Positions 1-64,000 of a stretch of DNA of 64,000 bases are shown here, piece after piece. The translations under genes and the position numbers were made by a program. The number at the start of each line of letters is the position of its first letter. Position 1 is the stretch's first letter. Under the pieces are notes generated by a model. That model did not search any database and was not told where the DNA came from. It saw nothing but the letters and a program-made list of their open reading frames with translations. Origin of the DNA: a virus (Duplodnaviria > Heunggongvirae > Uroviricota > Caudoviricetes); IMG/VR virus record IMGVR_UViG_3300032007_000057, positions 1 to 64,000 of that record; one strand, given 5' to 3'.

Positions 1-514
1 TTTTTTTAATAAACTCTCCATTCTCATCTTTCTTACGACTAATATCATACGGACAAGTTTTATCTAAACAAGCTGAACAGGATTTCATATGTTTAAGACC
101 ACTAATAAGATATTGTCTAATATTATGACTAAAATCTAGTAATCCTTCAAAGCTTTTATCATCATATTCAAATCTAGCAGCTTTTCTATATCTTTCATCA
201 ACTTTCTTGAGATCTTTATTTAAACTTTCGAGTTCAGCTTCAATTTTTTGTTTATACTCTTTATGTGATTTTTTAGCTTGCCAGAGTCTCCAAGTTAAAA
301 TCTTAATCTTCTTTTCTTCAGGAGTATCTTCTGGAGTAGGTATAAGATTCTCTTTCTCATACCAGTTAAACTTATTATCTTTAAGTCTGTCCAATTCTTC
401 TCTAAGCATCTTATTCTCATTAATTAAAGATAAACCCCATCCTAATACTGTTTTAATTACATTAATGGGCTCTTCTTTTTTTAACTCCTCAAGATTCAAT
501 TCTTTAACTGGCAT
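1..514 (-). CDS. Hypothetical coiled-coil protein, 3' portion runs off the window start (>=171 aa). C-terminal CSACLDKTCPY Cys cluster.
   Basis: Uninterrupted minus-strand frame from ATG at 514 to the window edge, checked codon by codon. Co-oriented with neighbouring genes. The plus-strand ORF 207..575 is its antisense shadow. Confidence 0.5.
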   Translation of the reverse strand, partial: MPVKELNLEELKKEEPINVIKTVLGWGLSLINENKMLREELDRLKDNKFNWYEKENLIPTPEDTPEEKKIKILTWRLWQAKKSHKEYKQKIEAELESLNKDLKKVDERYRKAARFEYDDKSFEGLLDFSHNIRQYLISGLKHMKSCSACLDKTCPYDISRKKDENGEFIKK

Positions 515-995
515 CTCGTGCTTCCTCCCTGAAATTAATCTTAATAATAAACCCATACTTACTCAATTCATCTAACTTAAAAATAGCTAAAAGCCTATAT
601 GCGGGATAATCGATCAAATGCTCTGTTGCATATAAATCTAATGAAGAATCTTCATTATGATATCCTAAAAATATGATAAGTAAATTATCAACATCACAGG
701 CCGCAATCATATTATCTAAATACTTTTCCGTAGTATTACTATTGGTATCAAGTTTAGTTAAATCACTATATCTATAAAATGGAGCATCATCCGTTTCATA
801 AAGATCATAAATATCGCCACTTAAATACTTATCCCAATGATACTCATTAGCATTTAAGCTTTTATAAATATTAGGATTAAACTCTAAAGTAGTTTTACCA
901 ATTTCTTTTAAGAATCTAATTAGATCATCTTTATTCATTTCCAAACCTCTTAACACACTGATTTGGATAAATTCTCCAACAGTAGAAAGTTTCAT
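504..995 (-). CDS. Hypothetical protein (163 aa)
   Basis: Intact ORF, co-oriented in a tightly packed minus-strand block. Confidence 0.5.
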   Translation of the reverse strand: MKLSTVGEFIQISVLRGLEMNKDDLIRFLKEIGKTTLEFNPNIYKSLNANEYHWDKYLSGDIYDLYETDDAPFYRYSDLTKLDTNSNTTEKYLDNMIAACDVDNLLIIFLGYHNEDSSLDLYATEHLIDYPAYRLLAIFKLDELSKYGFIIKINFREEARDAS

Positions 996-1152
996 CTCTT
1001 ACTGTAATCATCTTAGGCCCAATACTATAAACTACTGCCTTAACTAAAGTAGGCCTATATACCCCAAGCCTTTCATCATAAACTTTTTGAATAGCCATAA
1101 CCTTATCACCAATAGTAAGTTCAAATCCAGAAGAATCCTTAGTATAGATCAT
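931..1152 (-). CDS. Hypothetical small protein (73 aa)
   Basis: ORF in minus block. Overlaps the neighbour by 65 nt, so the start is uncertain. Confidence 0.35.
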   Translation of the reverse strand: MIYTKDSSGFELTIGDKVMAIQKVYDERLGVYRPTLVKAVVYSIGPKMITVRDETFYCWRIYPNQCVKRFGNE

Positions 1153-1262
1153 AGTATTATTACTCCTTCCAAAAAAACTTGATTAGACAATACAAAGTCG
1201 CTACGAGCAGAATATAAAATATTATAAAGATATAATCAACATCTCCATAAGGAGTCATGATA

Positions 1263-1790
1263 TCAAATGTTTGTCTCCCCACTGTCAATGGTTTCATCTT
1301 CCTTTACCTCCTCAGTATCTTCTACATTCTCTTTGGTAGCCTCTTCATCAGTAGTAACTGTAAACACAGGTTTTTCAGTCCAAGCCATAACATACTTATC
1401 ATTAATAATATCTTCAAGCATCTTAACAAACTCATTCAGCATATTTGAAAGCTTGTCTTTAACTGCTTTACTATAATTGTCCTCATTATCAACACTAATA
1501 TTACAAGCAAAATTAACTCGCCTAAACAGCTGGAAAATACCTGAAGTAATCAAAAATGAATTTACCCATTTCTTACTACAAATATAATCAATATCTTCTT
1601 CTTTATATGAAGTAACCATAAAATTAATATTAACTACTGGTACTTTTTCTTTATCCTTAAAAGTTTCTTCATCCGGAATAATAGAAACGGACATAATGTC
1701 TGTCATCTCATCAGGATTTTCATTATTTCTACCAGTAATGCCAATCTTTACAGAAAAAATATCAATCTTCATTCTTATTTTCCTCCTCAA
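1263..1790 (-). CDS. Hypothetical protein with acidic C-terminus (175 aa)
   Basis: ORF. The plus-frame ORFs 1257..1448 and 1267..1476 are shadows. Confidence 0.5.
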   Translation of the reverse strand: MRRKIRMKIDIFSVKIGITGRNNENPDEMTDIMSVSIIPDEETFKDKEKVPVVNINFMVTSYKEEDIDYICSKKWVNSFLITSGIFQLFRRVNFACNISVDNEDNYSKAVKDKLSNMLNEFVKMLEDIINDKYVMAWTEKPVFTVTTDEEATKENVEDTEEVKEDETIDSGETNI

Positions 1791-2169
1791 TAACTTTGCC
1801 CAAAGGGTCTTTAGTGTATTCAGAATGTACTGTAAGTACTTTTATATCTGGAAATAGATTTACATTAGAGCCAAAAGCTTGGAGTAATAGATCCGGAGTT
1901 GTTTTATCTTTTAGCTCATAAGTGATTGTAATGGTTCTAAATCTACTTAAATGATTAACAGGAACTTCTTCTCTATTTTTATTATTCTTATGCCAGGAAA
2001 ATATATACTTCTCTATATAGGGATAATCTAAATACGTTCTTCTAAGTTTCTTATAAGCCTTTTCATCAAATTCTTTAAGCCATTTTCTATATTCTGGAGT
2101 ATCTCGATATGCTCTCCATTCATCAGCATCAAAATCTGTTAGTTTTTTCCACTCGTGGTCAGTATCCAA
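1762..2169 (-). CDS. Hypothetical protein (135 aa)
   Basis: ORF in minus block. Confidence 0.5.
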   Translation of the reverse strand: MDTDHEWKKLTDFDADEWRAYRDTPEYRKWLKEFDEKAYKKLRRTYLDYPYIEKYIFSWHKNNKNREEVPVNHLSRFRTITITYELKDKTTPDLLLQAFGSNVNLFPDIKVLTVHSEYTKDPLGKVIEEENKNED

Positions 2170-2170
2170 A

Positions 2171-2944
2171 TTACTTAACCTCGTCTACTGGAATATTACC
2201 TACAATAGGAATACTACCATTAACATTAAGAATCTTTGGCATATGACCATCCCACTTATCAACTGCTTTTTCCATAAGAACAAGTGGGCTAAGTGTTTTA
2301 GTCTTAATAGCCTGAGCTTCACTTTCAAGAATATTCTTCTGCTTAATATACTGCGCAGTAAGAGCTTCTTGTTCAGCTACCTTCTTATTTTCAATAGCTT
2401 TGTTGTACTCATCACTAAAATCATGATTAGTAATATAGAACTTCTTAACCACAATACCTGTTCCAGAAGTCTTTTCAATAATAGCAGTCAAAATCTTATG
2501 TGAAATCTCTTCTCTAGACTCAACAAATTTTTCAATAGGATAAGATGCACAAACACTATTAATAATCTCATACACTGTTGGTCTGATAACAATCTCTTCA
2601 ACTTTATTCTTATATGACTTATAGATATCTCCAAGTTTATCCGGATCAAATGCAAATACTAGTGTAGATTCAATTACAATAGTCTGCATATCCTTAGAGC
2701 TAATCTCAATCTTAGAATTAAAGTTCCTATCTCTAATACTTACTTTAGTCACTGAATCAATAAATGGGACTTTAAAGTTCAGTCCTTCGGTAATACTATA
2801 CTGATACCTGCCAAATCTGAAGATCATTCCCATTTCTCCGCTATCAATAATAGTAAATCCACCCATTACAAGAAACAGAATAAACAGCCCAACCAAACCA
2901 CCAATAGCAAATGAAGATTTAAGTACAAAATTATTTTTAAACAT
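2171..2944 (-). CDS. SPFH/band-7 (prohibitin/HflC-like) membrane protein
   Basis: N-terminal TM helix, then an SPFH-like core (GxxxxxFGRYQ...GLNFKVPFID..V..V..R) and a coiled-coil AEQEA tail. Confidence 0.65.
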   Translation of the reverse strand: MFKNNFVLKSSFAIGGLVGLFILFLVMGGFTIIDSGEMGMIFRFGRYQYSITEGLNFKVPFIDSVTKVSIRDRNFNSKIEISSKDMQTIVIESTLVFAFDPDKLGDIYKSYKNKVEEIVIRPTVYEIINSVCASYPIEKFVESREEISHKILTAIIEKTSGTGIVVKKFYITNHDFSDEYNKAIENKKVAEQEALTAQYIKQKNILESEAQAIKTKTLSPLVLMEKAVDKWDGHMPKILNVNGSIPIVGNIPVDEVK

Positions 2945-2985
2945 TGTAACTCTCCTCCTATATAGTATTTAAACTAAACATCGTT

Positions 2986-3303
2986 TTATGTAATAGATGG
3001 TCCAGGCGGATAATCATTAGGACCTTCTGAGAATGGATAAGAATATCTTACAGGGAAACCAGGCTTATCTGGTCCTTCTGGAAACTGAGGATAATTAGAC
3101 TTATTCCCAGAGTTCTTAACTGTGTTTTCTATAAATTGTAATCTAGAATCAATCCTATCAAGAACTTCACACAAATGATTTAACATTTCTGATAAGTTAA
3201 AATTGTCATAATTACAAATTTTTCGTTCAGGAATCGGAGTTCTAAAAACCCCATCATGAATAAATACTCCATTACCTAAATCTTTAATAATTCCGTCATC
3301 CAT
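2986..3303 (-). CDS. Hypothetical protein, Pro/Gly-rich C-terminus (105 aa)
   Basis: ORF. Confidence 0.45.
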   Translation of the reverse strand: MDDGIIKDLGNGVFIHDGVFRTPIPERKICNYDNFNLSEMLNHLCEVLDRIDSRLQFIENTVKNSGNKSNYPQFPEGPDKPGFPVRYSYPFSEGPNDYPPGPSIT

Positions 3304-3441
3304 TACTTAACTCACCTCCATCAATCTTCATACCATCTAGGCTTGTCAGTATTCTTCTGCAATTTATCAACAAGCTCTTCCAAAAGCCGTCTAATAGCAG
3401 TTAGTTCTCTTAAAATATCCATAGTCTGAGCATCAAACATT

Positions 3442-3993
3442 TTAAATAAACATCTCCTTCTTAATTCGATCTAAACTAATAGGATAATAATGTGTATTCT
3501 CAACGCTTACATTATAATACCTATTACCATCCGCCCAACTTCCACCATTACCATATCTTAGATTATGTGTATGACCGTGTATATTAAGATAAGGACATTC
3601 TGAAGGCATATAGGTAATTGGTTCATGACTTAGCCACAATCCATTATACATAATTGGATATCTTGAAAACTCTACACCAACATACCTGCCATTACCTAAT
3701 AGATAATTCCTATCATGATTCCCCTTAACCACAATCATCTCTATCCATAACTCTTCATCAATTAATCTATCGAGTATCTTATATAAATACTCTTCATTAC
3801 CAAAATCACCCAATATAAAAAATTTAATAGGATTAGCTTGTGTAGGATAATAATCAGTTTTACATGTTTTAAATTTTTCAACAATATTATCTATAAGTTT
3901 CTGATTCATTTCATCTACATCTTTAAAAGGCCTATGGTAATACTTAATTATATTCTCATCATCAAAATGAAGGTCTGCAATAAAGAATTCCAT
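3442..3993 (-). CDS. Calcineurin-like metallophosphoesterase
   Basis: Motifs D-x-H (ADLHFDD), GDFGN, GNHDRN and GHTHN in canonical order. Confidence 0.65.
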   Translation of the reverse strand: MEFFIADLHFDDENIIKYYHRPFKDVDEMNQKLIDNIVEKFKTCKTDYYPTQANPIKFFILGDFGNEEYLYKILDRLIDEELWIEMIVVKGNHDRNYLLGNGRYVGVEFSRYPIMYNGLWLSHEPITYMPSECPYLNIHGHTHNLRYGNGGSWADGNRYYNVSVENTHYYPISLDRIKKEMFI

Positions 3994-4155
3994 CTTAATT
4001 AAACCCTACTTTCTGTTTCTTATTCGATTCAAGTTTTTGCTTCGTGATCGAACCAAAACTAACTATATCTGCTATAATACTAAACACTATATACTGTAAT
4101 ATCCAATATAACCCAGTGATAACTATAAAGAAAACCAAATAATAAATAATATCAA

Positions 4156-4692
4156 TCATTGCTTATCAATTACACTAATTGTGCATCCAGTATAAACTGT
4201 TTTATATGTTGGCAACACTTCTGGAAAGCTGCTTCCCTTTTTGAATATTTGGATAAATGTATTTGGGGCTGTCCCACTAAAAATAACTATCATCGAAGGA
4301 AATGGGGCTGAGTTTTTGCTATTACCAAACTTAAGCCTACCCTTAATAAAAATGATATCTCCCTTTACACAGTACTTATGAAACCATTTAGTGTCAGTTC
4401 TAGCTGGGAGAAGAAGTACTCCTACATTATCATCATGCTTATATGCTTCATTATAAGCTTTTTCTACCCATTTACCAATATCCCTTCCATAAGGAGGGTT
4501 CATCCAAAAAACCCCATCCCAATCTTGTTTAAGTCCATCCATTTCTTTTGTAAAATACTTTTCACATTTATGATTAGTTTCATCGGCACATACATCCAAA
4601 GTAAAATGATAAATACTGTTAAAATAATCAAACAAATCCTGTGGAGTTGCCCATTCATCTGTTTTACTGCTAAACATAACATCTGTATTCAT
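4156..4692 (-). CDS. dam: DNA N6-adenine methyltransferase (phage Dam family, PF05869-like)
   Basis: W.TPQDLF...LDVCA...KYFT...NPPYG (NPPY catalytic motif) in the typical small phage Dam layout. Strong SD AGGGAGG before the ATG. Confidence 0.8.
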   Translation of the reverse strand: MNTDVMFSSKTDEWATPQDLFDYFNSIYHFTLDVCADETNHKCEKYFTKEMDGLKQDWDGVFWMNPPYGRDIGKWVEKAYNEAYKHDDNVGVLLLPARTDTKWFHKYCVKGDIIFIKGRLKFGNSKNSAPFPSMIVIFSGTAPNTFIQIFKKGSSFPEVLPTYKTVYTGCTISVIDKQ

Positions 4693-4723
4693 TAATGAAT
4701 ACCTCCCTAATCTTTATAAGAAG

Positions 4724-4752
4724 ATATTACCAGAAAGTAAAATAGTTGTCAA
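4724..4752 (-). promoter_or_regulatory. Sigma70-like promoter (TTGACA-17-TAATAT) for dam
   Basis: Read on the minus strand: cTTGACA, 17-nt spacer, TAATAT, then SD AGGGAGG and ATG at 4692. Confidence 0.6.
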
Positions 4753-4830
4753 GTAGAAATGTGATGAACTTTGCATATATATTTTATTACTGTGTCATTC
4801 TTATTATAAATCTTAAAGGAGCGTGTTATT

Positions 4831-5184
4831 ATGACAATTGTTAATCTCACCCCTCACGAAATCAACATCAAAACTAGTAACGGCATGATTAGTATTCCAC
4901 CATCTAATCTGCCTCCTGTAAGATTGGTGGAAAAAACTGAAACAAGAAAAACTATCGAAACATCTGAAGGAGAAATTACTGTTAGTGCCAAATACTTTGG
5001 GGAAGTAAAGAATCTTCCTTCTTCAGAAGAAGGCAAAGTGTTTGTTGTATCAGCAATCGCAGGAACTGCAATATGGGAGCTTCTTCCAGAAAGAAGAAAA
5101 GATGTATTCATTACTGGAGAAGCAATCAGAGATAGCGCTGGGAAGCACATTGGATGTAACGGCCTTTGCTGCTATCCTAAATAA
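4831..5184 (+). CDS. Hypothetical protein (117 aa), plus-strand insert in the minus block
   Basis: SD AAAGGAG 8 nt before the ATG. Followed directly by a perfect terminator hairpin. Confidence 0.55.
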   Translation: MTIVNLTPHEINIKTSNGMISIPPSNLPPVRLVEKTETRKTIETSEGEITVSAKYFGEVKNLPSSEEGKVFVVSAIAGTAIWELLPERRKDVFITGEAIRDSAGKHIGCNGLCCYPK

Positions 5185-5218
5185 AACTAGGGGACTATTG
5201 ATAGTCCCCTAGTTTTAT
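5185..5218. terminator. Rho-independent terminator (bidirectional)
   Basis: aactaGGGGACTAttgaTAGTCCCCtagtt perfect stem, flanked by an A-tract and a T-tract. Confidence 0.7.
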
Positions 5219-5224
5219 TAACAT

Positions 5225-5530
5225 ATTTTTATATGTATATTATATTAGCGCTGTTTCAGTTTTAGGGGCAGCGTATTACGGTAAACTCAAGCCGTAAAGT
5301 TGAGTAAGGTGAAAGTCTCTCTTACCTAAAGCAGAGAGTCTAGGTCCAACGTAACACGTAACTCAGGGACCGAAAGCACTAGCTGCAAGTGTGCCTACCA
5401 GCATGGGCAAAGCAGCGTTGGAAAGATATTCACAGCACCCTAAGGGCGACTTTCCAAACTATTTAATCTTAGGGGTCCAGACTGAAAGGAGGAAAGGGTG
5501 TAGTCTGGATTATTCACCAAGGAGGTGAAA
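5225..5530 (+). ncRNA. GC-rich structured non-coding segment (candidate ncRNA or cis-regulatory leader) upstream of a GC-rich small ORF
   Basis: About 300 nt without ORF. GC far above the local average. Several short stem-loops visible (ctcaa..ttgag, ggtcc..ggacc, tccagact..agtctgga). Ends in a strong SD GGAGGTG. Confidence 0.3.
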
Positions 5531-5532
5531 GA

Positions 5533-5754
5533 ATGAACGAAGTGAAGTTTATCGTCATCGCGGTCATCGACCGTGAAGACGAAAGCTTCTACTGGGACGT
5601 TCGCACATCCAACCCCGCCGAAGCGGAGCTGGAGGTGCGCGTCGTTCTCGCTCAGAAGCCCAGCAGAAAATTGCAGGGCCGATGGATCGAGGACGAAACC
5701 GGTCGCGTCCTTCTGTGGTTCAATCCCAAGAGCCACAGATGGGAGCGCTGGTAG
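5533..5754 (+). CDS. Hypothetical small protein (73 aa) encoded by an anomalously GC-rich ORF (about 57% GC)
   Basis: Strong SD (AAGGAGGTGAAAGA) before the ATG. Composition unlike the rest of the phage. Weak hairpin plus T-tract follows. Confidence 0.5.
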   Translation: MNEVKFIVIAVIDREDESFYWDVRTSNPAEAELEVRVVLAQKPSRKLQGRWIEDETGRVLLWFNPKSHRWERW

Positions 5755-5816
5755 CGTCTCCGTAGAGGCGAAAAGAGACCCTGACTGGAAGGGGTTTCTT
5801 TTTGCTTACTCTTGAA

Positions 5817-6260
5817 TTAGTTTTGAACAGTAATCTGTATTGATGGCAAATACTCATTACTCCATTCATCAGTAATCAAAACATTTCCACCATTATTTAG
5901 TTTTGCATACATATTCAATATAAATACAGACTTATCTTGGATAAATGTACAAGGTAAATTATCCCGATTATTCAATTGAGCTTTAATAAGATTTGCAATT
6001 TGACTTTTAATATCTTCATAAACATTGATGTGGCTTTCTTCAGAATAAACGTTTAAATGAGTATCGTCCAGCACATTTATCATAAGTCTGCAATACATAG
6101 TATTTAAATCGATACTAAACTCAGTACAGATTTTTTCTGCAATCCACGGAACCACATCATATAAATTATTTGATTCAACAACATATTCATCACTTTTCCA
6201 GCGGCTAATTTCAATACTTTTATACCCACAATACCTAGTAACTGTTGCAGTAATTTTCAT
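5817..6260 (-). CDS. Hypothetical protein (147 aa)
   Basis: ORF in minus block. Confidence 0.5.
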   Translation of the reverse strand: MKITATVTRYCGYKSIEISRWKSDEYVVESNNLYDVVPWIAEKICTEFSIDLNTMYCRLMINVLDDTHLNVYSEESHINVYEDIKSQIANLIKAQLNNRDNLPCTFIQDKSVFILNMYAKLNNGGNVLITDEWSNEYLPSIQITVQN

Positions 6261-6279
6261 AATCTACTCCTCCTATTGT

Positions 6280-7971
6280 TTAAATATCAGTATCTTCAAG
6301 TCTTTCTTCAAACTTACTAACATTTTCATACTTATCCACAGAGATATCTACATTATTAATAACTTTAGGGTTAACTACTTCGTTAGGATAGTTCAGCATT
6401 CTGTAAGTAGGATAGTCAATATATACTGGGAATTTAACATTATCCTGGCCCATTCTGTTTTTATCAATAATACAATAGACAGGTTCAATAGTATCTAAAG
6501 TGTTCTTAAACTGATCATGTTCATCATAGAAGTCTTTATCAATTTTTTCTTCAGAGAATTCTTCTTGAACACTCAGATCAGTTTCTTCTTTAGACTTAAA
6601 GTTAAAGATAGCGAAAAAGTCAACATTTTCTCTTTTTCTAATTGACCCAGCAATATTTCCACCATTCATATTAAATTCAGAACTATTACCTTTACCCTTA
6701 TTCTTATAAGTATCTCTGTTAAGCTGAGTAACCGTTACAATAGGAATATTAAGGCTAATAGATAGGGATTTAAGTTCATCTACAATATAGCCTAAATCCC
6801 TCCATTCTTGATCTGATTTAGAAGCATTTACAGCAGACATTTTATCTGCATAATCTACAAACAGAATATCTACTTTAGTACCAGTACTTCTTTCAATATC
6901 GGTAATAATGGTTTGGATATCATAGATATCAATACTTTTAGCAGGTCTATAAGTAATATTAATTCTAGTATTATCTGGATTAAAGACTTCTTTAATCTGA
7001 TAATCATACTCTTCTTTAGTAAGAACTTTATTATTAAAGTTGTTCTCAATTTCAACAATAGATTGACCTAAAGCACAACATACAAATCTATCACCAGTCT
7101 CTTTAGTACTATTTTCAAGAGATACATAAAGTACTGTATGCTTATTAGAATCCTCTTTATATTTTTCATCAAGAAACAACTTAGCTCTATAAGCAAAATT
7201 AACTAGTACTAGAGATTTTCCTCCACCTGAAATTCCACCAAACATATAAATTCTTTGATTCTGGAATCCACCCTGAAGGATCTTATCAAACATCTTATAA
7301 CCAGTACTAATCTTAGTTACTTCATTGTTATTAGTAATAAGGTCTGTAATAGTTACTGTAGACAAATCTAATGAATTAGCGGCATCATAAGTGTAAGACT
7401 GAACATCAAGTAAAGCATTTCCTAAAATAGTATGGAGTTTAGTAACAAGTTCATTCCAAGAATTACATTCAAGATATCCATTATTAATAAATTTCTTCAA
7501 TAGCTCAATTTGCCCCAAAGCATTGAACATACATTTCTTATTAGAAAAACTTGTTTGAATTTCATTAACTACATCAAGAATAAGTTCTTCTTGTTTAGCA
7601 ATAGATAACGCTTTATTTTTATCTTCAATAGATAGTTCAACATCATTATCAATAAAAGCCTTATACTTCTCTAAAGCAATATCTCCATCAATTACTTTAT
7701 TATTTAGTGTAAATGATTTAGAGATGTAGGTAAGCATCTTCTGTTGAAGTTTATCCAAAGAAATAAATTCAACATATTGCTGAGATTGCTTATTTTTTAC
7801 CTTATCAATAAAGGTCTTAAATTCTTTACACAGATATGATGCAGATTTAATTACTAGAGGATCATTCTTTTTACCAAAAACTAATCTGGAATATACCGAA
7901 AGAAACTCTTCACCCATAAATTCCTTATCTTTATCCAAAATCTCCCTAAGTTGTACTAACATACTATCCAT
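6280..7971 (-). CDS. DnaB-like replicative DNA helicase (RecA-fold ATPase)
   Basis: Walker A GGISGGGKSLVL, Walker B ILFVDYADKM, and VTQLNRD resembling the DnaB H4 motif. Sits in the replication module. Confidence 0.6.
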   Translation of the reverse strand: MDSMLVQLREILDKDKEFMGEEFLSVYSRLVFGKKNDPLVIKSASYLCKEFKTFIDKVKNKQSQQYVEFISLDKLQQKMLTYISKSFTLNNKVIDGDIALEKYKAFIDNDVELSIEDKNKALSIAKQEELILDVVNEIQTSFSNKKCMFNALGQIELLKKFINNGYLECNSWNELVTKLHTILGNALLDVQSYTYDAANSLDLSTVTITDLITNNNEVTKISTGYKMFDKILQGGFQNQRIYMFGGISGGGKSLVLVNFAYRAKLFLDEKYKEDSNKHTVLYVSLENSTKETGDRFVCCALGQSIVEIENNFNNKVLTKEEYDYQIKEVFNPDNTRINITYRPAKSIDIYDIQTIITDIERSTGTKVDILFVDYADKMSAVNASKSDQEWRDLGYIVDELKSLSISLNIPIVTVTQLNRDTYKNKGKGNSSEFNMNGGNIAGSIRKRENVDFFAIFNFKSKEETDLSVQEEFSEEKIDKDFYDEHDQFKNTLDTIEPVYCIIDKNRMGQDNVKFPVYIDYPTYRMLNYPNEVVNPKVINNVDISVDKYENVSKFEERLEDTDI

Positions 7972-8056
7972 TTAAACTAACCCTCCTTATATAAAAAAGA
8001 AGTGGTACACCTCTCTATATGAGAAGTATACCACTTCGAATGTTTTATGTCAAGCC

Positions 8057-8494
8057 TTAAAGGTCAACATCCTTAATCACATCACCAACAGGTGCTTCCA
8101 GCTTATCCTCAGAAGTATATGATGTGCTAGGATTATCACGCTTAGGGGAATCCAGGAATTTGAAATCATCTGCCATAACCACTGTAATAGTGTTCTTCTT
8201 TTCAGGGTTATTTTCATCTTCCCACATTCGAGTTTCAATATGGCCAATAATCATAACATTTCTACCCTTTTTAAGGTATTTAGCCATTCTTTCAGCATTC
8301 TTGCCCCAGCACTGAACAAGAGGTGCATCAGTAGCTTCCTTACGTTCAAGCTCTCCACTTTCACCCTTAGTGTAATAGCTTCTATTCACAAAGAGCCTAA
8401 AAGAGGTGAAATAACGACCTGATTCATAAACCTTATAAAAAGGATCTGCACCAAGATTTCCACAAAGAATAACCTGATTAAACTGAGCTGCCAT
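8057..8494 (-). CDS. ssb: Single-stranded DNA-binding protein (OB-fold SSB)
   Basis: N.V.L.GNLG.DP......G......F.L.VNR...... W..... WGK.AE....YL.KG..V...G......WED pattern typical of bacterial and phage SSB. Confidence 0.8.
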   Translation of the reverse strand: MAAQFNQVILCGNLGADPFYKVYESGRYFTSFRLFVNRSYYTKGESGELERKEATDAPLVQCWGKNAERMAKYLKKGRNVMIIGHIETRMWEDENNPEKKNTITVVMADDFKFLDSPKRDNPSTSYTSEDKLEAPVGDVIKDVDL

Positions 8495-8517
8495 TATACA
8501 TCAATTCCTTTCAATTA

Positions 8518-9201
8518 TTAATTATTGTCTTCAGAAGGAGCTTCTTCAGTTCCATTGTCTTCATCAATTTCAATATCAGCAGCTTCAAGATCATTCCAAT
8601 CCTGAGCATCAAGATACTGAGAAATATCACTGTCGGGGTCAGTTGGATCATAACCCATATTCACCGCATAAACAATTTCATTATTGATAGTCATCTTCTC
8701 TGTAGCTACTGAGAAACCTTCATTAAGTCTGCTAAGAATTCCAGTTCTAAAATCATTCATCATCATACTAATGTCTGAGAAGATTTCTCCAATAAATCTA
8801 GCCCTAACTCTATAATACTTAGCAAGAAGTTTTGCTTTAGCTACTTCTTTACCAAACTCTTCATTCCAAGTATCATTAGTTTCTGGATTACACTTTGCTA
8901 CTGCAAAAAACTTATCTGGAAACTCTTCAAGGAGTTTCTTATCGATAAGGTCAGCAACAAAATTACAATCACCATTCCTATGAACTGCTGTGCAATTATA
9001 AACAAAATTAACAAAATCACGATTGCAATTTGTCATAAATGCACACACTACACCTTTGTCCTTATTAATACGATACTCAATCATAGTTTCTGCTCCTTCT
9101 TTGTCTGTTATTTTTGCCCTTATTAGGGTCTGCTCGTTTTGACGTATTCTTGTGATAACCCTTATCCTTTTTCTTTTTGGTGTAATCCCAAGAATCCTCA
9201 T
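8518..9201 (-). CDS. Hypothetical protein with acidic C-terminal tail (227 aa)
   Basis: ORF. Confidence 0.5.
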   Translation of the reverse strand: MRILGITPKRKRIRVITRIRQNEQTLIRAKITDKEGAETMIEYRINKDKGVVCAFMTNCNRDFVNFVYNCTAVHRNGDCNFVADLIDKKLLEEFPDKFFAVAKCNPETNDTWNEEFGKEVAKAKLLAKYYRVRARFIGEIFSDISMMMNDFRTGILSRLNEGFSVATEKMTINNEIVYAVNMGYDPTDPDSDISQYLDAQDWNDLEAADIEIDEDNGTEEAPSEDNN

Positions 9202-9274
9202 CCAGCTTAAACTTCTTAAGTTCTTTTCCCATACCTAATTGAATCTACTTCGCTCCTTTTTATAAGATTATTTA

Positions 9275-10270
9275 CTACCAACCTATATCATTAGGATCAT
9301 CAACTTTAATCCCAAAGATATCACAAAAATTAGAAATACGATCATCAACTGCAAATTCTTGCATTTTATTATAATTAATTCTAAACTTAGTTAAATCTAA
9401 TGTACCATTAGTAGGAATAGTAATACAATCTAACTTACCTTCTTTACCCATTGTACCAGATCGAACTAAATCTGTCAAGCGTCTTTGTGTATCTGAATCA
9501 AATTGACCTATATCAATTTCTTCCAAGTCAAATCTATAGCCTCTATCCATTACTCTAAAGGTACTTCCATAAATTGCATTATATACCAACATAGATTTAA
9601 CTGATCTTGGCAGTCTATCTTGGGCATAGTTTTCTTTATTCCAAGAACTTGGAATAGCACAATAAACTGTACCTGTTTTTAACTGCTCAACATATCTACC
9701 TCTATAATCATCAATCTTAGTGGTAAGCTCTTCTTTACTGATTCCTTTCTTAAGGATATGCTCAATAAAATCATTTAACATATCTCTGCTAAATTGAGGA
9801 TAATCAGATCTTACAACTTCTATACCACTAATACTGATTTTATCCAAAGGCTTTCCTTCTTTGGAAACTAACCAAATAGCATACTTCTTTTTGATTTCCA
9901 GAAACAAAGCTCTTCTAATAACAAGTTCCTGTTTAAAATTAAAGTTAAACTTTTTAGCCGAAGATTCTGTAGGAGATGTATTATGCATATTAAGAAGTTC
10001 ATGAATCATTACATTATTAATATACTGTGCTACAGATTCATTCAATTCAATAACTTTATCTATCTTTTCCTTGTCAGAAATTTCATCATAATCTTTTCCA
10101 TAAATTGCTTTCAATGCATCGCCATATTTAGTAAAAATTGAATCTGTATTATGAACTAATATGTCATTTGCAAAAAAACAATGATCATCATCTGGCATTT
10201 CAATATCATATACATCAATAGGTTCTTCTGGAGTAATCACTTCTATTGATTTAACACTCTCTATCTTCAT
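9275..10270 (-). CDS. DNA polymerase B C-terminal fragment, preceded by a split-intein C-half (IntC, about 41 aa)
   Basis: Starts MKIESVKS...VYDIEMPDDDHCFFANDILVHN|TDSIF. That is intein blocks F/G ending in HN, then the +1 Thr, which is the TDS half of pol motif C (YGD|TDS). A KKKYA (KKRY) motif lies further downstream. Confidence 0.8.
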   Translation of the reverse strand: MKIESVKSIEVITPEEPIDVYDIEMPDDDHCFFANDILVHNTDSIFTKYGDALKAIYGKDYDEISDKEKIDKVIELNESVAQYINNVMIHELLNMHNTSPTESSAKKFNFNFKQELVIRRALFLEIKKKYAIWLVSKEGKPLDKISISGIEVVRSDYPQFSRDMLNDFIEHILKKGISKEELTTKIDDYRGRYVEQLKTGTVYCAIPSSWNKENYAQDRLPRSVKSMLVYNAIYGSTFRVMDRGYRFDLEEIDIGQFDSDTQRRLTDLVRSGTMGKEGKLDCITIPTNGTLDLTKFRINYNKMQEFAVDDRISNFCDIFGIKVDDPNDIGW

Positions 10271-10293
10271 TTTCCTTCACCACCCATATAATG

Positions 10294-10322
10294 ATTCTAT
10301 CAGACTCGGCATACTTTGTCAA
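10294..10322 (-). promoter_or_regulatory. Sigma70-like promoter (TTGACA-17-TAGAAT) for the polymerase C-fragment gene
   Basis: Minus-strand TTGACA, 17 nt, TAGAAT, then SD GGTGAAGGAAAATG. The -35 element abuts the degenerate terminal CRISPR repeat. Confidence 0.55.
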
Positions 10323-10324
10323 TA

Positions 10325-10950
10325 ATTACACAATATTCTTATTTGTAGGTCCTGTATAGTATGGGCAATACAATACTAATCAGGTATCAATTATACGATA
10401 TTCTTATTTGTAAGTCCACATGGTAAAACAATTCCACTACTCCAAAAGCTCATAGTTATACGATACCCTTATTTATAAGTAACGTATAGTGAGTATACCA
10501 GAACTGAAAGAGCACGTCAAGTTATACGATACTCTTTATTTGTAAGTGTCGTATAGTGCTAAAATACTCATGTTTAAAATGTCTGTTATACGATACCCTT
10601 ATTTGTAAGTACCGTATAGTAACATCATTAAATTTCATTTTTACATCACTGTTATACGATACCCTTATTTGTAAGTACCGTATAGTATGTGATGGACCAT
10701 GCAGGAAGAAGATAGCGTTATACGATACCCTTATTTGTAAGTACCGTATAGTGATGATGAGGTAATAGCAGTAATAGTTAGAGTTATACGATACCCTTAT
10801 TTGTAAGTACCGTATAGTCACCCAAATCAGCATACTCTTTAATATCATGTTATACGATACCCTTATTTGTAAGTACCGTATAGTTCTTTTTTATCGTCTG
10901 TTGTATCTTCTTTTGTTATACGATACCCTTATTTGTAAGTACCGTATAGT
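10325..10950 (-). CRISPR. CRISPR array. 36-nt repeat GTTATACGATACCCTTATTTGTAAGTACCGTATAGT (plus-strand reading), 10 units, 27-30-nt spacers. Six perfect units (starts 10585, 10651, 10717, 10783, 10849, 10915). Four progressively degenerate units at the distal end (starts about 10325, 10390, 10455, 10521).
   Basis: Read directly. Units are regularly spaced at 66 nt. All nine spacers between them are unique. Repeat ends are palindromic (TATACG...CGTATA). Degeneration increases away from the cas gene, so the leader is on the cas12 side. Confidence 0.9.
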
Positions 10951-11161
10951 ATCCTATACGCAAACTCTTACAAATACTGAGTTTATTCAATATTCAGTTG
11001 TAAAAAACAGCATTTTCCATACGTAAAAACAAATAAAAAGTATCGTATCCGAATAAATCCGGAGGCAGTTAATTTTCATTAACTTTATTTAAATTCACAT
11101 CGCTGATTCTGATGATCTTATTTAAATGGGTTTGCCAAACTTACCCAAATACATCCCCTGT
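10951..11161 (-). promoter_or_regulatory. CRISPR leader / candidate tracrRNA region
   Basis: AT-rich 210-nt region between the array and the cas12 stop. Contains repeat-like segments in inverted orientation at about 11024-11050 and 10968-10977. See findings. Confidence 0.4.
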
Positions 11162-12646
11162 TTATTTAGGGAATTTAGAATACTTTAGACCTTCAATTAC
11201 GTCTTTAACTCTCATCCTAACTGGATGAAATGGATGGTATCCAACCCAACTAAAATCTGGAATTGCTTTTCTCATAATACCCATAGCGCCATTTACATCA
11301 GCATTCACCAACTTTCCAACCCCAGAAGAAAACAATCCTCTGTGAATTCTTTTACCAAAGTTAGCCTCATCTCTAGTTTCAGGGTCTTCTTTAGTAGCCA
11401 AGGGAGCATTTCTAAGATGATCTGTTTTACTAGTATAAGACTCTTCAACAATCTCGAAGCTTATGCCCCTCATTTTACACTTATATTCGAGTTTGTCAAG
11501 TAGTTTTTTAAAAGGAAAGTTAACAATAATTTGATTATTTTTATGCCCAGTATTGATCTTCTGCTTCATATCTTTATTCCAACCGCAAATAACTCTACAA
11601 ATATTATAATGGAGGCAATATCTAACAATATACTTAGTATATGCATCAACGATATAATTTATACGATTAATATGATTCTTTGTCATTGCTTCAATTCTCT
11701 TAGTAGTATACTGCTTAGGTCTTTTCTTCCCATTTTCATCAGTAATAACTTCAATCTTATGTTTAAGTTTATCTACCATTAAATGATAAAATCTAATTTT
11801 AGATTTCAAAGCATTACCATCAAGGATAACTGGATTAAGTTTATCATCACTAGTAATTATAGTACAAAAATTTCTAATACCCAAATCAATACTAAGATAT
11901 CGTTTATTATCAAGTTTAGGAACCGATTCATTATACGTATAAATTATTTCAATCTTAAAATATCCTTTTTTAGGAATTATCCTAACTTGGTCAATTCTTT
12001 TTCCTTTTACATACTCCGAATTATGTGGCAATTTTTGAAGTGGGATATAAATGCTTTTATTATATCCATCCGTTCCCCTCGGCTTAGGAAACACAAGACT
12101 TCTAGTTTTTGAGTTAATTTTAATAGAAGTACCAGAAAAGTATAATGGGCACAGATCTCCTTTTTTATAAAAACCGGGCTTTCTTGGCATTCCTTTATAT
12201 TTTTCCGGGTGCCTACTCCAATCCCCAAGGGATCTTCCATATGATTTTAAATTTTTAGATAGTAATGTTCTAATTACCTCTGTAGTTGCATCTCTACCTA
12301 CAAGATTTTTAAGTAGTTCCCAATTACTTTTACCCTCAAGATTTTTAGTATAATACTCACCGTTCTCATCTTGTTCACTGGCATATCTCCTCAAACTCAT
12401 TACTTTAAAAAAATCATCGACAGGTTTTTCAAAACCAACGTATTCGTCTGGAAACCAAGGAAAAGACTTACCAGTTTCTTTTTTATATTGTTCTCTAACC
12501 GGGTCATAAGCTTCTTTAAACTCATAAGCATAGTACAGTGTCTGATTATACAAATTCTTAGCAACAGTACATGCTTCTACAAGCCAATCATATACTTCTT
12601 CATTTCCAGGTCTTCTATAAAAGTTAAAACTAGCAGTAAGTTGCAT
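11162..12646 (-). CDS. cas12: Miniature type V CRISPR effector (Cas12f/TnpB-like RuvC nuclease), 494 aa
   Basis: TnpB-type N-terminus (..LYNQTLYYAYE). RuvC-I LSIDLGIRNF, RuvC-II IVEESYTSKTD, RuvC-III NADVNGAMGI. No CxxC...CxxC zinc finger between RuvC-II and RuvC-III. SD GAGGGGG before the ATG. Directly flanked by the CRISPR array. Confidence 0.85.
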   Translation of the reverse strand: MQLTASFNFYRRPGNEEVYDWLVEACTVAKNLYNQTLYYAYEFKEAYDPVREQYKKETGKSFPWFPDEYVGFEKPVDDFFKVMSLRRYASEQDENGEYYTKNLEGKSNWELLKNLVGRDATTEVIRTLLSKNLKSYGRSLGDWSRHPEKYKGMPRKPGFYKKGDLCPLYFSGTSIKINSKTRSLVFPKPRGTDGYNKSIYIPLQKLPHNSEYVKGKRIDQVRIIPKKGYFKIEIIYTYNESVPKLDNKRYLSIDLGIRNFCTIITSDDKLNPVILDGNALKSKIRFYHLMVDKLKHKIEVITDENGKKRPKQYTTKRIEAMTKNHINRINYIVDAYTKYIVRYCLHYNICRVICGWNKDMKQKINTGHKNNQIIVNFPFKKLLDKLEYKCKMRGISFEIVEESYTSKTDHLRNAPLATKEDPETRDEANFGKRIHRGLFSSGVGKLVNADVNGAMGIMRKAIPDFSWVGYHPFHPVRMRVKDVIEGLKYSKFPK

Positions 12647-12708
12647 TGCCTTGGTTTCCCCCTCAATTGTCTTTTGTTATAACATAACTATACTATATAA
12701 AACATTTA

Positions 12709-13818
12709 TCAAGAGGCTTTATTAAAAACCTTATATCCATTACGAGCTGTCTTATCTTCACATAAGATAATAAATTTAGGATAGCTATTACTATTAAAAT
12801 AAGTTGCTCTCTTACAGTGCTTACACGATAAGCACTGAATCATCACTGGTGCCTTTTTCCTTATATGGTAGTCCTGAAATTGTGGGCAAAAATTAACGTT
12901 TGATGTAACAATCGACCTTGGAAATTCGTTTCTAAAAAATGTCCACTGTCTTGTTAGATCTAATCCATTAAAATTTTTATTTTCTAATATATTCTTAAAC
13001 TTCTTTTGTTCCATATATTCTATAATGTCAGTCTCTTTTAAAGCATCTAATCCCTCATCAGTTAGATTGTCATAAAACCTATCTACATACCATTTAACTC
13101 CGTTTGTAACTCGAAAAGCGTATTCATAAGATCTATCACAAACTAGGTCGCTCTCACCACTTCTATGAATCCAATTGCATGGAATACTGCCGCTTAAGTA
13201 TGCCTGTTTTAATTCGTCATATGTAGATTCTCTATTTACTTTAGATAAGTCATACTCTACAACATAAAAATTATTAGTATCTATAGATTTAATTAAATCT
13301 AGTTTTACATCATCTACTCCATGGGTTACTGTTACTTCAAGATACACGCTACATGGAGAGCTATTAAATCCAAACATTTCCTCATAACTAACATCATAGC
13401 ATGTCAAATCGGGTCTAATATATTTCCCATTAGCACAATTTAAATTTTTTTCAAGATAACCCTTATTAAATTTATAAAAATTTGATTCTTTAATCCTAAT
13501 ATATGATGTGCCCATACTAAGCGTATTAGGATTTATAATATTACCATTCCAATCAATATCTAATTCAGGCATCCTACATAGGCCTGTTTCCATAATAATC
13601 TTTTTCATGCCTAAATGTAAATTAGTCTCTCCATGAACATAAACTGAAGCTGGACATTTACTATTCGGTAAATGTGAAAAATGATGACCAACAATATTAC
13701 CTTTTTTAGCTACTAAAGGCTCCCCGCATATAGGGCAGATATAATTATGCAACCCAGACACTACTTCAGAAATATTCTTAATGCTACCGTCTATCAAACA
13801 ATATTCTAACTGAGCCAC
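12709..13818 (-). CDS. CoiA-like nuclease-family protein (N-terminal Cys/His zinc finger)
   Basis: CPICGEPLVAKKGNIVGHHFSHLPNSKC matches the CoiA-family N-terminal C..C...HHFAH..C signature. 369 aa, co-oriented and 62 nt upstream of cas12. Confidence 0.55.
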   Translation of the reverse strand: MAQLEYCLIDGSIKNISEVVSGLHNYICPICGEPLVAKKGNIVGHHFSHLPNSKCPASVYVHGETNLHLGMKKIIMETGLCRMPELDIDWNGNIINPNTLSMGTSYIRIKESNFYKFNKGYLEKNLNCANGKYIRPDLTCYDVSYEEMFGFNSSPCSVYLEVTVTHGVDDVKLDLIKSIDTNNFYVVEYDLSKVNRESTYDELKQAYLSGSIPCNWIHRSGESDLVCDRSYEYAFRVTNGVKWYVDRFYDNLTDEGLDALKETDIIEYMEQKKFKNILENKNFNGLDLTRQWTFFRNEFPRSIVTSNVNFCPQFQDYHIRKKAPVMIQCLSCKHCKRATYFNSNSYPKFIILCEDKTARNGYKVFNKAS

Positions 13819-13870
13819 AGCATATACCCTCTTTTCATTTATAAACTCTAGTTTATAATATATCTAATTA

Positions 13871-14581
13871 TTAAATTTTCTCCTTAGGGCAATCCTTAGT
13901 CCTATGCTTTTCAGTGCATTTTCCAAACCAGCACTTAGGACCACAACCAATAATCAACAAAGGAAACTGATTCTGGAAGATAATATAGATCCTATCAGCC
14001 AATTCTCTAATACCACTTTGAGCTCTCATACACATTCGCAATTCCATAAAGTGCCTAAGCTCTCTTAGATTCATAGTCATAACCAAAGAAGTCTGAGTAG
14101 CATTAGGAAGAATCTCTCTAGCATCTTCTTTAGGAATTCCATCTTCAATATATGCATTATACAAATCAAATGTATCCTTAAGATGCTGTTCAAACAAAGC
14201 CTGTGCATGAGGATTATTTTTAATTGATTCTGGGATAGTAAACTCTTCAGGTCGCATCGTAGTATATCTTTGACTTCTCTGAGAATAAGAAGCAATCCTA
14301 TGACGAACAAGCTGATGGCTAACACTTCTACTAATACCTTCAATAAAAAAGGTAAAATTAGCATGTTCAAGTGGAGATTCATGACCATTTTCCAGAAGCA
14401 TTTTTACCATCTTGTCTTGATACTCTTTATTTAAACACTTCTCTTTCAATTTGTCAAGAGTCAAATCTGAATAACATGTGGCAGCAGCTAAAGTAATTAC
14501 AAATTCAGGATCCTCAGTATTACTAATCAAAGTTACATTCATAATCGTCATCATCCCTTCTGATATCATATTTAAAGTCAT
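13871..14581 (-). CDS. thyX: Flavin-dependent thymidylate synthase ThyX
   Basis: ThyX signature RHRIASYSQRSQRY (RHR-x7-S...R). Start may be an internal Met, because the ORF overlaps the upstream gene by 59 nt. Confidence 0.85.
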   Translation of the reverse strand: MTLNMISEGMMTIMNVTLISNTEDPEFVITLAAATCYSDLTLDKLKEKCLNKEYQDKMVKMLLENGHESPLEHANFTFFIEGISRSVSHQLVRHRIASYSQRSQRYTTMRPEEFTIPESIKNNPHAQALFEQHLKDTFDLYNAYIEDGIPKEDAREILPNATQTSLVMTMNLRELRHFMELRMCMRAQSGIRELADRIYIIFQNQFPLLIIGCGPKCWFGKCTEKHRTKDCPKEKI

Positions 14582-14954
14582 TACCTAGGTAATCACCATA
14601 ACTATCATCAAATTCATCAGTTTCTAGCAAAAACTTATCTGATCTAAAATAAACTTCATCTTTAATGCGTTCTTGTTTATCTTCAATAAAAGAGCACAAA
14701 TATGGGTCATCATCATTAAAATGTCTTACAATTGATTCTAGGATATAATATTGTTTTCTTTGTGAATCATTCATACAATCAATACAAACATCTTCTTCAA
14801 AATCTTTTCCAATATCAGATTCATATAATTTAGTAGCCAGTTCAGCAATACTTTCTACAGTTTTCTTATTAAGATCTGTATGTTTTTGAAGTGCATTATC
14901 ATCAAACTTAGCATATTCATTAAGAACATCTTTTTTAGAAATCATCATTATCAC
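14523..14954 (-). CDS. Hypothetical acidic protein (143 aa)
   Basis: ORF. Confidence 0.45.
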   Translation of the reverse strand: MIMMISKKDVLNEYAKFDDNALQKHTDLNKKTVESIAELATKLYESDIGKDFEEDVCIDCMNDSQRKQYYILESIVRHFNDDDPYLCSFIEDKQERIKDEVYFRSDKFLLETDEFDDSYGDYLGNDFKYDIRRDDDDYECNFD

Positions 14955-15615
14955 CTCTGCTCATTTGTGAAAAAACATCAGCCATCCCATCATCATAATG
15001 ACCTTCCAAAAGGTCAATAGCTCTATCAACAGCTTTTTGATCTTTAATATCTCTACTAACTTCAGTTAATACTGCACAAGCTTTTTGAATTATTTCATCA
15101 TCATATTGATGAGAAGTTATTTCGTGGAAATATTTATTTGATCTACTAACAAATTTAATCAGTGTATTCTCATTAAACTTTTTAGATTTAATTTTAGTAA
15201 CTGGATCAATAAGGCTTTTATAAACTTTAATAAAAAATTCTTTATCAATAGGGCCTTCTACAATAGGTTCTATAGGTTTATTAAAAGTACCATCTTTCTT
15301 TTTCTGCTCAATAATCTGCTCTTCAGTATGATTCTCTAGAATATACTGAATTCTAGCTTCAAGTCTTTTTCTAAGAGTAGGATCTTTAGGAACATTTTCC
15401 TGAATAGCTCTAAGAATACAAATCTCTTTAATTTGCTTAGGTAAGTACTTTTTATCTTCAGGCATATTTGGAAGTGTTTCTGGATTCTGAAGATATTCAT
15501 TTCCTTTAGCAGTCATAGCTCTAATAACTGGTCCTTGGAGTTTAGTAGAGGTTACCTGGGCAATCTGATTAAATTTTCTATAGTGTGACAATACATTACC
15601 TTGTGTTACTTGCAT
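14935..15615 (-). CDS. Hypothetical protein (226 aa)
   Basis: ORF. Confidence 0.45.
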   Translation of the reverse strand: MQVTQGNVLSHYRKFNQIAQVTSTKLQGPVIRAMTAKGNEYLQNPETLPNMPEDKKYLPKQIKEICILRAIQENVPKDPTLRKRLEARIQYILENHTEEQIIEQKKKDGTFNKPIEPIVEGPIDKEFFIKVYKSLIDPVTKIKSKKFNENTLIKFVSRSNKYFHEITSHQYDDEIIQKACAVLTEVSRDIKDQKAVDRAIDLLEGHYDDGMADVFSQMSRGDNDDF

Positions 15616-15941
15616 TCACATTCCCTGCCTTTTAAAATGATAGACATATTGTCATAAGCAGAATCCAGAATTAATCCCAAATCATGTATATATGCAGCTA
15701 TACATTCTTCAAAAGCTTTATAGATACTAACTTCTTTTTTACGTTGATCAGATAATTTAAAAAAATTATCCAGTTCAGTTTGATCAAGATTTTTAGGATT
15801 CTCAAGAAATCTATTAGCATAATCCACAATATCTTGTATCAATTCTTTTGGGAGATGATCTCTAGTAGTTATAGAAGATTCATTATCTGAATCATAATTA
15901 CAATATACCCATTCATCAATAACGTCATCTCTGGTTATCAA
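15606..15941 (-). CDS. Hypothetical protein (111 aa)
   Basis: ORF. Confidence 0.4.
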   Translation of the reverse strand: MITRDDVIDEWVYCNYDSDNESSITTRDHLPKELIQDIVDYANRFLENPKNLDQTELDNFFKLSDQRKKEVSIYKAFEECIAAYIHDLGLILDSAYDNMSIILKGRECECK

Positions 15942-16104
15942 TATAAGTATCTCCTTCTAATATCCTCATTTACCCAATTCTTTCTAAACCAAGTATCATC
16001 ATCTAAATGAACCTTATCATATTCACACAGCTTATTCCAAATAGATTGGATAATCAACAGCTCTTTCTCAGTCTTACATGGCATAAAATCAAATAGTAAT
16101 TGTG

Positions 16105-16485
16105 TCATCGTTCTGTAAGGGGTCGTTCTGTATAAAAGTTAGAAGTATTTTCTGATTTAATAACTCTAACTGCATCATCATAAGTTTTATCTTTAAAGTA
16201 TTTCTTATATTTTTCCATTTTCTGTTCAAGTTCACCAGGTCTAAGTCTAACTTCTTTTTGATTAACAAATACCTTAGGCTTAAGAGTAGCTCTATCAACT
16301 ACAATAATATATGATGGAATTTTATCGCTAGGAAGTTTCTGAATAGCTTCTTTCAAAGCTTCATAATGTGCTTTTACTCCAAATTCAGAATATGGTTTAT
16401 AGATATCCTCAGCAATTCTGCTGTCCATTCCAAAATACATAACATCAAAATGACCTGCACCAGTAACTACTTTTGTTTCAGACAT
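16105..16485 (-). CDS. Hypothetical protein (126 aa)
   Basis: ORF. The 16089..16298 ORF is an alternative frame of the same region. Confidence 0.45.
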   Translation of the reverse strand: MSETKVVTGAGHFDVMYFGMDSRIAEDIYKPYSEFGVKAHYEALKEAIQKLPSDKIPSYIIVVDRATLKPKVFVNQKEVRLRPGELEQKMEKYKKYFKDKTYDDAVRVIKSENTSNFYTERPLTER

Positions 16486-16552
16486 TTAATCATTGCTCCT
16501 TTCAATTTTATATAAGGAGTATATCAGAAAATCAAAGCCATGTCAATATAAA

Positions 16553-16592
16553 AAATCTCTGAGATCAAGAGACCTCAGAGATTTGTTTATTT
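16553..16592 (-). terminator. Rho-independent terminator
   Basis: Minus strand: AAATCTCTGAGgtctcttgatCTCAGAGATTT, an 11-bp stem, then TTTTTATATT. Confidence 0.6.
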
Positions 16593-17191
16593 TCATTAGC
16601 ATCTTCTTTTTTAGTGGTTGCTTTTTTTCTTTTAGCCTTTGTTACAGGAGCTGCTAATGGTTCTGGTGCTGATTTCATTTTCATTGCTAATTCTTCCATA
16701 GTAGGTAATGGCTTTTTAGGCATCTTAGGCTTCTTAGGAGCTTGTCTATCTAAGGCAGCCATTTCAGCTTCCAATTGTTTAACTTGTTCGTCAATACCTA
16801 CTACCTCAGGAAACATTTCTTCACTAGATTTAGTTCTAGAGATTCCCTTTGGAAGTTTTTCTTCTTCTTTTTTAATAGCATCTTTTTGAGATGTCCAGGT
16901 AGGATCGAAAGGATTACTATTCTTAGAAGTAATAGCTCTGACACCAGAAGTAAGTTTTTCTACTGGCTTAGGTGACTCCTCCTCAATACTAAATGATGAG
17001 AAATCTTCTACTGGTTCATCCTTAACACTAAGTGTATTAAAATCTAATGGAGATGTAGTAGTAGCTTCAGCTAAAAACTGTTTAAACCTTTTATTCATCA
17101 GATCAACTTTTTTAGCCAATTTCATCTGATTAGTAGCTATTACTTTCATAAGCTCCATTATATTTTTTGACACTGAGTTCATCAAAATCAC
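16565..17191 (-). CDS. Hypothetical Lys-rich protein (208 aa)
   Basis: ORF. Confidence 0.45.
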   Translation of the reverse strand: MILMNSVSKNIMELMKVIATNQMKLAKKVDLMNKRFKQFLAEATTTSPLDFNTLSVKDEPVEDFSSFSIEEESPKPVEKLTSGVRAITSKNSNPFDPTWTSQKDAIKKEEEKLPKGISRTKSSEEMFPEVVGIDEQVKQLEAEMAALDRQAPKKPKMPKKPLPTMEELAMKMKSAPEPLAAPVTKAKRKKATTKKEDANENKQISEVS

Positions 17192-17523
17192 TCAGCTTTC
17201 TTTTTCTTAGGAGGTCTACCTCTTTTTCTCTTAACTGGAGCAGGAGGAGTAACCTCTTCCTTAACTTCTTCAACAACAGGTTTTTCAACAGGTTTTTCAA
17301 CAGGCTTTTCAGCAGGTTGTTCTTTGACCTCTTCAGTCTTAGTCTGCTTACTAGCAGCCTCTGCTTCAAAATCCTCTTTTGTTTTAATTGGAAACTTGTA
17401 AATATGTCCTTTATCATTAGTTCCAATCAAAACACTATCATTACTAAGCGGAGCTTCAGCCAAACCCATTCTTCTGCAAATTTCCAAAGCTTCAGCTCTG
17501 GTATATTTTTTCAAATTAGCCAA
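17188..17523 (-). CDS. Putative DNA-binding protein with PVEKP repeats and a C-terminal AT-hook (RGRPPKKKK)
   Basis: N-terminal helix-rich motif KKYTRAEALEICRRMGL. Three PVEKPVEKPVEKP repeats. GRP AT-hook core. Confidence 0.45.
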   Translation of the reverse strand: MANLKKYTRAEALEICRRMGLAEAPLSNDSVLIGTNDKGHIYKFPIKTKEDFEAEAASKQTKTEEVKEQPAEKPVEKPVEKPVVEEVKEEVTPPAPVKRKRGRPPKKKKAE

Positions 17524-17553
17524 TTAGATCTTCCTTTCTATTATAGTTTATTT

Positions 17554-18093
17554 TTATAAAGTCCAACTCTTTAAAGTATTGGCAAACCAAACTTCACCAT
17601 TTGGAGTAAACATGTCCACGATATCAACACTATTATTACCAGAAGTACCTGGCTCAATACCATTCATCCAAACAACTGAATCAGGCCAAGTAATCCCTTT
17701 AGAAGGATTCTTAATAATCACTTTGATATGCCTTGCTAAAGTACTTCTGTTATTAGTAATTGATGCATCTGTAGGCACATCCAAAATAGATATTGTAACC
17801 GAACCAGCTAATACTAAATAAAACATATCATAATTGTTAGTATTCAACTGGATAGAACCCATAGCGTTCTCATCTATAGAACACATTCTAAAGCCAGCAA
17901 GTCTATTAATATCTGCTAAGGTAGTAGGTCTGGCATCATTACTAACAGTTAAATTAGCCAATTCATGTGTATGATTTCTAAACTGACTAGCAGACACTTT
18001 CTCATTAAGTTCCTGAGTAATCTTTGTCTCCAATTGATTATGGTATCTCTGTAGGTTTTCAAAAGTTACTAAATTATCACTCATAATAATCAT
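17554..18093 (-). CDS. Hypothetical protein (179 aa)
   Basis: ORF immediately downstream of the polymerase N-fragment. Confidence 0.5.
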   Translation of the reverse strand: MIIMSDNLVTFENLQRYHNQLETKITQELNEKVSASQFRNHTHELANLTVSNDARPTTLADINRLAGFRMCSIDENAMGSIQLNTNNYDMFYLVLAGSVTISILDVPTDASITNNRSTLARHIKVIIKNPSKGITWPDSVVWMNGIEPGTSGNNSVDIVDMFTPNGEVWFANTLKSWTL

Positions 18094-18103
18094 TCTCCTT
18101 TCC

Positions 18104-20683
18104 TTATAAGGTGATTAGTTGGTCTGTTACAACTAATTCTGTTGGTTTAATTATAGTTTTAACATTATTTCTCATTACTACCAAACTATGATCTTCAGTT
18201 ACAGTGACTGTTTTTCCAGATTCAGTAGTAATCTTATACAGTTTCTTATTAGTTTTATGCTTCATCAGATACCTTGGGAAATAAAGTCTGTCATCATATC
18301 CAAGTACGCATTTATTAGGATTCTGAATATAATTTTTTCCGAGATAATGCCACACTTTATTATCCGAAGCACACATATCCCAAAGTTCTTTAATAGTTAT
18401 ATTACCTTTACCAGTTCTGATTAAAGAATCTCCAGTAACTGAATCTCCATAAATTACATTTGGTAGAGCTTGTTCTGATTGGTAATCCCAATCAAAAGGA
18501 ATATCTACATGGTCAAATTTATTAGATTTATTTTGAATCATTTGATTAATGCAATTATTAGCAACTACTGCGGCGATTTTAGCAATTTCTCTACCAGTAG
18601 AAGTAATACTTCTGGCAACCTCATAATCATACAATCTGAATCTAATATTGGACTGACCACCATAAAGAGAATTAGTAATGATCTTAACTGTTTTCTGCAT
18701 AGTATCATATCTGTCAACTAGCATTTGGTCTTTACCAATATTATCCTTCATAAGATCTTTATACTCTTTTCTCTTTTTAATGAGCATATCTACAATATCA
18801 TAAAGAACTGACTGCTTATCTTCATGCTTCTTAAAGATAGTGCCAATCTGGGTAATAATATACCCATTCTTAAGCATTCTTTCATGAAAACTTTTAGCAG
18901 ACAATTTATACAATCTCTCAATACCTTGAACTTTCAAATACAAACTTACATCTGTATTGGAATTAACAAATTCTTCTTTATTAAAGATATATTGTCTAGC
19001 AGTATCTGTATCAACTTTTCCTACATAGGTATCTGCACTAATGTTATATCTTGCCATAATGTATGGATAAAGAGAAGTAAGATCCAAATCACCCAACCAA
19101 TCATGTACACCGCTAATTGGTTCTCTAACATAAGCACCCGCAAACTTTTTCTTCTCAATTCCAGCTTTAACAATTTTGGCTACTTTATCTCTATCCATAA
19201 GATACTCATAAAGAATCCCATCACAAATATGTAGAGTAGTATAAATACTATCCCATGAGATATTAGCCAACTGGACTATACTAAAATTAAGGTCAATATA
19301 CTTCAACTTTTCATCCAATTTTCTTACAAGATGAACGTCGTTAATATTGTATGCAATAAACCTTTCAGGTTCTTCCCTAAAGATTTTATCCATGCCATCT
19401 TCAGTATCAAGTTTAGTAATACCCAACTCAATTTTAGAAATAGTTCCAAGCTTATAATTCTCTTTTTTACCAAGAGTTCTTTCCTTATAGCATCTTTGAT
19501 AATCAAGTGCTACAGAATAACCAATATGAGGAATACAATAAGTAACTTCCTCTTCATGTTTATTCATAACTGTTTTATATTCAATTTCAAAAGTTTTATT
19601 ATGAGCCAGTTTAGGATGTTCAATTCCTAAAAATTCTGCTCTATACTTAATATAAGGTAAATCAAATTCATCACTATTCCACCCAGATACTAGATCTGGA
19701 TCAAATTCTTTCAATAAACTGAAGAACTTAAGGAACATATCACTTTCTTTATCAAAGATTTCTACATTGAAAATACACTCATCTTTGTAATCAAGATATT
19801 CCTTAATTTGTTCAGTATTAATTTTAGCTTTGTTTAAATTATAGACCAAAGTATAATATTTGTCAGTATAATTATCATACAAAGTAATCAAGTTAACGGG
19901 AATAACTCTAGCTGACTTCTTAATATCAGCAAAGTCAATAATACCATATCCTTCTTGATACAACTCAATATCAACATAATTTACTCTAAGTTTATAATGA
20001 CCAAGATTATCTTTGTTTTCTTTTTTCCAAAGATAATTCTTATGAATAGCCAAATTAAAATCTACATTATAAATAGCTTTATAAGAAGATTCTGACTGAA
20101 TTTGTTCAATAATGTATTTTCTTTTACCATAATGTACCAGTTCACCTTTTAATCCTGCAATATCATGAACATCTAAATAATCATCTTTACCGGTATACAT
20201 CATAACCATATCATCAGTCTGAGTAATATATCTTTTATCACCAACTCTAATAACATATGCAAATTCCTTATTCACATAGTCTGAATAGAAGTTAAACAGC
20301 ATAGGCTTAGAATACCCATCAGTTGGCTTAGAATCTTCTTTCTCTTTAGAGCTATACAATTTATATTTACTCTTTTTATTAATAACTACATCAGTTTCTT
20401 TCTTTTTAGGTTTTTCTTCAATTTTGGGAAACACGGGTTTAACAGGAATATAATTAAACTTATAAATAGTGTTATACTTCTTATGTACTTTAGCAATATC
20501 TTCAATAGAATACTTATACGCATAAGGATTATTGAAAAGCTGATTCAATACAATAGATGTTTCAAAATCTTCTTCAGCTAAACTTAAAATAGAGGAAATC
20601 TTAAGAGACTTACATTCCTCTGGAAATGGCACATTTCCTTCAGTAGCTAACCATCTTATATATGTAGTTAGTGGTGAAGCCAT
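18104..20683 (-). CDS. DNA polymerase B N-terminal fragment (exonuclease plus pol motifs A and B) fused to a split-intein N-half (IntN, about 112 aa)
   Basis: Exo I VDIEL, motif A DLTSLYPYIM, motif B KIITNSLYGGQSN, then motif C cut at ...VIYGD|SVTGDSLIRTGKGNITIKELWD (intein block A with Ser1). Intein block B VTEDHSLVV follows. The ORF ends at the intein-half boundary. Confidence 0.85.
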   Translation of the reverse strand: MASPLTTYIRWLATEGNVPFPEECKSLKISSILSLAEEDFETSIVLNQLFNNPYAYKYSIEDIAKVHKKYNTIYKFNYIPVKPVFPKIEEKPKKKETDVVINKKSKYKLYSSKEKEDSKPTDGYSKPMLFNFYSDYVNKEFAYVIRVGDKRYITQTDDMVMMYTGKDDYLDVHDIAGLKGELVHYGKRKYIIEQIQSESSYKAIYNVDFNLAIHKNYLWKKENKDNLGHYKLRVNYVDIELYQEGYGIIDFADIKKSARVIPVNLITLYDNYTDKYYTLVYNLNKAKINTEQIKEYLDYKDECIFNVEIFDKESDMFLKFFSLLKEFDPDLVSGWNSDEFDLPYIKYRAEFLGIEHPKLAHNKTFEIEYKTVMNKHEEEVTYCIPHIGYSVALDYQRCYKERTLGKKENYKLGTISKIELGITKLDTEDGMDKIFREEPERFIAYNINDVHLVRKLDEKLKYIDLNFSIVQLANISWDSIYTTLHICDGILYEYLMDRDKVAKIVKAGIEKKKFAGAYVREPISGVHDWLGDLDLTSLYPYIMARYNISADTYVGKVDTDTARQYIFNKEEFVNSNTDVSLYLKVQGIERLYKLSAKSFHERMLKNGYIITQIGTIFKKHEDKQSVLYDIVDMLIKKRKEYKDLMKDNIGKDQMLVDRYDTMQKTVKIITNSLYGGQSNIRFRLYDYEVARSITSTGREIAKIAAVVANNCINQMIQNKSNKFDHVDIPFDWDYQSEQALPNVIYGDSVTGDSLIRTGKGNITIKELWDMCASDNKVWHYLGKNYIQNPNKCVLGYDDRLYFPRYLMKHKTNKKLYKITTESGKTVTVTEDHSLVVMRNNVKTIIKPTELVVTDQLITL

Positions 20684-20703
20684 CTTAGATTTCCTCCCTT
20701 GGA

Positions 20704-22086
20704 TTATTTATTACAAAACTTAATCAATTTATCTACATCATCAATACAGTTCAATTGAACTTGCATACACCCATCAATACTATGGTCATTAATTTCACCA
20801 TAATACTTTTGTCGTATCTTTCTCATATCAACTGTTTTTTGATAAGAAGAATTCACAATATCGATAAGCATAACTTTCTTATTAGGTTCTTTATTGTAAA
20901 CTCTTGCAACTCTGCCAATAGCCTGAATAAGACCATTCTTAGCAGTCAATGGAGTAGCAAAAATTAAAGTATTAAGTCTTGGAACATCCATACCTACTTT
21001 GAACATTCCTAAAGTAGCTAGGATACATCTTTTATCATAATCTTTATTTTTAACTGTACCATGGACTATGCTAATCTCTTCAGGATATTTGGAGAATTGT
21101 GCAATGCTATACAATATATTGATTTGGCTTGAAAGAACTAATGGTTCTCTTCCCTGCTCTAAGCATTTATCTACTATAACCGCAATAGACCGCAAGTACT
21201 CTTCTTTTTTAGATAGAAACTTAGCATATTTAGCACTCCAAGCGGAAGCACTACCATACTCTAAATATCTACCATATCCACCCATCTTAATTGGGATATC
21301 TAAAAGACCTGCATAAATTGGAAGTACAAACCATTGCCCATCATCATAAATAGTTTTGCCCATATTCCAAATAAGGATTGGCGCTAAGCTATCCCTTCTA
21401 ATTAGTGTTGCACTCAGACCATACATTCTTTTACTGAATACTGTTTTAGTAGATTCACTAAATTCAGCAGAGGATGCAGTGATATGACATTCATCATAAA
21501 AGGTGACTCCAAAGTTTCCGTCATACATCATGTTGAAGAAGTCTTGGTCATCTCTTTTAACTCTAGACAATAATGTTTGAACTGTAGTAAGATAAATAGG
21601 TTTATCAATTACTTTTGTCTTAGAATTGAGATACCCGATATCTTCTTCTTTAAGATCAGTGTATCTCAATATGGAGTTTTTCCACTGATCCATGAGGCCG
21701 TCTTCTGTAGATACATGAACTACAATAAGAGTACGCTTCTTAATCTTAGTAATACTATTCACAGCCACATAAGTTTTTCCAAATCCGACTCTGGCAGAAA
21801 CTAATCCATGAACATTTTCTACTATAGCATTAATCGCATTCTCTTGTTGCTCATTCAAAGGTTTAAACTCAGGCTTAAGATTAATTTCAATATCCTCACC
21901 ATCAGTACTGAGGTCTTCAACATCTTTGACTTGCTTGAAGTAACGTGGAATCCGATAATATTTTTTACCGGATACTTCAATCTCATCAAAACACTTGATG
22001 TCTCCTTCATCAGTAGCTATAGTGAGTGTATTTTTATCAAACTCAGTCAAGTCTTCTACATACATACGACCTTTAATAAATGCCAT
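20704..22086 (-). CDS. SF2 DExH-box helicase
   Basis: Walker A VGFGKTYVA, DExH box FYDECH, and C-terminal helicase-domain motifs. Confidence 0.6.
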   Translation of the reverse strand: MAFIKGRMYVEDLTEFDKNTLTIATDEGDIKCFDEIEVSGKKYYRIPRYFKQVKDVEDLSTDGEDIEINLKPEFKPLNEQQENAINAIVENVHGLVSARVGFGKTYVAVNSITKIKKRTLIVVHVSTEDGLMDQWKNSILRYTDLKEEDIGYLNSKTKVIDKPIYLTTVQTLLSRVKRDDQDFFNMMYDGNFGVTFYDECHITASSAEFSESTKTVFSKRMYGLSATLIRRDSLAPILIWNMGKTIYDDGQWFVLPIYAGLLDIPIKMGGYGRYLEYGSASAWSAKYAKFLSKKEEYLRSIAVIVDKCLEQGREPLVLSSQINILYSIAQFSKYPEEISIVHGTVKNKDYDKRCILATLGMFKVGMDVPRLNTLIFATPLTAKNGLIQAIGRVARVYNKEPNKKVMLIDIVNSSYQKTVDMRKIRQKYYGEINDHSIDGCMQVQLNCIDDVDKLIKFCNK

Positions 22087-22119
22087 ACCACTGCCCCTCC
22101 TATCAGATCTGATATAAAG

Positions 22120-22148
22120 AGTATAGCAGACTAAAAAGAATTTGTCAA
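22120..22148 (-). promoter_or_regulatory. Sigma70-like promoter (TTGACA-17-TATACT) for the SF2 helicase
   Basis: Minus-strand TTGACA, 17 nt, TATACT, then AGGAGG SD and ATG at 22086. Confidence 0.55.
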
Positions 22149-22155
22149 TATATTC

Positions 22156-22464
22156 TCATAGAATATAATAATCGTCTTTTTGAATCTCTGGGACTGTTCC
22201 ATACTTCTTTAAATAGAACTCATAGGTATCCTTAGACAACCTAGTCTCAAACCCATAGAATGTTGGGGTTCTAAAAAACTTTATTCCCTTTAAAGCAGTT
22301 GCACTATCTTCCAAATATTCAGTACCAAAGGCATCATATACTTTATTTTTACTTAAAGATAACTCTTCTACTCTTTGACCTAATTCATTTACATAATTTA
22401 CTAATTCAGTTAAGTCTAATTCTTGTACTTCTTGAGTAGTATCATCCATAATAGCTAAAACCAA
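22156..22464 (-). CDS. Hypothetical protein (102 aa)
   Basis: ORF. Confidence 0.45.
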   Translation of the reverse strand: MVLAIMDDTTQEVQELDLTELVNYVNELGQRVEELSLSKNKVYDAFGTEYLEDSATALKGIKFFRTPTFYGFETRLSKDTYEFYLKKYGTVPEIQKDDYYIL

Positions 22465-22969
22465 GATAAATCAGGATACATACAAGAATAATCCCAATAG
22501 TCCACATAGTAATACTATAGATATAATCACTCAGTTTAAAATCACCGTATTCATCTTCTGAGCTACTATCAAAGGCTTCAGCATTATCCAAAATAACAGT
22601 CTTAACATAATCATATCTTTGATCTCTTAATCTGGATTCTGCATAATCCTCCTGAATATCATTAGGATCACCATAATACTTAGACAATTTCTTCATAATA
22701 AACTGCCTAAACTTTTTACTATAGATAGTGTTCTTTACACCAATTACAAGATCTTTATAAAGATGCTCCATATCTTCTTTAGTAAAAGTATCTTTAATCT
22801 TAGCAATTTTACTCATAAGTGCTGTAGTAGATCTTTCTACACCAGTATAATCTTTCATTTCATTAGAAATCTCTTTCCAAGATTTCTCATCTTTAATAAT
22901 ATAATAGAACTTAAGTAGAGTTACTTCTTCTTCAGTCCACAGCTGGTTCTGATTCTTTTCCATACGCAT
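22442..22969 (-). CDS. Hypothetical protein with C-terminal TM helix (175 aa)
   Basis: ORF. C-terminal hydrophobic stretch. Confidence 0.45.
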   Translation of the reverse strand: MRMEKNQNQLWTEEEVTLLKFYYIIKDEKSWKEISNEMKDYTGVERSTTALMSKIAKIKDTFTKEDMEHLYKDLVIGVKNTIYSKKFRQFIMKKLSKYYGDPNDIQEDYAESRLRDQRYDYVKTVILDNAEAFDSSSEDEYGDFKLSDYIYSITMWTIGIILVCILIYLGFSYYG

Positions 22970-23378
22970 TCAACTCCTCCAAAAGATTTTGGTAAATCAA
23001 TAATGCCGAAAAAGTAGATAATTTATCTTCTTCGCTTTCATAATCATAACTACTATCAAAGTTATTAATAGTGTTATTCCATCTAATTTTTAAATCATTA
23101 TCCCAAAATCTTTCATAAAGTTCTTTCCCAAGTTCTTTAGCAATTAATAATACAAAGAACTTTTTCAGATTATTAAACTCAAGATTGTTTTCTTTAAGAT
23201 ATCTAGTAAAGTACGGATTGACATTTAAAGTATTTCCAACAAGTTTAATTTGGGTATTCTTCATTGGCTTAATAAATACTTTGATATAACTTAAATCCCA
23301 ACCATACTCTTTTTTAGCGACTTTAACTACACTATTAAAAGAGCTATAGATTAATCCAGAAGACTTATAATTGATCAT
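22932..23378 (-). CDS. Hypothetical protein (148 aa)
   Basis: ORF. Confidence 0.45.
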   Translation of the reverse strand: MINYKSSGLIYSSFNSVVKVAKKEYGWDLSYIKVFIKPMKNTQIKLVGNTLNVNPYFTRYLKENNLEFNNLKKFFVLLIAKELGKELYERFWDNDLKIRWNNTINNFDSSYDYESEEDKLSTFSALLIYQNLLEELNAYGKESEPAVD

Positions 23379-24900
23379 TAGATAACCATCTCGAATCTAC
23401 TTTAACTTTATCAGTAGAAGGATCATAAGTTACATCTAAGATAAATCCACCTACTGCAGGTACATACGCTCTTCTAATAGTGTATTCATTTGGTTTAACA
23501 AAACAACCTGGAGCTACAGCATATTGAACATCACCATAATCATGAAGTTCCATTGCCTGATGAAGATGACCCATAATAAAGATATGACACTTATTATAAG
23601 TAGTATCAATTAAACCTTTAAGTTTAGTCATAGGTTCTCCAGAATAATTAGAACCATCACAGTGAACTACTCTAATAATAACACCGTGCTTATTAAAATC
23701 TGTATAGTAATCTCCACTATACTTAATATCAAACCTAACTTTAGCCAATTCAATGATAGGATGAATATTATGTTTTTTCATAATATTAACATCATGATTA
23801 CCAGCTACTATATAAGTAGAGATACCTTCATATTTAGGGTAATTCTTTACAATCCAATTGAACTGCTCCCTATATCCAACTAGATTCTGATCTTTTTCTT
23901 GATATGAATATGTAGTACTTCCATCAAAAAGATCTCCAGCATGAATTATTCTGGTAACACCTTCATCCCTACACTTCTTATAAAATCCTTTTAAAGCATC
24001 AGCATCAAACCATTTACTACCAATATGTGTATCCGAAATAATACCTAACTTAAAATGAACAATTTCTGTAGTAGAATTACTTACAGGTTCTTTATCAAGA
24101 GTAGTTTCGGGGACTGCCTCTTCAATCCAATCTTTAAGCTTAGATTGATCAGGTATATTTTCTGTAGTAGGAGTATTATCTTGTTCATTCTCGTCATGCT
24201 CCTTATCATATAAAGAGATGTACTCATCAGATACTCCTAATTTTTTCTTAATCCTTTTAATAGACTTCTTAATAGATTTCTTTCTATTTTTACTGGTCTC
24301 CGGATTATTCAATTCATATCTAAGTTCATTCAACCTATTAAATAGAATATCCTCAGATTCAGCTTTTTCTTTCTTCTCTTTTTTAGTCTTAGGAACAGGG
24401 TCAATAACTTCAATAATCTTAGGCTCAGTTGTAGTCTTATCAAGGATATTCATTTGCTCTTCAAAAAATTCTTTAGCATGAATAACCTTTACTGGTGTAG
24501 ATTCAGTATTACCTTCAACCAAATCTAAAACAGCTCTTACTGAAAAACAAGAAGTCTTTTGATCATAGAAAGAGATATGATGTTTAAATTCAATGGCTTT
24601 AACAATTTTTTCAGCAATATCTACTGGAACATTAAATAAAATAGCTATATCATTGATACTAACAACAGACCTTGGAGTACTCTTAAGATATTCCATAAAT
24701 CTACTGTCAATATCTGTATGTGTTACTGAATTCATTTTATGCCTGATAGAATCAGGGCTTCTACTTGGAAAATTTGGATAACTAATTGACCAAATAGAAC
24801 TAATATACTTAGGGGTTAGTGCATCCTCTTTTGATACCAGATCATTAAAAGATGCTAATACAGAAATTACTTCTACTTCCCATTCAGACCATTTTGTCAT
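23365..24900 (-). CDS. Two-domain protein: N-terminal unknown domain, Lys-rich linker, C-terminal calcineurin-like metallophosphoesterase (Mre11/SbcD-like)
   Basis: C-terminal motifs ISDTHIG, GDLFDG, GNHDVN, GHLHQ. Confidence 0.6.
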   Translation of the reverse strand: MTKWSEWEVEVISVLASFNDLVSKEDALTPKYISSIWSISYPNFPSRSPDSIRHKMNSVTHTDIDSRFMEYLKSTPRSVVSINDIAILFNVPVDIAEKIVKAIEFKHHISFYDQKTSCFSVRAVLDLVEGNTESTPVKVIHAKEFFEEQMNILDKTTTEPKIIEVIDPVPKTKKEKKEKAESEDILFNRLNELRYELNNPETSKNRKKSIKKSIKRIKKKLGVSDEYISLYDKEHDENEQDNTPTTENIPDQSKLKDWIEEAVPETTLDKEPVSNSTTEIVHFKLGIISDTHIGSKWFDADALKGFYKKCRDEGVTRIIHAGDLFDGSTTYSYQEKDQNLVGYREQFNWIVKNYPKYEGISTYIVAGNHDVNIMKKHNIHPIIELAKVRFDIKYSGDYYTDFNKHGVIIRVVHCDGSNYSGEPMTKLKGLIDTTYNKCHIFIMGHLHQAMELHDYGDVQYAVAPGCFVKPNEYTIRRAYVPAVGGFILDVTYDPSTDKVKVDSRWLSNDQL

Positions 24901-24921
24901 TAATTATCAAACCCTTCCAAA

Positions 24922-25494
24922 TTATTTCATAAAGTAATTAATATAAATACCAATAGATATATAGCCAAGAATTACACAACTCATTACTAATGTACCAATT
25001 TTCCACAAAGTAAGACTATCTTCCAAATGTCTAATCTGATGATGAAGCTTTGCAATGGTATCTTCCAGATGATCAGTTTTTCTCTTAATCTCAACTGGTG
25101 GCTCGATATCTTTATCCTTACCATCATTCATAACCTTTCTAATAGTTTCTGCCATCCAACGAAGTTCTTTTTCTTCTTCAGGAGTAGTAACTGTAATAGG
25201 AATTTTTTCACCCAAATGATTCATAGCAGTATCTTCAGCATCATCATTCTTTTTCCTAAAATTCTTACCCTCCACTTCATCCCAAATCCATGATTTCTTA
25301 TCCTTAATTTTATCATCAAGTCTTTTAAGCTCAATAGGGCCAGTCGAAGTCGAATCTGGGTTTGCTTTAATATCCAAATGAACCTTTGTAACTGGGGGAT
25401 GATTATTATCAACAATAAACCCATTAGTTACAGTAGCTGTAACTAAGCTATCATCATAAACTTCTTTATAATTATATTGTTCAATACTAGACAT
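24922..25494 (-). CDS. Hypothetical protein with C-terminal TM anchor (190 aa)
   Basis: ORF. A perfect promoter lies upstream. Confidence 0.45.
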   Translation of the reverse strand: MSSIEQYNYKEVYDDSLVTATVTNGFIVDNNHPPVTKVHLDIKANPDSTSTGPIELKRLDDKIKDKKSWIWDEVEGKNFRKKNDDAEDTAMNHLGEKIPITVTTPEEEKELRWMAETIRKVMNDGKDKDIEPPVEIKRKTDHLEDTIAKLHHQIRHLEDSLTLWKIGTLVMSCVILGYISIGIYINYFMK

Positions 25495-25528
25495 AAAAAT
25501 CCTCCTTAGATATTTAATCTATAGGAGG

Positions 25529-25557
25529 ATTCTAGCACATCTGTAAGTTCTTGTCAA
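25529..25557 (-). promoter_or_regulatory. Sigma70-like promoter (TTGACA-17-TAGAAT)
   Basis: Minus-strand TTGACA, 17 nt, TAGAAT, then AAGGAGG SD and ATG at 25494. Confidence 0.55.
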
Positions 25558-25575
25558 TACTGTTTATGCAGATCT

Positions 25576-25827
25576 TTATATAATCTTTATAATATCTGTG
25601 GTTGTACCACTAAATATAAAATACATAATATCTGTTCCTTCAATGTATGTTACCCCATAGCCAATTTCAACATCTCTATACCCCAGGCTATTATGCATAG
25701 CTCTCAATCTTCTTAAATCTTTAATATATACATCATATGCTTCATGAAATGTTTGATAAAATACTGGACATACCGATTCAAAATACAATTTGTCTTTGCC
25801 TGATGCAGTAAACTTAATTATATTCAT
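25576..25827 (-). CDS. Hypothetical small protein (83 aa)
   Basis: One of ten tightly packed small minus-strand ORFs between 25576 and 28504, a typical early/moron cluster. Confidence 0.4.
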   Translation of the reverse strand: MNIIKFTASGKDKLYFESVCPVFYQTFHEAYDVYIKDLRRLRAMHNSLGYRDVEIGYGVTYIEGTDIMYFIFSGTTTDIIKII

Positions 25828-26054
25828 TTTATACTCCTTTTATTTAGAAAATGTATTACATCAACGCTCCAACTATATCCATCACGAGTCAACTCTAAAA
25901 TACATCCTTTCATAGAATCATCCTCAATAGTTAAAACGCAACTAGGATATTCCTCAAAGGAGTTAACGTATTCAATAGCCTCATAAAGAACCTTCAGACT
26001 ATCACCTTGCGCATAATACTTATCTGAATTTACTACACCTTTAATTGTAATCAT
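25824..26054 (-). CDS. Hypothetical small protein (76 aa)
   Basis: As above. 4-nt overlaps suggest translational coupling. Confidence 0.4.
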   Translation of the reverse strand: MITIKGVVNSDKYYAQGDSLKVLYEAIEYVNSFEEYPSCVLTIEDDSMKGCILELTRDGYSWSVDVIHFLNKRSIK

Positions 26055-26536
26055 TTCAATCCTAAGCTCCTACAAATCATATTAGCAAAATACTCACAAC
26101 AAGTTTCCTCATTAATAACACTACCTGCACTTCCATTAAGACTATCTAAATAAAGACTATGAAAAGATTTATCATTATTAGCCTTATTATAGATATTTGC
26201 CTTGTCTTTCTCTTTCCAATGATTCTTATACAATTCTTTGGCTACCTGATATCCAATAATAAAGGTAAACCATTTCTCTGGAGGCATATCTAAACCAAAG
26301 TAATTAAGTACTTCAGTATAATTAGGATTAATATATATTATACCATTTTCCCCCCAAGAAGATGCCCATATCTGGTCCTTTTTCTGAACTGGTTTTCCAT
26401 TAGTATAATGTGCATTAGAATCTACTACAGGTTTCATATAAGATACATTATACCCAAACTTATTAACTGCATTTATAACATTATTAAAACAATCATTAAC
26501 TAAAGTATATACATCCTTCATAATATATCCCTCCAA
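26051..26536 (-). CDS. Hypothetical protein (161 aa)
   Basis: ORF. Confidence 0.45.
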   Translation of the reverse strand: MEGYIMKDVYTLVNDCFNNVINAVNKFGYNVSYMKPVVDSNAHYTNGKPVQKKDQIWASSWGENGIIYINPNYTEVLNYFGLDMPPEKWFTFIIGYQVAKELYKNHWKEKDKANIYNKANNDKSFHSLYLDSLNGSAGSVINEETCCEYFANMICRSLGLK

Positions 26537-26540
26537 ATAT

Positions 26541-26777
26541 TTAAATTATATCGATCTTTATAGATGTTAAAAAATTTAATGTCAATTGATAATTATCATA
26601 CCTATAGACATAATCTGGCCACGGTGAAGGATAAATTTTAGATATCTTCCGTAATATAATTGATTCATAAAATTTATATTCAAAATTGTTTTGAGCTAAA
26701 TGCATAGTTGCTAATTGATATGACTCGAATAAGCTGCATATAACCAAATTCACGAAAATTTGACTCCTTTTAAACAA
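26541..26777 (-). CDS. Hypothetical small protein (78 aa)
   Basis: ORF. Confidence 0.35.
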   Translation of the reverse strand: MFKRSQIFVNLVICSLFESYQLATMHLAQNNFEYKFYESIILRKISKIYPSPWPDYVYRYDNYQLTLNFLTSIKIDII

Positions 26778-27015
26778 AATTAATCTCTAATCTACTAACT
26801 AAATCAGTAGGCAATTCAAAAACATTAATCATACCGTTTTTTATATGCTGATTTAAAATCTCTTCGGTAGTATAGCCTTTACTAAAACCTATAGATTCAT
26901 AACCAAACTCATTCGATACTTTTTTATACAGTTTTTTTAATTTTAAAGGATAGGTGCTTTTTCCGGAATCATATACTTCTAAACCCGAGTCATATCTTGT
27001 AAAGGTATCCCACAT
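26770..27015 (-). CDS. Hypothetical small protein (81 aa)
   Basis: ORF. Confidence 0.4.
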   Translation of the reverse strand: MWDTFTRYDSGLEVYDSGKSTYPLKLKKLYKKVSNEFGYESIGFSKGYTTEEILNQHIKNGMINVFELPTDLVSRLEINFV

Positions 27016-27017
27016 GT

Positions 27018-27362
27018 TTATACCACCTTTATAAAGTCTTTTCTTACATCTTTCTTAATGACATAATCTCTTTCAATAGTCCAGCATTTTCTTTTTTTAA
27101 AATACTTATAGCATTTAAATCCTCTAATCATAATACCTATGTCTTTAGTAATGAGACCTTCTCTATGATACAAGTTTCTCCAATCAGTTATCTTCAAATT
27201 ATAATCGTTATATAATTCATAAACTGAATCAAAATTACTTATAAAGTTCTTAATGCCAAGAAATATAATACTTGTATCATACCTATTATGCCAATGAATA
27301 CTACCAGGTTCTTCAGTAACATCATATAAACTAACTTTAATAACAGTGTAATTATCAATCAT
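27018..27362 (-). CDS. Hypothetical protein (114 aa)
   Basis: ORF. Confidence 0.4.
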   Translation of the reverse strand: MIDNYTVIKVSLYDVTEEPGSIHWHNRYDTSIIFLGIKNFISNFDSVYELYNDYNLKITDWRNLYHREGLITKDIGIMIRGFKCYKYFKKRKCWTIERDYVIKKDVRKDFIKVV

Positions 27363-27384
27363 ATTAATTCATCAACCCTTCTTA

Positions 27385-27747
27385 TCATATAACAGCTATA
27401 ATTTCATCATTAGTTTGTTTTACAGCTGTAATAAATAAAATCATAGATGTTGTTTTCATTGTGCTATACATCAATGTAATACTAAATGACTTATTAATAG
27501 AGTCCTCATATAGAAGCTGTTTAAATACATCTGAAATTACTGTATTATAAAACATATCATTCTTAAACATCCCATTATCTACTGCATTACAAATAGATTT
27601 TAGATTTTTCAATTTAGTCCTAATATATCTAGTCTTATAAATAGCATTTCTATTACTAAACTCAGATATTGTTATGTTAATAGAATACATTACTATATAA
27701 CCTCTATCATTATATTTGGAACATCTCCTACAATCATATACTCCCAC
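27385..27747 (-). CDS. Hypothetical protein (120 aa)
   Basis: ORF. The 27693..27878 ORF overlaps it and may be a separate small gene. Confidence 0.4.
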   Translation of the reverse strand: MGVYDCRRCSKYNDRGYIVMYSINITISEFSNRNAIYKTRYIRTKLKNLKSICNAVDNGMFKNDMFYNTVISDVFKQLLYEDSINKSFSITLMYSTMKTTSMILFITAVKQTNDEIIAVI

Positions 27748-27879
27748 AGTCCTAGCATTATTTTATTATTAAGGCTAATCCAATAATGCTTACTCTCAAC
27801 TCTATCATCTGGAATCCAGGTATATGACTTATATATCACAGTTTCATTGTATTTAACCTGCCATTCATTAATAAGCATA

Positions 27880-28164
27880 TCAAATCACCTTGATATAATC
27901 CTTAGACTCTTTAAAATCAATTTTTTCAGCATATACTTTTAACTGCCATTTAGGACTTGTATTACTAACCACCTTGCTAAGTTCAATATAACTCTTTCCA
28001 CGAGTCTGGTAAGCTAATGGAAAATTCTTATATATCATCATATATGGATATGTTATAGTTTCTACTGAAGAATTCTTAGTTCTTTTAAAAAATAAAGCAT
28101 TATTATAATACGGACTAATTTTTTCATAATATAAACATGTAGAAATCAAATAATACCTTTTCAT
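27880..28164 (-). CDS. Hypothetical protein (94 aa), tandem paralogue of 28166..28504
   Basis: Shares MKRYY...FFKRT..SS...IT.PY..IY......Y......Y.......P......AKID...SK.YIKVI with the upstream neighbour. Confidence 0.45.
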   Translation of the reverse strand: MKRYYLISTCLYYEKISPYYNNALFFKRTKNSSVETITYPYMMIYKNFPLAYQTRGKSYIELSKVVSNTSPKWQLKVYAEKIDFKESKDYIKVI

Positions 28165-28165
28165 A

Positions 28166-28504
28166 TCAAATCACCTTAATATAAAATTTAGACCCTGATA
28201 AATCTATTTTTGCAGAATATAAAATCAGCTCTAATTTTGGAATAGCATTATTAATAATCATACAATAACTATCATACATAGTACCATGATTTTGATAAGA
28301 TGATGGATAACAGCTATAAATAGTCAAATATGGATGAGTTATATCGCCTAATGAAGAACCTCTAGTCCTTTTAAAAAAGAACTCACTGTTATAATAACTT
28401 ATATTATTATCATCTTCATATACAGTTAATACCACATTATAATACCTTTTCATATACCAATCACCACCCATACAAATATTACCATAAAAAAATAAGAGAG
28501 TCAA
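28166..28504 (-). CDS. Hypothetical protein (112 aa), tandem paralogue of 27880..28164
   Basis: See above. Confidence 0.45.
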   Translation of the reverse strand: MTLLFFYGNICMGGDWYMKRYYNVVLTVYEDDNNISYYNSEFFFKRTRGSSLGDITHPYLTIYSCYPSSYQNHGTMYDSYCMIINNAIPKLELILYSAKIDLSGSKFYIKVI

Positions 28505-28567
28505 GAGGGATTTTGCTCCACTCCTTAGACTCTCTGTTTATACTAAAATATTTACTTTAAATTCTAA

Positions 28568-28645
28568 TGGTCGGGTATGGAGGATTTGAACCTCCGACCC
28601 TCTGCTCCCAAAGCAGATACGCTAACCAGACTGCGCTAATACCCG
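28568..28645 (-). tRNA. tRNA-Pro (anticodon UGG), CCA encoded
   Basis: Minus-strand cloverleaf CGGGTAT...TCTGC-TTTGGGA-GCAGA...GGTTCAAATCC...ATACCCG-A-CCA. Confidence 0.75.
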
Positions 28646-28650
28646 TTTAG

Positions 28651-29187
28651 TTACTCTTTAAAATACAAATCCCCAGTTTTATCTCCATCAATCTTATGCA
28701 GAAATACCCAATCTAAAAACTCACAAGCAGTAGATCTTTCTTCTTCAGAACAATCACTACCATTAATATACTCATCAAACCATTTATAAAACAGTTTCTT
28801 TCTATTGAAAGTTGCATTAATACAACTACTAAGCATATCCAAGTCAATATCTTTAAGATCTGTTTTACCGGCGTTTTTCATTACAGCTTCAATAGTTTCC
28901 CTGATAGCCTTAACATTTTCTGGCTGATAATAACGTTCGGCATTATTAGTCACATTTTCACATTTATTTATAGTCATATTCATATTTGTTATCCCACTTT
29001 CTTTATATTGGTAATAATGATTGGGATACTTAAAGACCAAAACTCTAGCTTTATAGGGAGAGGTTTGATCTCTATCCCAATAAACTAGTTCCATTTCTAA
29101 AAGCTTTCTAGCTTCAAATGGAGTAATCTTGACACTATCTTTTTTAAACTCTGAATCAAATAACTTAATTGTTTTCTCCATACTCAT
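28651..29187 (-). CDS. Hypothetical protein (178 aa)
   Basis: ORF. Confidence 0.45.
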   Translation of the reverse strand: MSMEKTIKLFDSEFKKDSVKITPFEARKLLEMELVYWDRDQTSPYKARVLVFKYPNHYYQYKESGITNMNMTINKCENVTNNAERYYQPENVKAIRETIEAVMKNAGKTDLKDIDLDMLSSCINATFNRKKLFYKWFDEYINGSDCSEEERSTACEFLDWVFLHKIDGDKTGDLYFKE

Positions 29188-29261
29188 TATGGGTAGTCTC
29201 CTTTATATAAGGGTGATTGTCTCTGCTTTTTTAATCAAGAAAAAACAGGTCAAAAAGAAAA

Positions 29262-29295
29262 GGTTTGAGGGGAATTTCACCCCTCTGAGAGGTAT
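29262..29295 (-). terminator. Rho-independent terminator
   Basis: GAGGGGaatttcaCCCCTC stem. On the minus strand it is followed by TTTTCTTTTT. Confidence 0.5.
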
Positions 29296-29488
29296 TAAAT
29301 TTTAAACTAAAAAGCCATAGGAATATACGCAGCTTTATAAGTCTGTTGCTTAGTTGATCAGTATCTAAGCTATCTGGAAGATGCGAAGACCTATGGTTAA
29401 TTCTTTAAAAGGCTATAGGAATATCAGTACTCAAATGATCAGTTTAAGTAGTCTATCTGATAGACCTATAGTCAATGCTTATCTATTA

Positions 29489-30097
29489 TTAGGGCCACTC
29501 ACCAAGAGGCTGTCCAAGAAGACCCTGCTGAGGAACCCCTTCAAGAATCTCCTTGAATTCAATCTTATCGTAATTGGAATACACACTGATAAGAACAACC
29601 CTGTTAGGATTACCCTTAGTCATAGCCTCAGGAGAAAGCACCATCTCTGTTTCACCAGCAAAGACGTACTTCACACCATTGACAACCTGTGTACCAATAA
29701 GTGCAAAAACTGAAACATTACTACCAACAAATCCAGCAAGATTATCCTCAAGAACCTTCATGGCCTCTTCAGGAATATCAGTAGTAGGATTAATCTGAAC
29801 CCCACCCATCTTACCAGAGTCAGACAGGACATTGGTAATCTCCACAATACTGAACTTATCATCCTTCTCATTAAGAACAATAAGAACCACATTATGAACA
29901 TCATTTCCAGTAATCATGGTCTGTGTAGCAAGAATAGCATGATTAACTCCAGAAACAACCTTACTACCAAGGTATGCAATCACATTATACTCAGCACCAA
30001 CCATATTACCAAAAATCTCTGTAAATGCGGAAGCAACCTTCTGAGGAAGCTTACCGGGAACAACATGAATCTCATAACTACCCAACATAAATATCAT
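29489..30097 (-). CDS. Hypothetical protein with internal tandem domain duplication (202 aa), moderately GC-rich
   Basis: Two repeats of ..KVVSGVNHAIL...G..VHNVVLIVL / ..QVVNGVKYVFAG.......NPNRVVLISV. Confidence 0.5.
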   Translation of the reverse strand: MIFMLGSYEIHVVPGKLPQKVASAFTEIFGNMVGAEYNVIAYLGSKVVSGVNHAILATQTMITGNDVHNVVLIVLNEKDDKFSIVEITNVLSDSGKMGGVQINPTTDIPEEAMKVLEDNLAGFVGSNVSVFALIGTQVVNGVKYVFAGETEMVLSPEAMTKGNPNRVVLISVYSNYDKIEFKEILEGVPQQGLLGQPLGEWP

Positions 30098-30422
30098 ATC
30101 CTTTCTTATTTATTTTTATCAAAAATAAAAGCTTTTATCAACATTACAATTATAAAAATTATAACTACGTATTGTATATATGGCAATAACTTTATTGAAC
30201 TATCAAATACTCCTGATAACCAGGAAAAGAATACATCAAACATACAATGTATGCACTACCAAGTTATGTTTAGTAGTATCTACTTTCTGTGGATAAGGAT
30301 CTTCATTATTCTTAAATCTCTGATACTGAAGATCTTTATACTCCTTCTTCTTCACCATTGTTCTAGTACCTGTACTGTCTTCTGTAAAATACCATTCAGT
30401 CATGTTATACATCAATCCTTTC

Positions 30423-30593
30423 TTAAGGCATATCAACTTCGTCTACATAAAGAACAATTTCCTCATTACCATAGCTATCACCAGTTGCTGAAATACTTGA
30501 TTCATCATAAAGTTGCTGAACTGAATCAAAATAGCTCTCAGAAACCTCAACTCTATGCCCTTCATCAGTTTTAAGATAGTATTTAGCAGACAT
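30423..30593 (-). CDS. Hypothetical small acidic protein (56 aa)
   Basis: ATG at 30593 with an upstream SD-like AAAGGGTG. Not in the supplied ORF track because it is under 60 aa. Confidence 0.3.
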   Translation of the reverse strand: MSAKYYLKTDEGHRVEVSESYFDSVQQLYDESSISATGDSYGNEEIVLYVDEVDMP

Positions 30594-30617
30594 ATTAACT
30601 ACACCCTTTCTTTTCTT

Positions 30618-31454
30618 TTATGTTACTGTAAATGTTTTTGAAATATCGTATTGTTCGTTCTGCCACCACGCATCCATTCCTACTCGAAAGTCTATACGGA
30701 CTGTATGTTCACCAACATCACTTACAGAGGCAGGGTCTGGAGCTGTCCAACTTCCAGAAGCAGTTAAACTATTATAAGTCTGAGAATATACCCGATTTTC
30801 ATCATAGTATAAAGTTATAGAATTAAGTTGATATCTAGTTTGTTGAACTGTATACGGAACAAAATCCCATTCAACATATGCACTTTCACCAACCGATATA
30901 TTATTAACCCTTAACACCATACCCTTGTATCTGCCTTCACCTTCTCTATACGAAATATCAACGGTCCTTACGTTATCATTGTTGTCTTCTCTAACATAGG
31001 TGTTAAACAAATCTATTATACGATTATAACAGCTATCTGCCGGTCTACTTGATAAATAAATACTATAAAATGAATCTTCACCATAATCATAATAGGTTAA
31101 AGTTTCTCCGTCATAATTAAATGTTTGATCGATATATGGAAAATAAATAGAAAAAGAGCCTAAATGGGCTATGTCAGGATCAGAGCAATATGCTCTTAGT
31201 TCAAACCATCCCATATCGGGAGGAGTATTATAATAAGGATCGTCTCCATTGCCATATGTACCGTAAGCTGACGCAGCTGGTTTACCAATTAAACGATCAT
31301 TTATAACTAAAACAATTTTAAATTTTTCAGATTTATTTTTAATAACAAACCCAACACTAATAGTCGAATCATAAGTTTGTGCTTCCGCAAAGGTCATTCT
31401 GTATATCTTATACTCATCTTTCCCCCCATTCAACAAAAGAGGTTTTGTAAACAT
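30618..31454 (-). CDS. Hypothetical protein (278 aa), possibly structural
   Basis: ORF. Tyr/Asn/Asp-rich beta-like composition. Confidence 0.45.
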   Translation of the reverse strand: MFTKPLLLNGGKDEYKIYRMTFAEAQTYDSTISVGFVIKNKSEKFKIVLVINDRLIGKPAASAYGTYGNGDDPYYNTPPDMGWFELRAYCSDPDIAHLGSFSIYFPYIDQTFNYDGETLTYYDYGEDSFYSIYLSSRPADSCYNRIIDLFNTYVREDNNDNVRTVDISYREGEGRYKGMVLRVNNISVGESAYVEWDFVPYTVQQTRYQLNSITLYYDENRVYSQTYNSLTASGSWTAPDPASVSDVGEHTVRIDFRVGMDAWWQNEQYDISKTFTVT

Positions 31455-31523
31455 TGATAAACACTCCTTTTATAAGTTTTATATTTGTAAGAACTAGGTA
31501 AACTAGTTTAAAAGTCAAAGGTA

Positions 31524-31599
31524 TGGTGGACTCGCTGGGGTATGATCCCAGAACCTGGCGATTATAAGTCGCCTACTCTACCAATTGAGCTACAAGTCC
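31524..31599 (-). tRNA. tRNA with anticodon read as UAU (Ile2-like). Anticodon assignment tentative.
   Basis: Minus strand: GGACTTG acceptor, GGCGA-CTTATAA-TCGCC anticodon arm, GGTTCTGGGATC T-arm, CGAGTCC-A-CCA. Confidence 0.65.
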
Positions 31600-31608
31600 A
31601 TGTAATAA

Positions 31609-31695
31609 TGGTGCCCAGGGGGGGACTCGAACCCCCACGCCAGAGATGGCAAGGGATTTTAAGTCCCTTGTGTCTACCTATTCCACCACCTGGGC
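31609..31695 (-). tRNA. tRNA-Leu (anticodon UAA), type II with long variable arm
   Basis: Minus strand: GCCCAGG acceptor, AGGGA-CTTAAAA-TCCCT, long extra arm, GGGGGTTCGAGTCCCCC, CCTGGGC-A-CCA. Confidence 0.75.
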
Positions 31696-31717
31696 ATTTA
31701 ACTATTTTTATATTTTA

Positions 31718-31794
31718 TGGAGCCCCTAGGAAAAGAGTTGAACTTCCATCACTTCTTTACAAGAGAAGTATAATAGCCGTTATACTATAGGGGC
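31718..31794 (-). tRNA. tRNA-Thr (anticodon UGU)
   Basis: Minus strand: GCCCCTA acceptor, CTTCT-CTTGTAA-AGAAG, GGAAGTTCAACTCTTTTCC, TAGGGGC-T-CCA. Confidence 0.7.
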
Positions 31795-31963
31795 AAATAA
31801 ATCTTATTTGTAGTCTACATCACTCAAAAGATTTAGGAAAGTTCTATACTATATTTTACTTCTGATTAACAGAGAGTGCTCCATCCTTAGCTATAGTATA
31901 GATAGATGGTTAAAAGGTGTAGATCTTTCAATAACTACTTACTGAAGACCTTTATCCAGGAAA

Positions 31964-31992
31964 ATTATATCAGCAGTATAGTTATTTGTCAA
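31964..31992 (-). promoter_or_regulatory. Perfect consensus sigma70 promoter (TTGACA-17-TATAAT) driving the tRNA cluster
   Basis: Minus strand: TTGACAaataactatactgctgaTATAAT, about 170 nt upstream of tRNA-Thr. Confidence 0.6.
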
Positions 31993-32544
31993 GTACAAAA
32001 CTGACTCACTTATTTATATGATCTACATGACCCTAAGAATAGGTCATTTGTGTAGTACTTTCGATGACTTTAATGGGCGTAATATATGTACTACAATCCT
32101 TTTCCCCTTTCAATCAAAGGATGACAGTTTCTTACCACTTGCAGTAACCTGACAACTCTCCGGAATCCTCCACTCAACACTGCTCTAGCTTCTACTAAAG
32201 GTGGCTCAACATTAAGTTTCATAGGATAACTACTACCTCAAGTGTAGTAGGTTCTAACAGTTTTTATAAAGTCTATCCCTTAGCCAAGGTAATTTTTATT
32301 GAGGGTTACATTCCCTAATAGACTTCTATCCTACTTATGCCAAATGAAGACATTACAATCTTCTAAGTAGATCAGCCTTTATTTACTGTTATTTCCCAAG
32401 CACTGATTTGGGTGAAAGGATTTTAATTGTAACTCATTTTAGGTTACAATTTAATTTTTAATGGCTCCTCCTGGTGGTTACGCTCCACCGTATACGGTTT
32501 AACAGACCGCCACTCTACTATTGAGTTAAGGAGGAATTAGAACT

Positions 32545-32639
32545 GGCTCTGGAGCCCCGATTCGAACGAGGATGAGAAAGGAGGTCCCTTTACTTACTGA
32601 TCCAAAGTCAGCTGTTTTTCCAATTAAACTACTCCAGAG
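32545..32639 (-). ncRNA. Atypical tRNA-like element. 8-bp acceptor stem, long variable arm, anticodon loop CTTTGGA (UUG).
   Basis: Minus strand: CTCTGGAG...GTTT-AATTGGAA-AAAC...GCTGA-CTTTGGA-TCAGT...AAAGG-GACCT-CCTTT...CCTCGTTCGAATCGGGG...CTCCAGAG-CC. Canonical T-loop GTTCGAATC. Non-standard combination of features. Confidence 0.3.
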
Positions 32640-32782
32640 TTAAATTATCAAGGGTTCACTTAAGACTCGCACTTAAGATCTTCAGCTTTCACATTTTCCT
32701 AATTATGCTCTAGAAGCATACATAGAAAACACTACTCAGTGAGATTTTGCTATTTAAACTATGAACCATGTCCAACAAAGAT

Positions 32783-32811
32783 ATTAAAGCATACTGACAA
32801 GAATTTGTCAA
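32783..32811 (-). promoter_or_regulatory. Sigma70-like promoter (TTGACA-17-TTTAAT) inside the ORF-free region, pointing at the tRNA-like element
   Basis: Minus-strand TTGACA, 17 nt, TTTAAT. Confidence 0.45.
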
Positions 32812-33503
32812 GAGGTGATTTTAAAAATTTTATGGCAGGTCCACTACCGCTTGCAGATAGTTCTGAAGTTTTGGAGACTCCTGTTTTACTACATAAACTA
32901 TGGACCCATCAATATTTGTTCAAAAAATTTTAGGTGTGGAGAGAAGTAATGAGGTACTCCTCCCCACTTCAAAGGAGAACGATCATGAGCGGAAAAATAT
33001 ATAGATACTTGATAGCTGTGAGGTATGTTCAGACTCAGACTCTGTTTAAATAGTACAGACCTTTATTCACAGATTTACATAATAATTACCAGCTACTTAC
33101 TATTAGCGAACGAGTTTACGTTATATTAAAGCTAATGTGATTTCACTAAGTAAATCTTAAGTGAGGTTCGACCAAGCCTCTTCATAGGGTCTAACTACTA
33201 AATCAACAATACTAACTACTCCCTACTCAGTAAAGTCTTACTCAATCCAAGATAAAATAGTCATCAATCAAAGACTATTATTTGAAATTAGATGTAAGGC
33301 TTTCTAGTCTCAGGAAAATTGAGAGAAAAGCATTGTTATTATATCGTCACATTTCAGGTGTGAAAATATAATTAGATAACTTTGCGGTCATCTAAATATT
33401 AGGAGAGTATCTTTCTTATTTTTACATGAATAAGATACTCAGAAAATCATGAAACAGAGTATTTAGAACTTTCACCAAGTATCAAATCTTTAAGTACTAA
33501 AAC

Positions 33504-34172
33504 TTAGTACTCAATTTCAATAGTGGTAGTTGCGTTAGAAACCTGAAGTGCTGAATCAACATTGAGTTCAAACTGATCAATCTCAATACTAAGAGCGTTA
33601 ATCTTCTTATTAATATCAATAGGATCAATAAGAACTGGCTGATTCTCCATATTGTACTTTTTCTTAAAGGCCATGATAGCATCTGTATTGATATTGGTTT
33701 TATCCTTATTACCATACAGGGTCTCAATGGTTTTTTCAAGTCTCTGTTCAGCTTTTTTAGTATCCTCTTCAAGCTGACTCTGTGCAAACTGAAGCTGAGT
33801 CTGAAGAGTATTAAGAAGCATTTTCTTAGTCTTAAGCCCATACTTCATCTGATAAATTGCTTCAGCAACAGTCATTTCCTTACCACCAACATTAATGATG
33901 GTTTCAGCATTAGACTTACTGATAGCAGCTTTAATAGCATCAACTCTTCTAATCAGATCAGTAACTGCCTGATAATTACTGCTTACCTTAGAACTAAAAT
34001 CCTGAATTGACATTCCATCAATTCTAAAATTATCATTAGTAGGATTATTATTTACAGCCACATACCTATTGCTAAAACTAGTGTACTGCATAATTTTCTT
34101 ATCTGCAAGTTTGACCTCACAAAGCGCCTTATGAATAGTCATCTTCTCAGTAGTCATTGCTTCAACCTCCAA
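33504..34172 (-). CDS. Hypothetical coiled-coil protein (222 aa)
   Basis: ORF. The 33497..33841 ORF is an alternative frame. Confidence 0.5.
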   Translation of the reverse strand: MEVEAMTTEKMTIHKALCEVKLADKKIMQYTSFSNRYVAVNNNPTNDNFRIDGMSIQDFSSKVSSNYQAVTDLIRRVDAIKAAISKSNAETIINVGGKEMTVAEAIYQMKYGLKTKKMLLNTLQTQLQFAQSQLEEDTKKAEQRLEKTIETLYGNKDKTNINTDAIMAFKKKYNMENQPVLIDPIDINKKINALSIEIDQFELNVDSALQVSNATTTIEIEY

Positions 34173-34182
34173 ATAATAGTTT

Positions 34183-34320
34183 TTACTTAACTCTCTTAAA
34201 ATAAACTACAACACCAGCAATAATAACAAGCAAAGCTACAAGAACTGCACTGGAAGTAATAGGATTAGCAGCTACAGTATTCTTAGCAGCGGTAAGCCAA
34301 GTAAACGCATAATTCAACAT
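34183..34320 (-). CDS. Small hydrophobic protein (45 aa)
   Basis: ATG at 34320 preceded by SD GAGGAGG. One clear TM helix (AVLVALLVIIAGVVVYF). Confidence 0.4.
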   Translation of the reverse strand: MLNYAFTWLTAAKNTVAANPITSSAVLVALLVIIAGVVVYFKRVK

Positions 34321-34392
34321 GTTTAAATTCCTCCTCATAATAAATACTAAGTCTATAAACTCTTACTAATACTACTTTAGTAAGTTTAGGAC

Positions 34393-34478
34393 AGAGGGCA
34401 GGAGACTCGAACTCCCAATACCTTTTCAGGTATGCCTGTTTTCAAGACAGGTTCCTTAACCAATTTGGATAACCCTCT
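34393..34478 (-). tRNA. tRNA-Ser (anticodon UGA), type II
   Basis: Minus strand: AGAGGGT acceptor, CCTGT-CTTGAAA-ACAGG, long variable arm, GGAGTTCGAGTCTCC, GCCCTCT-G. Confidence 0.65.
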
Positions 34479-34574
34479 ATATTAGGGGGAGTAGAATGTA
34501 ACCAAGACCTCCCCATTTTAGGAGATTACATTTTTAAATATTATACTTCTCCCACCAGTCACATTCTAATAATG

Positions 34575-34602
34575 ATTATACACAAGATTTATTTCTTGTC
34601 AA
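34575..34602 (-). promoter_or_regulatory. Sigma70-like promoter (TTGACA-16-TATAAT) upstream of tRNA-Ser
   Basis: Minus-strand TTGACAagaaataaatcttgtgTATAAT. Shares the 16-mer atgattatacacaag with the 35053 promoter. Confidence 0.55.
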
Positions 34603-34723
34603 GTACTTCTTTTTCAAAGTCTTTAAAGGTTCTCATCTTAGGATAAACTTGAATTACTGTAGGCCTCTTACTATTGATTTCAATTTTCCTAAACAACTTC
34701 TTAAAACCATTATCCATAACCAT
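34589..34723 (-). CDS. Hypothetical small protein (44 aa)
   Basis: SD AGGAGG before ATG 34723. Below the ORF-track size threshold. Confidence 0.3.
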   Translation of the reverse strand: MVMDNGFKKLFRKIEINSKRPTVIQVYPKMRTFKDFEKEVLDKK

Positions 34724-34767
34724 ATCCTCCTAAGTAAGATTCATTGCAATTAGTACTTTAGCATAAG

Positions 34768-34939
34768 CAAATTATTTTGTCAATGGGTTAATTTCAAACT
34801 TTTCCAAGATCTTTTTTGCAATATCAATAGCACATTCTTTATTGGTAGAAGTGTATCCAATATCGTCTTCCCATCTAAAGATCTTATCCTCAATAATTCT
34901 AATAAGTTTAACCTTATTCTTTAATTCAGGAGACATCAT
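34768..34939 (-). CDS. Hypothetical small protein (57 aa)
   Basis: SD GAGGTGA, then ATGATG at 34939. Confidence 0.35.
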
Positions 34940-35052
34940 AATCACCTCTAAATATTAAAAAAGGAAGAAGTAGAAAGAGGTAAAGATCTTCTTCCTATAT
35001 TTATGAAGGAGGGCTATGAAAGATCGAAAGGACTGTCCTCTTTCTAAATATG

Positions 35053-35080
35053 ATTATACACAAGTAAAATTTTTTGTCAA
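35053..35080 (-). promoter_or_regulatory. Sigma70-like promoter (TTGACA-16-TATAAT)
   Basis: Minus-strand TTGACAaaaaattttacttgtgTATAAT. Confidence 0.5.
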
Positions 35081-35087
35081 GTACCTA

Positions 35088-35279
35088 TCACAAGAAATTT
35101 TTCAATTTATTGATAAGAAGATCATTAGTAGCAAGAACCACTCCAAACACACACCACCAATAAATATCATAGAAGAGATTAGTGATAAATGCATTATTGG
35201 TAATAAACGCTAAAACAAAAAGAACTGCTGGAGTGAAGATAAAGAATTCAGGGATATATGATACAACTTTTTTAAACAT
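35088..35279 (-). CDS. Small membrane protein (63 aa)
   Basis: Two hydrophobic helices. Co-oriented with the block. The plus ORF 35016..35213 is the less likely alternative. Confidence 0.35.
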   Translation of the reverse strand: MFKKVVSYIPEFFIFTPAVLFVLAFITNNAFITNLFYDIYWWCVFGVVLATNDLLINKLKNFL

Positions 35280-35282
35280 AGT

Positions 35283-35624
35283 CTAAGTCTCCTTTGCAAT
35301 ATCTAAATAATAAGGTGAAGATCCTAATAGACAAATACTTAAATACATGTACACATCATAATTAATAGGATTCAGATCAAACCCAGATATAGCTAAAAGT
35401 AAAAGTGTTATCAAATACATCTGAATTTGATCCATATAATCTCTTTTCTTTAGAATAAGTGATCTACCCATTTTAAAGAATAAGATTCCCATAAGAGTTG
35501 CACTAGTAAAAAGTAATGCTTCAAATATAATGCTACTAATCTTGATCACCTTCTTCTTCTTCAAATAAACCATTAGTATTTGGATTGATATATTCAAGAT
35601 ATCTAGAATCACCAAATAAAACAT
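35283..35624 (-). CDS. Membrane protein (113 aa)
   Basis: Multiple TM helices. Confidence 0.4.
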   Translation of the reverse strand: MFYLVILDILNISIQILMVYLKKKKVIKISSIIFEALLFTSATLMGILFFKMGRSLILKKRDYMDQIQMYLITLLLLAISGFDLNPINYDVYMYLSICLLGSSPYYLDIAKET

Positions 35625-35751
35625 ATGCTATTGCTAAAGCTAAAATTGGAGATAACAGTACTATAAAAAATACTGAAAATAGTCCAAAGATTACCTTATA
35701 GATATGCATACCAATAAAGTTTTTAACGATTGTCATATGGGAAAACCTCAA
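35536..35751 (-). CDS. Small membrane protein (71 aa) with acidic C-terminus
   Basis: TM helix. Overlaps both neighbours in other frames. Confidence 0.3.
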   Translation of the reverse strand: MRFSHMTIVKNFIGMHIYKVIFGLFSVFFIVLLSPILALAIAYVLFGDSRYLEYINPNTNGLFEEEEGDQD

Positions 35752-37156
35752 CTAACTTACTCCTAAGAGCTAAATATTTTTCATTATCTAATAAGGCATT
35801 ATTTTTGATACCTTTTACTTTAAGCTTATCTAATTCAGTTTGATTATTAAATCTAATAGGCATATTCTCTAATGTGAAACCTAACTTAGCAAATCTAGTA
35901 TACAGCTCTTTACATTCATCACATTCACCACAAAGAGTATAATTGCCAAACGTATCTCTATGAAAGTGCTCACATTTAGATTTAAACTTCATAAAGGGTA
36001 TATTCAAATATAACCCTAATAGCAATATCTCTTCAGATTGAAGATTCTTAAATACTGGGGTATAGGTAGAACCTTTATTAAATCTGGTTAAATGAGTATA
36101 TAAATCAATCTCATCTAAATCGTTAGTATAGTCAATATAGTTTACTTTAAACTGATGAAAAAGAGGGTTTAATAAGTGCTCTTTTAATAATGGTGCATTT
36201 ACAATATTAAAAGTATCTATATTGAATGATTCCGTTAATAATGTAAATTCATCTTCACCTATACAATTATAGTCATTGATATTAATCTTGATCGGATGAT
36301 AAAGTTCATTAACTAAATATGGTAAAATAAAAGATTCTATACTGCCATCATAATTACAAGTTAAAACATACTTATTATTAATACTAATTGGATCATCAAT
36401 ATAGATTTGTTTAAAAGCAAATCTACCATCGATCTTAATAGTATAAACTGTCCTGTTTTCAATATTAGAAGAGCTATTTAATTGATACTCTGTAGATGGT
36501 ATATTATCGGAACTAATGAATATAGATTGGTCATCTATATGAACATAACTAGTTCTATTACTGTTAAATAGATAAATGTTATTGGCAGGTGCTTCATATA
36601 AAACTATTGAAAAGTTACCAGTAGTATTCTTCAGTACTTCTTCTAAGCCCATTAAAATATTATTTCTATGAGCTTGAATGTACATATCCAATTGATCTAA
36701 TAAAGTTTTTATATCAACTTCTTTAAATTGATCAGAATTTCTATGAGCCTGAATGTACATATCTAATTGATCTAAAGACTTTATATCAACTTCTTCAAAT
36801 CGATCAGAGGCAATTTTTTGTTTAGGAATGCCACTTACTAATAGATATAAAATATTATCTTTATTAACTAAATTGGATTCGTTAGTATTATTAGCTCCAA
36901 TTAAAACGGTATTCCTAAAGAAACTGTTATTCGATGATCTGTTAATAAGATTATACATATCACCTTTAATCTTGATAATATCATTACCTAATTTGTTTAA
37001 GCTATTAACAACCAGATTAACGTTATTACCAGTATTAACTATTGAACTAAATAAAGTTTTAAAAGTAGATTTATTAGAACTAAGATCTGTATTGAATAAA
37101 TGTACTAATAAAAAACTGGATCTTTTAGTATCCATCACTGTAATCCTCCATAACAT
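35723..37156 (-). CDS. Hypothetical protein (477 aa) with an in-frame tandem repeat and a C-terminal CGECDECK Cys cluster
   Basis: Repeat DIK(S/T)L(L)DQLDMYIQAHRN appears twice, from a roughly 60-nt DNA tandem duplication at about 36660-36800. Confidence 0.5.
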   Translation of the reverse strand: MLWRITVMDTKRSSFLLVHLFNTDLSSNKSTFKTLFSSIVNTGNNVNLVVNSLNKLGNDIIKIKGDMYNLINRSSNNSFFRNTVLIGANNTNESNLVNKDNILYLLVSGIPKQKIASDRFEEVDIKSLDQLDMYIQAHRNSDQFKEVDIKTLLDQLDMYIQAHRNNILMGLEEVLKNTTGNFSIVLYEAPANNIYLFNSNRTSYVHIDDQSIFISSDNIPSTEYQLNSSSNIENRTVYTIKIDGRFAFKQIYIDDPISINNKYVLTCNYDGSIESFILPYLVNELYHPIKININDYNCIGEDEFTLLTESFNIDTFNIVNAPLLKEHLLNPLFHQFKVNYIDYTNDLDEIDLYTHLTRFNKGSTYTPVFKNLQSEEILLLGLYLNIPFMKFKSKCEHFHRDTFGNYTLCGECDECKELYTRFAKLGFTLENMPIRFNNQTELDKLKVKGIKNNALLDNEKYLALRSKLVEVFPYDNR

Positions 37157-37379
37157 CTAAATTACAGTTTTCATGTAATTCATAAATCTTATCTAAAAGA
37201 TTACTTAACTTATTTATATCTGGATTATATGGGTCATATACACTGTATAAATCAATTAATGACTGTAAATTTGATTTTATCCTACAGTATAAAGTATCAG
37301 GGTCCTTTATATTAAGCTGACTTAAATCTGTATCAAATAAGTTTATATTATTATAAGCAGGAAGGCTTTCAATATTCAT
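37125..37379 (-). CDS. Hypothetical protein (84 aa)
   Basis: ORF. Confidence 0.4.
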   Translation of the reverse strand: MNIESLPAYNNINLFDTDLSQLNIKDPDTLYCRIKSNLQSLIDLYSVYDPYNPDINKLSNLLDKIYELHENCNLDVMEDYSDGY

Positions 37380-37736
37380 TTAATGCGCAACTAATAACCC
37401 AGATTTGGTAGCTGCGGAGGATGTAGCTACTGTTAAACCTGTGGTAGCTTGGATATACTCATTTAAGATACCCTGATCAATATCTTTTTCATCTATAGAC
37501 CAGCCAATTTGATTTTTATAAATTTTAACTGGTGCATCTGTACTACTCAATGCGCTGCTTAACATAAACGGGACAATTGCAGCTGCTAACCCTTGAGGTG
37601 TAGGCTGTTTCATAAATGTCTTCAGCTTTTTCATAATATAAAATTCTGAAGTTTCATCTATGACCGTGCCTAAATGCTCATCTGTCCCTTGGGCATAACC
37701 GAATAAAAGCTTGTATTCTTGCATGTGTAAATACAC
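37380..37736 (-). CDS. Hypothetical protein (118 aa), first gene of the leftward transcription unit
   Basis: ORF. A promoter lies just upstream. Confidence 0.45.
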   Translation of the reverse strand: MYLHMQEYKLLFGYAQGTDEHLGTVIDETSEFYIMKKLKTFMKQPTPQGLAAAIVPFMLSSALSSTDAPVKIYKNQIGWSIDEKDIDQGILNEYIQATTGLTVATSSAATKSGLLVAH

Positions 37737-37770
37737 ACTCCTTATTTTTAAAATCTTAGTTTCTGGTTAT

Positions 37771-37799
37771 ATTAAAGCATAACTAAAATATTTTGTCAA
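37771..37799 (-). promoter_or_regulatory. Sigma70-like promoter (TTGACA-17-TTTAAT), leftward
   Basis: Minus-strand TTGACAaaatattttagttatgcTTTAAT. A second TTGACA lies at about 38022 on the minus strand. Confidence 0.5.
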
Positions 37800-38107
37800 G
37801 TATAAAATTAATTTTTCGAAGAAAATTATAAGAATTAAATTTTTTCAGCTGGGTCAATTCAGTGGGTTTACCCCCAAATCAGATTTTTGACCTTTTGAAT
37901 AAAATTTTATATTTGATTTTAAAAGTCTTTGCTGAAGCTTGTTCTTTTATCAGAATTTAATTTTGTTTTGCTTAATAAAAATTTAGCTTTCAGTAATCAT
38001 TTTACATAACTCTTTCATTTTGTCAAGAGGGTAAAATTTAAGTCCTTGGTAATTATTTATTAGGTTTTAACTTGAAAAAAAAAAAATAATAGTTTAACTT
38101 TCAGTAA

Positions 38108-38151
38108 GAGAGTAAGGAGTCGTCGTCTTGAAAAGACGACTCCTTACTCTC
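38108..38151. other. Long near-perfect hairpin (about 18-20 bp stem, GAAA loop) followed by an A/T tract
   Basis: gagagtaaggagtcgtcgtcttGAAAagacgactccttactctc, then tattattatatattttttta. Confidence 0.6.
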
Positions 38152-38194
38152 TATTATTATATATTTTTTTATAGTAGTAGGGAAATGGTAAAAC

Positions 38195-38585
38195 GGTGGA
38201 TAACTCTCTTTTGAAAGTTATGTGCTACGATGGTTGCGTTTTTGTTACTAAACATAAACGGTGGATAACTCTGTGGATAACTCTGTGGATAACCTATTTT
38301 TAGGTTGCATGGGTCATAAAATATAATATTTTATATCATATACTATAAAACATGGCTTAAGCCATTGAGAATACTGAGGTAGCGTAATATTGCCTGAATA
38401 TTCTGTGAATGCAGCGTTATAGTTTACATTGTGGATAACTTTTGACTGAATTGTATGCATCTGTAATTTTTAGATTAAAACTAGTTTAAAGATATTAGTA
38501 TACATTAAATAAGTTTAAATTATAGATAGTTAAATATAAAAACTGTTTGAGGCGGTTGTGGATATGTGGATAAGTATGTGGATAA
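38195..38585. promoter_or_regulatory. Cluster of about 8 DnaA boxes (TGTGGATAA = TTATCCACA), an origin-like region at the strand switch
   Basis: ggtggataa at 38196 and 38260. tgtggataa at 38273, 38285, 38430 and 38577. gtggatatgtggataag at 38557-38573. All in the same orientation within an ORF-free AT-rich region. Confidence 0.6.
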
Positions 38586-38713
38586 CTTGAGATGAAATTT
38601 GCATATATATTATATAAGAGTCCTTTGTCTTTTATTAAAGACAGGGTTATTAAAATAACCTACTATTGTAGGATGATTTTATAAATATTCTTTCATACAA
38701 GGGAGTAGATATA

Positions 38714-39061
38714 ATGGATATGACAAAACTTAAAAAATTTTTGAAAAAAATGTTCCTTGCTTCCGATAGCATTATTCTTGACGGTGAAGAGTTCAAGGGT
38801 CATGAGCTGCTTCAGATGATGCAGCAGTTGTTTAAAATCGAAGGGTACTACGAGTTTCAGAATGGTAATTTGGGCCTCGTTGTGCTTAACGATTTTGACC
38901 GGGGGCATGGCATGCCTGTTCGAGCTATGCTTCAGTGGGCGGAGGGAGGAGTACTTCTTCCTGAGGAGGGGGAAAAGTACCTGAAAGAGTGGGAAGCGGA
39001 GAGGATTCGGAGGGCTTCGGGTGATGAGCCAATCACCTTGAAGGATTTTTTGAATAAGTAG
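38714..39061 (+). CDS. Hypothetical protein (115 aa), GC-rich early gene
   Basis: ORF. GC clearly above the phage average. The minus ORFs 38693..39379 and 38932..39150 are shadows. Confidence 0.5.
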   Translation: MDMTKLKKFLKKMFLASDSIILDGEEFKGHELLQMMQQLFKIEGYYEFQNGNLGLVVLNDFDRGHGMPVRAMLQWAEGGVLLPEEGEKYLKEWEAERIRRASGDEPITLKDFLNK

Positions 39062-39073
39062 GAGGTAATATAC

Positions 39074-39400
39074 ATGATTAAAAGCGTGAAAGTGGTATTT
39101 GCAAATGGTATTCGTCGTTTTGAGAAGGTTCTCTCTTTTGAGGGAACCAACGAAGTGGCGATTGCTGGATTTCGGTTTACAGTTAGTCACAATTTCGAAA
39201 GTGGTAACACCGTTTTGAAGGTGTACAATCCGAATGGGTTGTATAAGGCCTTTCTCATTGAGTTCGATGGAAGGGAAAACACCGAACGTGATTTTTCCCT
39301 GTTGCTTGATGAGCTCAAGCTGAATGGTGTTGAGGTTGCTATCGACACTATTCAGCTTGATAGCGGTAAGCGGTGGCATTGGCTGGATGGCTGGAATTAA
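39074..39400 (+). CDS. Hypothetical protein (108 aa), GC-rich early gene
   Basis: SD GGAGG before the ATG. Confidence 0.5.
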   Translation: MIKSVKVVFANGIRRFEKVLSFEGTNEVAIAGFRFTVSHNFESGNTVLKVYNPNGLYKAFLIEFDGRENTERDFSLLLDELKLNGVEVAIDTIQLDSGKRWHWLDGWN

Positions 39401-39424
39401 ACAGTCCTAAAGGGAGGCATTGGT

Positions 39425-39664
39425 ATGAAGAAAATGGCAGTAGTGTATTACAAGAACGGTGAGCTGCGTCGGTTCACCGTTCTCGCGACTTCACCCCTTG
39501 AGGCTGCTCAGCGAGTTTCCTACCTGATGTTTGTGGGGAATCCGGATTGGGATCGTACTTGTAAAGTGCTTGACGGCTCTCAGGTGAAGATTTTTCAGGT
39601 ATGCGGTCCGTATCCTGAGAATGTGTTTGAGGGGCTCCCGTGGTACGAGCTTGAGGACGAGTAA
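39425..39664 (+). CDS. Hypothetical protein (79 aa), GC-rich early gene
   Basis: SD AGGGAGG before the ATG. Confidence 0.5.
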   Translation: MKKMAVVYYKNGELRRFTVLATSPLEAAQRVSYLMFVGNPDWDRTCKVLDGSQVKIFQVCGPYPENVFEGLPWYELEDE

Positions 39665-39729
39665 AATGTAAGGCTTAAATGCCTATACCTTGTAAATTCA
39701 TCAGGGTGTAGGTTTCTTTTAGTTCAGTC

Positions 39730-39758
39730 TTGACACTTTTCTTTTTGTCTGGTATACT
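39730..39758 (+). promoter_or_regulatory. Sigma70-like promoter (TTGACA-17-TATACT)
   Basis: cTTGACActtttctttttgtctggTATACT, then AAAGGAGG SD and ATG at 39781. Confidence 0.55.
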
Positions 39759-39780
39759 CCCACTTAAAGGAGGGATAAAA

Positions 39781-41703
39781 ATGTTTGAATGGCATGACAT
39801 TGAAGAAGGAAAACTTACATTAAATTTTAGTGGAGTTACATCCAGATTAAACATACAGATAGGAATATATGCTAAGTATAATGATACTACACATTATCTT
39901 GAAGATGTGTATCCTATGGTATCTATTTCAGATAATAAGAATTATTCGATGTCTTTAAATCCCAGTAATGCCCTTATGTTTTCAAGTATAATGTCAGTAT
40001 ACACAGAAGAGGGTACTATTAAGGAGTATTTCAATAAAACTGATATAAGTGATGGCTGGTATGTAACTACAAAGTACGTAGATAAGGTTATTTTTAAAAA
40101 GGTTTTAACTGATAAGATTACATTGAAGATTAAACCAGTTACAGATGAAAGAAGGATACCATTATATCAGTTTAACTTTATTAAGGATAAGAATAGTATT
40201 AGTATTGATTTAACTAAAGCAGAGATTAAGTCATTGATTCTATTTTTTTCTAATTTTGCATCAAATGCCTCAGTATATAGTTTTATGTTTAGGTCTAAGA
40301 ATCAATACAAAGTTATTGAAGACACTATTGATAAGATTAGTAAGAATAATCTGTTACTTGAATCAATTTTAAGATATTTAGAAAAACCGAGTATTAAATC
40401 AGATATAGAGTATCATCCTGATGATACCATGTGTGTAGTTCCAGAGATTGATTTTAGTAATTTAAAGAAAGAAGTAAATAACAACAATATTGTTAAAAAA
40501 GTTAAAAAAGAAATTAAGAAAACAGATGTGGTTGATATTGATAGTATTGAAGTAGATAATACTAGTGAGATTGATGATAAGATTGTAGAAGTAGTTGAAA
40601 GTACTACTGGGGTTAAAGTAGGTAAGAAGGATAGTTTTGATAGCGTAGACATAAAGAAAATTTTAGCAAAGGAGGATATGGAAGTGGTAGAGCCATTGAT
40701 GGAAGTTAGTAAATTTCATAATGCTGTTATAAGAAACTATAAAGAAACGTATATCAATGCAGATACTAAATTTGATCTACTTAATGTATTGGCTAAAACT
40801 GGTAAAGTTGATAGAAGACTTAAAAATAAATCAATAGTGTATAATATTGCTAAGAAGGGAATTCTGGATCCTAAAGCAATTCCTACTCTGTTGGTTAATA
40901 AAGAAGCACTTTGTACACCAGCAACATCTTTGATTTATTCTGCATCTTTGTTTGCATCGGTATATGAGTATAATGAGAATCATCCTAATGAAGATTTTAA
41001 TGATATTATTACTATTGCTTATAAAGCATTACAGTTGAGTTCAGTAGAAGGACAAGATCTATTTGCTAATAATGTTGAACTAAAAGAGTATGGAAATACT
41101 TATATGAATATTCTTACTAATATACTTCTGGGTAATAAGAATAAGCTAGGTATTGGAGGAATTAGGACTATTGATAAGTACCTTACTTTGAATCATACTT
41201 ATGAAAAAGATAATTCAGATGAAGTATATTTTAACTTTGCTTATTTCGATTTTTCAATATTGGATGATTTTGATCAGGATACACTTAATAAGAAAGCATC
41301 TTGCTTAGTTTCAGCACTTACTGATATTTATTTTGTACTGTGGTATGGAGAAAACAAGTATATTAAAGATGTAAAGCTGAGTAATACTACTGGGTATATG
41401 ATGGAAGTTGTTAATAAGCCTATGTATGAACTAGCAAGAGCAATTCTTATTAATCTTGTAAACAGACTTCATCTGAAAGATATTATGCTTAAGGGTATCT
41501 TTGACTTTGATAGCATGGTTAAGTATGCTGGTAGTTGGGATTACGAAACCTATAAAGATGCTCTTGTTGAGCTTATTTCATATAAGAGGGCTTCTTGTGA
41601 TTATTGCCCTTATAATGAAGTACTTCCTTTGGGTTCTGTAGTTAAGAATGATATTAAGGTAGGTATGCCATGCTTCAATTACTCACAAGTTATCTCAGAC
41701 TAA
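39781..41703 (+). CDS. Hypothetical large protein (640 aa)
   Basis: Start reassigned to the ATG at 39781 (MFEWHD), since the promoter and SD lie inside the track ORF 39730..41703. Confidence 0.55.
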   Translation: MFEWHDIEEGKLTLNFSGVTSRLNIQIGIYAKYNDTTHYLEDVYPMVSISDNKNYSMSLNPSNALMFSSIMSVYTEEGTIKEYFNKTDISDGWYVTTKYVDKVIFKKVLTDKITLKIKPVTDERRIPLYQFNFIKDKNSISIDLTKAEIKSLILFFSNFASNASVYSFMFRSKNQYKVIEDTIDKISKNNLLLESILRYLEKPSIKSDIEYHPDDTMCVVPEIDFSNLKKEVNNNNIVKKVKKEIKKTDVVDIDSIEVDNTSEIDDKIVEVVESTTGVKVGKKDSFDSVDIKKILAKEDMEVVEPLMEVSKFHNAVIRNYKETYINADTKFDLLNVLAKTGKVDRRLKNKSIVYNIAKKGILDPKAIPTLLVNKEALCTPATSLIYSASLFASVYEYNENHPNEDFNDIITIAYKALQLSSVEGQDLFANNVELKEYGNTYMNILTNILLGNKNKLGIGGIRTIDKYLTLNHTYEKDNSDEVYFNFAYFDFSILDDFDQDTLNKKASCLVSALTDIYFVLWYGENKYIKDVKLSNTTGYMMEVVNKPMYELARAILINLVNRLHLKDIMLKGIFDFDSMVKYAGSWDYETYKDALVELISYKRASCDYCPYNEVLPLGSVVKNDIKVGMPCFNYSQVISD

Positions 41704-42533
41704 ATACTTTTAATGATGAGTTTACTCCAGATAGCTTAATTAAGTTCTTTGATACTGAGTTGGTGGATATGATTAAGTACCTTTATTCAGATCATAGGCT
41801 TAATTATGATAGACTATATAAGCAAGAACAGATAAATAACATTTATAAAGTAAAGCAGGATAAAAAAGAAAACTATGAACAGCATATAATTAGCTATTGT
41901 AAAAAGAATTTTAATTTGAGTCATACACTGGTTACTTTAATTAGTAATAATGGAGATGCCTATGGTTATGGAGATATAGTTAGATACTCAAATTACATAG
42001 AGGAACATCTGAAAATTTGGAACAAATTATGGGATGAAAATATCTCTTTAGAGAATTTGAAAGAAGTATCTGAACTAAATCTGATTGTAGATAGTGTAAA
42101 GAATTACTACTATGGAAGTATCTATGATTTGCTTTATGATCCTATATGGTCAATGATTAATTACTTTAGCGAAGAGTACTATTTGCATGAAGATGATATT
42201 AACAAAGCATTTCAGTTTAAGTATGATTCTATTTATAACATTACTAAATTGACTAAAGTATTTAAACTAGTTATGATGGATGTCTTAAAATGCATTTATC
42301 AGTATAGTAATAGTAGTACCTTAAGTCCAAAGATTGAGAAGATACTTAGAAAGAGTCTTAATAGTGAAGAAGAAGTATCTAAATGGATGTTTATAGTCTA
42401 CGATATTATGATTAATGGTAGATTAAAGGGAATACTGAAGAATACTGATAAAGAGATTAAAGTATTGGATACCTATTATAAACTCTATAGAGATAATGGA
42501 GTTAGGTTTATATATGAGATTGGCGGTGTTTAA
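41670..42533 (+). CDS. Hypothetical protein (287 aa)
   Basis: ORF. Confidence 0.5.
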   Translation: MLQLLTSYLRLNTFNDEFTPDSLIKFFDTELVDMIKYLYSDHRLNYDRLYKQEQINNIYKVKQDKKENYEQHIISYCKKNFNLSHTLVTLISNNGDAYGYGDIVRYSNYIEEHLKIWNKLWDENISLENLKEVSELNLIVDSVKNYYYGSIYDLLYDPIWSMINYFSEEYYLHEDDINKAFQFKYDSIYNITKLTKVFKLVMMDVLKCIYQYSNSSTLSPKIEKILRKSLNSEEEVSKWMFIVYDIMINGRLKGILKNTDKEIKVLDTYYKLYRDNGVRFIYEIGGV

Positions 42534-42539
42534 TATAAG

Positions 42540-43295
42540 ATGTATTTGGAAAAAGCATTTTGTGAATTTGTAAAACCAAAACAGGTAAATTATGTATTGG
42601 ATGAAGTTTCTGATAAGAAAACCCTATTTGAAGCAGATGAAATAACAAAACGACTTCATAATAGTTATTTGAGATCTGAAATAGATAAAAGTACTTGGAC
42701 TAAAAAGAGTATAAGTGCTTATGACCTTACTGGTTGTATAAAGAAGCTATATTTTAGGTTAAGGGGTATTAGTCCATCTGATACTCCTAATTATCCATAT
42801 TCAAATATAATTTTTGGTATAGGCAATTCAGTACATCAAGCATTAGTGGATGCTATACAACCAGAAGAAGTTGAAGTTTCATTTAAGTCATATATTATTG
42901 GTTTTGAATTGAATATGAGATGTGATGCTATTTGCTATGGTAAGATATTGCATGAGTATAAAACTGTGGAAAAGATAGATGATGACACTGAATTAAAACC
43001 AGAGCATTTACAACAAGCAGTTATTTATGCATACTTATTGAATAAAATACATCATAGAAATATACAGTATATTCAGATTATATATGTTTCTAGAGGTAAA
43101 GTTAGCGTTAAAGTATTTAATGTTGAAGTTAATGAAGATATAATGAATAAGGTTGGTAATAGATTGAACAAGCAATTGAGAGAACTTAAAGATTGCTTAG
43201 ATCAATATAGAGTACCTTCTTTTGATAGTGAGTATTGTTCAAAAGATTGTAAGTTTTGTGAGTATGCAACTTTTTGTAGATGTTTAAGTAGTTAA
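42540..43295 (+). CDS. PD-(D/E)xK nuclease, RecB/Cas4-like, with C-terminal four-Cys cluster
   Basis: N-terminal Cys (LTGCIKK). D...EYK nuclease core (CDAICYGKILHEYK). QQAVIYAYLL (QxxxY). C-terminal C-x4-C-x2-C-x5-C (CSKDCKFCEYATFC). Confidence 0.5.
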   Translation: MYLEKAFCEFVKPKQVNYVLDEVSDKKTLFEADEITKRLHNSYLRSEIDKSTWTKKSISAYDLTGCIKKLYFRLRGISPSDTPNYPYSNIIFGIGNSVHQALVDAIQPEEVEVSFKSYIIGFELNMRCDAICYGKILHEYKTVEKIDDDTELKPEHLQQAVIYAYLLNKIHHRNIQYIQIIYVSRGKVSVKVFNVEVNEDIMNKVGNRLNKQLRELKDCLDQYRVPSFDSEYCSKDCKFCEYATFCRCLSS

Positions 43296-43321
43296 TATAA
43301 TAAGAAGAAAGGGGTTAGTCT

Positions 43322-43939
43322 ATGTTTGGATTAACTTTTAAAGATTTAAGTAAATATTTTACAGTGTTAGATCCAGTTCAATTAGAAGATTTATATCCAA
43401 TTAGAACTGAAAATGATATGACTGCTTGGAAGTTTTCATTTGATGATAATGTGATATGGCTTCCAGTTAGTAATATGCTGGATGTAACTGATTACGCAGC
43501 AGCTTTTAAACTATTACTGAATGGTGGTCTTTATAATGTTTATAATGATTATGAAGTATACGGTGATGAGGTAGGATTAGTTAATAAGGCATTAGGTATT
43601 ACAGACAGAAGTATTGTTAAAAGTGAGTATGATGAAAAGAATACTTGTATGAATTATAATTTATCTACAGTTAAATATAAGCATATAGATGATGCTGTTA
43701 TTGAAAAGAAGAATCATGTTGGTATTTTCTTTAAAGATATCTTTGAAGCATTAAGAGAAGATAATCAGTATAATGAAATTGTAGTTATAGTTAAAGGTGA
43801 GATTACAGAAATCGCGGCATATTTGTTTAGAGTTCAAATAGAACTTACTAATAAAGATAAGCAGATTTTGTGTAATCAGGTAATCCAATGTAATGATTTT
43901 GCATTACTTAAATTTAAAATTGTCCGAAAGGAGGAATAA
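43322..43939 (+). CDS. Hypothetical protein (205 aa)
   Basis: ORF. Confidence 0.5.
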   Translation: MFGLTFKDLSKYFTVLDPVQLEDLYPIRTENDMTAWKFSFDDNVIWLPVSNMLDVTDYAAAFKLLLNGGLYNVYNDYEVYGDEVGLVNKALGITDRSIVKSEYDEKNTCMNYNLSTVKYKHIDDAVIEKKNHVGIFFKDIFEALREDNQYNEIVVIVKGEITEIAAYLFRVQIELTNKDKQILCNQVIQCNDFALLKFKIVRKEE

Positions 43940-43940
43940 T

Positions 43941-44504
43941 ATGTTAAAATTAGATTTAGATATGAAAGATTATAGTGATGTTGAGTTAGAAGTTTTCTTA
44001 GTTGAGCTTACTAAAGCCTATGACCATATGATGTGTTTATCGGAGCCAACTGAAGAGTATTCTATGTTTGAACTTGATGTTACTAAGAATGCTATTTATA
44101 ATGGCTATGTTGAGTCAACTAGAAAGTCTATTGAAAGACTTATGGAGACTATTAAAACTGAACAGACCTTAAGAGCTACACTTAAGGAAGAGATGATGAA
44201 GAAGTTAGATAGTTATACTATTGCTGAACTTACCGATCTTCACTTTAATGTTCAGAATGAAATTGCACATCAGAGAGATATTCTTGAAAAGATTTCTGAT
44301 TCTGATGGTACTAATATTAAAAGAGATATTAAAGACTTTATTGAGAAACAGGAGAACTACCTTACTCTTCTTACTGATACAATCAAGAAGAGAGCTTCTG
44401 AAAGTAGCAGCCCTACTGAACCAACTACTGATGAAGGTGAAACTACAGACCCTGAACAAGGTGTGACTCCTTTAGGAATGACACTTGGTAGTTCGAGAGG
44501 TTAA
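43941..44504 (+). CDS. Hypothetical protein, acidic C-terminus (187 aa)
   Basis: Start moved to the ATG at 43941, preceded by SD AAAGGAGG. Confidence 0.5.
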   Translation: MLKLDLDMKDYSDVELEVFLVELTKAYDHMMCLSEPTEEYSMFELDVTKNAIYNGYVESTRKSIERLMETIKTEQTLRATLKEEMMKKLDSYTIAELTDLHFNVQNEIAHQRDILEKISDSDGTNIKRDIKDFIEKQENYLTLLTDTIKKRASESSSPTEPTTDEGETTDPEQGVTPLGMTLGSSRG

Positions 44505-44578
44505 TAATTGTTTAATTAGAGGTAAAGGTATTATATCCTTTGCCTCTTTTATTTTACCTGAAAGGAGTTCTATATATA

Positions 44579-45229
44579 ATGCCTTTTGCAGGTATTGAGG
44601 ATAGATTAGTATCATTAGAGAGTGCTAATTATGGTAAAGAATATTTCTGTTTTGTAGATCAAGATATCTTTGAAGATGATGAGAAAGCTAAAACTAAGTT
44701 TATAAGAAATGTTGAAAAGACTGTAAGATCTTCTGCAGAATATAAGAAATGGCTAAATTTCTTGAAGAGCACTTTATCTATAGATTTACAATGTTATCAT
44801 ACTGGGAATCTTCCTGGGATGTGTTCTTTAGAAATACATCATCACCCGTATACCTTATTTCAATTGGTTGATATAAGTATGTATAATATGCAGGATCAAT
44901 TGTATACTATATTTGATTTAGCAAAAAATGTGATGAAGTTACATTTTATGAATCTAGTAGGTTTTGTACCATTATGCATATCTTCACATGAAAATTATCA
45001 TAACCAGATATTGGATATCCCAATAGAAGTATGCGAGGGAAATTGGAAAGATTTGGAGTCAGTATTAAATATACCAGAATATATTGAATCAGATGTAAAA
45101 AGAAAAAGTGCTATTACCTTTGAGAATGCCAGAAGTAAAGATGAGTGGAAAGTACATGGTGGATTGTATAGGTTAGATAAAACGGTTGAACCAGAAATTA
45201 AACGTGTAGACACTTCAGAATGGGAGTGA
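44579..45229 (+). CDS. Hypothetical protein (216 aa) with Cys/His-rich segment (CYHTGN...MCSLEIHHHP)
   Basis: Start moved to the ATG at 44579 after SD GAAAGGAG. Confidence 0.5.
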   Translation: MPFAGIEDRLVSLESANYGKEYFCFVDQDIFEDDEKAKTKFIRNVEKTVRSSAEYKKWLNFLKSTLSIDLQCYHTGNLPGMCSLEIHHHPYTLFQLVDISMYNMQDQLYTIFDLAKNVMKLHFMNLVGFVPLCISSHENYHNQILDIPIEVCEGNWKDLESVLNIPEYIESDVKRKSAITFENARSKDEWKVHGGLYRLDKTVEPEIKRVDTSEWE

Positions 45230-45237
45230 GATAAAGA

Positions 45238-45648
45238 ATGTCTATTATTAACAAAGAAGAGCTTAAGGAAAAAGCTAAAGAAGTTGCTATTAATATTGGT
45301 AATGATTTAAAAGAAGCTAATTCTACTAGTAAGACTCTTATTATAGTTTTACTTATTTTATTTATTCTTTCATTTAGTACAGCATATAGGTTATATAGAA
45401 CTGATGCTGAAATTAAGACATTGAAAACTGAGAATCTTATGATTAAAAATAGAATGAAGGATTTAGATAGAGAAGTTAAACAGAATAAAATGGAGTTTTT
45501 AGAAATAGCTAATAGAGTTGATAAGATTAATACTAATTTAGAAACTAAACTTAAGGAAGCAAAGGAGGTAGTAATTGATGAAGTTAAGACATCTAGTGAC
45601 ATCATTAGTGTGCTTGATGGTTTGTCTGACCTCACCACAGGCAAGTAA
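45238..45648 (+). CDS. Membrane-anchored coiled-coil protein (136 aa)
   Basis: One TM helix (LIIVLLILFILSF), then a coiled coil. Confidence 0.45.
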   Translation: MSIINKEELKEKAKEVAINIGNDLKEANSTSKTLIIVLLILFILSFSTAYRLYRTDAEIKTLKTENLMIKNRMKDLDREVKQNKMEFLEIANRVDKINTNLETKLKEAKEVVIDEVKTSSDIISVLDGLSDLTTGK

Positions 45649-46054
45649 TGCAGGTATTGAAGTATTACAAGTAACCAGTGCTAAAGTTATAGCAGCTAAT
45701 AAGTCTTATGATTTTGATTCAGGGTGGTATGTAACTGATAAGAAGATGACTGCTATAGCTAATGGTGCTAAGAAATTACAGGCGCAGGTTAAGTCATTAA
45801 CTATTGAAAGAGATGCTTATAAAGAAGCTTATGAAAAGTTAAGTACTGAACACGATAATCTTAAGATTACGTATAATAGACTTTATGAGACTCATGAACA
45901 GTATAAATTGGAAACTACTGCTTTAATTAAGAATTATGAAGATCAAATTAATTTTTATCAGAAGGAGAACTATAAACTCAAGAGAAATGCTACCACTTAT
46001 AAATGGCTTTCAGGAGCTTTAGCAGTAGGTGGGATTATAGCATTATGCAAGTAA
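45575..46054 (+). CDS. Secreted or membrane coiled-coil protein (159 aa) with N-terminal signal-like and C-terminal hydrophobic segments
   Basis: MMKLRHLVTSLVCLMVCLTSPQASNA N-terminus. Overlaps the upstream gene out of frame. Confidence 0.4.
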   Translation: MMKLRHLVTSLVCLMVCLTSPQASNAGIEVLQVTSAKVIAANKSYDFDSGWYVTDKKMTAIANGAKKLQAQVKSLTIERDAYKEAYEKLSTEHDNLKITYNRLYETHEQYKLETTALIKNYEDQINFYQKENYKLKRNATTYKWLSGALAVGGIIALCK

Positions 46055-47076
46055 AATTATGGTATCCTGATGATGCTGTTATAGCAACAGAAGTACCTTT
46101 TTATGTTCCAGTAAAAGCTACTGTAACAGATACTGAAAGGGTGTTAAATGAAAAAGATTTAGAGTATGAATGGGAGATAAATAATAATTTATTATCAGAA
46201 CCTATTCCATATTCAGCTTACGGTAGAAAGCATATTCTTTGTTTAGCATTTTCTTCAGTAGGATTAATTAGGGTTACTGTAACTGTTAAAGATACAGTAA
46301 CTGGAGAAACTGTTACAGATACAATTGATGTTTTCGGTCAGATTAAAGGTGCTGATGGTATTTATAGATGGGATGAAGAGCCTGTAGCAACTTATTATGA
46401 TGATAGGTATGTACCTAATTTTACAGTGCAATTTAGGAAGAAGTTTAAAGCTGGTGATGAGTTTTCTGGAGCTTATAACTATTTCTTAGGTAGATGGTTT
46501 GTTTCTTCAAGTGACTATAGCTTTGATTATGAAAGTATTGAAAATGCAGTTAGAGAGCTTATCAATAGAACAACTCAACCAGATCAAATGTGGGAGAGAT
46601 TCTTGGATTCAGATTGTAAGTGCTATTATTATATGAAAGACCCTGTAGATGCATATTATCCCAATAAGTTTAATTTAATGCAGTTGTATAATTATACTAC
46701 AGGTATAGGGTATCATATTAAAGTTAATAATGATTATCCTATAGAATTAGCTCAAGAAAGATTATTCCAAGCAGTTAGATTTGTGTTATATCTTAAGGGA
46801 GTAGAAGTGCAGAGGCATGATTGGCAAAAATATGTTTGTAGCTATCCTATAGAAGAGTATGACGATGTTCTTGATAAACTGGATGTTTATATGGACCAAA
46901 AATATACTGAAATGAAATCAGTTATAGACTTAGACAATATGTACGAACTTTTAAGTGATACCGTTGATGATTTCTTAGGTCAGAAATCTTATGATGATAA
47001 TATGGTGGTTTATGATTGGGAAGAAAGCGATAAAGATTATTTGGAGAGACCTCTTGAAGAACCCGCTCAAGTATGA
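46045..47076 (+). CDS. Hypothetical protein (about 343 aa)
   Basis: Start is uncertain: Met at 46003 or at 46045 (MQVKLWYPDD). Confidence 0.5.
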   Translation: MQVKLWYPDDAVIATEVPFYVPVKATVTDTERVLNEKDLEYEWEINNNLLSEPIPYSAYGRKHILCLAFSSVGLIRVTVTVKDTVTGETVTDTIDVFGQIKGADGIYRWDEEPVATYYDDRYVPNFTVQFRKKFKAGDEFSGAYNYFLGRWFVSSSDYSFDYESIENAVRELINRTTQPDQMWERFLDSDCKCYYYMKDPVDAYYPNKFNLMQLYNYTTGIGYHIKVNNDYPIELAQERLFQAVRFVLYLKGVEVQRHDWQKYVCSYPIEEYDDVLDKLDVYMDQKYTEMKSVIDLDNMYELLSDTVDDFLGQKSYDDNMVVYDWEESDKDYLERPLEEPAQV

Positions 47077-47119
47077 TATACTCCTCCCTAGAGAGAACAA
47101 TATCTAGGGAGGTTTTGTC

Positions 47120-48061
47120 ATGTGGGTAGATAAGTACAGACCTAAGACAATTTATGATGTAGCTCTTGAAGATGATATTAAAACCAAACTTATTAATCAG
47201 CTCAATAATAAATCTATTAATCATTCTATTTTTGTAGGAAAACCTGGTACAGGCAAAACATCTTTAGCATTAGTTATTAGGGATACTCTTATTAAAGACG
47301 ATTCAGATGTATTGTTTATGAATGCCTCTGGAGACAGAGGAATTGATACTATTAGAGATGTGGTAATTGATTTCATTAAGACACCTCCATTCAAATCTAA
47401 TATTAAATTAGTTATAATGGATGAAGCAGATAATCTTACATCTGATGCGTGGAAGACTTTAAGAAATCCTATTGAGAACCCAGAGATTAATGTTAATTTA
47501 AGCTCTAGGTTTATCTTTACAGCAAACTATGAACAAGGTATTCCTGATTTTATTAAAAGCAGATGTGATTTGTACAAGTTCTATGGTATGCCTAAAGAAA
47601 AAGCATACGATAAAGCTTTTAGTATACTACAGAATGAGATGGTAGAATATGAAGAAAAGGATGTATATAGTTTAGTTAATGATAAGTATCCAGATCTAAG
47701 GGCTATTATTAATAGTTTAGAAAGTAATACAATTGATAATAAGTTTAGTTATAATTATACAGAATCTGTAGAGAGTATTGTTAAATCTTTATTTAATCAG
47801 TTTATTGATGCGATAATTCATGATAAAGATTATGATAAAGCATCTACTATAATTTATCAGATCAGAAATAGTATTGGTTCTAATGTGGTAAATTATATAG
47901 AACTTACAAGATACTTTATGGATAATGTTGATTTACCTATTGCTATGATTCCAATAATGAATCACTATTTTAACCAATTTAATATGGTTATAGACCCAAG
48001 ATTACATTTTATTGCGATGCTAGGAGATATGATGCTTGTATACAAGAGAATTGGGGGTTAA
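47120..48061 (+). CDS. Clamp loader ATPase subunit (RFC-small/gp44-like AAA+)
   Basis: Walker A GKPGTGKTS. Walker B LVIMDEADNLT. Sensor-1 FIFTAN. SRC motif SRCDLYKF. Confidence 0.8.
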   Translation: MWVDKYRPKTIYDVALEDDIKTKLINQLNNKSINHSIFVGKPGTGKTSLALVIRDTLIKDDSDVLFMNASGDRGIDTIRDVVIDFIKTPPFKSNIKLVIMDEADNLTSDAWKTLRNPIENPEINVNLSSRFIFTANYEQGIPDFIKSRCDLYKFYGMPKEKAYDKAFSILQNEMVEYEEKDVYSLVNDKYPDLRAIINSLESNTIDNKFSYNYTESVESIVKSLFNQFIDAIIHDKDYDKASTIIYQIRNSIGSNVVNYIELTRYFMDNVDLPIAMIPIMNHYFNQFNMVIDPRLHFIAMLGDMMLVYKRIGG

Positions 48062-48064
48062 GAT

Positions 48065-48991
48065 ATGTTTGAGGATTTCTTCAGAGAATTAGGTAAGCAC
48101 CTTAAGTATATTACAACTACTTCTGGGCATAAAATCTATAGATGCCCTTTTTGTGGAGATTCTAGTAATACTAATAAAGGTCATCTGTACGTAGCTACAG
48201 ATAAGCCAGTATTTAGATGTGCAAAATGTGGTGAATCTGGTCATTTCAGTAAGCTTATTAATCTGTTTAATTTAGATAATATTGTATTACCTAAAACTAA
48301 GATATCTGGTAATAAGTATAGTAATACTCCTGTGTCCAATATAATTAAGTATACTTTGGATGAAGATACTGAAAATTATTTGGAGAGCAGATTAGGTAAA
48401 GTTACAATTGATCCAGATGAAGCTAATATTATTAATAATGATGAACTTAATAATATCTGGACTGGTAGTTCTAAATATACTTCAGATAGAGTTATACCCA
48501 AACATTCTGTGAACTTTTTAACCTACTTTAAAAAGAAAGTTGTTGTAAGATTGTATAATGAAGATGACTTGAAGTATTTTGGAAGATATGATACAATTCA
48601 GTTATCAGAGGGATCTGACGTTTATATACTGAACAATAAAAGAATTTTTTCAGAATACTTTAAGCATCGAACTATAGTTATTGCTGAAGGTATCTTTGAC
48701 ATACTTAATACATATTATAATCTTAATATGTTTCCCAAGGATGCTATTTATACAGCGGCTCTTAATGCACATATAGGTAAAGCATATGAAATAGCATCTT
48801 CAGTAGCAATTAGTTTTAATCCAAATATAATTGTATTAGCTGATAATGATAAGAAAGACATAGATTATTTGAAATGTTTGCCTAAGTCTCTATGGAACAG
48901 TACAGTTATCTATAGGAATACTTTAGGTAAAGACTTTGGAGAAAAAGAAGTGAAGGGAGAAATCTCTTATGGTCGAGCTAACCAAAGATAA
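48065..48991 (+). CDS. DNA primase (zinc-ribbon plus TOPRIM)
   Basis: CPFCGDS...H...FRCAKCGESGHF zinc-binding domain. TOPRIM E (IVIAEGIFD) and DxD (LADNDKKD). Confidence 0.7.
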   Translation: MFEDFFRELGKHLKYITTTSGHKIYRCPFCGDSSNTNKGHLYVATDKPVFRCAKCGESGHFSKLINLFNLDNIVLPKTKISGNKYSNTPVSNIIKYTLDEDTENYLESRLGKVTIDPDEANIINNDELNNIWTGSSKYTSDRVIPKHSVNFLTYFKKKVVVRLYNEDDLKYFGRYDTIQLSEGSDVYILNNKRIFSEYFKHRTIVIAEGIFDILNTYYNLNMFPKDAIYTAALNAHIGKAYEIASSVAISFNPNIIVLADNDKKDIDYLKCLPKSLWNSTVIYRNTLGKDFGEKEVKGEISYGRANQR

Positions 48992-49694
48992 ATACACAGA
49001 TCTTTGTGCTATTATTAATAAGATAAGCTATATTACTACGGATATGGATATGAGGCATTCTGAAATGAGCCAAAGATCTGGTGATAATACTTATAATATC
49101 AATATAGATTTTACTCCTATACATTCTGATCTTAATCTTGGTATCATCAATATACCTACGAAATATCCTCTCCTTAAATCATTAATGGATACCACTTCAG
49201 AAAAGTATATTATTGATACACTTAAAGATAAGAATTCCTATATTATTACAGATACTATTAGTGATATAGAATTAGCTATTCCAGATTTTACTAATTTCAC
49301 TACTAAGTATGATGAAAGTCTTAAGATTGATTTAAATCAAAATGATAAGATTTTTACAGTAAATTTGGATAAAACTCTTATAAAGAAACTCAATAATTTT
49401 GTAAGAATCCTTGGTGCTGAAACAGTTAATATTGATATAACTAATGGTGAAGGTAAGATAAACATTAGTAGTAAGTCAAAAGTATCTACAGTTAAACTTA
49501 TTTCTGGCTTTGAAACTAATGTTGATAATTTTAAAACAGATATTAATATGGAGTGTTTTAAAATGAGTGTAGGTGATGAATGTGTGATTACTGCTTATAA
49601 GAGATCAAAAACAGCTTGTTATGTGGATATTCAAACTGAGCTATCTGGATGTAAAGTTAGCTATAAACAAAATAGACAGGGGATATTCAAATGA
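48969..49694 (+). CDS. Probable sliding clamp (gp45-like)
   Basis: Size 241 aa. Position next to the clamp loader. N-terminal M.LTKD....L..I.N. and central ...L.RI.....V.IDIT.GEGKI.I. patterns resemble T4 gp45. Confidence 0.4.
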   Translation: MVELTKDKYTDLCAIINKISYITTDMDMRHSEMSQRSGDNTYNINIDFTPIHSDLNLGIINIPTKYPLLKSLMDTTSEKYIIDTLKDKNSYIITDTISDIELAIPDFTNFTTKYDESLKIDLNQNDKIFTVNLDKTLIKKLNNFVRILGAETVNIDITNGEGKINISSKSKVSTVKLISGFETNVDNFKTDINMECFKMSVGDECVITAYKRSKTACYVDIQTELSGCKVSYKQNRQGIFK

Positions 49695-50476
49695 TTTACC
49701 TTACTGGTGATACTCATGGAGAAATGTCTAGGTTTAAATTCCTAGATTATAGTTATGGTGATATTGTTATTATTCTAGGTGATTTTGGTGGAATCTTCTT
49801 TAATGAGTCACGGCAGTTTAAAGAGGTAAGAATTCAATATGAAAAAGAGATATTTGATACTCTGAATGATTTCAGATGTACTTTTCTTTTTATTGATGGG
49901 AATCACGATAATATTGATAGGCTTGAAAACCTTCCTATTAAGTATAAGTTTGGTAATCAGGTAGGAGAAGTTTCAGATAATGTATTCTATCTAAAACGTG
50001 GTCATATTTATACTATTGAAGATAAGAAGTTTATGTGTATGGGTGGAGCATTAAGTCAAGATAGAAACCATAGAACTGAAGGTGTAGATTACTGGAGAGA
50101 TGAAAATCCTACTTTTAAAGACTGGAACAAACTAGAAATGGAACTAGTTAATAACCAGTATAAAGTAGATTATGTTCTTACACACACTCCACCCGAGTTC
50201 ATTACAGAAAAGTGTTTAAAGTATCAATATTTTAGTGAACCAAGTACTCCTTCTTACATGCTTGAGGATGATTATATTAAAGGTAAATTAAATGATCCTA
50301 CTGCTAGGACTTTAAATAAAGTATATGATATGATTAAGTTTAAGATTTGGTTCTTCGGTCATATGCATCTCAATATTACCTTTAAAGATTATCCTAAGTT
50401 TGTAGGTCTTTATGAAAAAATTGTACCATTGAAAGATGATGTAGATGAATATCATAAGTTATTATCCAACTTTTGA
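49691..50476 (+). CDS. Calcineurin-like metallophosphoesterase
   Basis: GDTHGE, ILGDFGG, DGNHDN, GHMH. Confidence 0.65.
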   Translation: MIYLTGDTHGEMSRFKFLDYSYGDIVIILGDFGGIFFNESRQFKEVRIQYEKEIFDTLNDFRCTFLFIDGNHDNIDRLENLPIKYKFGNQVGEVSDNVFYLKRGHIYTIEDKKFMCMGGALSQDRNHRTEGVDYWRDENPTFKDWNKLEMELVNNQYKVDYVLTHTPPEFITEKCLKYQYFSEPSTPSYMLEDDYIKGKLNDPTARTLNKVYDMIKFKIWFFGHMHLNITFKDYPKFVGLYEKIVPLKDDVDEYHKLLSNF

Positions 50477-51503
50477 AGAACTTGACAGCCTTAGGGAATC
50501 GCATCCTAAGGCTAATTGTTTAAATATATTTTTAGACTTAAAGAATGCTTTAGGTATACTTTATGTTAAAAATGTTGTAGAGAATTTATTAGAGATTTCC
50601 AATAAGACTGGTAAGCCCAATAGTATGATATTTTTATCCTGGTTAGACTTTTTAATGTTTCACTATGATTACGCTATTAAAAATAATGTTAATATTAGAA
50701 TTATAACTTATGCTGATGTAGGAGAATATCAATATCATAAAGCTATCTATAAAGATTATAAAAGTAATAGAAGCATTACTAAAAAACGAACTCATTCGGA
50801 TTTATGTGATTCAGATGATTTTCATAAAGTAATGCTGTCTAATATAGAAACGATTATGAAAGCTTGTAATAAATTTTATCATACTAAAGGAGTATACCTT
50901 TCTTTCTGTGAATCTGATTTTGTTCCAGAATACTATATTGAAAAGTACTTTACTGATGAAAAGTATTTGAATATTATTTATAGTTCTGATAGAGATTATG
51001 TTCAGACTCTTAGATTTAAGAATACAGTTCAATTTATGAAGAAAAGTAATCATGAAAGAGAATTCTTAGATTACAGTAATTGGTCAAATATCTTGGATAA
51101 GCCTACTACTCTTCCAGTAGATTCTTATATTTATATTAAATCTATTATGGGTGATAAAGGTGATGGTATTGATGGTATTGGTAAAGTAGGTCCAGTAAAG
51201 GCTACTCAGTTTATAGAGTACTGTTATAATACATTGAATAACGCATCTATAGAACAAATATTGGAAGAAGCTACTAACTGTTGTAATAATGCTGATATAA
51301 AGGAATCTAAGATCGCTAAAGCTATTGAAGAGAAAAAAGATATAGTCTATAGAAACTATAGATTAATGTCTTTTAATGAATTGATTCAAAATCTATCGTT
51401 ACCTACTATAGAAAAGTTAATTAAAAAAGAAGAAAATCACTTGACATTAGAACAAACTTTTGATACTATTAAATTATTAAGAGAAAAACTAAAACTTTGG
51501 TAG
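50445..51503 (+). CDS. 5'-3' exonuclease / flap endonuclease (T4 RNase H-like)
   Basis: H3TH motif SIMGDKGDGIDGIGKVGPVKATQF. Confidence 0.7.
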   Translation: MNIISYYPTFEELDSLRESHPKANCLNIFLDLKNALGILYVKNVVENLLEISNKTGKPNSMIFLSWLDFLMFHYDYAIKNNVNIRIITYADVGEYQYHKAIYKDYKSNRSITKKRTHSDLCDSDDFHKVMLSNIETIMKACNKFYHTKGVYLSFCESDFVPEYYIEKYFTDEKYLNIIYSSDRDYVQTLRFKNTVQFMKKSNHEREFLDYSNWSNILDKPTTLPVDSYIYIKSIMGDKGDGIDGIGKVGPVKATQFIEYCYNTLNNASIEQILEEATNCCNNADIKESKIAKAIEEKKDIVYRNYRLMSFNELIQNLSLPTIEKLIKKEENHLTLEQTFDTIKLLREKLKLW

Positions 51504-52237
51504 TTATACTAAAGAAGGTGATATTTAAATTGTTATCTAAACAGAAAGTAATCTTTTTTGTTAAACAAAGATTAGGATTTCCAAATGTTACCATTGAAAA
51601 GTCTGATGAAGATATGTGGGAATATATTAGAAACTTCTCTATAATGGAGTTCAGCAAGTATGTTCCGGATTATCAGGAAATGACTTTAGATTGTAATGAT
51701 TCTGATAATAAGACTGATGATGAGAATATGTTTTTACTGCATGAGCCTGAAGGTGCTCAAATTATGGATATAGTAGATATTCCAATGCCTTGGAATAATG
51801 CATTTATTAATGGCTGGGAATATCAAGCTCCTATAGCGTCATATGATTCTTTAGCTAATTATGCTCAGTCAGTTGAGAGAGAAAAGACAGTAGAGCATTT
51901 CTCTAAAGCAGGTCTTTCATGGAGATTCTTTCCCCCAAATAGATTAAGAATCAACATGAGCATGCGGCCTGATAAGTTAAAGATTATGTACTATAGAGCT
52001 CAGCCAGAATCACTTTACTATATTCCATATCAGTATGAATCAGAATTTTTATTCTTATGTTTAGCTGATATTATGACTATAATTGGTAATATTAGACTAA
52101 AATATTCTTCATTGACCACACCTTTTGGAGAAATACCAGTTAGTGGAGACATAGCTAATACAGGTAATGAGCTAAAAGATAAAGTTATCCAGAGACTTGA
52201 GCAGTTACCTCCTAATGCACTTATTTATGTGGATTAA
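51497..52237 (+). CDS. Hypothetical protein (246 aa)
   Basis: ORF. Confidence 0.5.
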   Translation: MVVILKKVIFKLLSKQKVIFFVKQRLGFPNVTIEKSDEDMWEYIRNFSIMEFSKYVPDYQEMTLDCNDSDNKTDDENMFLLHEPEGAQIMDIVDIPMPWNNAFINGWEYQAPIASYDSLANYAQSVEREKTVEHFSKAGLSWRFFPPNRLRINMSMRPDKLKIMYYRAQPESLYYIPYQYESEFLFLCLADIMTIIGNIRLKYSSLTTPFGEIPVSGDIANTGNELKDKVIQRLEQLPPNALIYVD

Positions 52238-52240
52238 AAT

Positions 52241-52741
52241 ATGACTAGTAAACAAAAAGCTAAAGGTAAATACTTTGAAGATAAAATTGCTACGCATTTA
52301 AGGAATACTCTTAATCTAAGAGAAAATGAGTGTGTTAGGTCTCCTAATTCTGGAAATGGAGAATTTGAATTTGGTGATTTATTTTTTACAGACCCTATTA
52401 AGTATCCATTTATATTTGAATGTAAGTTTGGATATGATTGGGATTTGAAATCAATATTCCCTAAATTAAATAAACAATTAAGTAAATTTCTAAAGCAGAA
52501 TAAAGAAGCTGTTGAAAAGTATAAAATAAAAATGAAACAAGAACCAAGATTCTCAGGAGTAATACTTTCAAAACCTTATTCTGAAATTTTGGTGTTGACA
52601 AATTTTTATGAATGCGATTTAATTGATTGTACTAGGATAGTTACAGAAGATATTGATGGAAATAGAGTATATGTGTATCCTCTTAATAAAGCTTTAGAGA
52701 TTATTTTAGAACTGCAGGAGGATCCTCTTTATGGTAGATAA
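52241..52741 (+). CDS. Hypothetical protein (166 aa)
   Basis: ORF. Confidence 0.5.
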   Translation: MTSKQKAKGKYFEDKIATHLRNTLNLRENECVRSPNSGNGEFEFGDLFFTDPIKYPFIFECKFGYDWDLKSIFPKLNKQLSKFLKQNKEAVEKYKIKMKQEPRFSGVILSKPYSEILVLTNFYECDLIDCTRIVTEDIDGNRVYVYPLNKALEIILELQEDPLYGR

Positions 52742-53123
52742 GTATAAAGAGCTAGAGTTGATCCTTGAAGATTTAGCAAAAAGAAAAGAGAAGTATGAGG
52801 GGATTAGTTCTCAGGCAACTAAAGTTATAGATGAACTTGAAGCTAAAATTATGCATGCAGTAAGAGGTAGCCAAAATTTACCAAGAACTGCTGATATTAG
52901 TATTATAATTCAAACATTTAGTCAATTACTTAAAACTAAGTTAGATGCTGAAGATTCTATTACAAGATCCTTAGAAAAGAGATATGACTTAGTTAATAAG
53001 TTTGAGAATCCTGATAATACAACTGATCCTAATTCAATTACTGCTGATTCAGTTGATAAACTTCTTGTTCTTTTTGAAAAATCTAAGCAAAAGGATCTTG
53101 ACAAAAGTTCTGAAGAAGAGTAA
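52731..53123 (+). CDS. Hypothetical protein (130 aa)
   Basis: ORF. Confidence 0.5.
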   Translation: MVDKYKELELILEDLAKRKEKYEGISSQATKVIDELEAKIMHAVRGSQNLPRTADISIIIQTFSQLLKTKLDAEDSITRSLEKRYDLVNKFENPDNTTDPNSITADSVDKLLVLFEKSKQKDLDKSSEEE

Positions 53124-53261
53124 AATATTTTTACTGAGTTGTTAACTGCCCTGTTAAATAAATTGGCCCTTTAGTCTGAGGATTACTGGGTGGGGAGTTA
53201 ATAGCATGCTATTCTTTGGTAGACAACTGCCATCAGTTAACAACCAGTATACATTTTAAAT

Positions 53262-53337
53262 GCCTCGCCATAGTTCAATGGAAAGAATCCGGGTCTTCTA
53301 AACCCATGATCTCAGTTCGATTCTGAGTGGCGAGGCC
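53262..53337 (+). tRNA. tRNA-Arg (anticodon UCU)
   Basis: GCCTCGC acceptor, GGGT-CTTCTAA-ACCC anticodon arm, TCAGTTCGATTCTGA T-arm, GCGAGGC-C. Confidence 0.65.
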
Positions 53338-53402
53338 AGTATTTATCAATATTTACATGCTGTTAACAAAATCTAAAATAGAAAGGCAGTGGTAATGACC
53401 CT

Positions 53403-53717
53403 ATGAATAAAGAGGAAAAAGCATTATCAATTGTATATGGTATAACAACTTGTTTAACATTAGGATTATTTATTTTTATGTACTATACAATGTATCAGGA
53501 AATTTTTGTAGCAAATAGTATTACCTTAACAACCTGGGGAATAGTGTTGCTTATATTATTTGCAGGATATCCTGTAGTATTTGCTATGAAATTGCTATCA
53601 TTAGTTATGCCATTGCCATTTATTATTTCAGATAAACTTCTTTGGATTGCTATATCAGTTGCTGTAGCAAGGGGACTTATGGATATTTTTGAAAAAACTT
53701 TGAAGGGGGATAAGTAG
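53403..53717 (+). CDS. Small integral membrane protein (104 aa, about 3 TM)
   Basis: Three hydrophobic helices. Confidence 0.5.
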   Translation: MNKEEKALSIVYGITTCLTLGLFIFMYYTMYQEIFVANSITLTTWGIVLLILFAGYPVVFAMKLLSLVMPLPFIISDKLLWIAISVAVARGLMDIFEKTLKGDK

Positions 53718-53721
53718 AGCT

Positions 53722-54936
53722 ATGCCAAGAAAAAAAGCAGATGGTACTGAAGTAGAACAGGTTGCTGATGATCTTATTGCTGGATTGGACGATGCATTAA
53801 GTAAAATTAGTGGTTTGGAAGATCTGACTGGTAGTGATGAAATTAGGTGTGTTCCTACTGGAATAGACCTTCTTGATGAAGTCCTTGGCGGCGGAGTTCC
53901 AGTAGGTAAACTGTGCTCAATGACTGGTGCCGCTGGGTCCGCAAAGAGCTCGTGTGCGATTCAGTATATTGTAGGCTTTCAGCATTATGACCCTCGTTCA
54001 ATTGGAGTATTTATTGATGTTGAGCAAGCAATTAGTATGAAGAGACTTATTGAATTGGGTTGTGATCCTAAAAGAACTAAACTTTTTAGCAATTCTGAAT
54101 TAACAATGGAAAGAATAGCTTCAATTGTTAGAGGATTGGCTAAGTTTAAAATAGAGCATAAGGTTAAAGATGTTCCATATATTGTAGTGTGGGATTCTGA
54201 ATCAGTGACACCTACACAAAAAAGCCTTGAAGCAGCTGAGTCTTCTAAAGTAATGGGAGAGCATTCAAGAACTTTGGGATTTATTATGAATCAGTTAATC
54301 CCATATATTGCTAAAACAAACATCACTTTGGTTATTATTTCTCAATTAAGAGATAAGATTAGTCAGAATCCTTATGAAGTAAGGTTTGATATGAATTTTG
54401 GATCTAATCAGAAGATTACTGGTGGTTCTGTAATGCAGTATTATCCCTTTAATATGTGCCGAACTAGGAATAAGGGTGAATTGGATTATGATATGATGGG
54501 TATTAGAGGGTTTAAAACAGAGATGACATTTCTTAAAAATAAGAACTTTGCCCCTAAAATTCCTATCCAAGTAGTTCTCGATTATGCAACAGGATTTTCA
54601 GATTTTTGGACTAAAGAGAATCTTATTAGGGAAGCTAAATGTTTTATTACTTCTGGACCTAAGAATGCTTTGAAAAATTATAAAGATTTTAAATTCAGTA
54701 GAAGAGACATTAAAAAACTTTATGATACTGACGAAACCTTTAGGGAAAAGTTTGAAGAGCAGTATAACATCTGTAAATCAGAAATTCAAACAAATAATCC
54801 GTGGGATAAAAATCTTCAGATCAAGAAAGTTAAAGAAGTTGAATCTGATTTGTCTGATGAAGATCAGGATCTTCTTAGTAAACTTGATTCTCTTGGTTCA
54901 GAACCTACAGATGAATTGAATTTGGATAATCTTTAA
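53722..54936 (+). CDS. RecA/UvsX-like recombinase
   Basis: PTGIDLLDEVLGGGVPVGKL..MTGAAGSAKSS (Walker A), IVVWDSESVTP (Walker B-like), SQLRDKI. Confidence 0.65.
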   Translation: MPRKKADGTEVEQVADDLIAGLDDALSKISGLEDLTGSDEIRCVPTGIDLLDEVLGGGVPVGKLCSMTGAAGSAKSSCAIQYIVGFQHYDPRSIGVFIDVEQAISMKRLIELGCDPKRTKLFSNSELTMERIASIVRGLAKFKIEHKVKDVPYIVVWDSESVTPTQKSLEAAESSKVMGEHSRTLGFIMNQLIPYIAKTNITLVIISQLRDKISQNPYEVRFDMNFGSNQKITGGSVMQYYPFNMCRTRNKGELDYDMMGIRGFKTEMTFLKNKNFAPKIPIQVVLDYATGFSDFWTKENLIREAKCFITSGPKNALKNYKDFKFSRRDIKKLYDTDETFREKFEEQYNICKSEIQTNNPWDKNLQIKKVKEVESDLSDEDQDLLSKLDSLGSEPTDELNLDNL

Positions 54937-54957
54937 AGAAAGAAGGTTTGCATTAAT

Positions 54958-55260
54958 ATGAAAATCTTTATTTCTCAGCCTATTACAGGTAAATCAAATT
55001 CAGAAATCTTTGCAACTAGGAAAAATATTGTATCCAAACTTCATACTAAATATCCAGATGCTACTATCATTAACTCTATTATCTTAGGTGGTAATGATAC
55101 TAATGATATTAAATATCTTGGACTTACTCTCAATCTTATGGCTGATGCAGATCTAGTAGTTATGGCTAAAGATAGAGCAAATTCTAAGGGATGCCAAGTT
55201 GAGCAGTATGTTGCGACAATCTATAATAAAGAAATCATTGAAGAAAGTGAGTTGGATTAA
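54958..55260 (+). CDS. Hypothetical protein (100 aa)
   Basis: ORF. Confidence 0.45.
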   Translation: MKIFISQPITGKSNSEIFATRKNIVSKLHTKYPDATIINSIILGGNDTNDIKYLGLTLNLMADADLVVMAKDRANSKGCQVEQYVATIYNKEIIEESELD

Positions 55261-55262
55261 TT

Positions 55263-55850
55263 TTGTTTAATGATTTTAATGTGGTCATAAGCATTACTTT
55301 ATCTGGTAAATCTTATGAAGAATCTATGCATCTTAGTGATGATGTAATTATGGGTATTTGTAGGAATTGTAATCCTAAATATAGCCCTAAAACTTATTTT
55401 CATCCTAAAACTTTTGAATCAAATATTAAAGTTCCAGATATGGATAAAGAACTAAAAGAGATGGTTAATAGAAGGAAATGCATTATAATCACTCCTAAAA
55501 TTAATGACTATGATGTGGTTATTAACCTTCTTTCAGCAGTAAAAAGATGGAGAGAAAACTGTGATGAAAATGTTTTTGGTAAAACTATTGAAATCACGGC
55601 AGAGTCTAAAAGCTTTGATGGAACTCTTCATTACAATATCTCTAATAAAATGTTCATTCCATCAAGAACTAAACTGGAAATTGAAGGGGTTACCCAGTCT
55701 TTTATTGATAAAATTAACGCATTCAATAAAGATATTGATGATATCCCAGTTGTTGTTCTTACTGAAGAGGAGTTGGCTGAAATCAATAAGCCAAAAATTA
55801 AACAGGAAACCTTTGTTGATAAACTTCTTAAAGATTTTCCTATAAAATAA
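55263..55850 (+). CDS. Hypothetical protein (195 aa)
   Basis: ORF. Confidence 0.45.
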   Translation: MFNDFNVVISITLSGKSYEESMHLSDDVIMGICRNCNPKYSPKTYFHPKTFESNIKVPDMDKELKEMVNRRKCIIITPKINDYDVVINLLSAVKRWRENCDENVFGKTIEITAESKSFDGTLHYNISNKMFIPSRTKLEIEGVTQSFIDKINAFNKDIDDIPVVVLTEEELAEINKPKIKQETFVDKLLKDFPIK

Positions 55851-55867
55851 TTAAATAAATCTTTTAA

Positions 55868-55915
55868 AGAGACTCCTCTTCTGGTATAATATCTCCAGAG
55901 TGAGGAGTTTTTCTT
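55868..55915 (+). promoter_or_regulatory. Terminator hairpin with embedded extended -10 (TGGTATAAT) before the nrd cluster
   Basis: aGACTCCTCttctggtataatatctccagagtGAGGAGTtTTTCTTT. Confidence 0.4.
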
Positions 55916-55947
55916 TACTCAAATATAAATGGAGGTAATGATATAAT

Positions 55948-56157
55948 ATGCTGTTATATACGACTGGATGTTCAAAATGTAAAATCCTTGAGTCAAAACT
56001 TAATGAAAAAGAAATTAAGTATGAAGTGTGTGAAGATAAAGAGCTGATGAAATCTAAAGGATTCAGATCAGTACCTGTTCTTGAATTGGATGATGGAACT
56101 ATACTGACCTATGGTAAAGCAGTCAAGTATGTGAATAATTGGGAGGATAATCAGTAG
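55948..56157 (+). CDS. nrdH: Glutaredoxin-like protein NrdH
   Basis: 69 aa. CSKC redox motif. VPVLELDDG. Confidence 0.65.
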   Translation: MLLYTTGCSKCKILESKLNEKEIKYEVCEDKELMKSKGFRSVPVLELDDGTILTYGKAVKYVNNWEDNQ

Positions 56158-56158
56158 T

Positions 56159-56695
56159 ATGGCTGGATACTTAGATATTAGTATTAAGTTAGATGAAGAC
56201 TTTGTTGAATGTCTTAAAGGATTAAAGAAAGAATACGGTAATAAATTAACTATACTCAATGGTTTGAGTAATAGCCAATTAAATAATACAGAATTTATAG
56301 ATAACTTTGTTGATAAGAATACCTCCACAGCAGATGCATCTATAGATGGTAATGCTAATGCAAGTACTAAAGATATCTGCTCATTAATGGTAGAAATGAG
56401 AAAACCAGAACTTAAGCTTGAATCATTTAATAAAATATTCTATGAGTTAAAGAAGAAGTATGGTGTTGAAGTAGCTAGAGACTGGTTAAAGAATGAGTGG
56501 GATGGGCACTTTTATAATCATGATGCCTACAGTACTAGCTTTTTGCCTTACTGCTTTGCTTATGATTTAAAAGATCTGGCTGAGAAGGGGTTGTATTTTA
56601 TTAAGGACAACTTTAACCATCAACCACCACAGCATTTAACTACCTTTACAGACTTTGTTGGAGAATTCGTGTCCTATATGAGCAATCGTGGATAA
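56159..56695 (+). CDS. nrdD: Anaerobic ribonucleotide reductase NrdD, exon 1
   Basis: FYNHDAYSTSFLPYCFAYDLKDL...VGEFVSYMSNRG aligns with the T4 NrdD region HVHDIDYSPALPFTNCCLVDLKG...QYGG. The frame stops exactly where the conserved sequence should continue. Confidence 0.65.
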   Translation: MAGYLDISIKLDEDFVECLKGLKKEYGNKLTILNGLSNSQLNNTEFIDNFVDKNTSTADASIDGNANASTKDICSLMVEMRKPELKLESFNKIFYELKKKYGVEVARDWLKNEWDGHFYNHDAYSTSFLPYCFAYDLKDLAEKGLYFIKDNFNHQPPQHLTTFTDFVGEFVSYMSNRG

Positions 56696-57069
56696 AACTG
56701 CGACTTTATAGAGTAATCTATATTGTAATTCAATTGTGAACTGCTGGAAAGGTTAATTAACCTAATCAGCATCTACGTTTAATAATAATTAAACAAGATC
56801 AACGACTATTCCTTTAAAAGGAAGTAAAACTAACTTTCATAAAGTTAAAGTTTGAAGTGCAAGGGCCTAAATATTAGGTTGAAGATATAGTCTTTTAGTT
56901 TTTTAAGCTAAAAAGTTCAGGAGCTTGTGGACTCCCCAATTTCTTAATTTACTCATTTTATTTTTGGAAGAAAGATTGTGAGAATGGGTATTACCCCAAA
57001 AGTCAAGAATATTATAGAGACAATGAGTTCCAACGCATAATTTTTAAACTGAACCAACCGTACCTGAGA
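56696..57069 (+). other. Intervening sequence splitting nrdD (candidate group I intron, about 375 nt, no ORF)
   Basis: Flanking ORFs align to contiguous NrdD sequence (..QYGG|TTFANVD.. versus ..SNRG* / ..SSFTNFTIFD..). Confidence 0.45.
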
Positions 57070-58323
57070 GTGAACCAAAGTTCATTTACAAATTTTACTA
57101 TTTTTGATAGAGAATATTTTGAAGCACTTTTTGGAGATAAAACCTTCCCTGATGGAAGTTATATGATTGATTTTGAGGAAGAGTTTATTAATTATGAAAA
57201 GGCGTTTATGAAAGTTGTGTCAAAGATTAGAGAAACTAATATGATGACATTCCCAGTATTAACCTTTTCATTGCTTAGAGTTGATGGTAAGTTTATAGAT
57301 GAAGAATTTGCAAGGTTTGCTGTGCAGCATAATATGCGTTGGAATGACAGCAATTTCTATATTTCTGAGGATGTGACAAGTCTCAGTAACTGCTGTAGAC
57401 TGGTCTCTGACATTAATACTCCCTTCTTTAACAGCATTGGGGGCACAGCATTAGAAGTAGGATCTATTAAGGTTAATACAATTAATCTTGCTAGAATTGC
57501 ATATGAAACCAATACTAAAGAAGAGTATATGAAATTATTAGAAGAAAAAACTATTTTGTGCTTACAGACATTGGATGTAATTAGACACATTATAAAGAGA
57601 AATATTGAAAAAGGATTACTTCCAAATTATTCTTGTGGAGCACTTCATTTGGAATCTCAGTATAATACTATTGGTATTATTGGCATATATGAGGCAATTC
57701 AGAAGTTTGGTTTTACCTATAAAGATGAATTTGGTAATACCTTCTATACTGATGAAGGACTTCAGTTTGCCAAAGATTTTATGCAGAAGATGATTGATGT
57801 TAAGACTGAATTTGCTAAAGATAAGGATTATATGATTAATATTGAACAGATTCCTGGAGAAAGAGCTGCGGCTGTTCTTATGCAGAAAGATCAGATATTC
57901 TTCCCAGATGAAGCTTATGAGTTACCACTGTATGGAAATCAATTTATACCATTAGGTGTTAAGACTACTTTACAAGAAAAAGTCAGAGTGTCTGCGGTAT
58001 TAGATGCTGCCTGTTCAGGCGGTTCAATACTGCACGCAAACGTTGATGCACCTATACATGATTTTGATACTGCATGGAGATTGATTAACTATATTGCTGA
58101 TAGTGGCGTAAAGTACTTTGCTTTATGTGTAAGGATTAGCACCTGTAAAAATAACCATGCATATTATGGGTCCAGGTGTCCAATCTGTGGAGATCCTACA
58201 GAAACCACATGGCAGAGAATAGTTGGCTTTTTAACACCAGAGAAATCATACTCTAAAGAAAGAAAGGCTGAATTTGCTTTGAGAGATTGGTTTAAAATTA
58301 ATGATATGGGAGAAACCTTTTGA
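57070..58323 (+). CDS. nrdD: Anaerobic ribonucleotide reductase NrdD, exon 2 (Zn-ribbon and glycyl-radical region)
   Basis: NCCRLVSD, TALEVGSIKVNTINLARIA, C-terminal CVRISTC...CPICG and RIVGFL (glycyl-radical-like). Confidence 0.65.
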   Translation: MNQSSFTNFTIFDREYFEALFGDKTFPDGSYMIDFEEEFINYEKAFMKVVSKIRETNMMTFPVLTFSLLRVDGKFIDEEFARFAVQHNMRWNDSNFYISEDVTSLSNCCRLVSDINTPFFNSIGGTALEVGSIKVNTINLARIAYETNTKEEYMKLLEEKTILCLQTLDVIRHIIKRNIEKGLLPNYSCGALHLESQYNTIGIIGIYEAIQKFGFTYKDEFGNTFYTDEGLQFAKDFMQKMIDVKTEFAKDKDYMINIEQIPGERAAAVLMQKDQIFFPDEAYELPLYGNQFIPLGVKTTLQEKVRVSAVLDAACSGGSILHANVDAPIHDFDTAWRLINYIADSGVKYFALCVRISTCKNNHAYYGSRCPICGDPTETTWQRIVGFLTPEKSYSKERKAEFALRDWFKINDMGETF

Positions 58324-58808
58324 GATTAACTAATCTTAAAGATGAAGACTTTGTGAACTATAAGAAGCCATCACTTTTTATAGGCACATGTTATTGTGAT
58401 TTTAAGTGCTGTGATGAGGGTGGTTTTGACAGGTCAATCTGTCAGAACCATTCTCTCTACAATTCAAAACAGCATGAGCTTACTTCAGAACAACTTTATA
58501 ACAGATACATCAATAATCCAATTACTTCAGCTATAGTTATAGGTGGATTAGAACCTATATTACAAGTGGAAGAAGTTATTGAGCTTATATCATATTTTAG
58601 ATCTAAAGATTGTAAAGATGATTTTGTTATATATACAGGTTATACTGAAGAAGAACTCATTAATAATCATATTCTTGACAAATTTAAGAAATATGATAAT
58701 ATTATATTCAAATTTGGTAGATTCAAACCAAACCAAGAAAAACATTGGGATGAAGTATTGGGAGTATATTTGATTTCAGATAATCAATACGGAAAGAAGG
58801 TATCTTAA
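58320..58808 (+). CDS. nrdG: Probable anaerobic RNR activating protein NrdG
   Basis: 162 aa directly downstream of nrdD. Cys cluster GTCYCDFKCC. Non-canonical CxxxCxxC spacing, so confidence is moderate. Confidence 0.5.
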   Translation: MRLTNLKDEDFVNYKKPSLFIGTCYCDFKCCDEGGFDRSICQNHSLYNSKQHELTSEQLYNRYINNPITSAIVIGGLEPILQVEEVIELISYFRSKDCKDDFVIYTGYTEEELINNHILDKFKKYDNIIFKFGRFKPNQEKHWDEVLGVYLISDNQYGKKVS

Positions 58809-58812
58809 AACT

Positions 58813-59070
58813 ATGTCTATACCTGTAATTACTGGTGCAACTTTAGCTTGTTCAGTTGGAGCCATTCATAATGAGACTATGAATAGATCCAATGAAAAAT
58901 ATGATACCGATGACTTGATGGATATGCTTAATTTAATAGAAGCTCATTACTTTATGATGTTGAATCGTATAGATTGGGAAAAGAGTTATAATCCTAATTT
59001 AAGATCTAAATTGATTAAAGATTTTGATAGCTTTAAAGAAGAGCTATTTAAAGTACTAATTAATAAGTAA
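58813..59070 (+). CDS. Hypothetical protein (85 aa)
   Basis: ORF. Confidence 0.45.
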   Translation: MSIPVITGATLACSVGAIHNETMNRSNEKYDTDDLMDMLNLIEAHYFMMLNRIDWEKSYNPNLRSKLIKDFDSFKEELFKVLINK

Positions 59071-59190
59071 ATATAAGGATATATTATATAGATAAAATGT
59101 GAATGAATTGGTATTAAATTATTATAGAAAGCGTGATTATATATAGTTCATTTTGTAAGAGCATTTGATTTAGAGAATGAAATAAAACGA

Positions 59191-59442
59191 ATGGAGAGTA
59201 CTCCTATTGGTTATAATAATAGACCTATAGGAGTTACTTCCAATGAAAAAACAGTTACAATAGATTTATCATTAGCTCAATATAGAACTTTGATTATAGA
59301 TGTGTATGGTATTGAAATATTGAATAAGTTATTATCGGGAGAATATGAAAGTTATAGTGGTGAACATAAAGAAGGTGGAAAATTTAAGTTTGATAGAGTT
59401 AAAGATAATATCTGGAAGATAACTGAATATATTTTAGATTAA
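59191..59442 (+). CDS. Hypothetical protein (83 aa)
   Basis: ORF. Confidence 0.45.
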   Translation: MESTPIGYNNRPIGVTSNEKTVTIDLSLAQYRTLIIDVYGIEILNKLLSGEYESYSGEHKEGGKFKFDRVKDNIWKITEYILD

Positions 59443-59470
59443 GTTTTTATTTGGAGGTGGTTGGAGGAGG

Positions 59471-60193
59471 ATGTTTAATAAAAAATTATTGATGAAGAAC
59501 TTTGATGAGAAAGAAAAACCTCTAGTAGATCTTTCTAATTGGGCTTATAACACTTATACTAAAACATATAGTACCATGACTGAATTAGACCAAACAGGAA
59601 TTGATTATTTAAATTCCGTTAGAGGGACCGGTATGGGTAACATGTTTTATAATTGTAGTTCATTAACTTCATTAGATGTATCTAATTGGGATACTAGTAA
59701 TGTTACTAGTATGGACTATGTGTTTTCTGGGTGTCGTTCATTAACTTTATTAGACGTATCTAATTGGGATACTAGTAATGTTATGTATATGAGCTATATG
59801 TTTGATAATTGTAGTTCATTAACTACATTAGATGTTTCTAATTGGGATACTAGTAACGTAACTGATATGGAGAATATGTTTTATGATTGTAATTCATTAA
59901 CTTCATTAGATGTATCTAATTGGGATACTGGTAAGGTTAATCATATGATGGATATGTTCGAAGAGTGTAGTTCATTAGAATATTTAATTATTGGATCTCC
60001 TACTTTTAAATTTCGGATGATTGATTCTAGTTGTGGAAACCTTAACACTACTTGTAAGATTTTAGTTCCATCAGCATTACTTGATACATTTAAAACTGCC
60101 ACTAACTGGTCTTCAAGAGCCTCACAGTTTGATGCAATAGAAAACTATACAATAACTAGATCAAATGGTCAGGTTACTGTGACACCCAAATAG
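59471..60193 (+). CDS. DUF285-type repeat protein (four or more LDVSNWDTSNVT.M..MF..C.SLT repeats)
   Basis: Four consecutive roughly 26-aa repeats. Matches the Mycoplasma/Firmicutes DUF285 surface-protein repeat. Confidence 0.6.
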   Translation: MFNKKLLMKNFDEKEKPLVDLSNWAYNTYTKTYSTMTELDQTGIDYLNSVRGTGMGNMFYNCSSLTSLDVSNWDTSNVTSMDYVFSGCRSLTLLDVSNWDTSNVMYMSYMFDNCSSLTTLDVSNWDTSNVTDMENMFYDCNSLTSLDVSNWDTGKVNHMMDMFEECSSLEYLIIGSPTFKFRMIDSSCGNLNTTCKILVPSALLDTFKTATNWSSRASQFDAIENYTITRSNGQVTVTPK

Positions 60194-60256
60194 GTTATGC
60201 AAATATTTATGCTATCTGGTTAGACTAAAAATATTTAAAGAAGGTGATACTCAAAC

Positions 60257-60829
60257 ATGTTAGAAAATTGGCAGAAATCATTTAATTCAGTTTTAAGATA
60301 TGAAGGTGGCTATGTTAATGACCCATTAGATATGGGTGGAGAAACCAATCTTGGTATTACAAAGAGTACATTAAATAAAGCTATAAGAGAAGGTGTAGTT
60401 GATTCATCAGTTACAGTAAGGACTTTAAAGAAATGTGATGCTGAAAAGATATATAAGAAGTATTACTGGGATAAGATGTTTTGTGATGATATGCCTACTC
60501 CAATAGATCATATGATATTTGATACAGTAGTTAATCATGGTATAATTGGAGGATCAAGAATTATCCAAAGAGCTATTAATTCGGCTGGAATATCTAATGA
60601 TATTAGTATAGTAGTTGATGGTAAATTTGGTAAACTTTCTAAAGAAGCGGTAGATAGATTAGATGCTTTGGAAGAAACTCCATATTTAGCTAGAATGATT
60701 CTTATTAAGAGAAAAGCATACTATGATGATATTATTGCTAATAAACCATCTCAAGCTAAGTTTAGAAGAGGCTGGTATAATAGAATCAATAATTTGGCTA
60801 AAGATTGTTGTATTGATTGGACGGCATAA
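60257..60829 (+). CDS. Endolysin: GH108 lysozyme domain plus PG_binding_3 C-terminal domain
   Basis: N-terminal LRYEGGYVNDPLDMGGETNLGIT is the GH108 signature. C-terminal ..KRKAYYDDIIANKP.QAKFRRGWYNRINNL. Confidence 0.8.
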   Translation: MLENWQKSFNSVLRYEGGYVNDPLDMGGETNLGITKSTLNKAIREGVVDSSVTVRTLKKCDAEKIYKKYYWDKMFCDDMPTPIDHMIFDTVVNHGIIGGSRIIQRAINSAGISNDISIVVDGKFGKLSKEAVDRLDALEETPYLARMILIKRKAYYDDIIANKPSQAKFRRGWYNRINNLAKDCCIDWTA

Positions 60830-60942
60830 CATAATTAATTATAGCTATTAGGTCAATACCTATACTAGATAAAACAGTAGCATACTCTCCGACAGTTAGT
60901 GTAGCACTAGTACAAATTTCACTATAGTAATAAAAAGGAGGC

Positions 60943-61467
60943 TTGACAAGAATAAAAATTTATGTTTATAATGAAGTAACATATACAGATCCTGATCAGT
61001 TCAGGAAAGTATTTAAGAATGTTTCATTTCCAAAAACAATAACAGATGACATGTTAATGGCAAGAGGAGTTGTTGTTAAGGAAGAAGTGGAACCAGAAGA
61101 ATCATTTGAAGATAAAAAGAAAAAGAAACTTTTAGAGCTTCAAACTGCATATAATACAGCAGTTAGTGGATCAGTTTCAGTTCAGTTAAATGATACAACA
61201 ACTATCAGAATGTTATTTGCAGAAAAAGATCTTTTGATGGTTAGGGCTATGCTTGATAAGATGACTGATGCATCTGTTGATAATGGAGTCTTAGTTGATG
61301 TTGATGATAATGTTTATATGAATTTAGATAAAGATACAGTTAATAAAGTATATCTGGCTATGCTGGATAAACAGTTTGGAGTGTATATGCAAATGAAGCA
61401 GTATCAGATTCAGATTAATAATGCTTCTAATGAAGAAGATCTAGAAGGGATTAGAATATCTTTTTAA
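60943..61467 (+). CDS. Hypothetical protein (up to 174 aa)
   Basis: ORF. Start uncertain: a TTGACA-17-TTATAA promoter-like sequence sits at 60942-60972, inside the annotated 5' end. Confidence 0.4.
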   Translation: MTRIKIYVYNEVTYTDPDQFRKVFKNVSFPKTITDDMLMARGVVVKEEVEPEESFEDKKKKKLLELQTAYNTAVSGSVSVQLNDTTTIRMLFAEKDLLMVRAMLDKMTDASVDNGVLVDVDDNVYMNLDKDTVNKVYLAMLDKQFGVYMQMKQYQIQINNASNEEDLEGIRISF

Positions 61468-61487
61468 AGAAGGGAACTGAATAAGAT

Positions 61488-64000
61488 ATGGCCTATATTT
61501 TTGATAATAAAGATACAGTAGTTGAATACTTAAGACAATTAGAAATTACTGTTGGAGAAGAGTACAATCACTATATAGTTCCTCATCATTCTTATGTAAG
61601 AAGATTTGACATTTTTTATAATAGTGAAAACATTGGCTATGTTGAAAATGAAGAGCTTACTCCAAATGCTAAAAGTGAATGGGTTATACATATTCCTTCT
61701 GAAAAGAGAGCATATTTGGAAGCAAAACAAAAAGGATTATATGGCGCTATTTATGATTTACCTAATGAATCCTATGGAGATATTGATAAGAAGTACTATA
61801 TAGAGCCTAGAGCTTTTACTAGAATAATTGCTAAGAAATCAGATAATACTCCTATTCAAGTTGATGCAAATGGACCCGGTGCATATGTTGGATTAAAGTT
61901 TAACAATAGTTTTGTTAATTTAGATAAAACTGAAGTAGCATTAGGATCAACACAGTTAAATATAACTATAGACCCTAAAAAATTAGCTAATGAACTTAAG
62001 TATTCTTTTGCTGAAATCTCTGGTTCATTACCTACTGGAGTAGTTGTAGAACCAGAAGGGATTTCAATTCAGAAGTGTTTAGAGTATCCTTCAATAATAG
62101 TTGCTACAGAACCTGGTGAAAGGCCAAAGTGGGTTAAAGCAGAAGAACTTACAGTTGGAAAAGCAGCTTCAGCAGCTAATGCAGATTTATTTGGTTTTAA
62201 GAAACCTGAAGATTACGTAACTTATCAGAATATTAATACAGATATTACATCATACTTTGACAACAGTTATGAATATGGCTTTAGAACTGGTTATGATTTA
62301 GAAAAAGAGCAGTCTTATGTTTATACCAGAGCATACAGAGTTCATTTGGTTGGGGATGTTTCCGGAGATGCTGAAGTTCATAATTTTGAAGACATAGATA
62401 TTGAAACTAAGCTTGCTGACCAGAGTAAACTGGTATTTATAAAAAATGTTGAAGATGGTACAGAATTTCATAGTGGGCTTAGAATAAATGGTCCGGTTAC
62501 TTTAGCTTATGGAAATGAAGGACCTTACTCTACTGCGTCCACATCTGAAAACCCAAGAGGGGAAGTTATTTATAATCAAGTAACAGGTCTTATGGCGTTT
62601 AGTGATATGTGGAGAATGGGTGCCGGATCAGTTGCGAGTGATAGAGGTTTCTTAGAAATTGCCACAGGTGATGATGCTAATAGTCCCACTTCTGAAGCGA
62701 TTTATGTATCACAGTATAGTGGTAATAAGTTTAATACTTTAGTTAGAAGGGCCGCACTTCTTGATTCCGATGGAAATACGAGTTTTCCTGGAACAGTAAC
62801 TTCAGCTGGATTAACGGCTGGAGATCTTACAATTAGTACAGATAGACTTGGAAATACCGTTTTTGATATTTCAAGAAGTAAGGAATATAAATTTAATATA
62901 AATGGTATAAATGTCTTAACTTTAGATGAACGTGGAACTCCTTATGATAGTGTTTATGCTAAGTTAGTTTCTCCTCATTTTACAGGTACTCCGACAGCAC
63001 CAACTCCAGAAAGTACAGATAATTCTGATAAAGTTGCAACAACCGCATATGTTAAAGCTAATGTTCCAGTTTCAATTGGGTCTGATGTTACACCTGTGTA
63101 TACAAATGAAAATGGTGTTATTACAGCGTCTAATGCCACTGTTGGATCAGAAACAGTTCCAGTTTATATTAAAGATGGTGTAATTACTTCTACGGATGTT
63201 TCATTTATTGACTATGCTGCTAAAGAATCTCCGATATTAACTGGTGTCCCTAAAGCACCAACTGCTGAAGCAGGAACAAATAATAAGCAAATTGCTACTA
63301 CGGAATTTGTACAGACAGCTATTGATAATTTAGTAAATGGTGCTCCAGAACAATTAGATACTTTAAAAGAATTAGCTGATGCTTTAAATAATAATGCTGA
63401 TATGGCTAATGCTCTTACAGCAAACTTAGCATCTAAAATTGATAGGATTGGTGATGGGTATATTAAGGAATTAAGTATAGATGGGCAAAGTATTACAGTT
63501 ACAAAAGGTGATGGCTCACAGGATACTCTTGTTACTAAAGATACTACATATACTGATGCTACTTCATCTAAAGCGGGTCTTATGTCTGCCGAAGATAAGG
63601 CTAAATTAGATACTATTGAGGCTAATGCTAATGCATATACATATACTCTTACAGCAGCTAATAGTTCTACTTTAGGTGGTATTAAAGTAGGAACGAACTT
63701 AAGCATAGATAATGATGGGGTATTATCTGCTAAAGATACTGTTTATAGTAATGCAACTTCTGTTATATCAGGTCTTATGTCAGCAGCTGATAAAGCAAAA
63801 CTTGATACCATTTCTGAAAATGCTAATAATTTTACCTATACATTGCCTAAGGCAACTACAAATGTTCTTGGTGGTATTAAGGTAGGAACTAATTTAAGTA
63901 TTGATGCTGATGGAGTTTTATCTGCTGATGCTCAGGCTTATGCGGATGTTACTGCTACAGCGTCAGGATTAATGACTCCAGAAGATAAAGTTAAGTTAGA
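61488..64000 (+). CDS. Tail fibre protein, 5' portion (continues past the window end)
   Basis: ATG at 61488, open to the window edge. C-terminal repeats of GLMSA(E/A)DKAKLDTI..NAN..TYTL......LGGIKVGTNLSID.DGVLSA, a typical phage tail-fibre repeat. The minus ORF 63212..63706 is a shadow. Confidence 0.75.
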   Translation, partial: MAYIFDNKDTVVEYLRQLEITVGEEYNHYIVPHHSYVRRFDIFYNSENIGYVENEELTPNAKSEWVIHIPSEKRAYLEAKQKGLYGAIYDLPNESYGDIDKKYYIEPRAFTRIIAKKSDNTPIQVDANGPGAYVGLKFNNSFVNLDKTEVALGSTQLNITIDPKKLANELKYSFAEISGSLPTGVVVEPEGISIQKCLEYPSIIVATEPGERPKWVKAEELTVGKAASAANADLFGFKKPEDYVTYQNINTDITSYFDNSYEYGFRTGYDLEKEQSYVYTRAYRVHLVGDVSGDAEVHNFEDIDIETKLADQSKLVFIKNVEDGTEFHSGLRINGPVTLAYGNEGPYSTASTSENPRGEVIYNQVTGLMAFSDMWRMGAGSVASDRGFLEIATGDDANSPTSEAIYVSQYSGNKFNTLVRRAALLDSDGNTSFPGTVTSAGLTAGDLTISTDRLGNTVFDISRSKEYKFNINGINVLTLDERGTPYDSVYAKLVSPHFTGTPTAPTPESTDNSDKVATTAYVKANVPVSIGSDVTPVYTNENGVITASNATVGSETVPVYIKDGVITSTDVSFIDYAAKESPILTGVPKAPTAEAGTNNKQIATTEFVQTAIDNLVNGAPEQLDTLKELADALNNNADMANALTANLASKIDRIGDGYIKELSIDGQSITVTKGDGSQDTLVTKDTTYTDATSSKAGLMSAEDKAKLDTIEANANAYTYTLTAANSSTLGGIKVGTNLSIDNDGVLSAKDTVYSNATSVISGLMSAADKAKLDTISENANNFTYTLPKATTNVLGGIKVGTNLSIDADGVLSADAQAYADVTATASGLMTPEDKVKL

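Follow-up and report, generated by a model that had tools for sequence, protein, structure and literature searches.

A candidate DnaA-dependent, oriC-type replication origin in the genome of an uncultured large tailed phage

At the DnaA-assisted origins of plasmids and plasmid-prophages (P1 oriR, F, pSC101 and RK2), iterons are bound by a Rep protein encoded by the element itself, and DnaA is accessory. The oriF/oriG-type origins of phage T4 consist of a promoter with a downstream unwinding element, are primed by an R-loop and are not known to carry DnaA boxes or DnaA-trios. The motifs of the DnaA-trio and the basal unwinding system (BUS) have been defined (PMC10201434, PMC8287927); the BUS search rules ask for two DnaA boxes, one with at most two mismatches and no more than 16 bp from the trios, the other with at most four mismatches, and the published spacer between trios and box has a mode of 13 (PMC8287927).

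DnaA boxes have also been reported in phage genomes. The iss region of the T5 family holds eight conserved boxes, paired 3 bp apart inside inverted repeats and present in both orientations; it is part of the terminal repeat, the mapped origins being elsewhere, and was proposed to act in DNA entry, not in replication (bioRxiv 10.1101/866236). For phage G, a very large phage of a Bacillota host, a 'predicted OriC' with DnaA boxes, spacer and DnaA-trio was reported as default Ori-Finder 2022 output (positions 1-406 and 611-986), without a conservation or comparative test (PMC12484599). DnaA is mentioned neither in a 2021 comparative overview nor in a 2026 review of jumbo phages, the latter being silent on replication origins, and jumbo-phage replication origins are essentially unmapped. 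No published description of a phage element such as the one analysed here was found.

The element lies in a 64-kb window (the whole stretch of DNA that was analysed) of a jumbo phage whose own contig reaches 288 kb, the genome being about 290 kb. Phage hallmarks include a tail fibre, an endolysin, a virion protein and T4-like replisome genes, and replication genes are found on both arms, namely a DnaB-like helicase (6280-7971), PolB, helicases, clamp loader, primase and UvsX.

A basal unwinding system beside co-oriented DnaA boxes

An earlier note on this DNA had described an ORF-free stretch of about 950 bp at a strand switch. The gap was confirmed and spans 986 bp (37728 to 38713), bounded by the starts of a leftward gene at 37727 and a rightward gene at 38714 and overlapped only by two ORFs of chance size (48 aa each). 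The strand switch holds for the window but not for some relatives (L004, L016), in which the element is located elsewhere. The cluster of about eight co-oriented DnaA boxes claimed for the gap was likewise found, with eight boxes all on the + strand; the region given for them was right, although some starts were one base too high (Table 1). Shuffling of the intergenic region gave 0.3 boxes with at most one mismatch versus the eight observed. Six copies of the extended word GTGGATAAC are present in the window, all within 38196-38586, against an expectation of 0.30 and a maximum of two in 100 shuffles, and exact TGTGGATAA occurs elsewhere in the window only twice, at 6332 (-) and 30288 (+).

A complete BUS, absent from the earlier note, was identified to the left of the first good box. 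Its order from 5' to 3' is an A/T run (38152-38173), the trios, a G-rich spacer, a degenerate box and the good box at 38195. The A/T tracts noticed earlier proved real, the 22-bp run being the longest pure A/T run in the window. Only two occurrences of TAGTAGTAG exist in the window. Comparison with the published rules showed that the box requirement is met by the box at 38195, with one mismatch to TTATCCACA, together with five exact boxes in the region. The trio requirement (at least three NAN trios, preferably 3'-GAT-5', within 16 bp on the right strand and side) is met, with 14 bp from the last trio to the start of the good box, and the required A/T-rich region beyond the trios is provided by the 19-bp pure A/T tract. 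The weaker second box with a G/C-rich gap is a borderline case, as AATGGTAAA has four mismatches and is preceded by GGG. The module is minimal in that three trios are the reported minimum and the trio-proximal box is degenerate. The chromosomal criterion of a dnaA or dnaN neighbour is not met; with a BUS layout on a phage genome lacking dnaA, the module is therefore taken as BUS-like in its working and not as a chromosomal oriC, binding and unwinding by DnaA being inferred. Within 480 bp, the region combines the longest A/T run, one of the two TAGTAGTAG strings, one of the two long perfect hairpins and all six copies of GTGGATAAC.

Table 1. Coordinates of the features in and around the gene-free gap (positions in the 64-kb window)
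Feature	Position	Strand	Description
Putative leftward early promoter P_L1	37770..37799	-	-35 TTGACA (37799-37794), 17-nt spacer, TTTAAT with preceding TG
Inverted repeat	37851..37897	.	TGGTCA...TTTTTGACC, between the two putative leftward promoters; ends kept in 7/8 relatives
Putative leftward promoter P_L2	37999..38026	-	TTGACA, 16-nt spacer, TAAAAT; 11/12 consensus positions
23-nt direct repeat, second copy	38085..38107	+	AATAATAGTTTAACTTTCAGTAA; first copy 37974-37996; repeat family D4, 87% identity
Long palindrome	38107..38152	.	Perfect 18-nt arms 38107-38124 and 38135-38152, 10-nt centre
Predicted DNA unwinding element	38153..38171	.	A/T-only tract ATTATTATATATTTTTTTA, 19 bp
Three DnaA-trios	38172..38180	+	TAG TAG TAG (3'-GAT-5' read away from the boxes); GG(G) next
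Trio-proximal box pair	38184..38203	+	AATGGTAAA (degenerate, 4 mismatches), AC, GGTGGATAA (1 mismatch)
DnaA box	38195-38203	+	GGTGGATAA, 1 mismatch
DnaA box	38260-38268	+	GGTGGATAA
DnaA box	38272-38280	+	TGTGGATAA, exact
DnaA box	38284-38292	+	TGTGGATAA, exact
Box cluster II	38260..38292	+	Three tandem boxes 12 bp apart: GGTGGATAA, TGTGGATAA, TGTGGATAA
Conserved block	38394..38438	+	Palindrome CTGAATATTCTG, then TGCAGCGTTATAGT, then the single box at 38430
DnaA box	38430-38438	+	TGTGGATAA, exact
DnaA box	38557-38565	+	TGTGGATAT
DnaA box	38565-38573	+	TGTGGATAA, exact
DnaA box	38577-38585	+	TGTGGATAA, exact
Box cluster III	38557..38585	+	TGTGGATAT, TGTGGATAA, TGTGGATAA; starts 8 and 12 bp apart

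The palindrome abuts the unwinding element. A 20-bp hairpin had been claimed at 38108-38151; a hairpin is present there, but with 18 perfect pairs and a few more beyond a bulge. Only two perfect hairpins of at least 14 bp were found in the window, this one and a terminator-like one at 5180-5219. Folded as single-stranded DNA, the palindrome gave -20 kcal/mol (z = -7.5). On the + strand the stem is followed by AUUAUUAU..., the - strand is without an adjacent U run, and the palindrome was not called by the terminator scan. Its role is inferred, and it could be either cruciform-forming DNA or a bidirectional terminator.

On the leftward side, P_L1 precedes the ATG at 37727 by about 40 nt, its -10 region reads ATTAAAGCA on the + strand (37771-37779), and TTTGTCAA and ATTAAAGCA are among the best-kept columns across eight relatives; its promoter function is inferred from sequence, without functional data. 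P_L2 was the top-scoring promoter-like site in the region scan. The number of such sites equals that expected by chance in A/T-rich DNA, and the case for P_L2 therefore rests on conservation, TTTGTCAAG and the -10 element being kept in all relatives. The inverted repeat between the two could be an operator or leader element. No convincing common RNA fold was obtained for this GGTCA...TGACC element, in a test that was weak because the coordinates of three of the seven sequences were off target (4/7 on target). The CTTTCAG part of the second AATAATAGTTTAACTTTCAGTAA copy lies directly left of the palindrome, and TAATAG...CTTTCAG is kept in 7/8 relatives. On the rightward side, the conserved block is kept in 6/8 relatives, where its palindrome reads CTGAATATTCAG; its box is found only in the window, L010 and L011. 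This block may be a rightward promoter and operator with a DnaA box just downstream, an assignment weakened by its poor -35. Neither the promoter scan nor the conservation among relatives revealed a conserved promoter directed into the hairpin or the BUS. Searches for known RNA families gave only sub-threshold generic hairpin matches in the region and none in the G+C-rich insert of L010.

Conservation among relatives and in bacterial origins

Relatives were recovered in three ways: by protein searches followed by contig look-ups, by a single pattern scan of metagenomes, and by scanning IMG/VR with an alignment-based method. No relatives came from two IMG/VR scans that each used a single protein, the hairpin-core pattern was absent from IMG/VR, and INPHARED contained no near match. 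The identical sequence was present in at least three independent assemblies, and nine distinct relatives were collected (L004, L009, L010/L011, L014, L015, L016-18, L020 and L144), with flanking-protein identities of 43-82%. The order of palindrome, A/T tract, trios, G-rich 4-mer, overlapping box pair and tandem cluster is kept in all nine, and the sequence between these elements has diverged.

Most relatives read TAGTAGTAG-GGGC-TGTGGATA[A/T]GTGGATAAC. Trios of the TAG/CAG/TAA type occupy the same place in all of them, three to six in number, with a 12-bp spacer to the pair TGTGGATA[A/T]GTGGATAAC; the second box is a clean TGTGGATA, and the G-rich 4-mer is GGGC, AGGC or GGAC. The two boxes of the pair overlap by one base (8-bp offset), an arrangement that also occurs in bacterial origins and for which, as far as we know, there are no biochemical data. 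The 25 nt past the trios are 76-92% A+T, the mean for bacterial BUS being 0.84 (53 dnaA-linked loci, among the matches listed). Stems of 17-22 bp are present in all relatives with differing sequences and compensatory changes, indicating that the structure and not the sequence is conserved. Those of L009, L020 and L014 show the classic bidirectional form with an A-run and a T-run; that of L144 is A/T-rich and would be a weak terminator.

Every relative carries two to four tandem boxes spaced 11-12 bp, and the tandem cluster starts 43, 53, 65-66 or 78 bp past the box pair, in steps of about one helical turn. Cluster III, which in the window precedes the first rightward gene by about 130 bp, is not kept in position: the boxes of L010, L011 and L015 are in both orientations, and L004 and L009 have none. 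Clusters II and III differ among relatives in number, position and orientation; the BUS core is constant.

The pattern TAG-N4-TGTGGATA[A/T]GTGGATAA gave chromosomal-origin matches in at least 120 bacterial species. Among the matches listed, dnaA was found within the 8-kb locus in 53/120, mostly a few hundred bp from the boxes. In these 53 dnaA-linked loci, again among the matches listed, the A/T-rich and (TAG/TAA)n context is on the same side, and trios and boxes are oriented to one another as they are in the phage. None of the 53 had a stem of at least 12 bp beside the BUS (maximum, 8). Because the BUS string is common to several phyla, the host cannot be identified from it; the strong GGAGG ribosome-binding sites and the TTGACA promoters are no more than a hint of a Bacillota-like host. 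BUS-like modules were also seen in other, unrelated tailed-phage contigs and in gut Microviridae, and BUS capture may therefore be a widespread, undescribed phage strategy.

Several other explanations and signals were examined. Cumulative GC skew, named in the earlier note as a check, does reach its minimum at 37-38 kb, and the minimum in L157 coincides with its copy of the element; this is compatible with an origin but confounded with gene direction. L004 has two leftward genes on the right-hand side of the element, and the skew of both matches the direction in which they are read (overall, -0.15 to -0.17; third position, -0.14 and -0.02). The skew thus follows gene orientation and was rejected as an independent origin test; as evidence on the origin, the L004 case is neutral to slightly unfavourable. 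An iteron-type plasmid/phage origin was also rejected, since neither 17-22 bp iterons nor a Rep-like flanking gene was found; in the box region, the 9-bp DnaA box, spaced 11-12 bp, is the only family of repeats. The flanking genes encode an Sm-like 118-aa protein, an amidotransferase-like 477-aa protein and unknowns. Sequence searches for an initiator or loader among them were empty, and the structure models pointed to Sm-like and AsnB/QueC-like amidotransferase folds, neither of which is tied to initiation. Reassignment of TAG was set aside as well: a CTA-anticodon tRNA is present in the window, yet ORF statistics gave no clear sign of recoding.

Interpretation of the locus

The suggestion of an oriC-like or DnaA-dependent origin, for which the earlier note named a DnaA sink or a regulatory site as alternatives, gained support from these results: the BUS is complete and correctly oriented, is kept in nine relatives, and has essentially the string of dnaA-linked chromosomal origins from many phyla. 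The presence, order, orientation and deep conservation of the BUS elements and their identity to chromosomal origins are observed. Binding and unwinding by DnaA, the role of the palindrome, the source of DnaA and the start of replication at this region are inferred. We consider it fairly probable, in the absence of experimental data, that the region is a DnaA-dependent, oriC-type replication origin between divergent early promoters. The combination of a near-exact bacterial-type DnaA module with a phage-specific palindrome is the reason for thinking that the phage probably starts replication by borrowing DnaA. Conserved boxes alone are no proof of an origin, and another origin or a phage-encoded DnaA could lie elsewhere in the genome of at least 288 kb, 64 kb of which is visible here.

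In the proposed mechanism, DnaA-ATP would bind the box at 38195 and the phased tandem boxes (38260-38292, 38430 and 38557-38585), the latter raising local DnaA occupancy. A DnaA oligomer would then extend from the proximal boxes onto the 5'-TAGTAGTAG-3' strand and melt the trios and the adjoining 19-bp A/T tract, as in the BUS of Bacillus subtilis, and the bubble would stop at the 18-bp palindrome. There, by inference, the palindrome may help to fix the open state or make it more stable by extruding as a hairpin or cruciform, or may insulate the origin from transcription; it may also mark the place of helicase loading, for which the host helicase and the phage DnaB-like helicase are candidates. 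The phage replisome (family-B polymerase, clamp loader and primase) would then take over in both directions.

The boxes could instead form a DnaA-binding element without initiation, either a sink for host DnaA, like datA or the DnaA-box clusters of Bacillus, or a DnaA switch for divergent early promoters. With eight high-affinity boxes on every genome copy, titration of DnaA would be strong once the phage multiplies, and the boxes lie among promoter-like elements, one just downstream of the conserved block (38418-38438) and cluster III before the first rightward gene; in L144, a good TTGACA-16-TACAAT promoter follows about 25 bp downstream of cluster II, and the conserved boxes of T5 are not at an origin. 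We nevertheless regard this as unlikely: trios at 12-14 bp, a G-rich spacer and an A/T tract would not be needed, yet they are the best-conserved parts, whereas clusters II and III vary around the constant BUS core, and a titration locus of the datA type would have boxes without an unwinding module, which is attached here. DnaA titration and promoter control are probably additional side effects and are not excluded. An origin of the same type might be served not by host DnaA but by a phage DnaA homologue or another phage initiator recognising TGTGGATAA. Most of the replisome is phage-encoded, the examined 64 kb is a fraction of a genome of at least 288 kb, and the 'DnaA-like replication initiation protein' families in PHROGs show that phage DnaA homologues exist (phrog_5484 being a weak AAA+ match). 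This reading is judged quite unlikely, as the motif is the host-type consensus including spacer and trios, none of the 50 window ORFs scanned matched a Rep, DnaA-like initiator or helicase loader, and tblastn with B. subtilis DnaA (an approximate query) found no homologue either in the window or across some 200 kb of related loci; that the query works is shown by its detection of 53 bacterial dnaA genes.

A role as an injection-stop or membrane-anchoring site, with membrane-bound DnaA holding the incoming DNA as proposed for the T5 iss, has in its favour the eight boxes, the palindrome and about 1 kb of non-coding DNA, which parallel the eight boxes and inverted repeats in a large untranslated region of T5. 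This is very unlikely: the T5 boxes are paired in inverted repeats near the genome end without trios or unwinding element, whereas those described here are co-oriented in a BUS layout amid replication genes and, within the 64 kb, not at a terminal repeat, and the T5 model is itself without a test. That the core string cannot be distinguished from bacterial origins, and that at least one 'Bacteriophage sp.' record with the motif looks like a bacterial origin fragment (MT836067, resembling L110), might point to a recently captured host oriC carried as a passenger or to an assembly chimera. Such an explanation is extremely unlikely and already largely refuted by conservation, given the identical sequence from at least three independent assemblies and the same architecture in nine diverged relatives from different samples; moreover, the flanks are phage-specific, the palindrome was not found in bacteria (53 dnaA-linked BUS, among the matches listed), and no dnaA or dnaN is nearby.

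If a large lytic-type phage does rely on DnaA and a chromosome-style module, the initiator status of the host would gate phage replication, and an uncultured phage family would have a concrete, testable origin; DnaA dependence would also suggest a route for host defence or phage engineering. The minimal module, with three trios and a degenerate proximal box, and a palindrome that chromosomes do not use amount to a natural BUS experiment that bears on the coupling between DnaA opening and helicase loading. The occurrence of the same module in Microviridae and other phages hints at a general, overlooked class of phage origins. More tentatively, and with reservations, it is possible that jumbo phages with a T4-like replisome offer host DnaA a BUS mimic with a palindromic unwinding element and hand the DNA to the phage helicase and primase, the boxes also draining DnaA from the host origin.

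Comparison with described systems

Like P1 oriR, F, pSC101 and RK2, the locus belongs to a mobile replicon and has consensus DnaA boxes by an A/T-rich unwinding region, with an inferred partial dependence on host DnaA; unlike them, it has no iterons or Rep that could be found and contains a complete chromosomal unwinding module including trios. The T5 iss resembles the locus in being non-coding phage DNA, about 1 kb long, whose inverted repeats and roughly eight DnaA boxes are kept family-wide, but lacks trios and the layout of an unwinding element. Phage G shares DnaA boxes, spacer and trio, as predictions only. Common to T4 oriF/oriG are the T4-like replisome with UvsX and a promoter-rich intergenic origin by an A/T-rich unwinding element, and the hairpin described here could end a short origin transcript; the differences are the DnaA boxes and trios present here and the lack of any conserved promoter into the unwinding element that could be identified.

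The chromosomal BUS of the B. subtilis incC type (DnaA-boxes 6/7, GC cluster, DnaA-trios and AT-rich region) shares with the phage module its elements, their order and their orientation, namely two boxes in tandem, a G-rich gap of 4 bp, at least three 3'-GAT-5' trios and an A/T-rich tract, with extra phased boxes close by. In the phages, 12-14 bp separate the trios from the better box, against the published mode of 13 (PMC8287927), and the core string of the relatives is found letter for letter beside dnaA in Bacillaceae, Lachnospiraceae, Clostridia, Chloroflexi, Thermus and others. The phage module differs in its setting on a phage genome without a dnaA or dnaN neighbour, in having fewer trios (3-6 versus a median of 6 in 53 bacterial examples, among the matches listed), and in a perfect palindrome of 17-22 bp that abuts or replaces the A/T tract, for which there is no bacterial example among the matches listed. 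It is flanked by putative divergent early promoters of the phage and would be used by a phage-encoded, T4-like replisome.

Gene content and layout of the intergenic gap

The window, at about 30% G+C, has no close counterpart among cultured phages. Genes for tail-fibre proteins, a virion protein and an endolysin mark it as phage, and both arms contribute to a T4-like replication set (DnaB-like helicase, family-B polymerase in two pieces, helicases, SbcD-like and Cas4-like nucleases, clamp loader, primase, UvsX, RusA, thymidylate synthase and NrdD/NrdG). Window proteins were found on contigs up to 288 kb, indicating a jumbo phage, and strong GGAGG ribosome-binding sites together with TTGACA-type promoters suggest, by inference, a Bacillota-like host. 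The two polymerase genes, ~8 kb apart, cover positions 16-571 and 577-768 of their profile. NrdD is also split, with 56159-56695 (+) covering profile positions 2-170 and 57070-58323 (+) positions 685-973; neither ORF contains the middle part; the gene may be truly split, or an intron or intein may interrupt it. The window encodes eight or nine tRNAs, at 28568-34479 (−) and 53264-53338 (+), several of them unusually long (about 90-95 nt). The one at 32652-32745 (−) has a CTA anticodon (amber suppressor, "Pyl" per ARAGORN), and the window ORF statistics gave no clear sign of TAG reassignment.

The earlier note had described an ORF-free stretch between the leftward and rightward transcription units, with about eight co-oriented DnaA boxes and a long hairpin, and all three features were confirmed. 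Six copies of the extended word GTGGATAAC are present in the window, all inside this gap, against 0.3 expected. The hairpin folds as DNA with −20 kcal/mol (z = −7.5), and only two perfect hairpins of at least 14 bp exist in the whole 64 kb. One copy of a 23-nt direct repeat is located at the likely start site of the putative leftward promoter P_L2, and the other abuts the palindrome.

Features of the origin-like region, its flanking genes and the split polymerase
Feature	Position	Strand	Remarks
Gene-free gap	37728-38713		986 bp; between leftward gene (ATG 37727) and rightward gene (ATG 38714)
Eight DnaA-type boxes	38195, 38260, 38272, 38284, 38430, 38557, 38565, 38577	+	all on the same strand
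Hairpin	38107-38124 and 38135-38152		perfect 18-nt arms
Promoter-like element TTGACA-17-TTTAAT	37799-37771	−	leftward; conserved
Promoter-like element P_L2, TTGACA-16-TAAAAT	38026-37999	−	leftward; conserved
Inverted repeat TGGTCA...TTTTTGACC	37851-37897		conserved; between the two leftward promoter-like elements
23-nt direct repeat ending in CTTTCAGTAA	37974-37996 and 38085-38107		two copies
118-aa protein	37380-37727	−	first gene of leftward operon; 43-82% identity across relatives
477-aa protein	35723-37156	−	syntenic with origin-like element
Family-B polymerase pieces	18104-20683 and 9275-10270	−	phrog_262
Genes between polymerase pieces	11162-12646 and 13871-14581	−	transposase-like gene, thymidylate synthase, others

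A conserved, predicted unwinding module with a long palindrome

In the bacterial basal unwinding system (BUS), DnaA boxes are followed by a short G/C-rich gap, DnaA-trio repeats and an A/T-rich region, the trio being 3′-GAT-5′, i.e., 5′-TAG-3′ on the strand whose box reads TGTGGATAA (PMC10201434; PMC8287927). On the + strand of the window, left of the first good box, the palindrome is followed by ATTATTATATATTTTTTTA, TAG TAG TAG, GG, the degenerate box AATGGTAAA, AC and GGTGGATAAC. Judged from sequence, this order left of the 38195 box is the bacterial BUS layout, which the first reading had overlooked. All published search rules, namely a box with at most two mismatches, at least three NAN trios within 16 bp (commonest 13) and a second box with at most four mismatches (PMC8287927), are satisfied. 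The pieces are individually rare within the window: the longest A/T run of the 64 kb is 38152-38173, and TAGTAGTAG occurs only twice.

Relatives were found via the 640-aa right-flank protein, the hairpin core, the 118-aa left-flank protein family and IMG/VR, and nine distinct versions of the element were compared (loci L004, L009, L010/L011, L014, L015, L016-18, L020 and L144), with flanking-protein identity down to 43%. All versions share the order CTTTCAG, long palindrome, A/T tract, trios, G-rich 4-mer, TGTGGATA[A/T]GTGGATAAC, 43 to 78 bp, and 2 to 4 tandem boxes at 11-12 bp. Each region carries 5-9 boxes versus 0.2-0.5 in shuffles, and 45 of 51 boxes point the same way. The window departs furthest from the canonical form, with a decayed trio-proximal box and a retained distal one; it is the trio-distal box that is essential in B. 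subtilis (PMC8287927). Distances from the box pair to the tandem cluster (43, 53, 65-66 and 78 bp) step by roughly one helical turn, which is suggestive only in so small a sample. The left-flank operon is syntenic in relatives with a recovered left flank, and L004 and L016 have two additional leftward genes between the element and the strand switch, indicating that the element moves with this operon and not with the switch. In L010, a G+C-rich insert of ~330 nt (5570-5900) after the origin-like region looks highly structured; the window lacks anything comparable, and Rfam gave no match to the insert at E ≤ 0.01.

The palindrome sequence is kept among closer relatives (GGAGTCGTCGTCT...AGACGACTCC), with compensatory changes in the outer stem, and is wholly different in L016 (GGGGTTGTTGTT...AACAACCCC), L014 and L144, a pattern read here as selection on structure, not on sequence. 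That the palindrome is a bidirectional intrinsic terminator remains open, with a classic A-run/T-run shape in L009, L020 and L014 and a terminator-like second long hairpin in the window (5180-5219). A conserved promoter reading into it was looked for in the window and relatives and not found. The palindrome may instead belong to the origin as a DNA element: in every version it adjoins the unwinding tract, in L014 and L144 it is A/T-rich and directly against the trios, where the unwinding element is expected, and it is missing from chromosomes. We lean slightly, by inference, toward such an origin element, or a dual role, over a terminator alone.

In relatives, the gene for the 118-aa protein is always adjacent to the element. 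Its model, an Sm/LSm-like barrel (pLDDT 76; best match 3by7_C, target-normalised TM-score 0.82, E = 0.02), suggests an Sm-like fold. The 477-aa protein, with an invariant CxxCxxC at residues 409-415, was modelled with low confidence as an AsnB/QueC-like class-II glutamine amidotransferase plus PP-loop ATPase (pLDDT 66), and may modify nucleic acids or nucleotides. Neither model resembles an initiator or loader, and both proteins were rejected as such.

Proposed origin function and its alternatives

The complete, conserved BUS supports the origin proposed in the earlier note, and an oriC-type, DnaA-dependent origin is the most likely explanation, which we consider probable. The cumulative GC-skew, suggested there as a check, has its minimum at 37-38 kb in the window and at the element in the related locus L157. 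However, genes right of the element in L004 retain the skew of their own direction, indicating that skew tracks coding direction; the minimum fits an origin but is not independent evidence for one. The same origin might be served by a phage-encoded DnaA-like initiator, which seems rather unlikely; searches of the window and related loci detected no DnaA homologue, and three quarters of the genome is outside view.

Right of the three tandem boxes at 38260-38292, a 12-bp palindrome and TATAGT lie in a conserved block that is followed by a DnaA box in the window, L010 and L011, and L144 has a good rightward promoter ~25 bp downstream of its corresponding cluster. Because boxes stand beside promoter-like elements, DnaA occupancy likely influences early transcription too. 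That the region is a DnaA sink, a promoter switch or both, with no origin function, is conceivable yet doubtful; what weighs most against a pure sink or operator is that trios, spacer and A/T tract are the best-conserved parts. In plasmids and plasmid-prophages, Rep/iteron origins use DnaA boxes as accessory sites. Such boxes are known in the T5 iss region as well (bioRxiv 10.1101/866236), and a T5-like DNA-entry site is given very little weight. A passenger or chimera is hardly credible, as the element is conserved in nine diverged relatives with phage-specific flanks.

Relation to chromosomal origins and other phages

The pattern TAG-N4-TGTGGATA[A/T]GTGGATAA was scanned over one genome per bacterial species and matched at least 120 species, including Bacillaceae, Lachnospiraceae, Clostridia, Chloroflexi, Poribacteria, Thermus/Meiothermus, Rubrobacter and others. 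Among the matches listed, dnaA was within the 8-kb locus in 53 of 120 (tblastn), mostly a few hundred bp from the boxes and pointing at them, with A/T-rich and (TAG/TAA)n context on the far side of the boxes, indicating that the phage core is the canonical chromosomal module in canonical orientation.

Eight unrelated IMG/VR contigs (L146, L147, L151, L152, L154, L156, L158, L160; G+C 38% to 69%) carry trios, TGTGGATATGTGGATAA and a second box cluster, with no dnaA nearby. All four that were ORF-scanned have phage genes (L147, portal, terminase and protease; L152, RecT and exonuclease; L158, portal; L160, DnaD-like replisome organiser). Among the hits H2-H25 to the BUS core, at least 16 gut Microviridae/Gokushovirinae genomes match in non-coding DNA, and in the three inspected (L162, KT264804.1 3304-4141; L163, MG945381.1; L165, PQ006258.1) the match is beside or just after the replication-protein gene (VP4). 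The gokushovirus KT264804.1 reads A/T-rich, (TAG)5, GGTGC, TGTGGAAATGTGGATAAC, 43 nt and four tandem boxes; in another microvirus this layout is built from variant TGTTGATAA boxes, and in a further one five tandem boxes directly follow the Rep gene. These modules suggest that the phenomenon is wider than this phage family.

A family of high-G+C viral contigs in IMG/VR (L148, L149, L150, L159, L161; 66-70% G+C) shares CTTGACTTCGATGCAACGTACAGGTTCATAGGAGCTGTGGATATGTGGATAAC, in which a promoter-like TTGACT element precedes a DnaA-box pair without trios; this may represent promoter control by DnaA and not an origin. The public scaffold H12 (L164; MT836067.1, "Bacteriophage sp.", 20.9 kb) has a BUS flank closely like that of L110, a bacterial locus linked to dnaA. 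This scaffold is probably a piece of a bacterial origin filed under the wrong name, and a caution for surveys of phage BUS modules.

For phage G, Ori-Finder output with boxes and a trio has been given without analysis (PMC12484599). Full-text searches (DnaA-trio/phage, DnaA box/jumbo or huge phage, host DnaA/phage replication) found no conserved BUS in a phage; two jumbo-phage overviews do not mention DnaA, nor does the review among them mention origins. For Microviridae and DnaA, a full-text search yielded no paper with such a module in its title or abstract. By these searches, what is new is a known chromosomal unwinding module on a phage, plus an added palindrome. In the 53 dnaA-linked bacterial origins, no perfect hairpin within 110 nt exceeds 8 bp, whereas every phage version has one of 17-22 bp, and by this comparison of sequences the long palindrome is the phage's own addition to the module.

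Follow-up and report, generated by a model that had tools for sequence, protein, structure and literature searches.

The nrdD gene in the window, the 64,000-nt stretch of phage DNA analysed here, carries a 224-nt insert that is almost certainly a group I-type ribozyme derived from canonical relatives, and its last base is A at the position where a terminal (omega) G is expected. Productive in-frame splicing of this insert is probable on the comparative evidence set out below, and we propose, as a tentative claim held at slightly less than even confidence, that a natural intron splices productively with an omega A, an ordinary G-C guanosine-binding pair and a 3' splice site set by P9 and P10 holding the terminal base without a linker, and is kept in three or more diverged alleles of a host gene under purifying selection. 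Phage nrdD genes are known to harbour small group I introns without an ORF, and the existence of this one is ordinary; the notable feature is its 3' end, not its presence.

To our knowledge, all group I introns are taken to end in G. A single pocket accommodates the free G cofactor in the first step and the terminal G in the second, and for this reason the terminal G has been treated as invariant and required. In model introns, replacing it by A prevents the exons from being ligated unless the G-binding pair is altered as well; terminal G-to-A mutants of the Tetrahymena intron reportedly ligate only if the G-C binding pair is converted to A-U. The window intron resembles those mutants in having A at the position that fills the guanosine-binding site in the second step, but they were made in the laboratory, whereas the window A is natural, is kept in three alleles and is accompanied by a G-C pair. 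A literature search for natural group I introns without a terminal G returned nothing relevant.

Two ORFs on the plus strand, 56159-56695 (ending FVSYMSNRG and a stop codon) and 57070-58323, are collinear with NrdD, as an earlier note made from the sequence alone had proposed, and match the Pfam NRDD profile. Exon 1 covers profile positions 14-100 and is collinear with Thermotoga maritima NrdD (4U3E), while exon 2 covers positions 103-560. The same note had placed the break inside a conserved block, and this was borne out: the motif at the end of exon 1 is matched in 119 of the 120 listed homologues (all but P0021), and all 119 share the core N-R-[S/T]-S-G-A, most commonly in the form SNR[ST]SGACGLP. 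The boundaries of the insert were set by intron-less alleles from near-identical phages, which read AGC AAT CGT AGT TCT GGT (L214) and AAT CGT AGT TCG GGA (L225) at the insertion site. As both read straight through and sliding is impossible, the insert comprises exactly 56690-56913 and separates codon 177 (CGU, Arg) from codon 178 (AGU, Ser), within the SNR/SSGACG block (a slash between sequences marks the junction). Joining 56689 to 56914 restores the reading frame and gives a 646-aa NrdD collinear with intron-less P0247/L214, from which it differs at 89 of 1941 nt, seven of these mismatches being non-synonymous. The 374-nt ORF-less gap described earlier does lack a listed ORF, but the insert is only 224 nt and the exon-2 frame is open from 56899; the true start of exon 2 lies 156 nt 5' of the ORF earlier taken as its beginning. 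The proposed match of SSFTNFTIFD to GTTFANVDKV of T4 also proved mistaken, since VASHQYGGTTFANVDKV is contiguous in exon 1 of T4 and its counterpart here is SNR/SSGACGLPNF.

From 56914 the exon-2 frame encodes SSGACGLPNFLIYSFYFWKKDCENGYY...LRVNQ. No start codon is available to the 52 codons 56914-57069, which is why the ORF lister began at GTG 57070. Comparison of these codons with relative L005 gave a pS of 0.68, a pN of 0.13 and a dN/dS of ~0.08, and on these values the stretch is under strong purifying selection. That nothing is spliced and the two ORFs encode a two-piece NrdD, as their annotation by gene callers might suggest, is therefore scarcely credible: the 52 codons would have no start codon yet be conserved, and the insert has a group I fold with covariation, its homologues elsewhere being introns whose removal restores the nrdD frame. 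An intein was rejected because of the TAA stop at 56693-95, the different frame of exon 2 and the presence of stop codons in all frames of 56690-56913; the plus strand of this interval holds no ORF of at least 30 aa.

The order of a 69-aa ORF followed by nrdD is kept in all relatives, and the place of an nrdG-like gene after nrdD is conserved in relatives too. The 69-aa ORF is possibly a reductant and gives weak Pfam matches to Thioredoxin_3 and Glutaredoxin (E 1e-3 to 3e-3, under the curated cut-offs). Phage c-st has an annotated glutaredoxin two genes upstream of nrdD, with an nrdD-related ORF between them; its nrdD was considered as a further intron-split gene and rejected, being a single 2937-nt CDS with an intein.

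Table 1. Features of the nrdD region in window coordinates, in order of position.
Feature	Position	Strand	Description
Thioredoxin/glutaredoxin-fold ORF, 69 aa	55948..56157	+	directly 5' of nrdD
nrdD exon 1	56159..56689	+	177 codons; ends ...FVSYMSNR; last codon CGU
P1	56686..56703	+	exon UCGU (56686-89) and intron GG (56690-91) pair with guide CUGCGA (56698-56703)
Group I-type intron, 224 nt, no ORF	56690..56913	+	first base G56690, last base A56913
P2	56707..56722	+	6 bp, GUAA loop; two-sided changes at 3 of 6 pairs (4 family members)
P3 5' strand UUGUG	56734..56738	+	proposed partner 56858-56862 (UGCAA); pseudoknot with P7; hand assignment
P4-P6a region	56742..56798	+	Rfam alignment, family alignment, MFE fold
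P4; P5	56742-47/56766-71; 56751-54/56759-62	+	A-rich J4/5 and J5/4
P6; P6a	56772-74/56796-98; 56777-82/56789-94	+	P6: 6 covarying pairs in family
P7 5' strand	56802..56808	+	partner 56888-56893; aligns to RF00028 R/S elements GACUA / AAGAUAUAGUC
P7.1; P7.2	56810-14/56818-22; 56827-37/56841-53	+	pair of additional hairpins, after P7 and before P3'
P8 hairpin	56864..56880	+	family alignment, MFE fold
P9 hairpin UUUAG / CUAAA	56894..56912	+	loop 56899-56907; MFE fold
3' junction A56913/A56914 G56915	56913..56915	+	A where terminal G expected
P10	56914..56917	+	exon-2 AGUU pairs with 56696-56699 (AACU); 4 bp
nrdD exon 2	56914..58323	+	469 codons + stop; begins SSGACGLPNF
nrdG-like activase gene	58320..58808	+	overlaps nrdD stop codon; Pfam Fer4_12, E 1e-8

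The candidate small, ORF-less group I intron of the earlier note was upheld by a covariance match, by family covariation and by the minimal-energy (MFE) fold. RF00028 matched 56680-56915 over its full length (model positions 1-253) with 47.3 bits and an E value of 2.6e-10. The score in this covariance check, which the note had suggested, is just below the gathering score of 50 bits; close relatives score 38.5-60.2 bits with the same model. A family model, R1, gave the window intron 210.7 bits and retrieves canonical relatives at 148-221 bits. Absence of a P1-P9 fold, together with cDNA showing only unspliced mRNA, had been named as the refuting outcome, and such a fold was found: P1, P2 and P4-P9 were recovered in the MFE fold (z-score -3.8), and P3 was assigned by hand. 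In the predicted fold, helices P3-P8 form the conserved core, P3 and P7 make the pseudoknot, and the R/S elements are present (Table 1). In an alignment of four family members 94.5% of cells are paired, versus at most 46% with slid partners, and 17 base pairs are changed on both sides. Covariation was found in P2, P5, P6, P7.1 (both partners altered in four of five pairs), P7.2 (A-U exchanged for G-C) and P8, with P4 and P7 invariant, the latter across all family members; P3, with four invariant pairs and one U.G or U.U, is consistent with pairing and shows no covariation. Extra hairpins between P7 and P3' are a mark of subgroup IA, and P7.1 and P7.2 suggest that the window intron belongs there.

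P1 was drawn from the Rfam alignment and its hairpin is recovered by the MFE fold; it places a canonical wobble pair, U56689.G56700, at the 5' splice site, and P10 is contiguous with it on the guide. The predicted guanosine-binding pair is G56804-C56892, following the bulged C56803, as indicated by the model alignment and by what we take to be its analogy with G264-C311 of Tetrahymena. The defining mark of group I introns at the 3' end, a terminal G, is lacking at the junction set by the intron-less alleles, where the last intron base is A56913.

The closest relatives that we compared are five introns in nrdD of related uncultured phages (A, B, C and E of L186, and F of L125), which score 160-221 bits with R1, measure 223-252 nt and contain no ORF. 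They share with the window intron helices P2-P9 including P7.1 and P7.2, the position of the guide and a P10 abutting P1; mean column identity to the window intron is ~78% for A, B and C (alignment A2, with E and F left out). They are inserted elsewhere in nrdD and each has G as its last base, whereas the introns of the window, L216 and L223 end in A. In all five, U(-1).G is present, 3 nt separate the 4-nt guide from P2, P10 abuts P1 and comprises 4-5 bp, and the terminal base is G; in E and F this G follows P9 directly. The window intron follows every one of these rules except the terminal G.

A parallel with the sunY intron of T-even phages had also been drawn, and it is apt in that the T4 nrdD intron is likewise a group I (IA) intron in a phage nrdD, scoring 105 bits with RF00028. 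It lies elsewhere, however, at Pfam NRDD positions 142/143, with the window intron at 101/102 (~41 positions upstream), and corresponds in site to L186 intron B. With 41.5 bits for R1 versus 148-221 for close relatives it is a distant relative only; it measures 1033 nt from its coordinates and carries the GIY-YIG endonuclease ORF I-TevII, whereas the window intron is ORF-less, and it has canonical U...G ends. In jumbo gut ('Jug') phages, nrdD and terL are also split by small group I introns, which average ~206 nt, are mostly ORF-less and were confirmed as spliced by metatranscriptomes in about half of those tested (PMC12880540), and Lactococcus phage 949 has a non-coding nrdD intron (PMC3653736). 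The window's phage, represented by contigs of 281-288 kb, has a short ORF-less nrdD intron as do the Jug phages. Samples that carry it include ENA ERZ27252073, ERZ27256887 and ERZ28596001, JGI 3300039431, and SRA SRR32996458 and SRR14556307.

Further introns were sought by pattern. The same-site pattern ACTGCGA N20-40 ATTGTGAACTGCTGG had no match in viral contigs, four in metagenome contigs (all GC-rich chance matches) and one in genome contigs, in an Alteromonadaceae MAG and presumed to be chance. Among viral contigs, a second family pattern had no match, another found only distant IA introns, and a third gave two chance coding matches and IMGVR_UViG_3300032007_001390, which is L125. A generic P7 pattern retrieved more than 119 phage introns, none of them in nrdD and only L036 and L080 moderately related, and megablast of the region against the phage collection gave no match. 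At least four distinct intron sites lie within eight codons of nrdD, and closely related phages are polymorphic for nrdD introns and inteins; the locus is an extreme insertion hot spot.

The terminal A is neither an error nor confined to a single case. Three metagenome contigs from independent assemblies match the window exactly over the junction stretch, and the alleles L216 and L223/L224 have the same ...CTAAAA/AGTTC end. The predicted G-binding pair is an ordinary G-C, with no covariation favouring A. We consider a junction at CGU/AGU that uses this A to be the likeliest one, at about even odds. The RNA would fold into P1-P9 with the P3/P7 pseudoknot, a capacity shown from sequence, and, by analogy with the family, free guanosine held at G56804-C56892 would attack after U56689, wobble-paired to G56700. 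The guide would then hold exon 2 through the 4-bp P10 abutting P1, and exon 1 would be joined to A56914. We propose that A56913 is tolerated because P9 and P10 flank it directly, without a linker, and clamp it in place. The expected spliced junction is GAGCAAUCGU/AGUUCAGGAGC, giving mRNA ...AAU CGU AGU UCA..., identical at the junction to the intron-less alleles, and the 646-aa NrdD.

Both the terminal G and the frame would be kept if the two sites lay 2 nt downstream, with cleavage after G56691 and after G56915, but this is improbable. The mRNA would read CGU GGU UCA, with Gly for Ser178, across a junction CGUGG/UUCAGG (...AAUCGUGG/UUCAGGAGC); a cDNA containing CGUGGUUCA would fit and one containing CGUAGUUCA would be incompatible. 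This is the only other in-frame solution common to all three alleles, on the guide P1 (to G56691-C56698) would still run straight into a 2-bp P10 (UU with AA), and the residue after Arg/Gln is variable in distant homologues (Tyr in T4). Against this, the cleavage pair would be a Watson-Crick G-C in place of the U.G wobble of all five relatives, the intron-less alleles have AGT and not GGT, the exact reconstitution of AGT from 'AG' and 'T' would be a coincidence, and Ser or Thr occupies the position in 119 of 119 motif-matching homologues (120 listed). Other sites were rejected: G56907 as the 3' site would keep the frame and add Leu-Lys, but is A in L216 and L223; G56898 would add FFKLK, but an extra U in L216 breaks the frame; and the other in-frame U...G pairs that were enumerated would remove conserved residues, while by inspection their exon ends mismatch the guide GCGA. 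A protein-guided junction finder gave score differences of at most 6 points on control introns, noise attributable to sliding ambiguities and window effects.

The nearest G, G56915, is 2 nt into exon 2, and its use with U56689 would shift the frame. Splicing there followed by a programmed ribosomal frameshift back into the exon-2 frame would satisfy both RNA rules and still translate exon 2, but is highly improbable, as CGU UUC AGG (window) and CGU UUC GGG (L216, L223) contain no slippery motif and a +1 shift would make the protein one residue short in a motif of invariant length. We regard a crippled intron in an inactivated accessory gene as rather unlikely. U56689 and G56915 would be used, yielding a frameshifted mRNA (SNRFRSLWTPQ… and a stop) with the junction ...AAUCGU/UUCAGGAGC (CGU/UUCAGG), or ligation would fail and only unspliced RNA would exist, the intact look of nrdD reflecting recency and recombination with functional alleles. 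In its favour, the terminal G is regarded as essential, the G-binding pair has not changed, G56915 comes after P9 via 'AG' as in relative B, the window and three other contigs are identical across nrdD and would represent a young clone, and a phage nrdD could be dispensable if the host supplies dNTPs. A tract of low divergence around the intron, with five differences between the window and L216 in ~580 nt versus 3.8% beyond, points to recombinational transfer and suggests that this was recent.

Comparison of the intron carriers (the window allele, L216 and L223/L224) argues against such an inactivated intron, as does the terminal A common to all three alleles. Between the introns of the window and L223, 13 alignment positions differ, and nearly all of the differences preserve the fold: P6a has three compensatory pairs, P7.2 has one change that yields a G.U wobble, and others lie in loops. 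A P5 change leaves two unpaired cells in the alignment but can be refolded by hand with a one-base register shift. L216 adds one more change to a wobble, in P2, and the P9 loop varies among alleles, including G56907A. No G-ending version of the window intron was found in pattern scans of viral, metagenome and genome contigs or among the alleles compared. Exon 2 is intact in all carriers, with synonymous/non-synonymous differences of 45/2, 42/3 and 41/3 (about 15-22 synonymous per non-synonymous change); the ratios agree with those obtained against intron-less alleles, and no ORF is disrupted. By these measures nrdD with its intron looks functional, although part of the exon divergence may be older than the intron, which would weaken the argument from selection.

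If the terminal-A junction is the true one, it would show that the second step of splicing can do without recognition of the base itself as long as the neighbouring helices place the nucleotide; the alternative outcome would reveal a shifted, non-wobble 5' site. The nrdD locus is a useful system for the spread of endonuclease-free introns.

The earlier note had proposed that nrdD is split, and this was borne out, while its gap of 374 nt was not. Between the Pfam matches of the two NrdD ORFs, approximately 55 NRDD profile positions seemed to be absent. As the exon-2 frame is open from 56899, upstream of the GTG at 57070, encoding ...SSGACGLPNFLIYSFYFWKKDCENGYY...LRVNQ, and the 52 codons at 56914-57069 lack a start codon of their own and are conserved against the relative contig L005 (pS 0.68, pN 0.13), the split gene is real and exon 2 rejoins exon 1 across a gap of only about 224 nt. 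The joined NrdD and Thermotoga maritima NrdD (4U3E) can be aligned over their full lengths (E 5e-143), and the motif pattern at the exon junction is matched by 119 of 120 listed homologues, most commonly as SNR[ST]SGACGLP, the protein P0021 being the sole non-match. The proposed equivalence of SSFTNFTIFD with T4 GTTFANVDKV was wrong, since in T4 that stretch directly adjoins VASHQYGG within exon 1. The window NrdD is closest to the T. maritima enzyme (4U3E/4COI) and bears an SNCC double cysteine; with the thioredoxin/glutaredoxin-fold gene upstream, these features would fit a class III reductase that depends on thiols rather than on formate.

The exact boundaries were obtained from intron-less relatives. 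Protein clustering at 90% identity groups exon 2 with an uninterrupted 646-aa NrdD (P0247), encoded on contig L214 (281.6 kb), where the genes follow the same order as in the window. Comparison of the window junction (AAT CGT, then GGATAAAAC...GCTAAAA, then AGT TCA GGA) with the intron-less junctions of L214 (AGC AAT CGT AGT TCT GGT) and a second contig, L225 (AAT CGT AGT TCG GGA), places the insert at 56690-56913, and because its terminal bases are unlike the flanking bases, this boundary cannot slide. Over both exons, the window's allele (W) and L214 differ by 82 synonymous and 7 non-synonymous changes.

Features of the nrdD region, the wider window and the contigs compared (window coordinates unless a contig is named)
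Feature	Location	Strand	Remarks
tRNA genes, cluster of seven of eight	28571-34478	-	one weak (37.9 bits)
Eighth tRNA gene	53264-53335	+	just upstream of RecA-like gene
Thioredoxin/glutaredoxin-fold ORF	55948-56157	+	69 aa; directly upstream of nrdD
First NrdD ORF	56159-56695	+	Pfam NRDD, profile positions 14-100
Second NrdD ORF	57070-58323	+	Pfam NRDD, profile positions 155-560
nrdG-like activase gene	58320-58808	+	Fer4_12; next after second NrdD ORF
Repeat ORF	59471-60193		240 aa; four or five tandem repeats of ~24 residues (LDVSNWDTSNVT...)
nrdD with five group I introns in ~2.4 kb	L186:1099-3434		ENA ERZ28634106 scaffold_10940; also in L187
Intron/intein polymorphism	L216:1-1125; L223:583-2253; L217:1-566; L005:3001-5970; L126 residue ~338		
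In-frame TAG in conserved nrdD exon	L185 ~1700-1740		NCBI GCA_016295295.1 contig; KFAD-stop-DFARW, relatives have E
Relative of window intron core	L226:1314-1893		vRNAP beta subunit gene, Staphylococcus phage Machias
Intron of the window family	L036:2303-2532	-	148 bits; outside any recognisable nrdD, after short ORF ending ...GFADNRF-stop

That the insertion is an ORF-less group I-type intron, as the earlier note had suggested, agrees with several lines of evidence. The Rfam model RF00028 matched 56680-56915 over its whole length, and nowhere else in the 64-kb window, at 47.3 bits (E 2.6e-10), just short of the gathering score of 50. A single-sequence MFE fold (z-score -3.8) independently recovered P1, P2, P4, P5, P6, P7, P8 and P9, and no ORF was found inside the insert. 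Using protein fragments of related nrdD genes, we located the contig L186, which has one nrdD, interrupted by four members of the window intron's family (A, B, C and E) and by one intron of another family; a further member of the window intron's family (F) is present in L125. When the window intron was aligned with A, B and C, 94.5% of cells were paired in the hand-drawn structure, versus at most 46% in a partner-sliding control, and 17 pairs had changed on both sides, values attained by none of 500 shuffles. Two covarying hairpins lie between P7 and P3', which we take to be P7.1/P7.2, the hallmark of subgroup IA. Model match, fold and covariation together identify the insert as a ribozyme of the group I type.

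In the T4 annotation, nrdD is interrupted by a group IA intron encoding I-TevII. This intron scores 105 bits on RF00028 and only 41.5 bits on the window family's model, and its junction (GAGU/...G/AUGAAG, slashes marking splice sites) lies at Pfam position 142/143 versus 101/102 in the window, so the two are only distantly related and occupy different sites; in position, it is L186 intron B that matches the T4 intron. Among annotated phages, the intron core is most closely related to small introns found in the virion RNA polymerase gene of jumbo Staphylococcus phages; the top scorer reaches 58 bits and lacks the P7.1/P7.2 hairpins. The L036 intron has a 5' exon, AAUCGU, resembling the window's, and a guide, ACGAUU, that would give U-A and not U.G at the predicted splice site. 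The window intron itself is a fresh example of the group I introns that, along with inteins, are already well known in phage nrdD genes: T4, Lactococcus phage 949 and c-st (an intein) are known hosts (PMC3653736), and introns of ~206 nt fragment nrdD in 95 of 104 jumbo gut phage genomes (PMC12880540).

The four window-family introns of L186 lie at FVSFMS/NR, QRIV/YKLNQ, SNCC/RLVS and SIA/HINL, and the fifth intron near RVNQSA/. From the window (56672-56925), contigs L181, L183, L185 and L186, and proteins P0121-P0240, the segment FVSxMS/NR/SSG/A/CG emerges as a hot spot with at least four distinct insertion points within eight codons; many introns at SSG/ read into GIY-YIG-like ORFs. Close relatives, with approximately 95-97% nucleotide identity over the nrdD stretches compared (L214, L216), vary in the introns and inteins they carry, with inteins in the exon-1 region (Intein_splicing/LAGLIDADG) in some, at SNCC/ in some and none in L214. 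Recoding of the stop codon, a pseudogene or an error could explain the in-frame TAG of L185. Contigs L002 and L003 are identical to the window over 53159-59045 and diverge abruptly thereafter, with a 481-aa gene in place of the window's small ORFs from 59046 onward, which marks a mosaic boundary just downstream of nrdG. In L005, the annotation places a DUF285-type protein downstream of nrdD/nrdG, a possible counterpart of the window's repeat ORF.

Splice-site rules were drawn from the five relatives with readable junctions (A, B, C, E and F). In all five, the 5' exon ends in a U that pairs with a G in a 4-nt guide located 3 nt before P2, P10 abuts P1 with the first 4-5 exon-2 bases pairing with guide bases directly 5' of these four nucleotides, and the intron ends in G. 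The window intron follows these rules, with U56689 paired to G56700 (guide GCGA, then CUU, then P2) and a P10 of AGUU with AACU, except that its terminal base is A56913; the predicted guanosine-binding pair G56804-C56892 is unchanged. U...G ends are also seen in the T4 intron and in the unrelated introns of L181, L183 and L185, which occupy the adjacent SSG/ site. Neither error nor private mutation accounts for the terminal A: over this stretch the window is identical to three metagenome contigs that were assembled independently, and two further alleles with the same intron and site, L216 and L223 (= L224 here), both end ...CUAAAA/AGUUCG. Our searches turned up no version of this intron that ends in G.

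Joining U56689 at the nearest G (56915) would give CGU/UUC AGG..., a frameshift with a premature stop soon after the junction. The upstream G56907 or G56898 would give in-frame insertions of 2 or 5 residues in W; these ends are removed by replacement of G56907 with A in L216 and L223 and by an extra U in the L216 P9 loop. The W and L223 introns differ at 13 positions of their alignment. P6a accounts for three pairs that are fully compensatory, P7.2 has one pair turned into a G.U wobble, and a change in P5 leaves two cells unpaired in the alignment, although this helix can be refolded by hand with a one-base register shift; the other changes are in loops. L216 adds a P2 change to wobble and the two P9-loop changes. 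Every carrier retains an intact exon 2 (1410 nt), with 45/2, 42/3 and 41/3 synonymous/non-synonymous differences among them and the same pattern versus intron-less alleles. This conservation, together with the ribozyme fold, suggests that exon 2 is probably translated in frame and that productive splicing occurs. A crippled intron appears unlikely given that fold and exon 2 are conserved across three carriers, although W and L216 show 5 differences in ~580 nt around the intron versus 3.8% beyond, a tract suggesting that the intron moves by recombination, so that part of the exon divergence may predate its arrival.

Of the in-frame solutions, just two are shared by every allele. Splicing with both sites shifted, after G56691 and G56915, would let the intron end in G, but its G-C pair at the 5' site, P10 of just 2 bp and Ser-to-Gly change make it very improbable. 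We favour, at roughly even confidence, splicing after U56689 and A56913, which would keep the family's P1/P10 geometry, with a canonical 5' site and 4-bp P10, and exactly restore the intron-less junction. As the terminal base in the window and in E and F is sandwiched directly between P9 and P10, this placement could position the A without base-specific binding. Our literature search found no description of a natural group I intron with a conserved terminal A in a working gene. Pending a sequenced cDNA junction, we infer computationally that the gene apparently works with this conserved A, which would contradict what is, to our knowledge, the accepted rule for group I introns.
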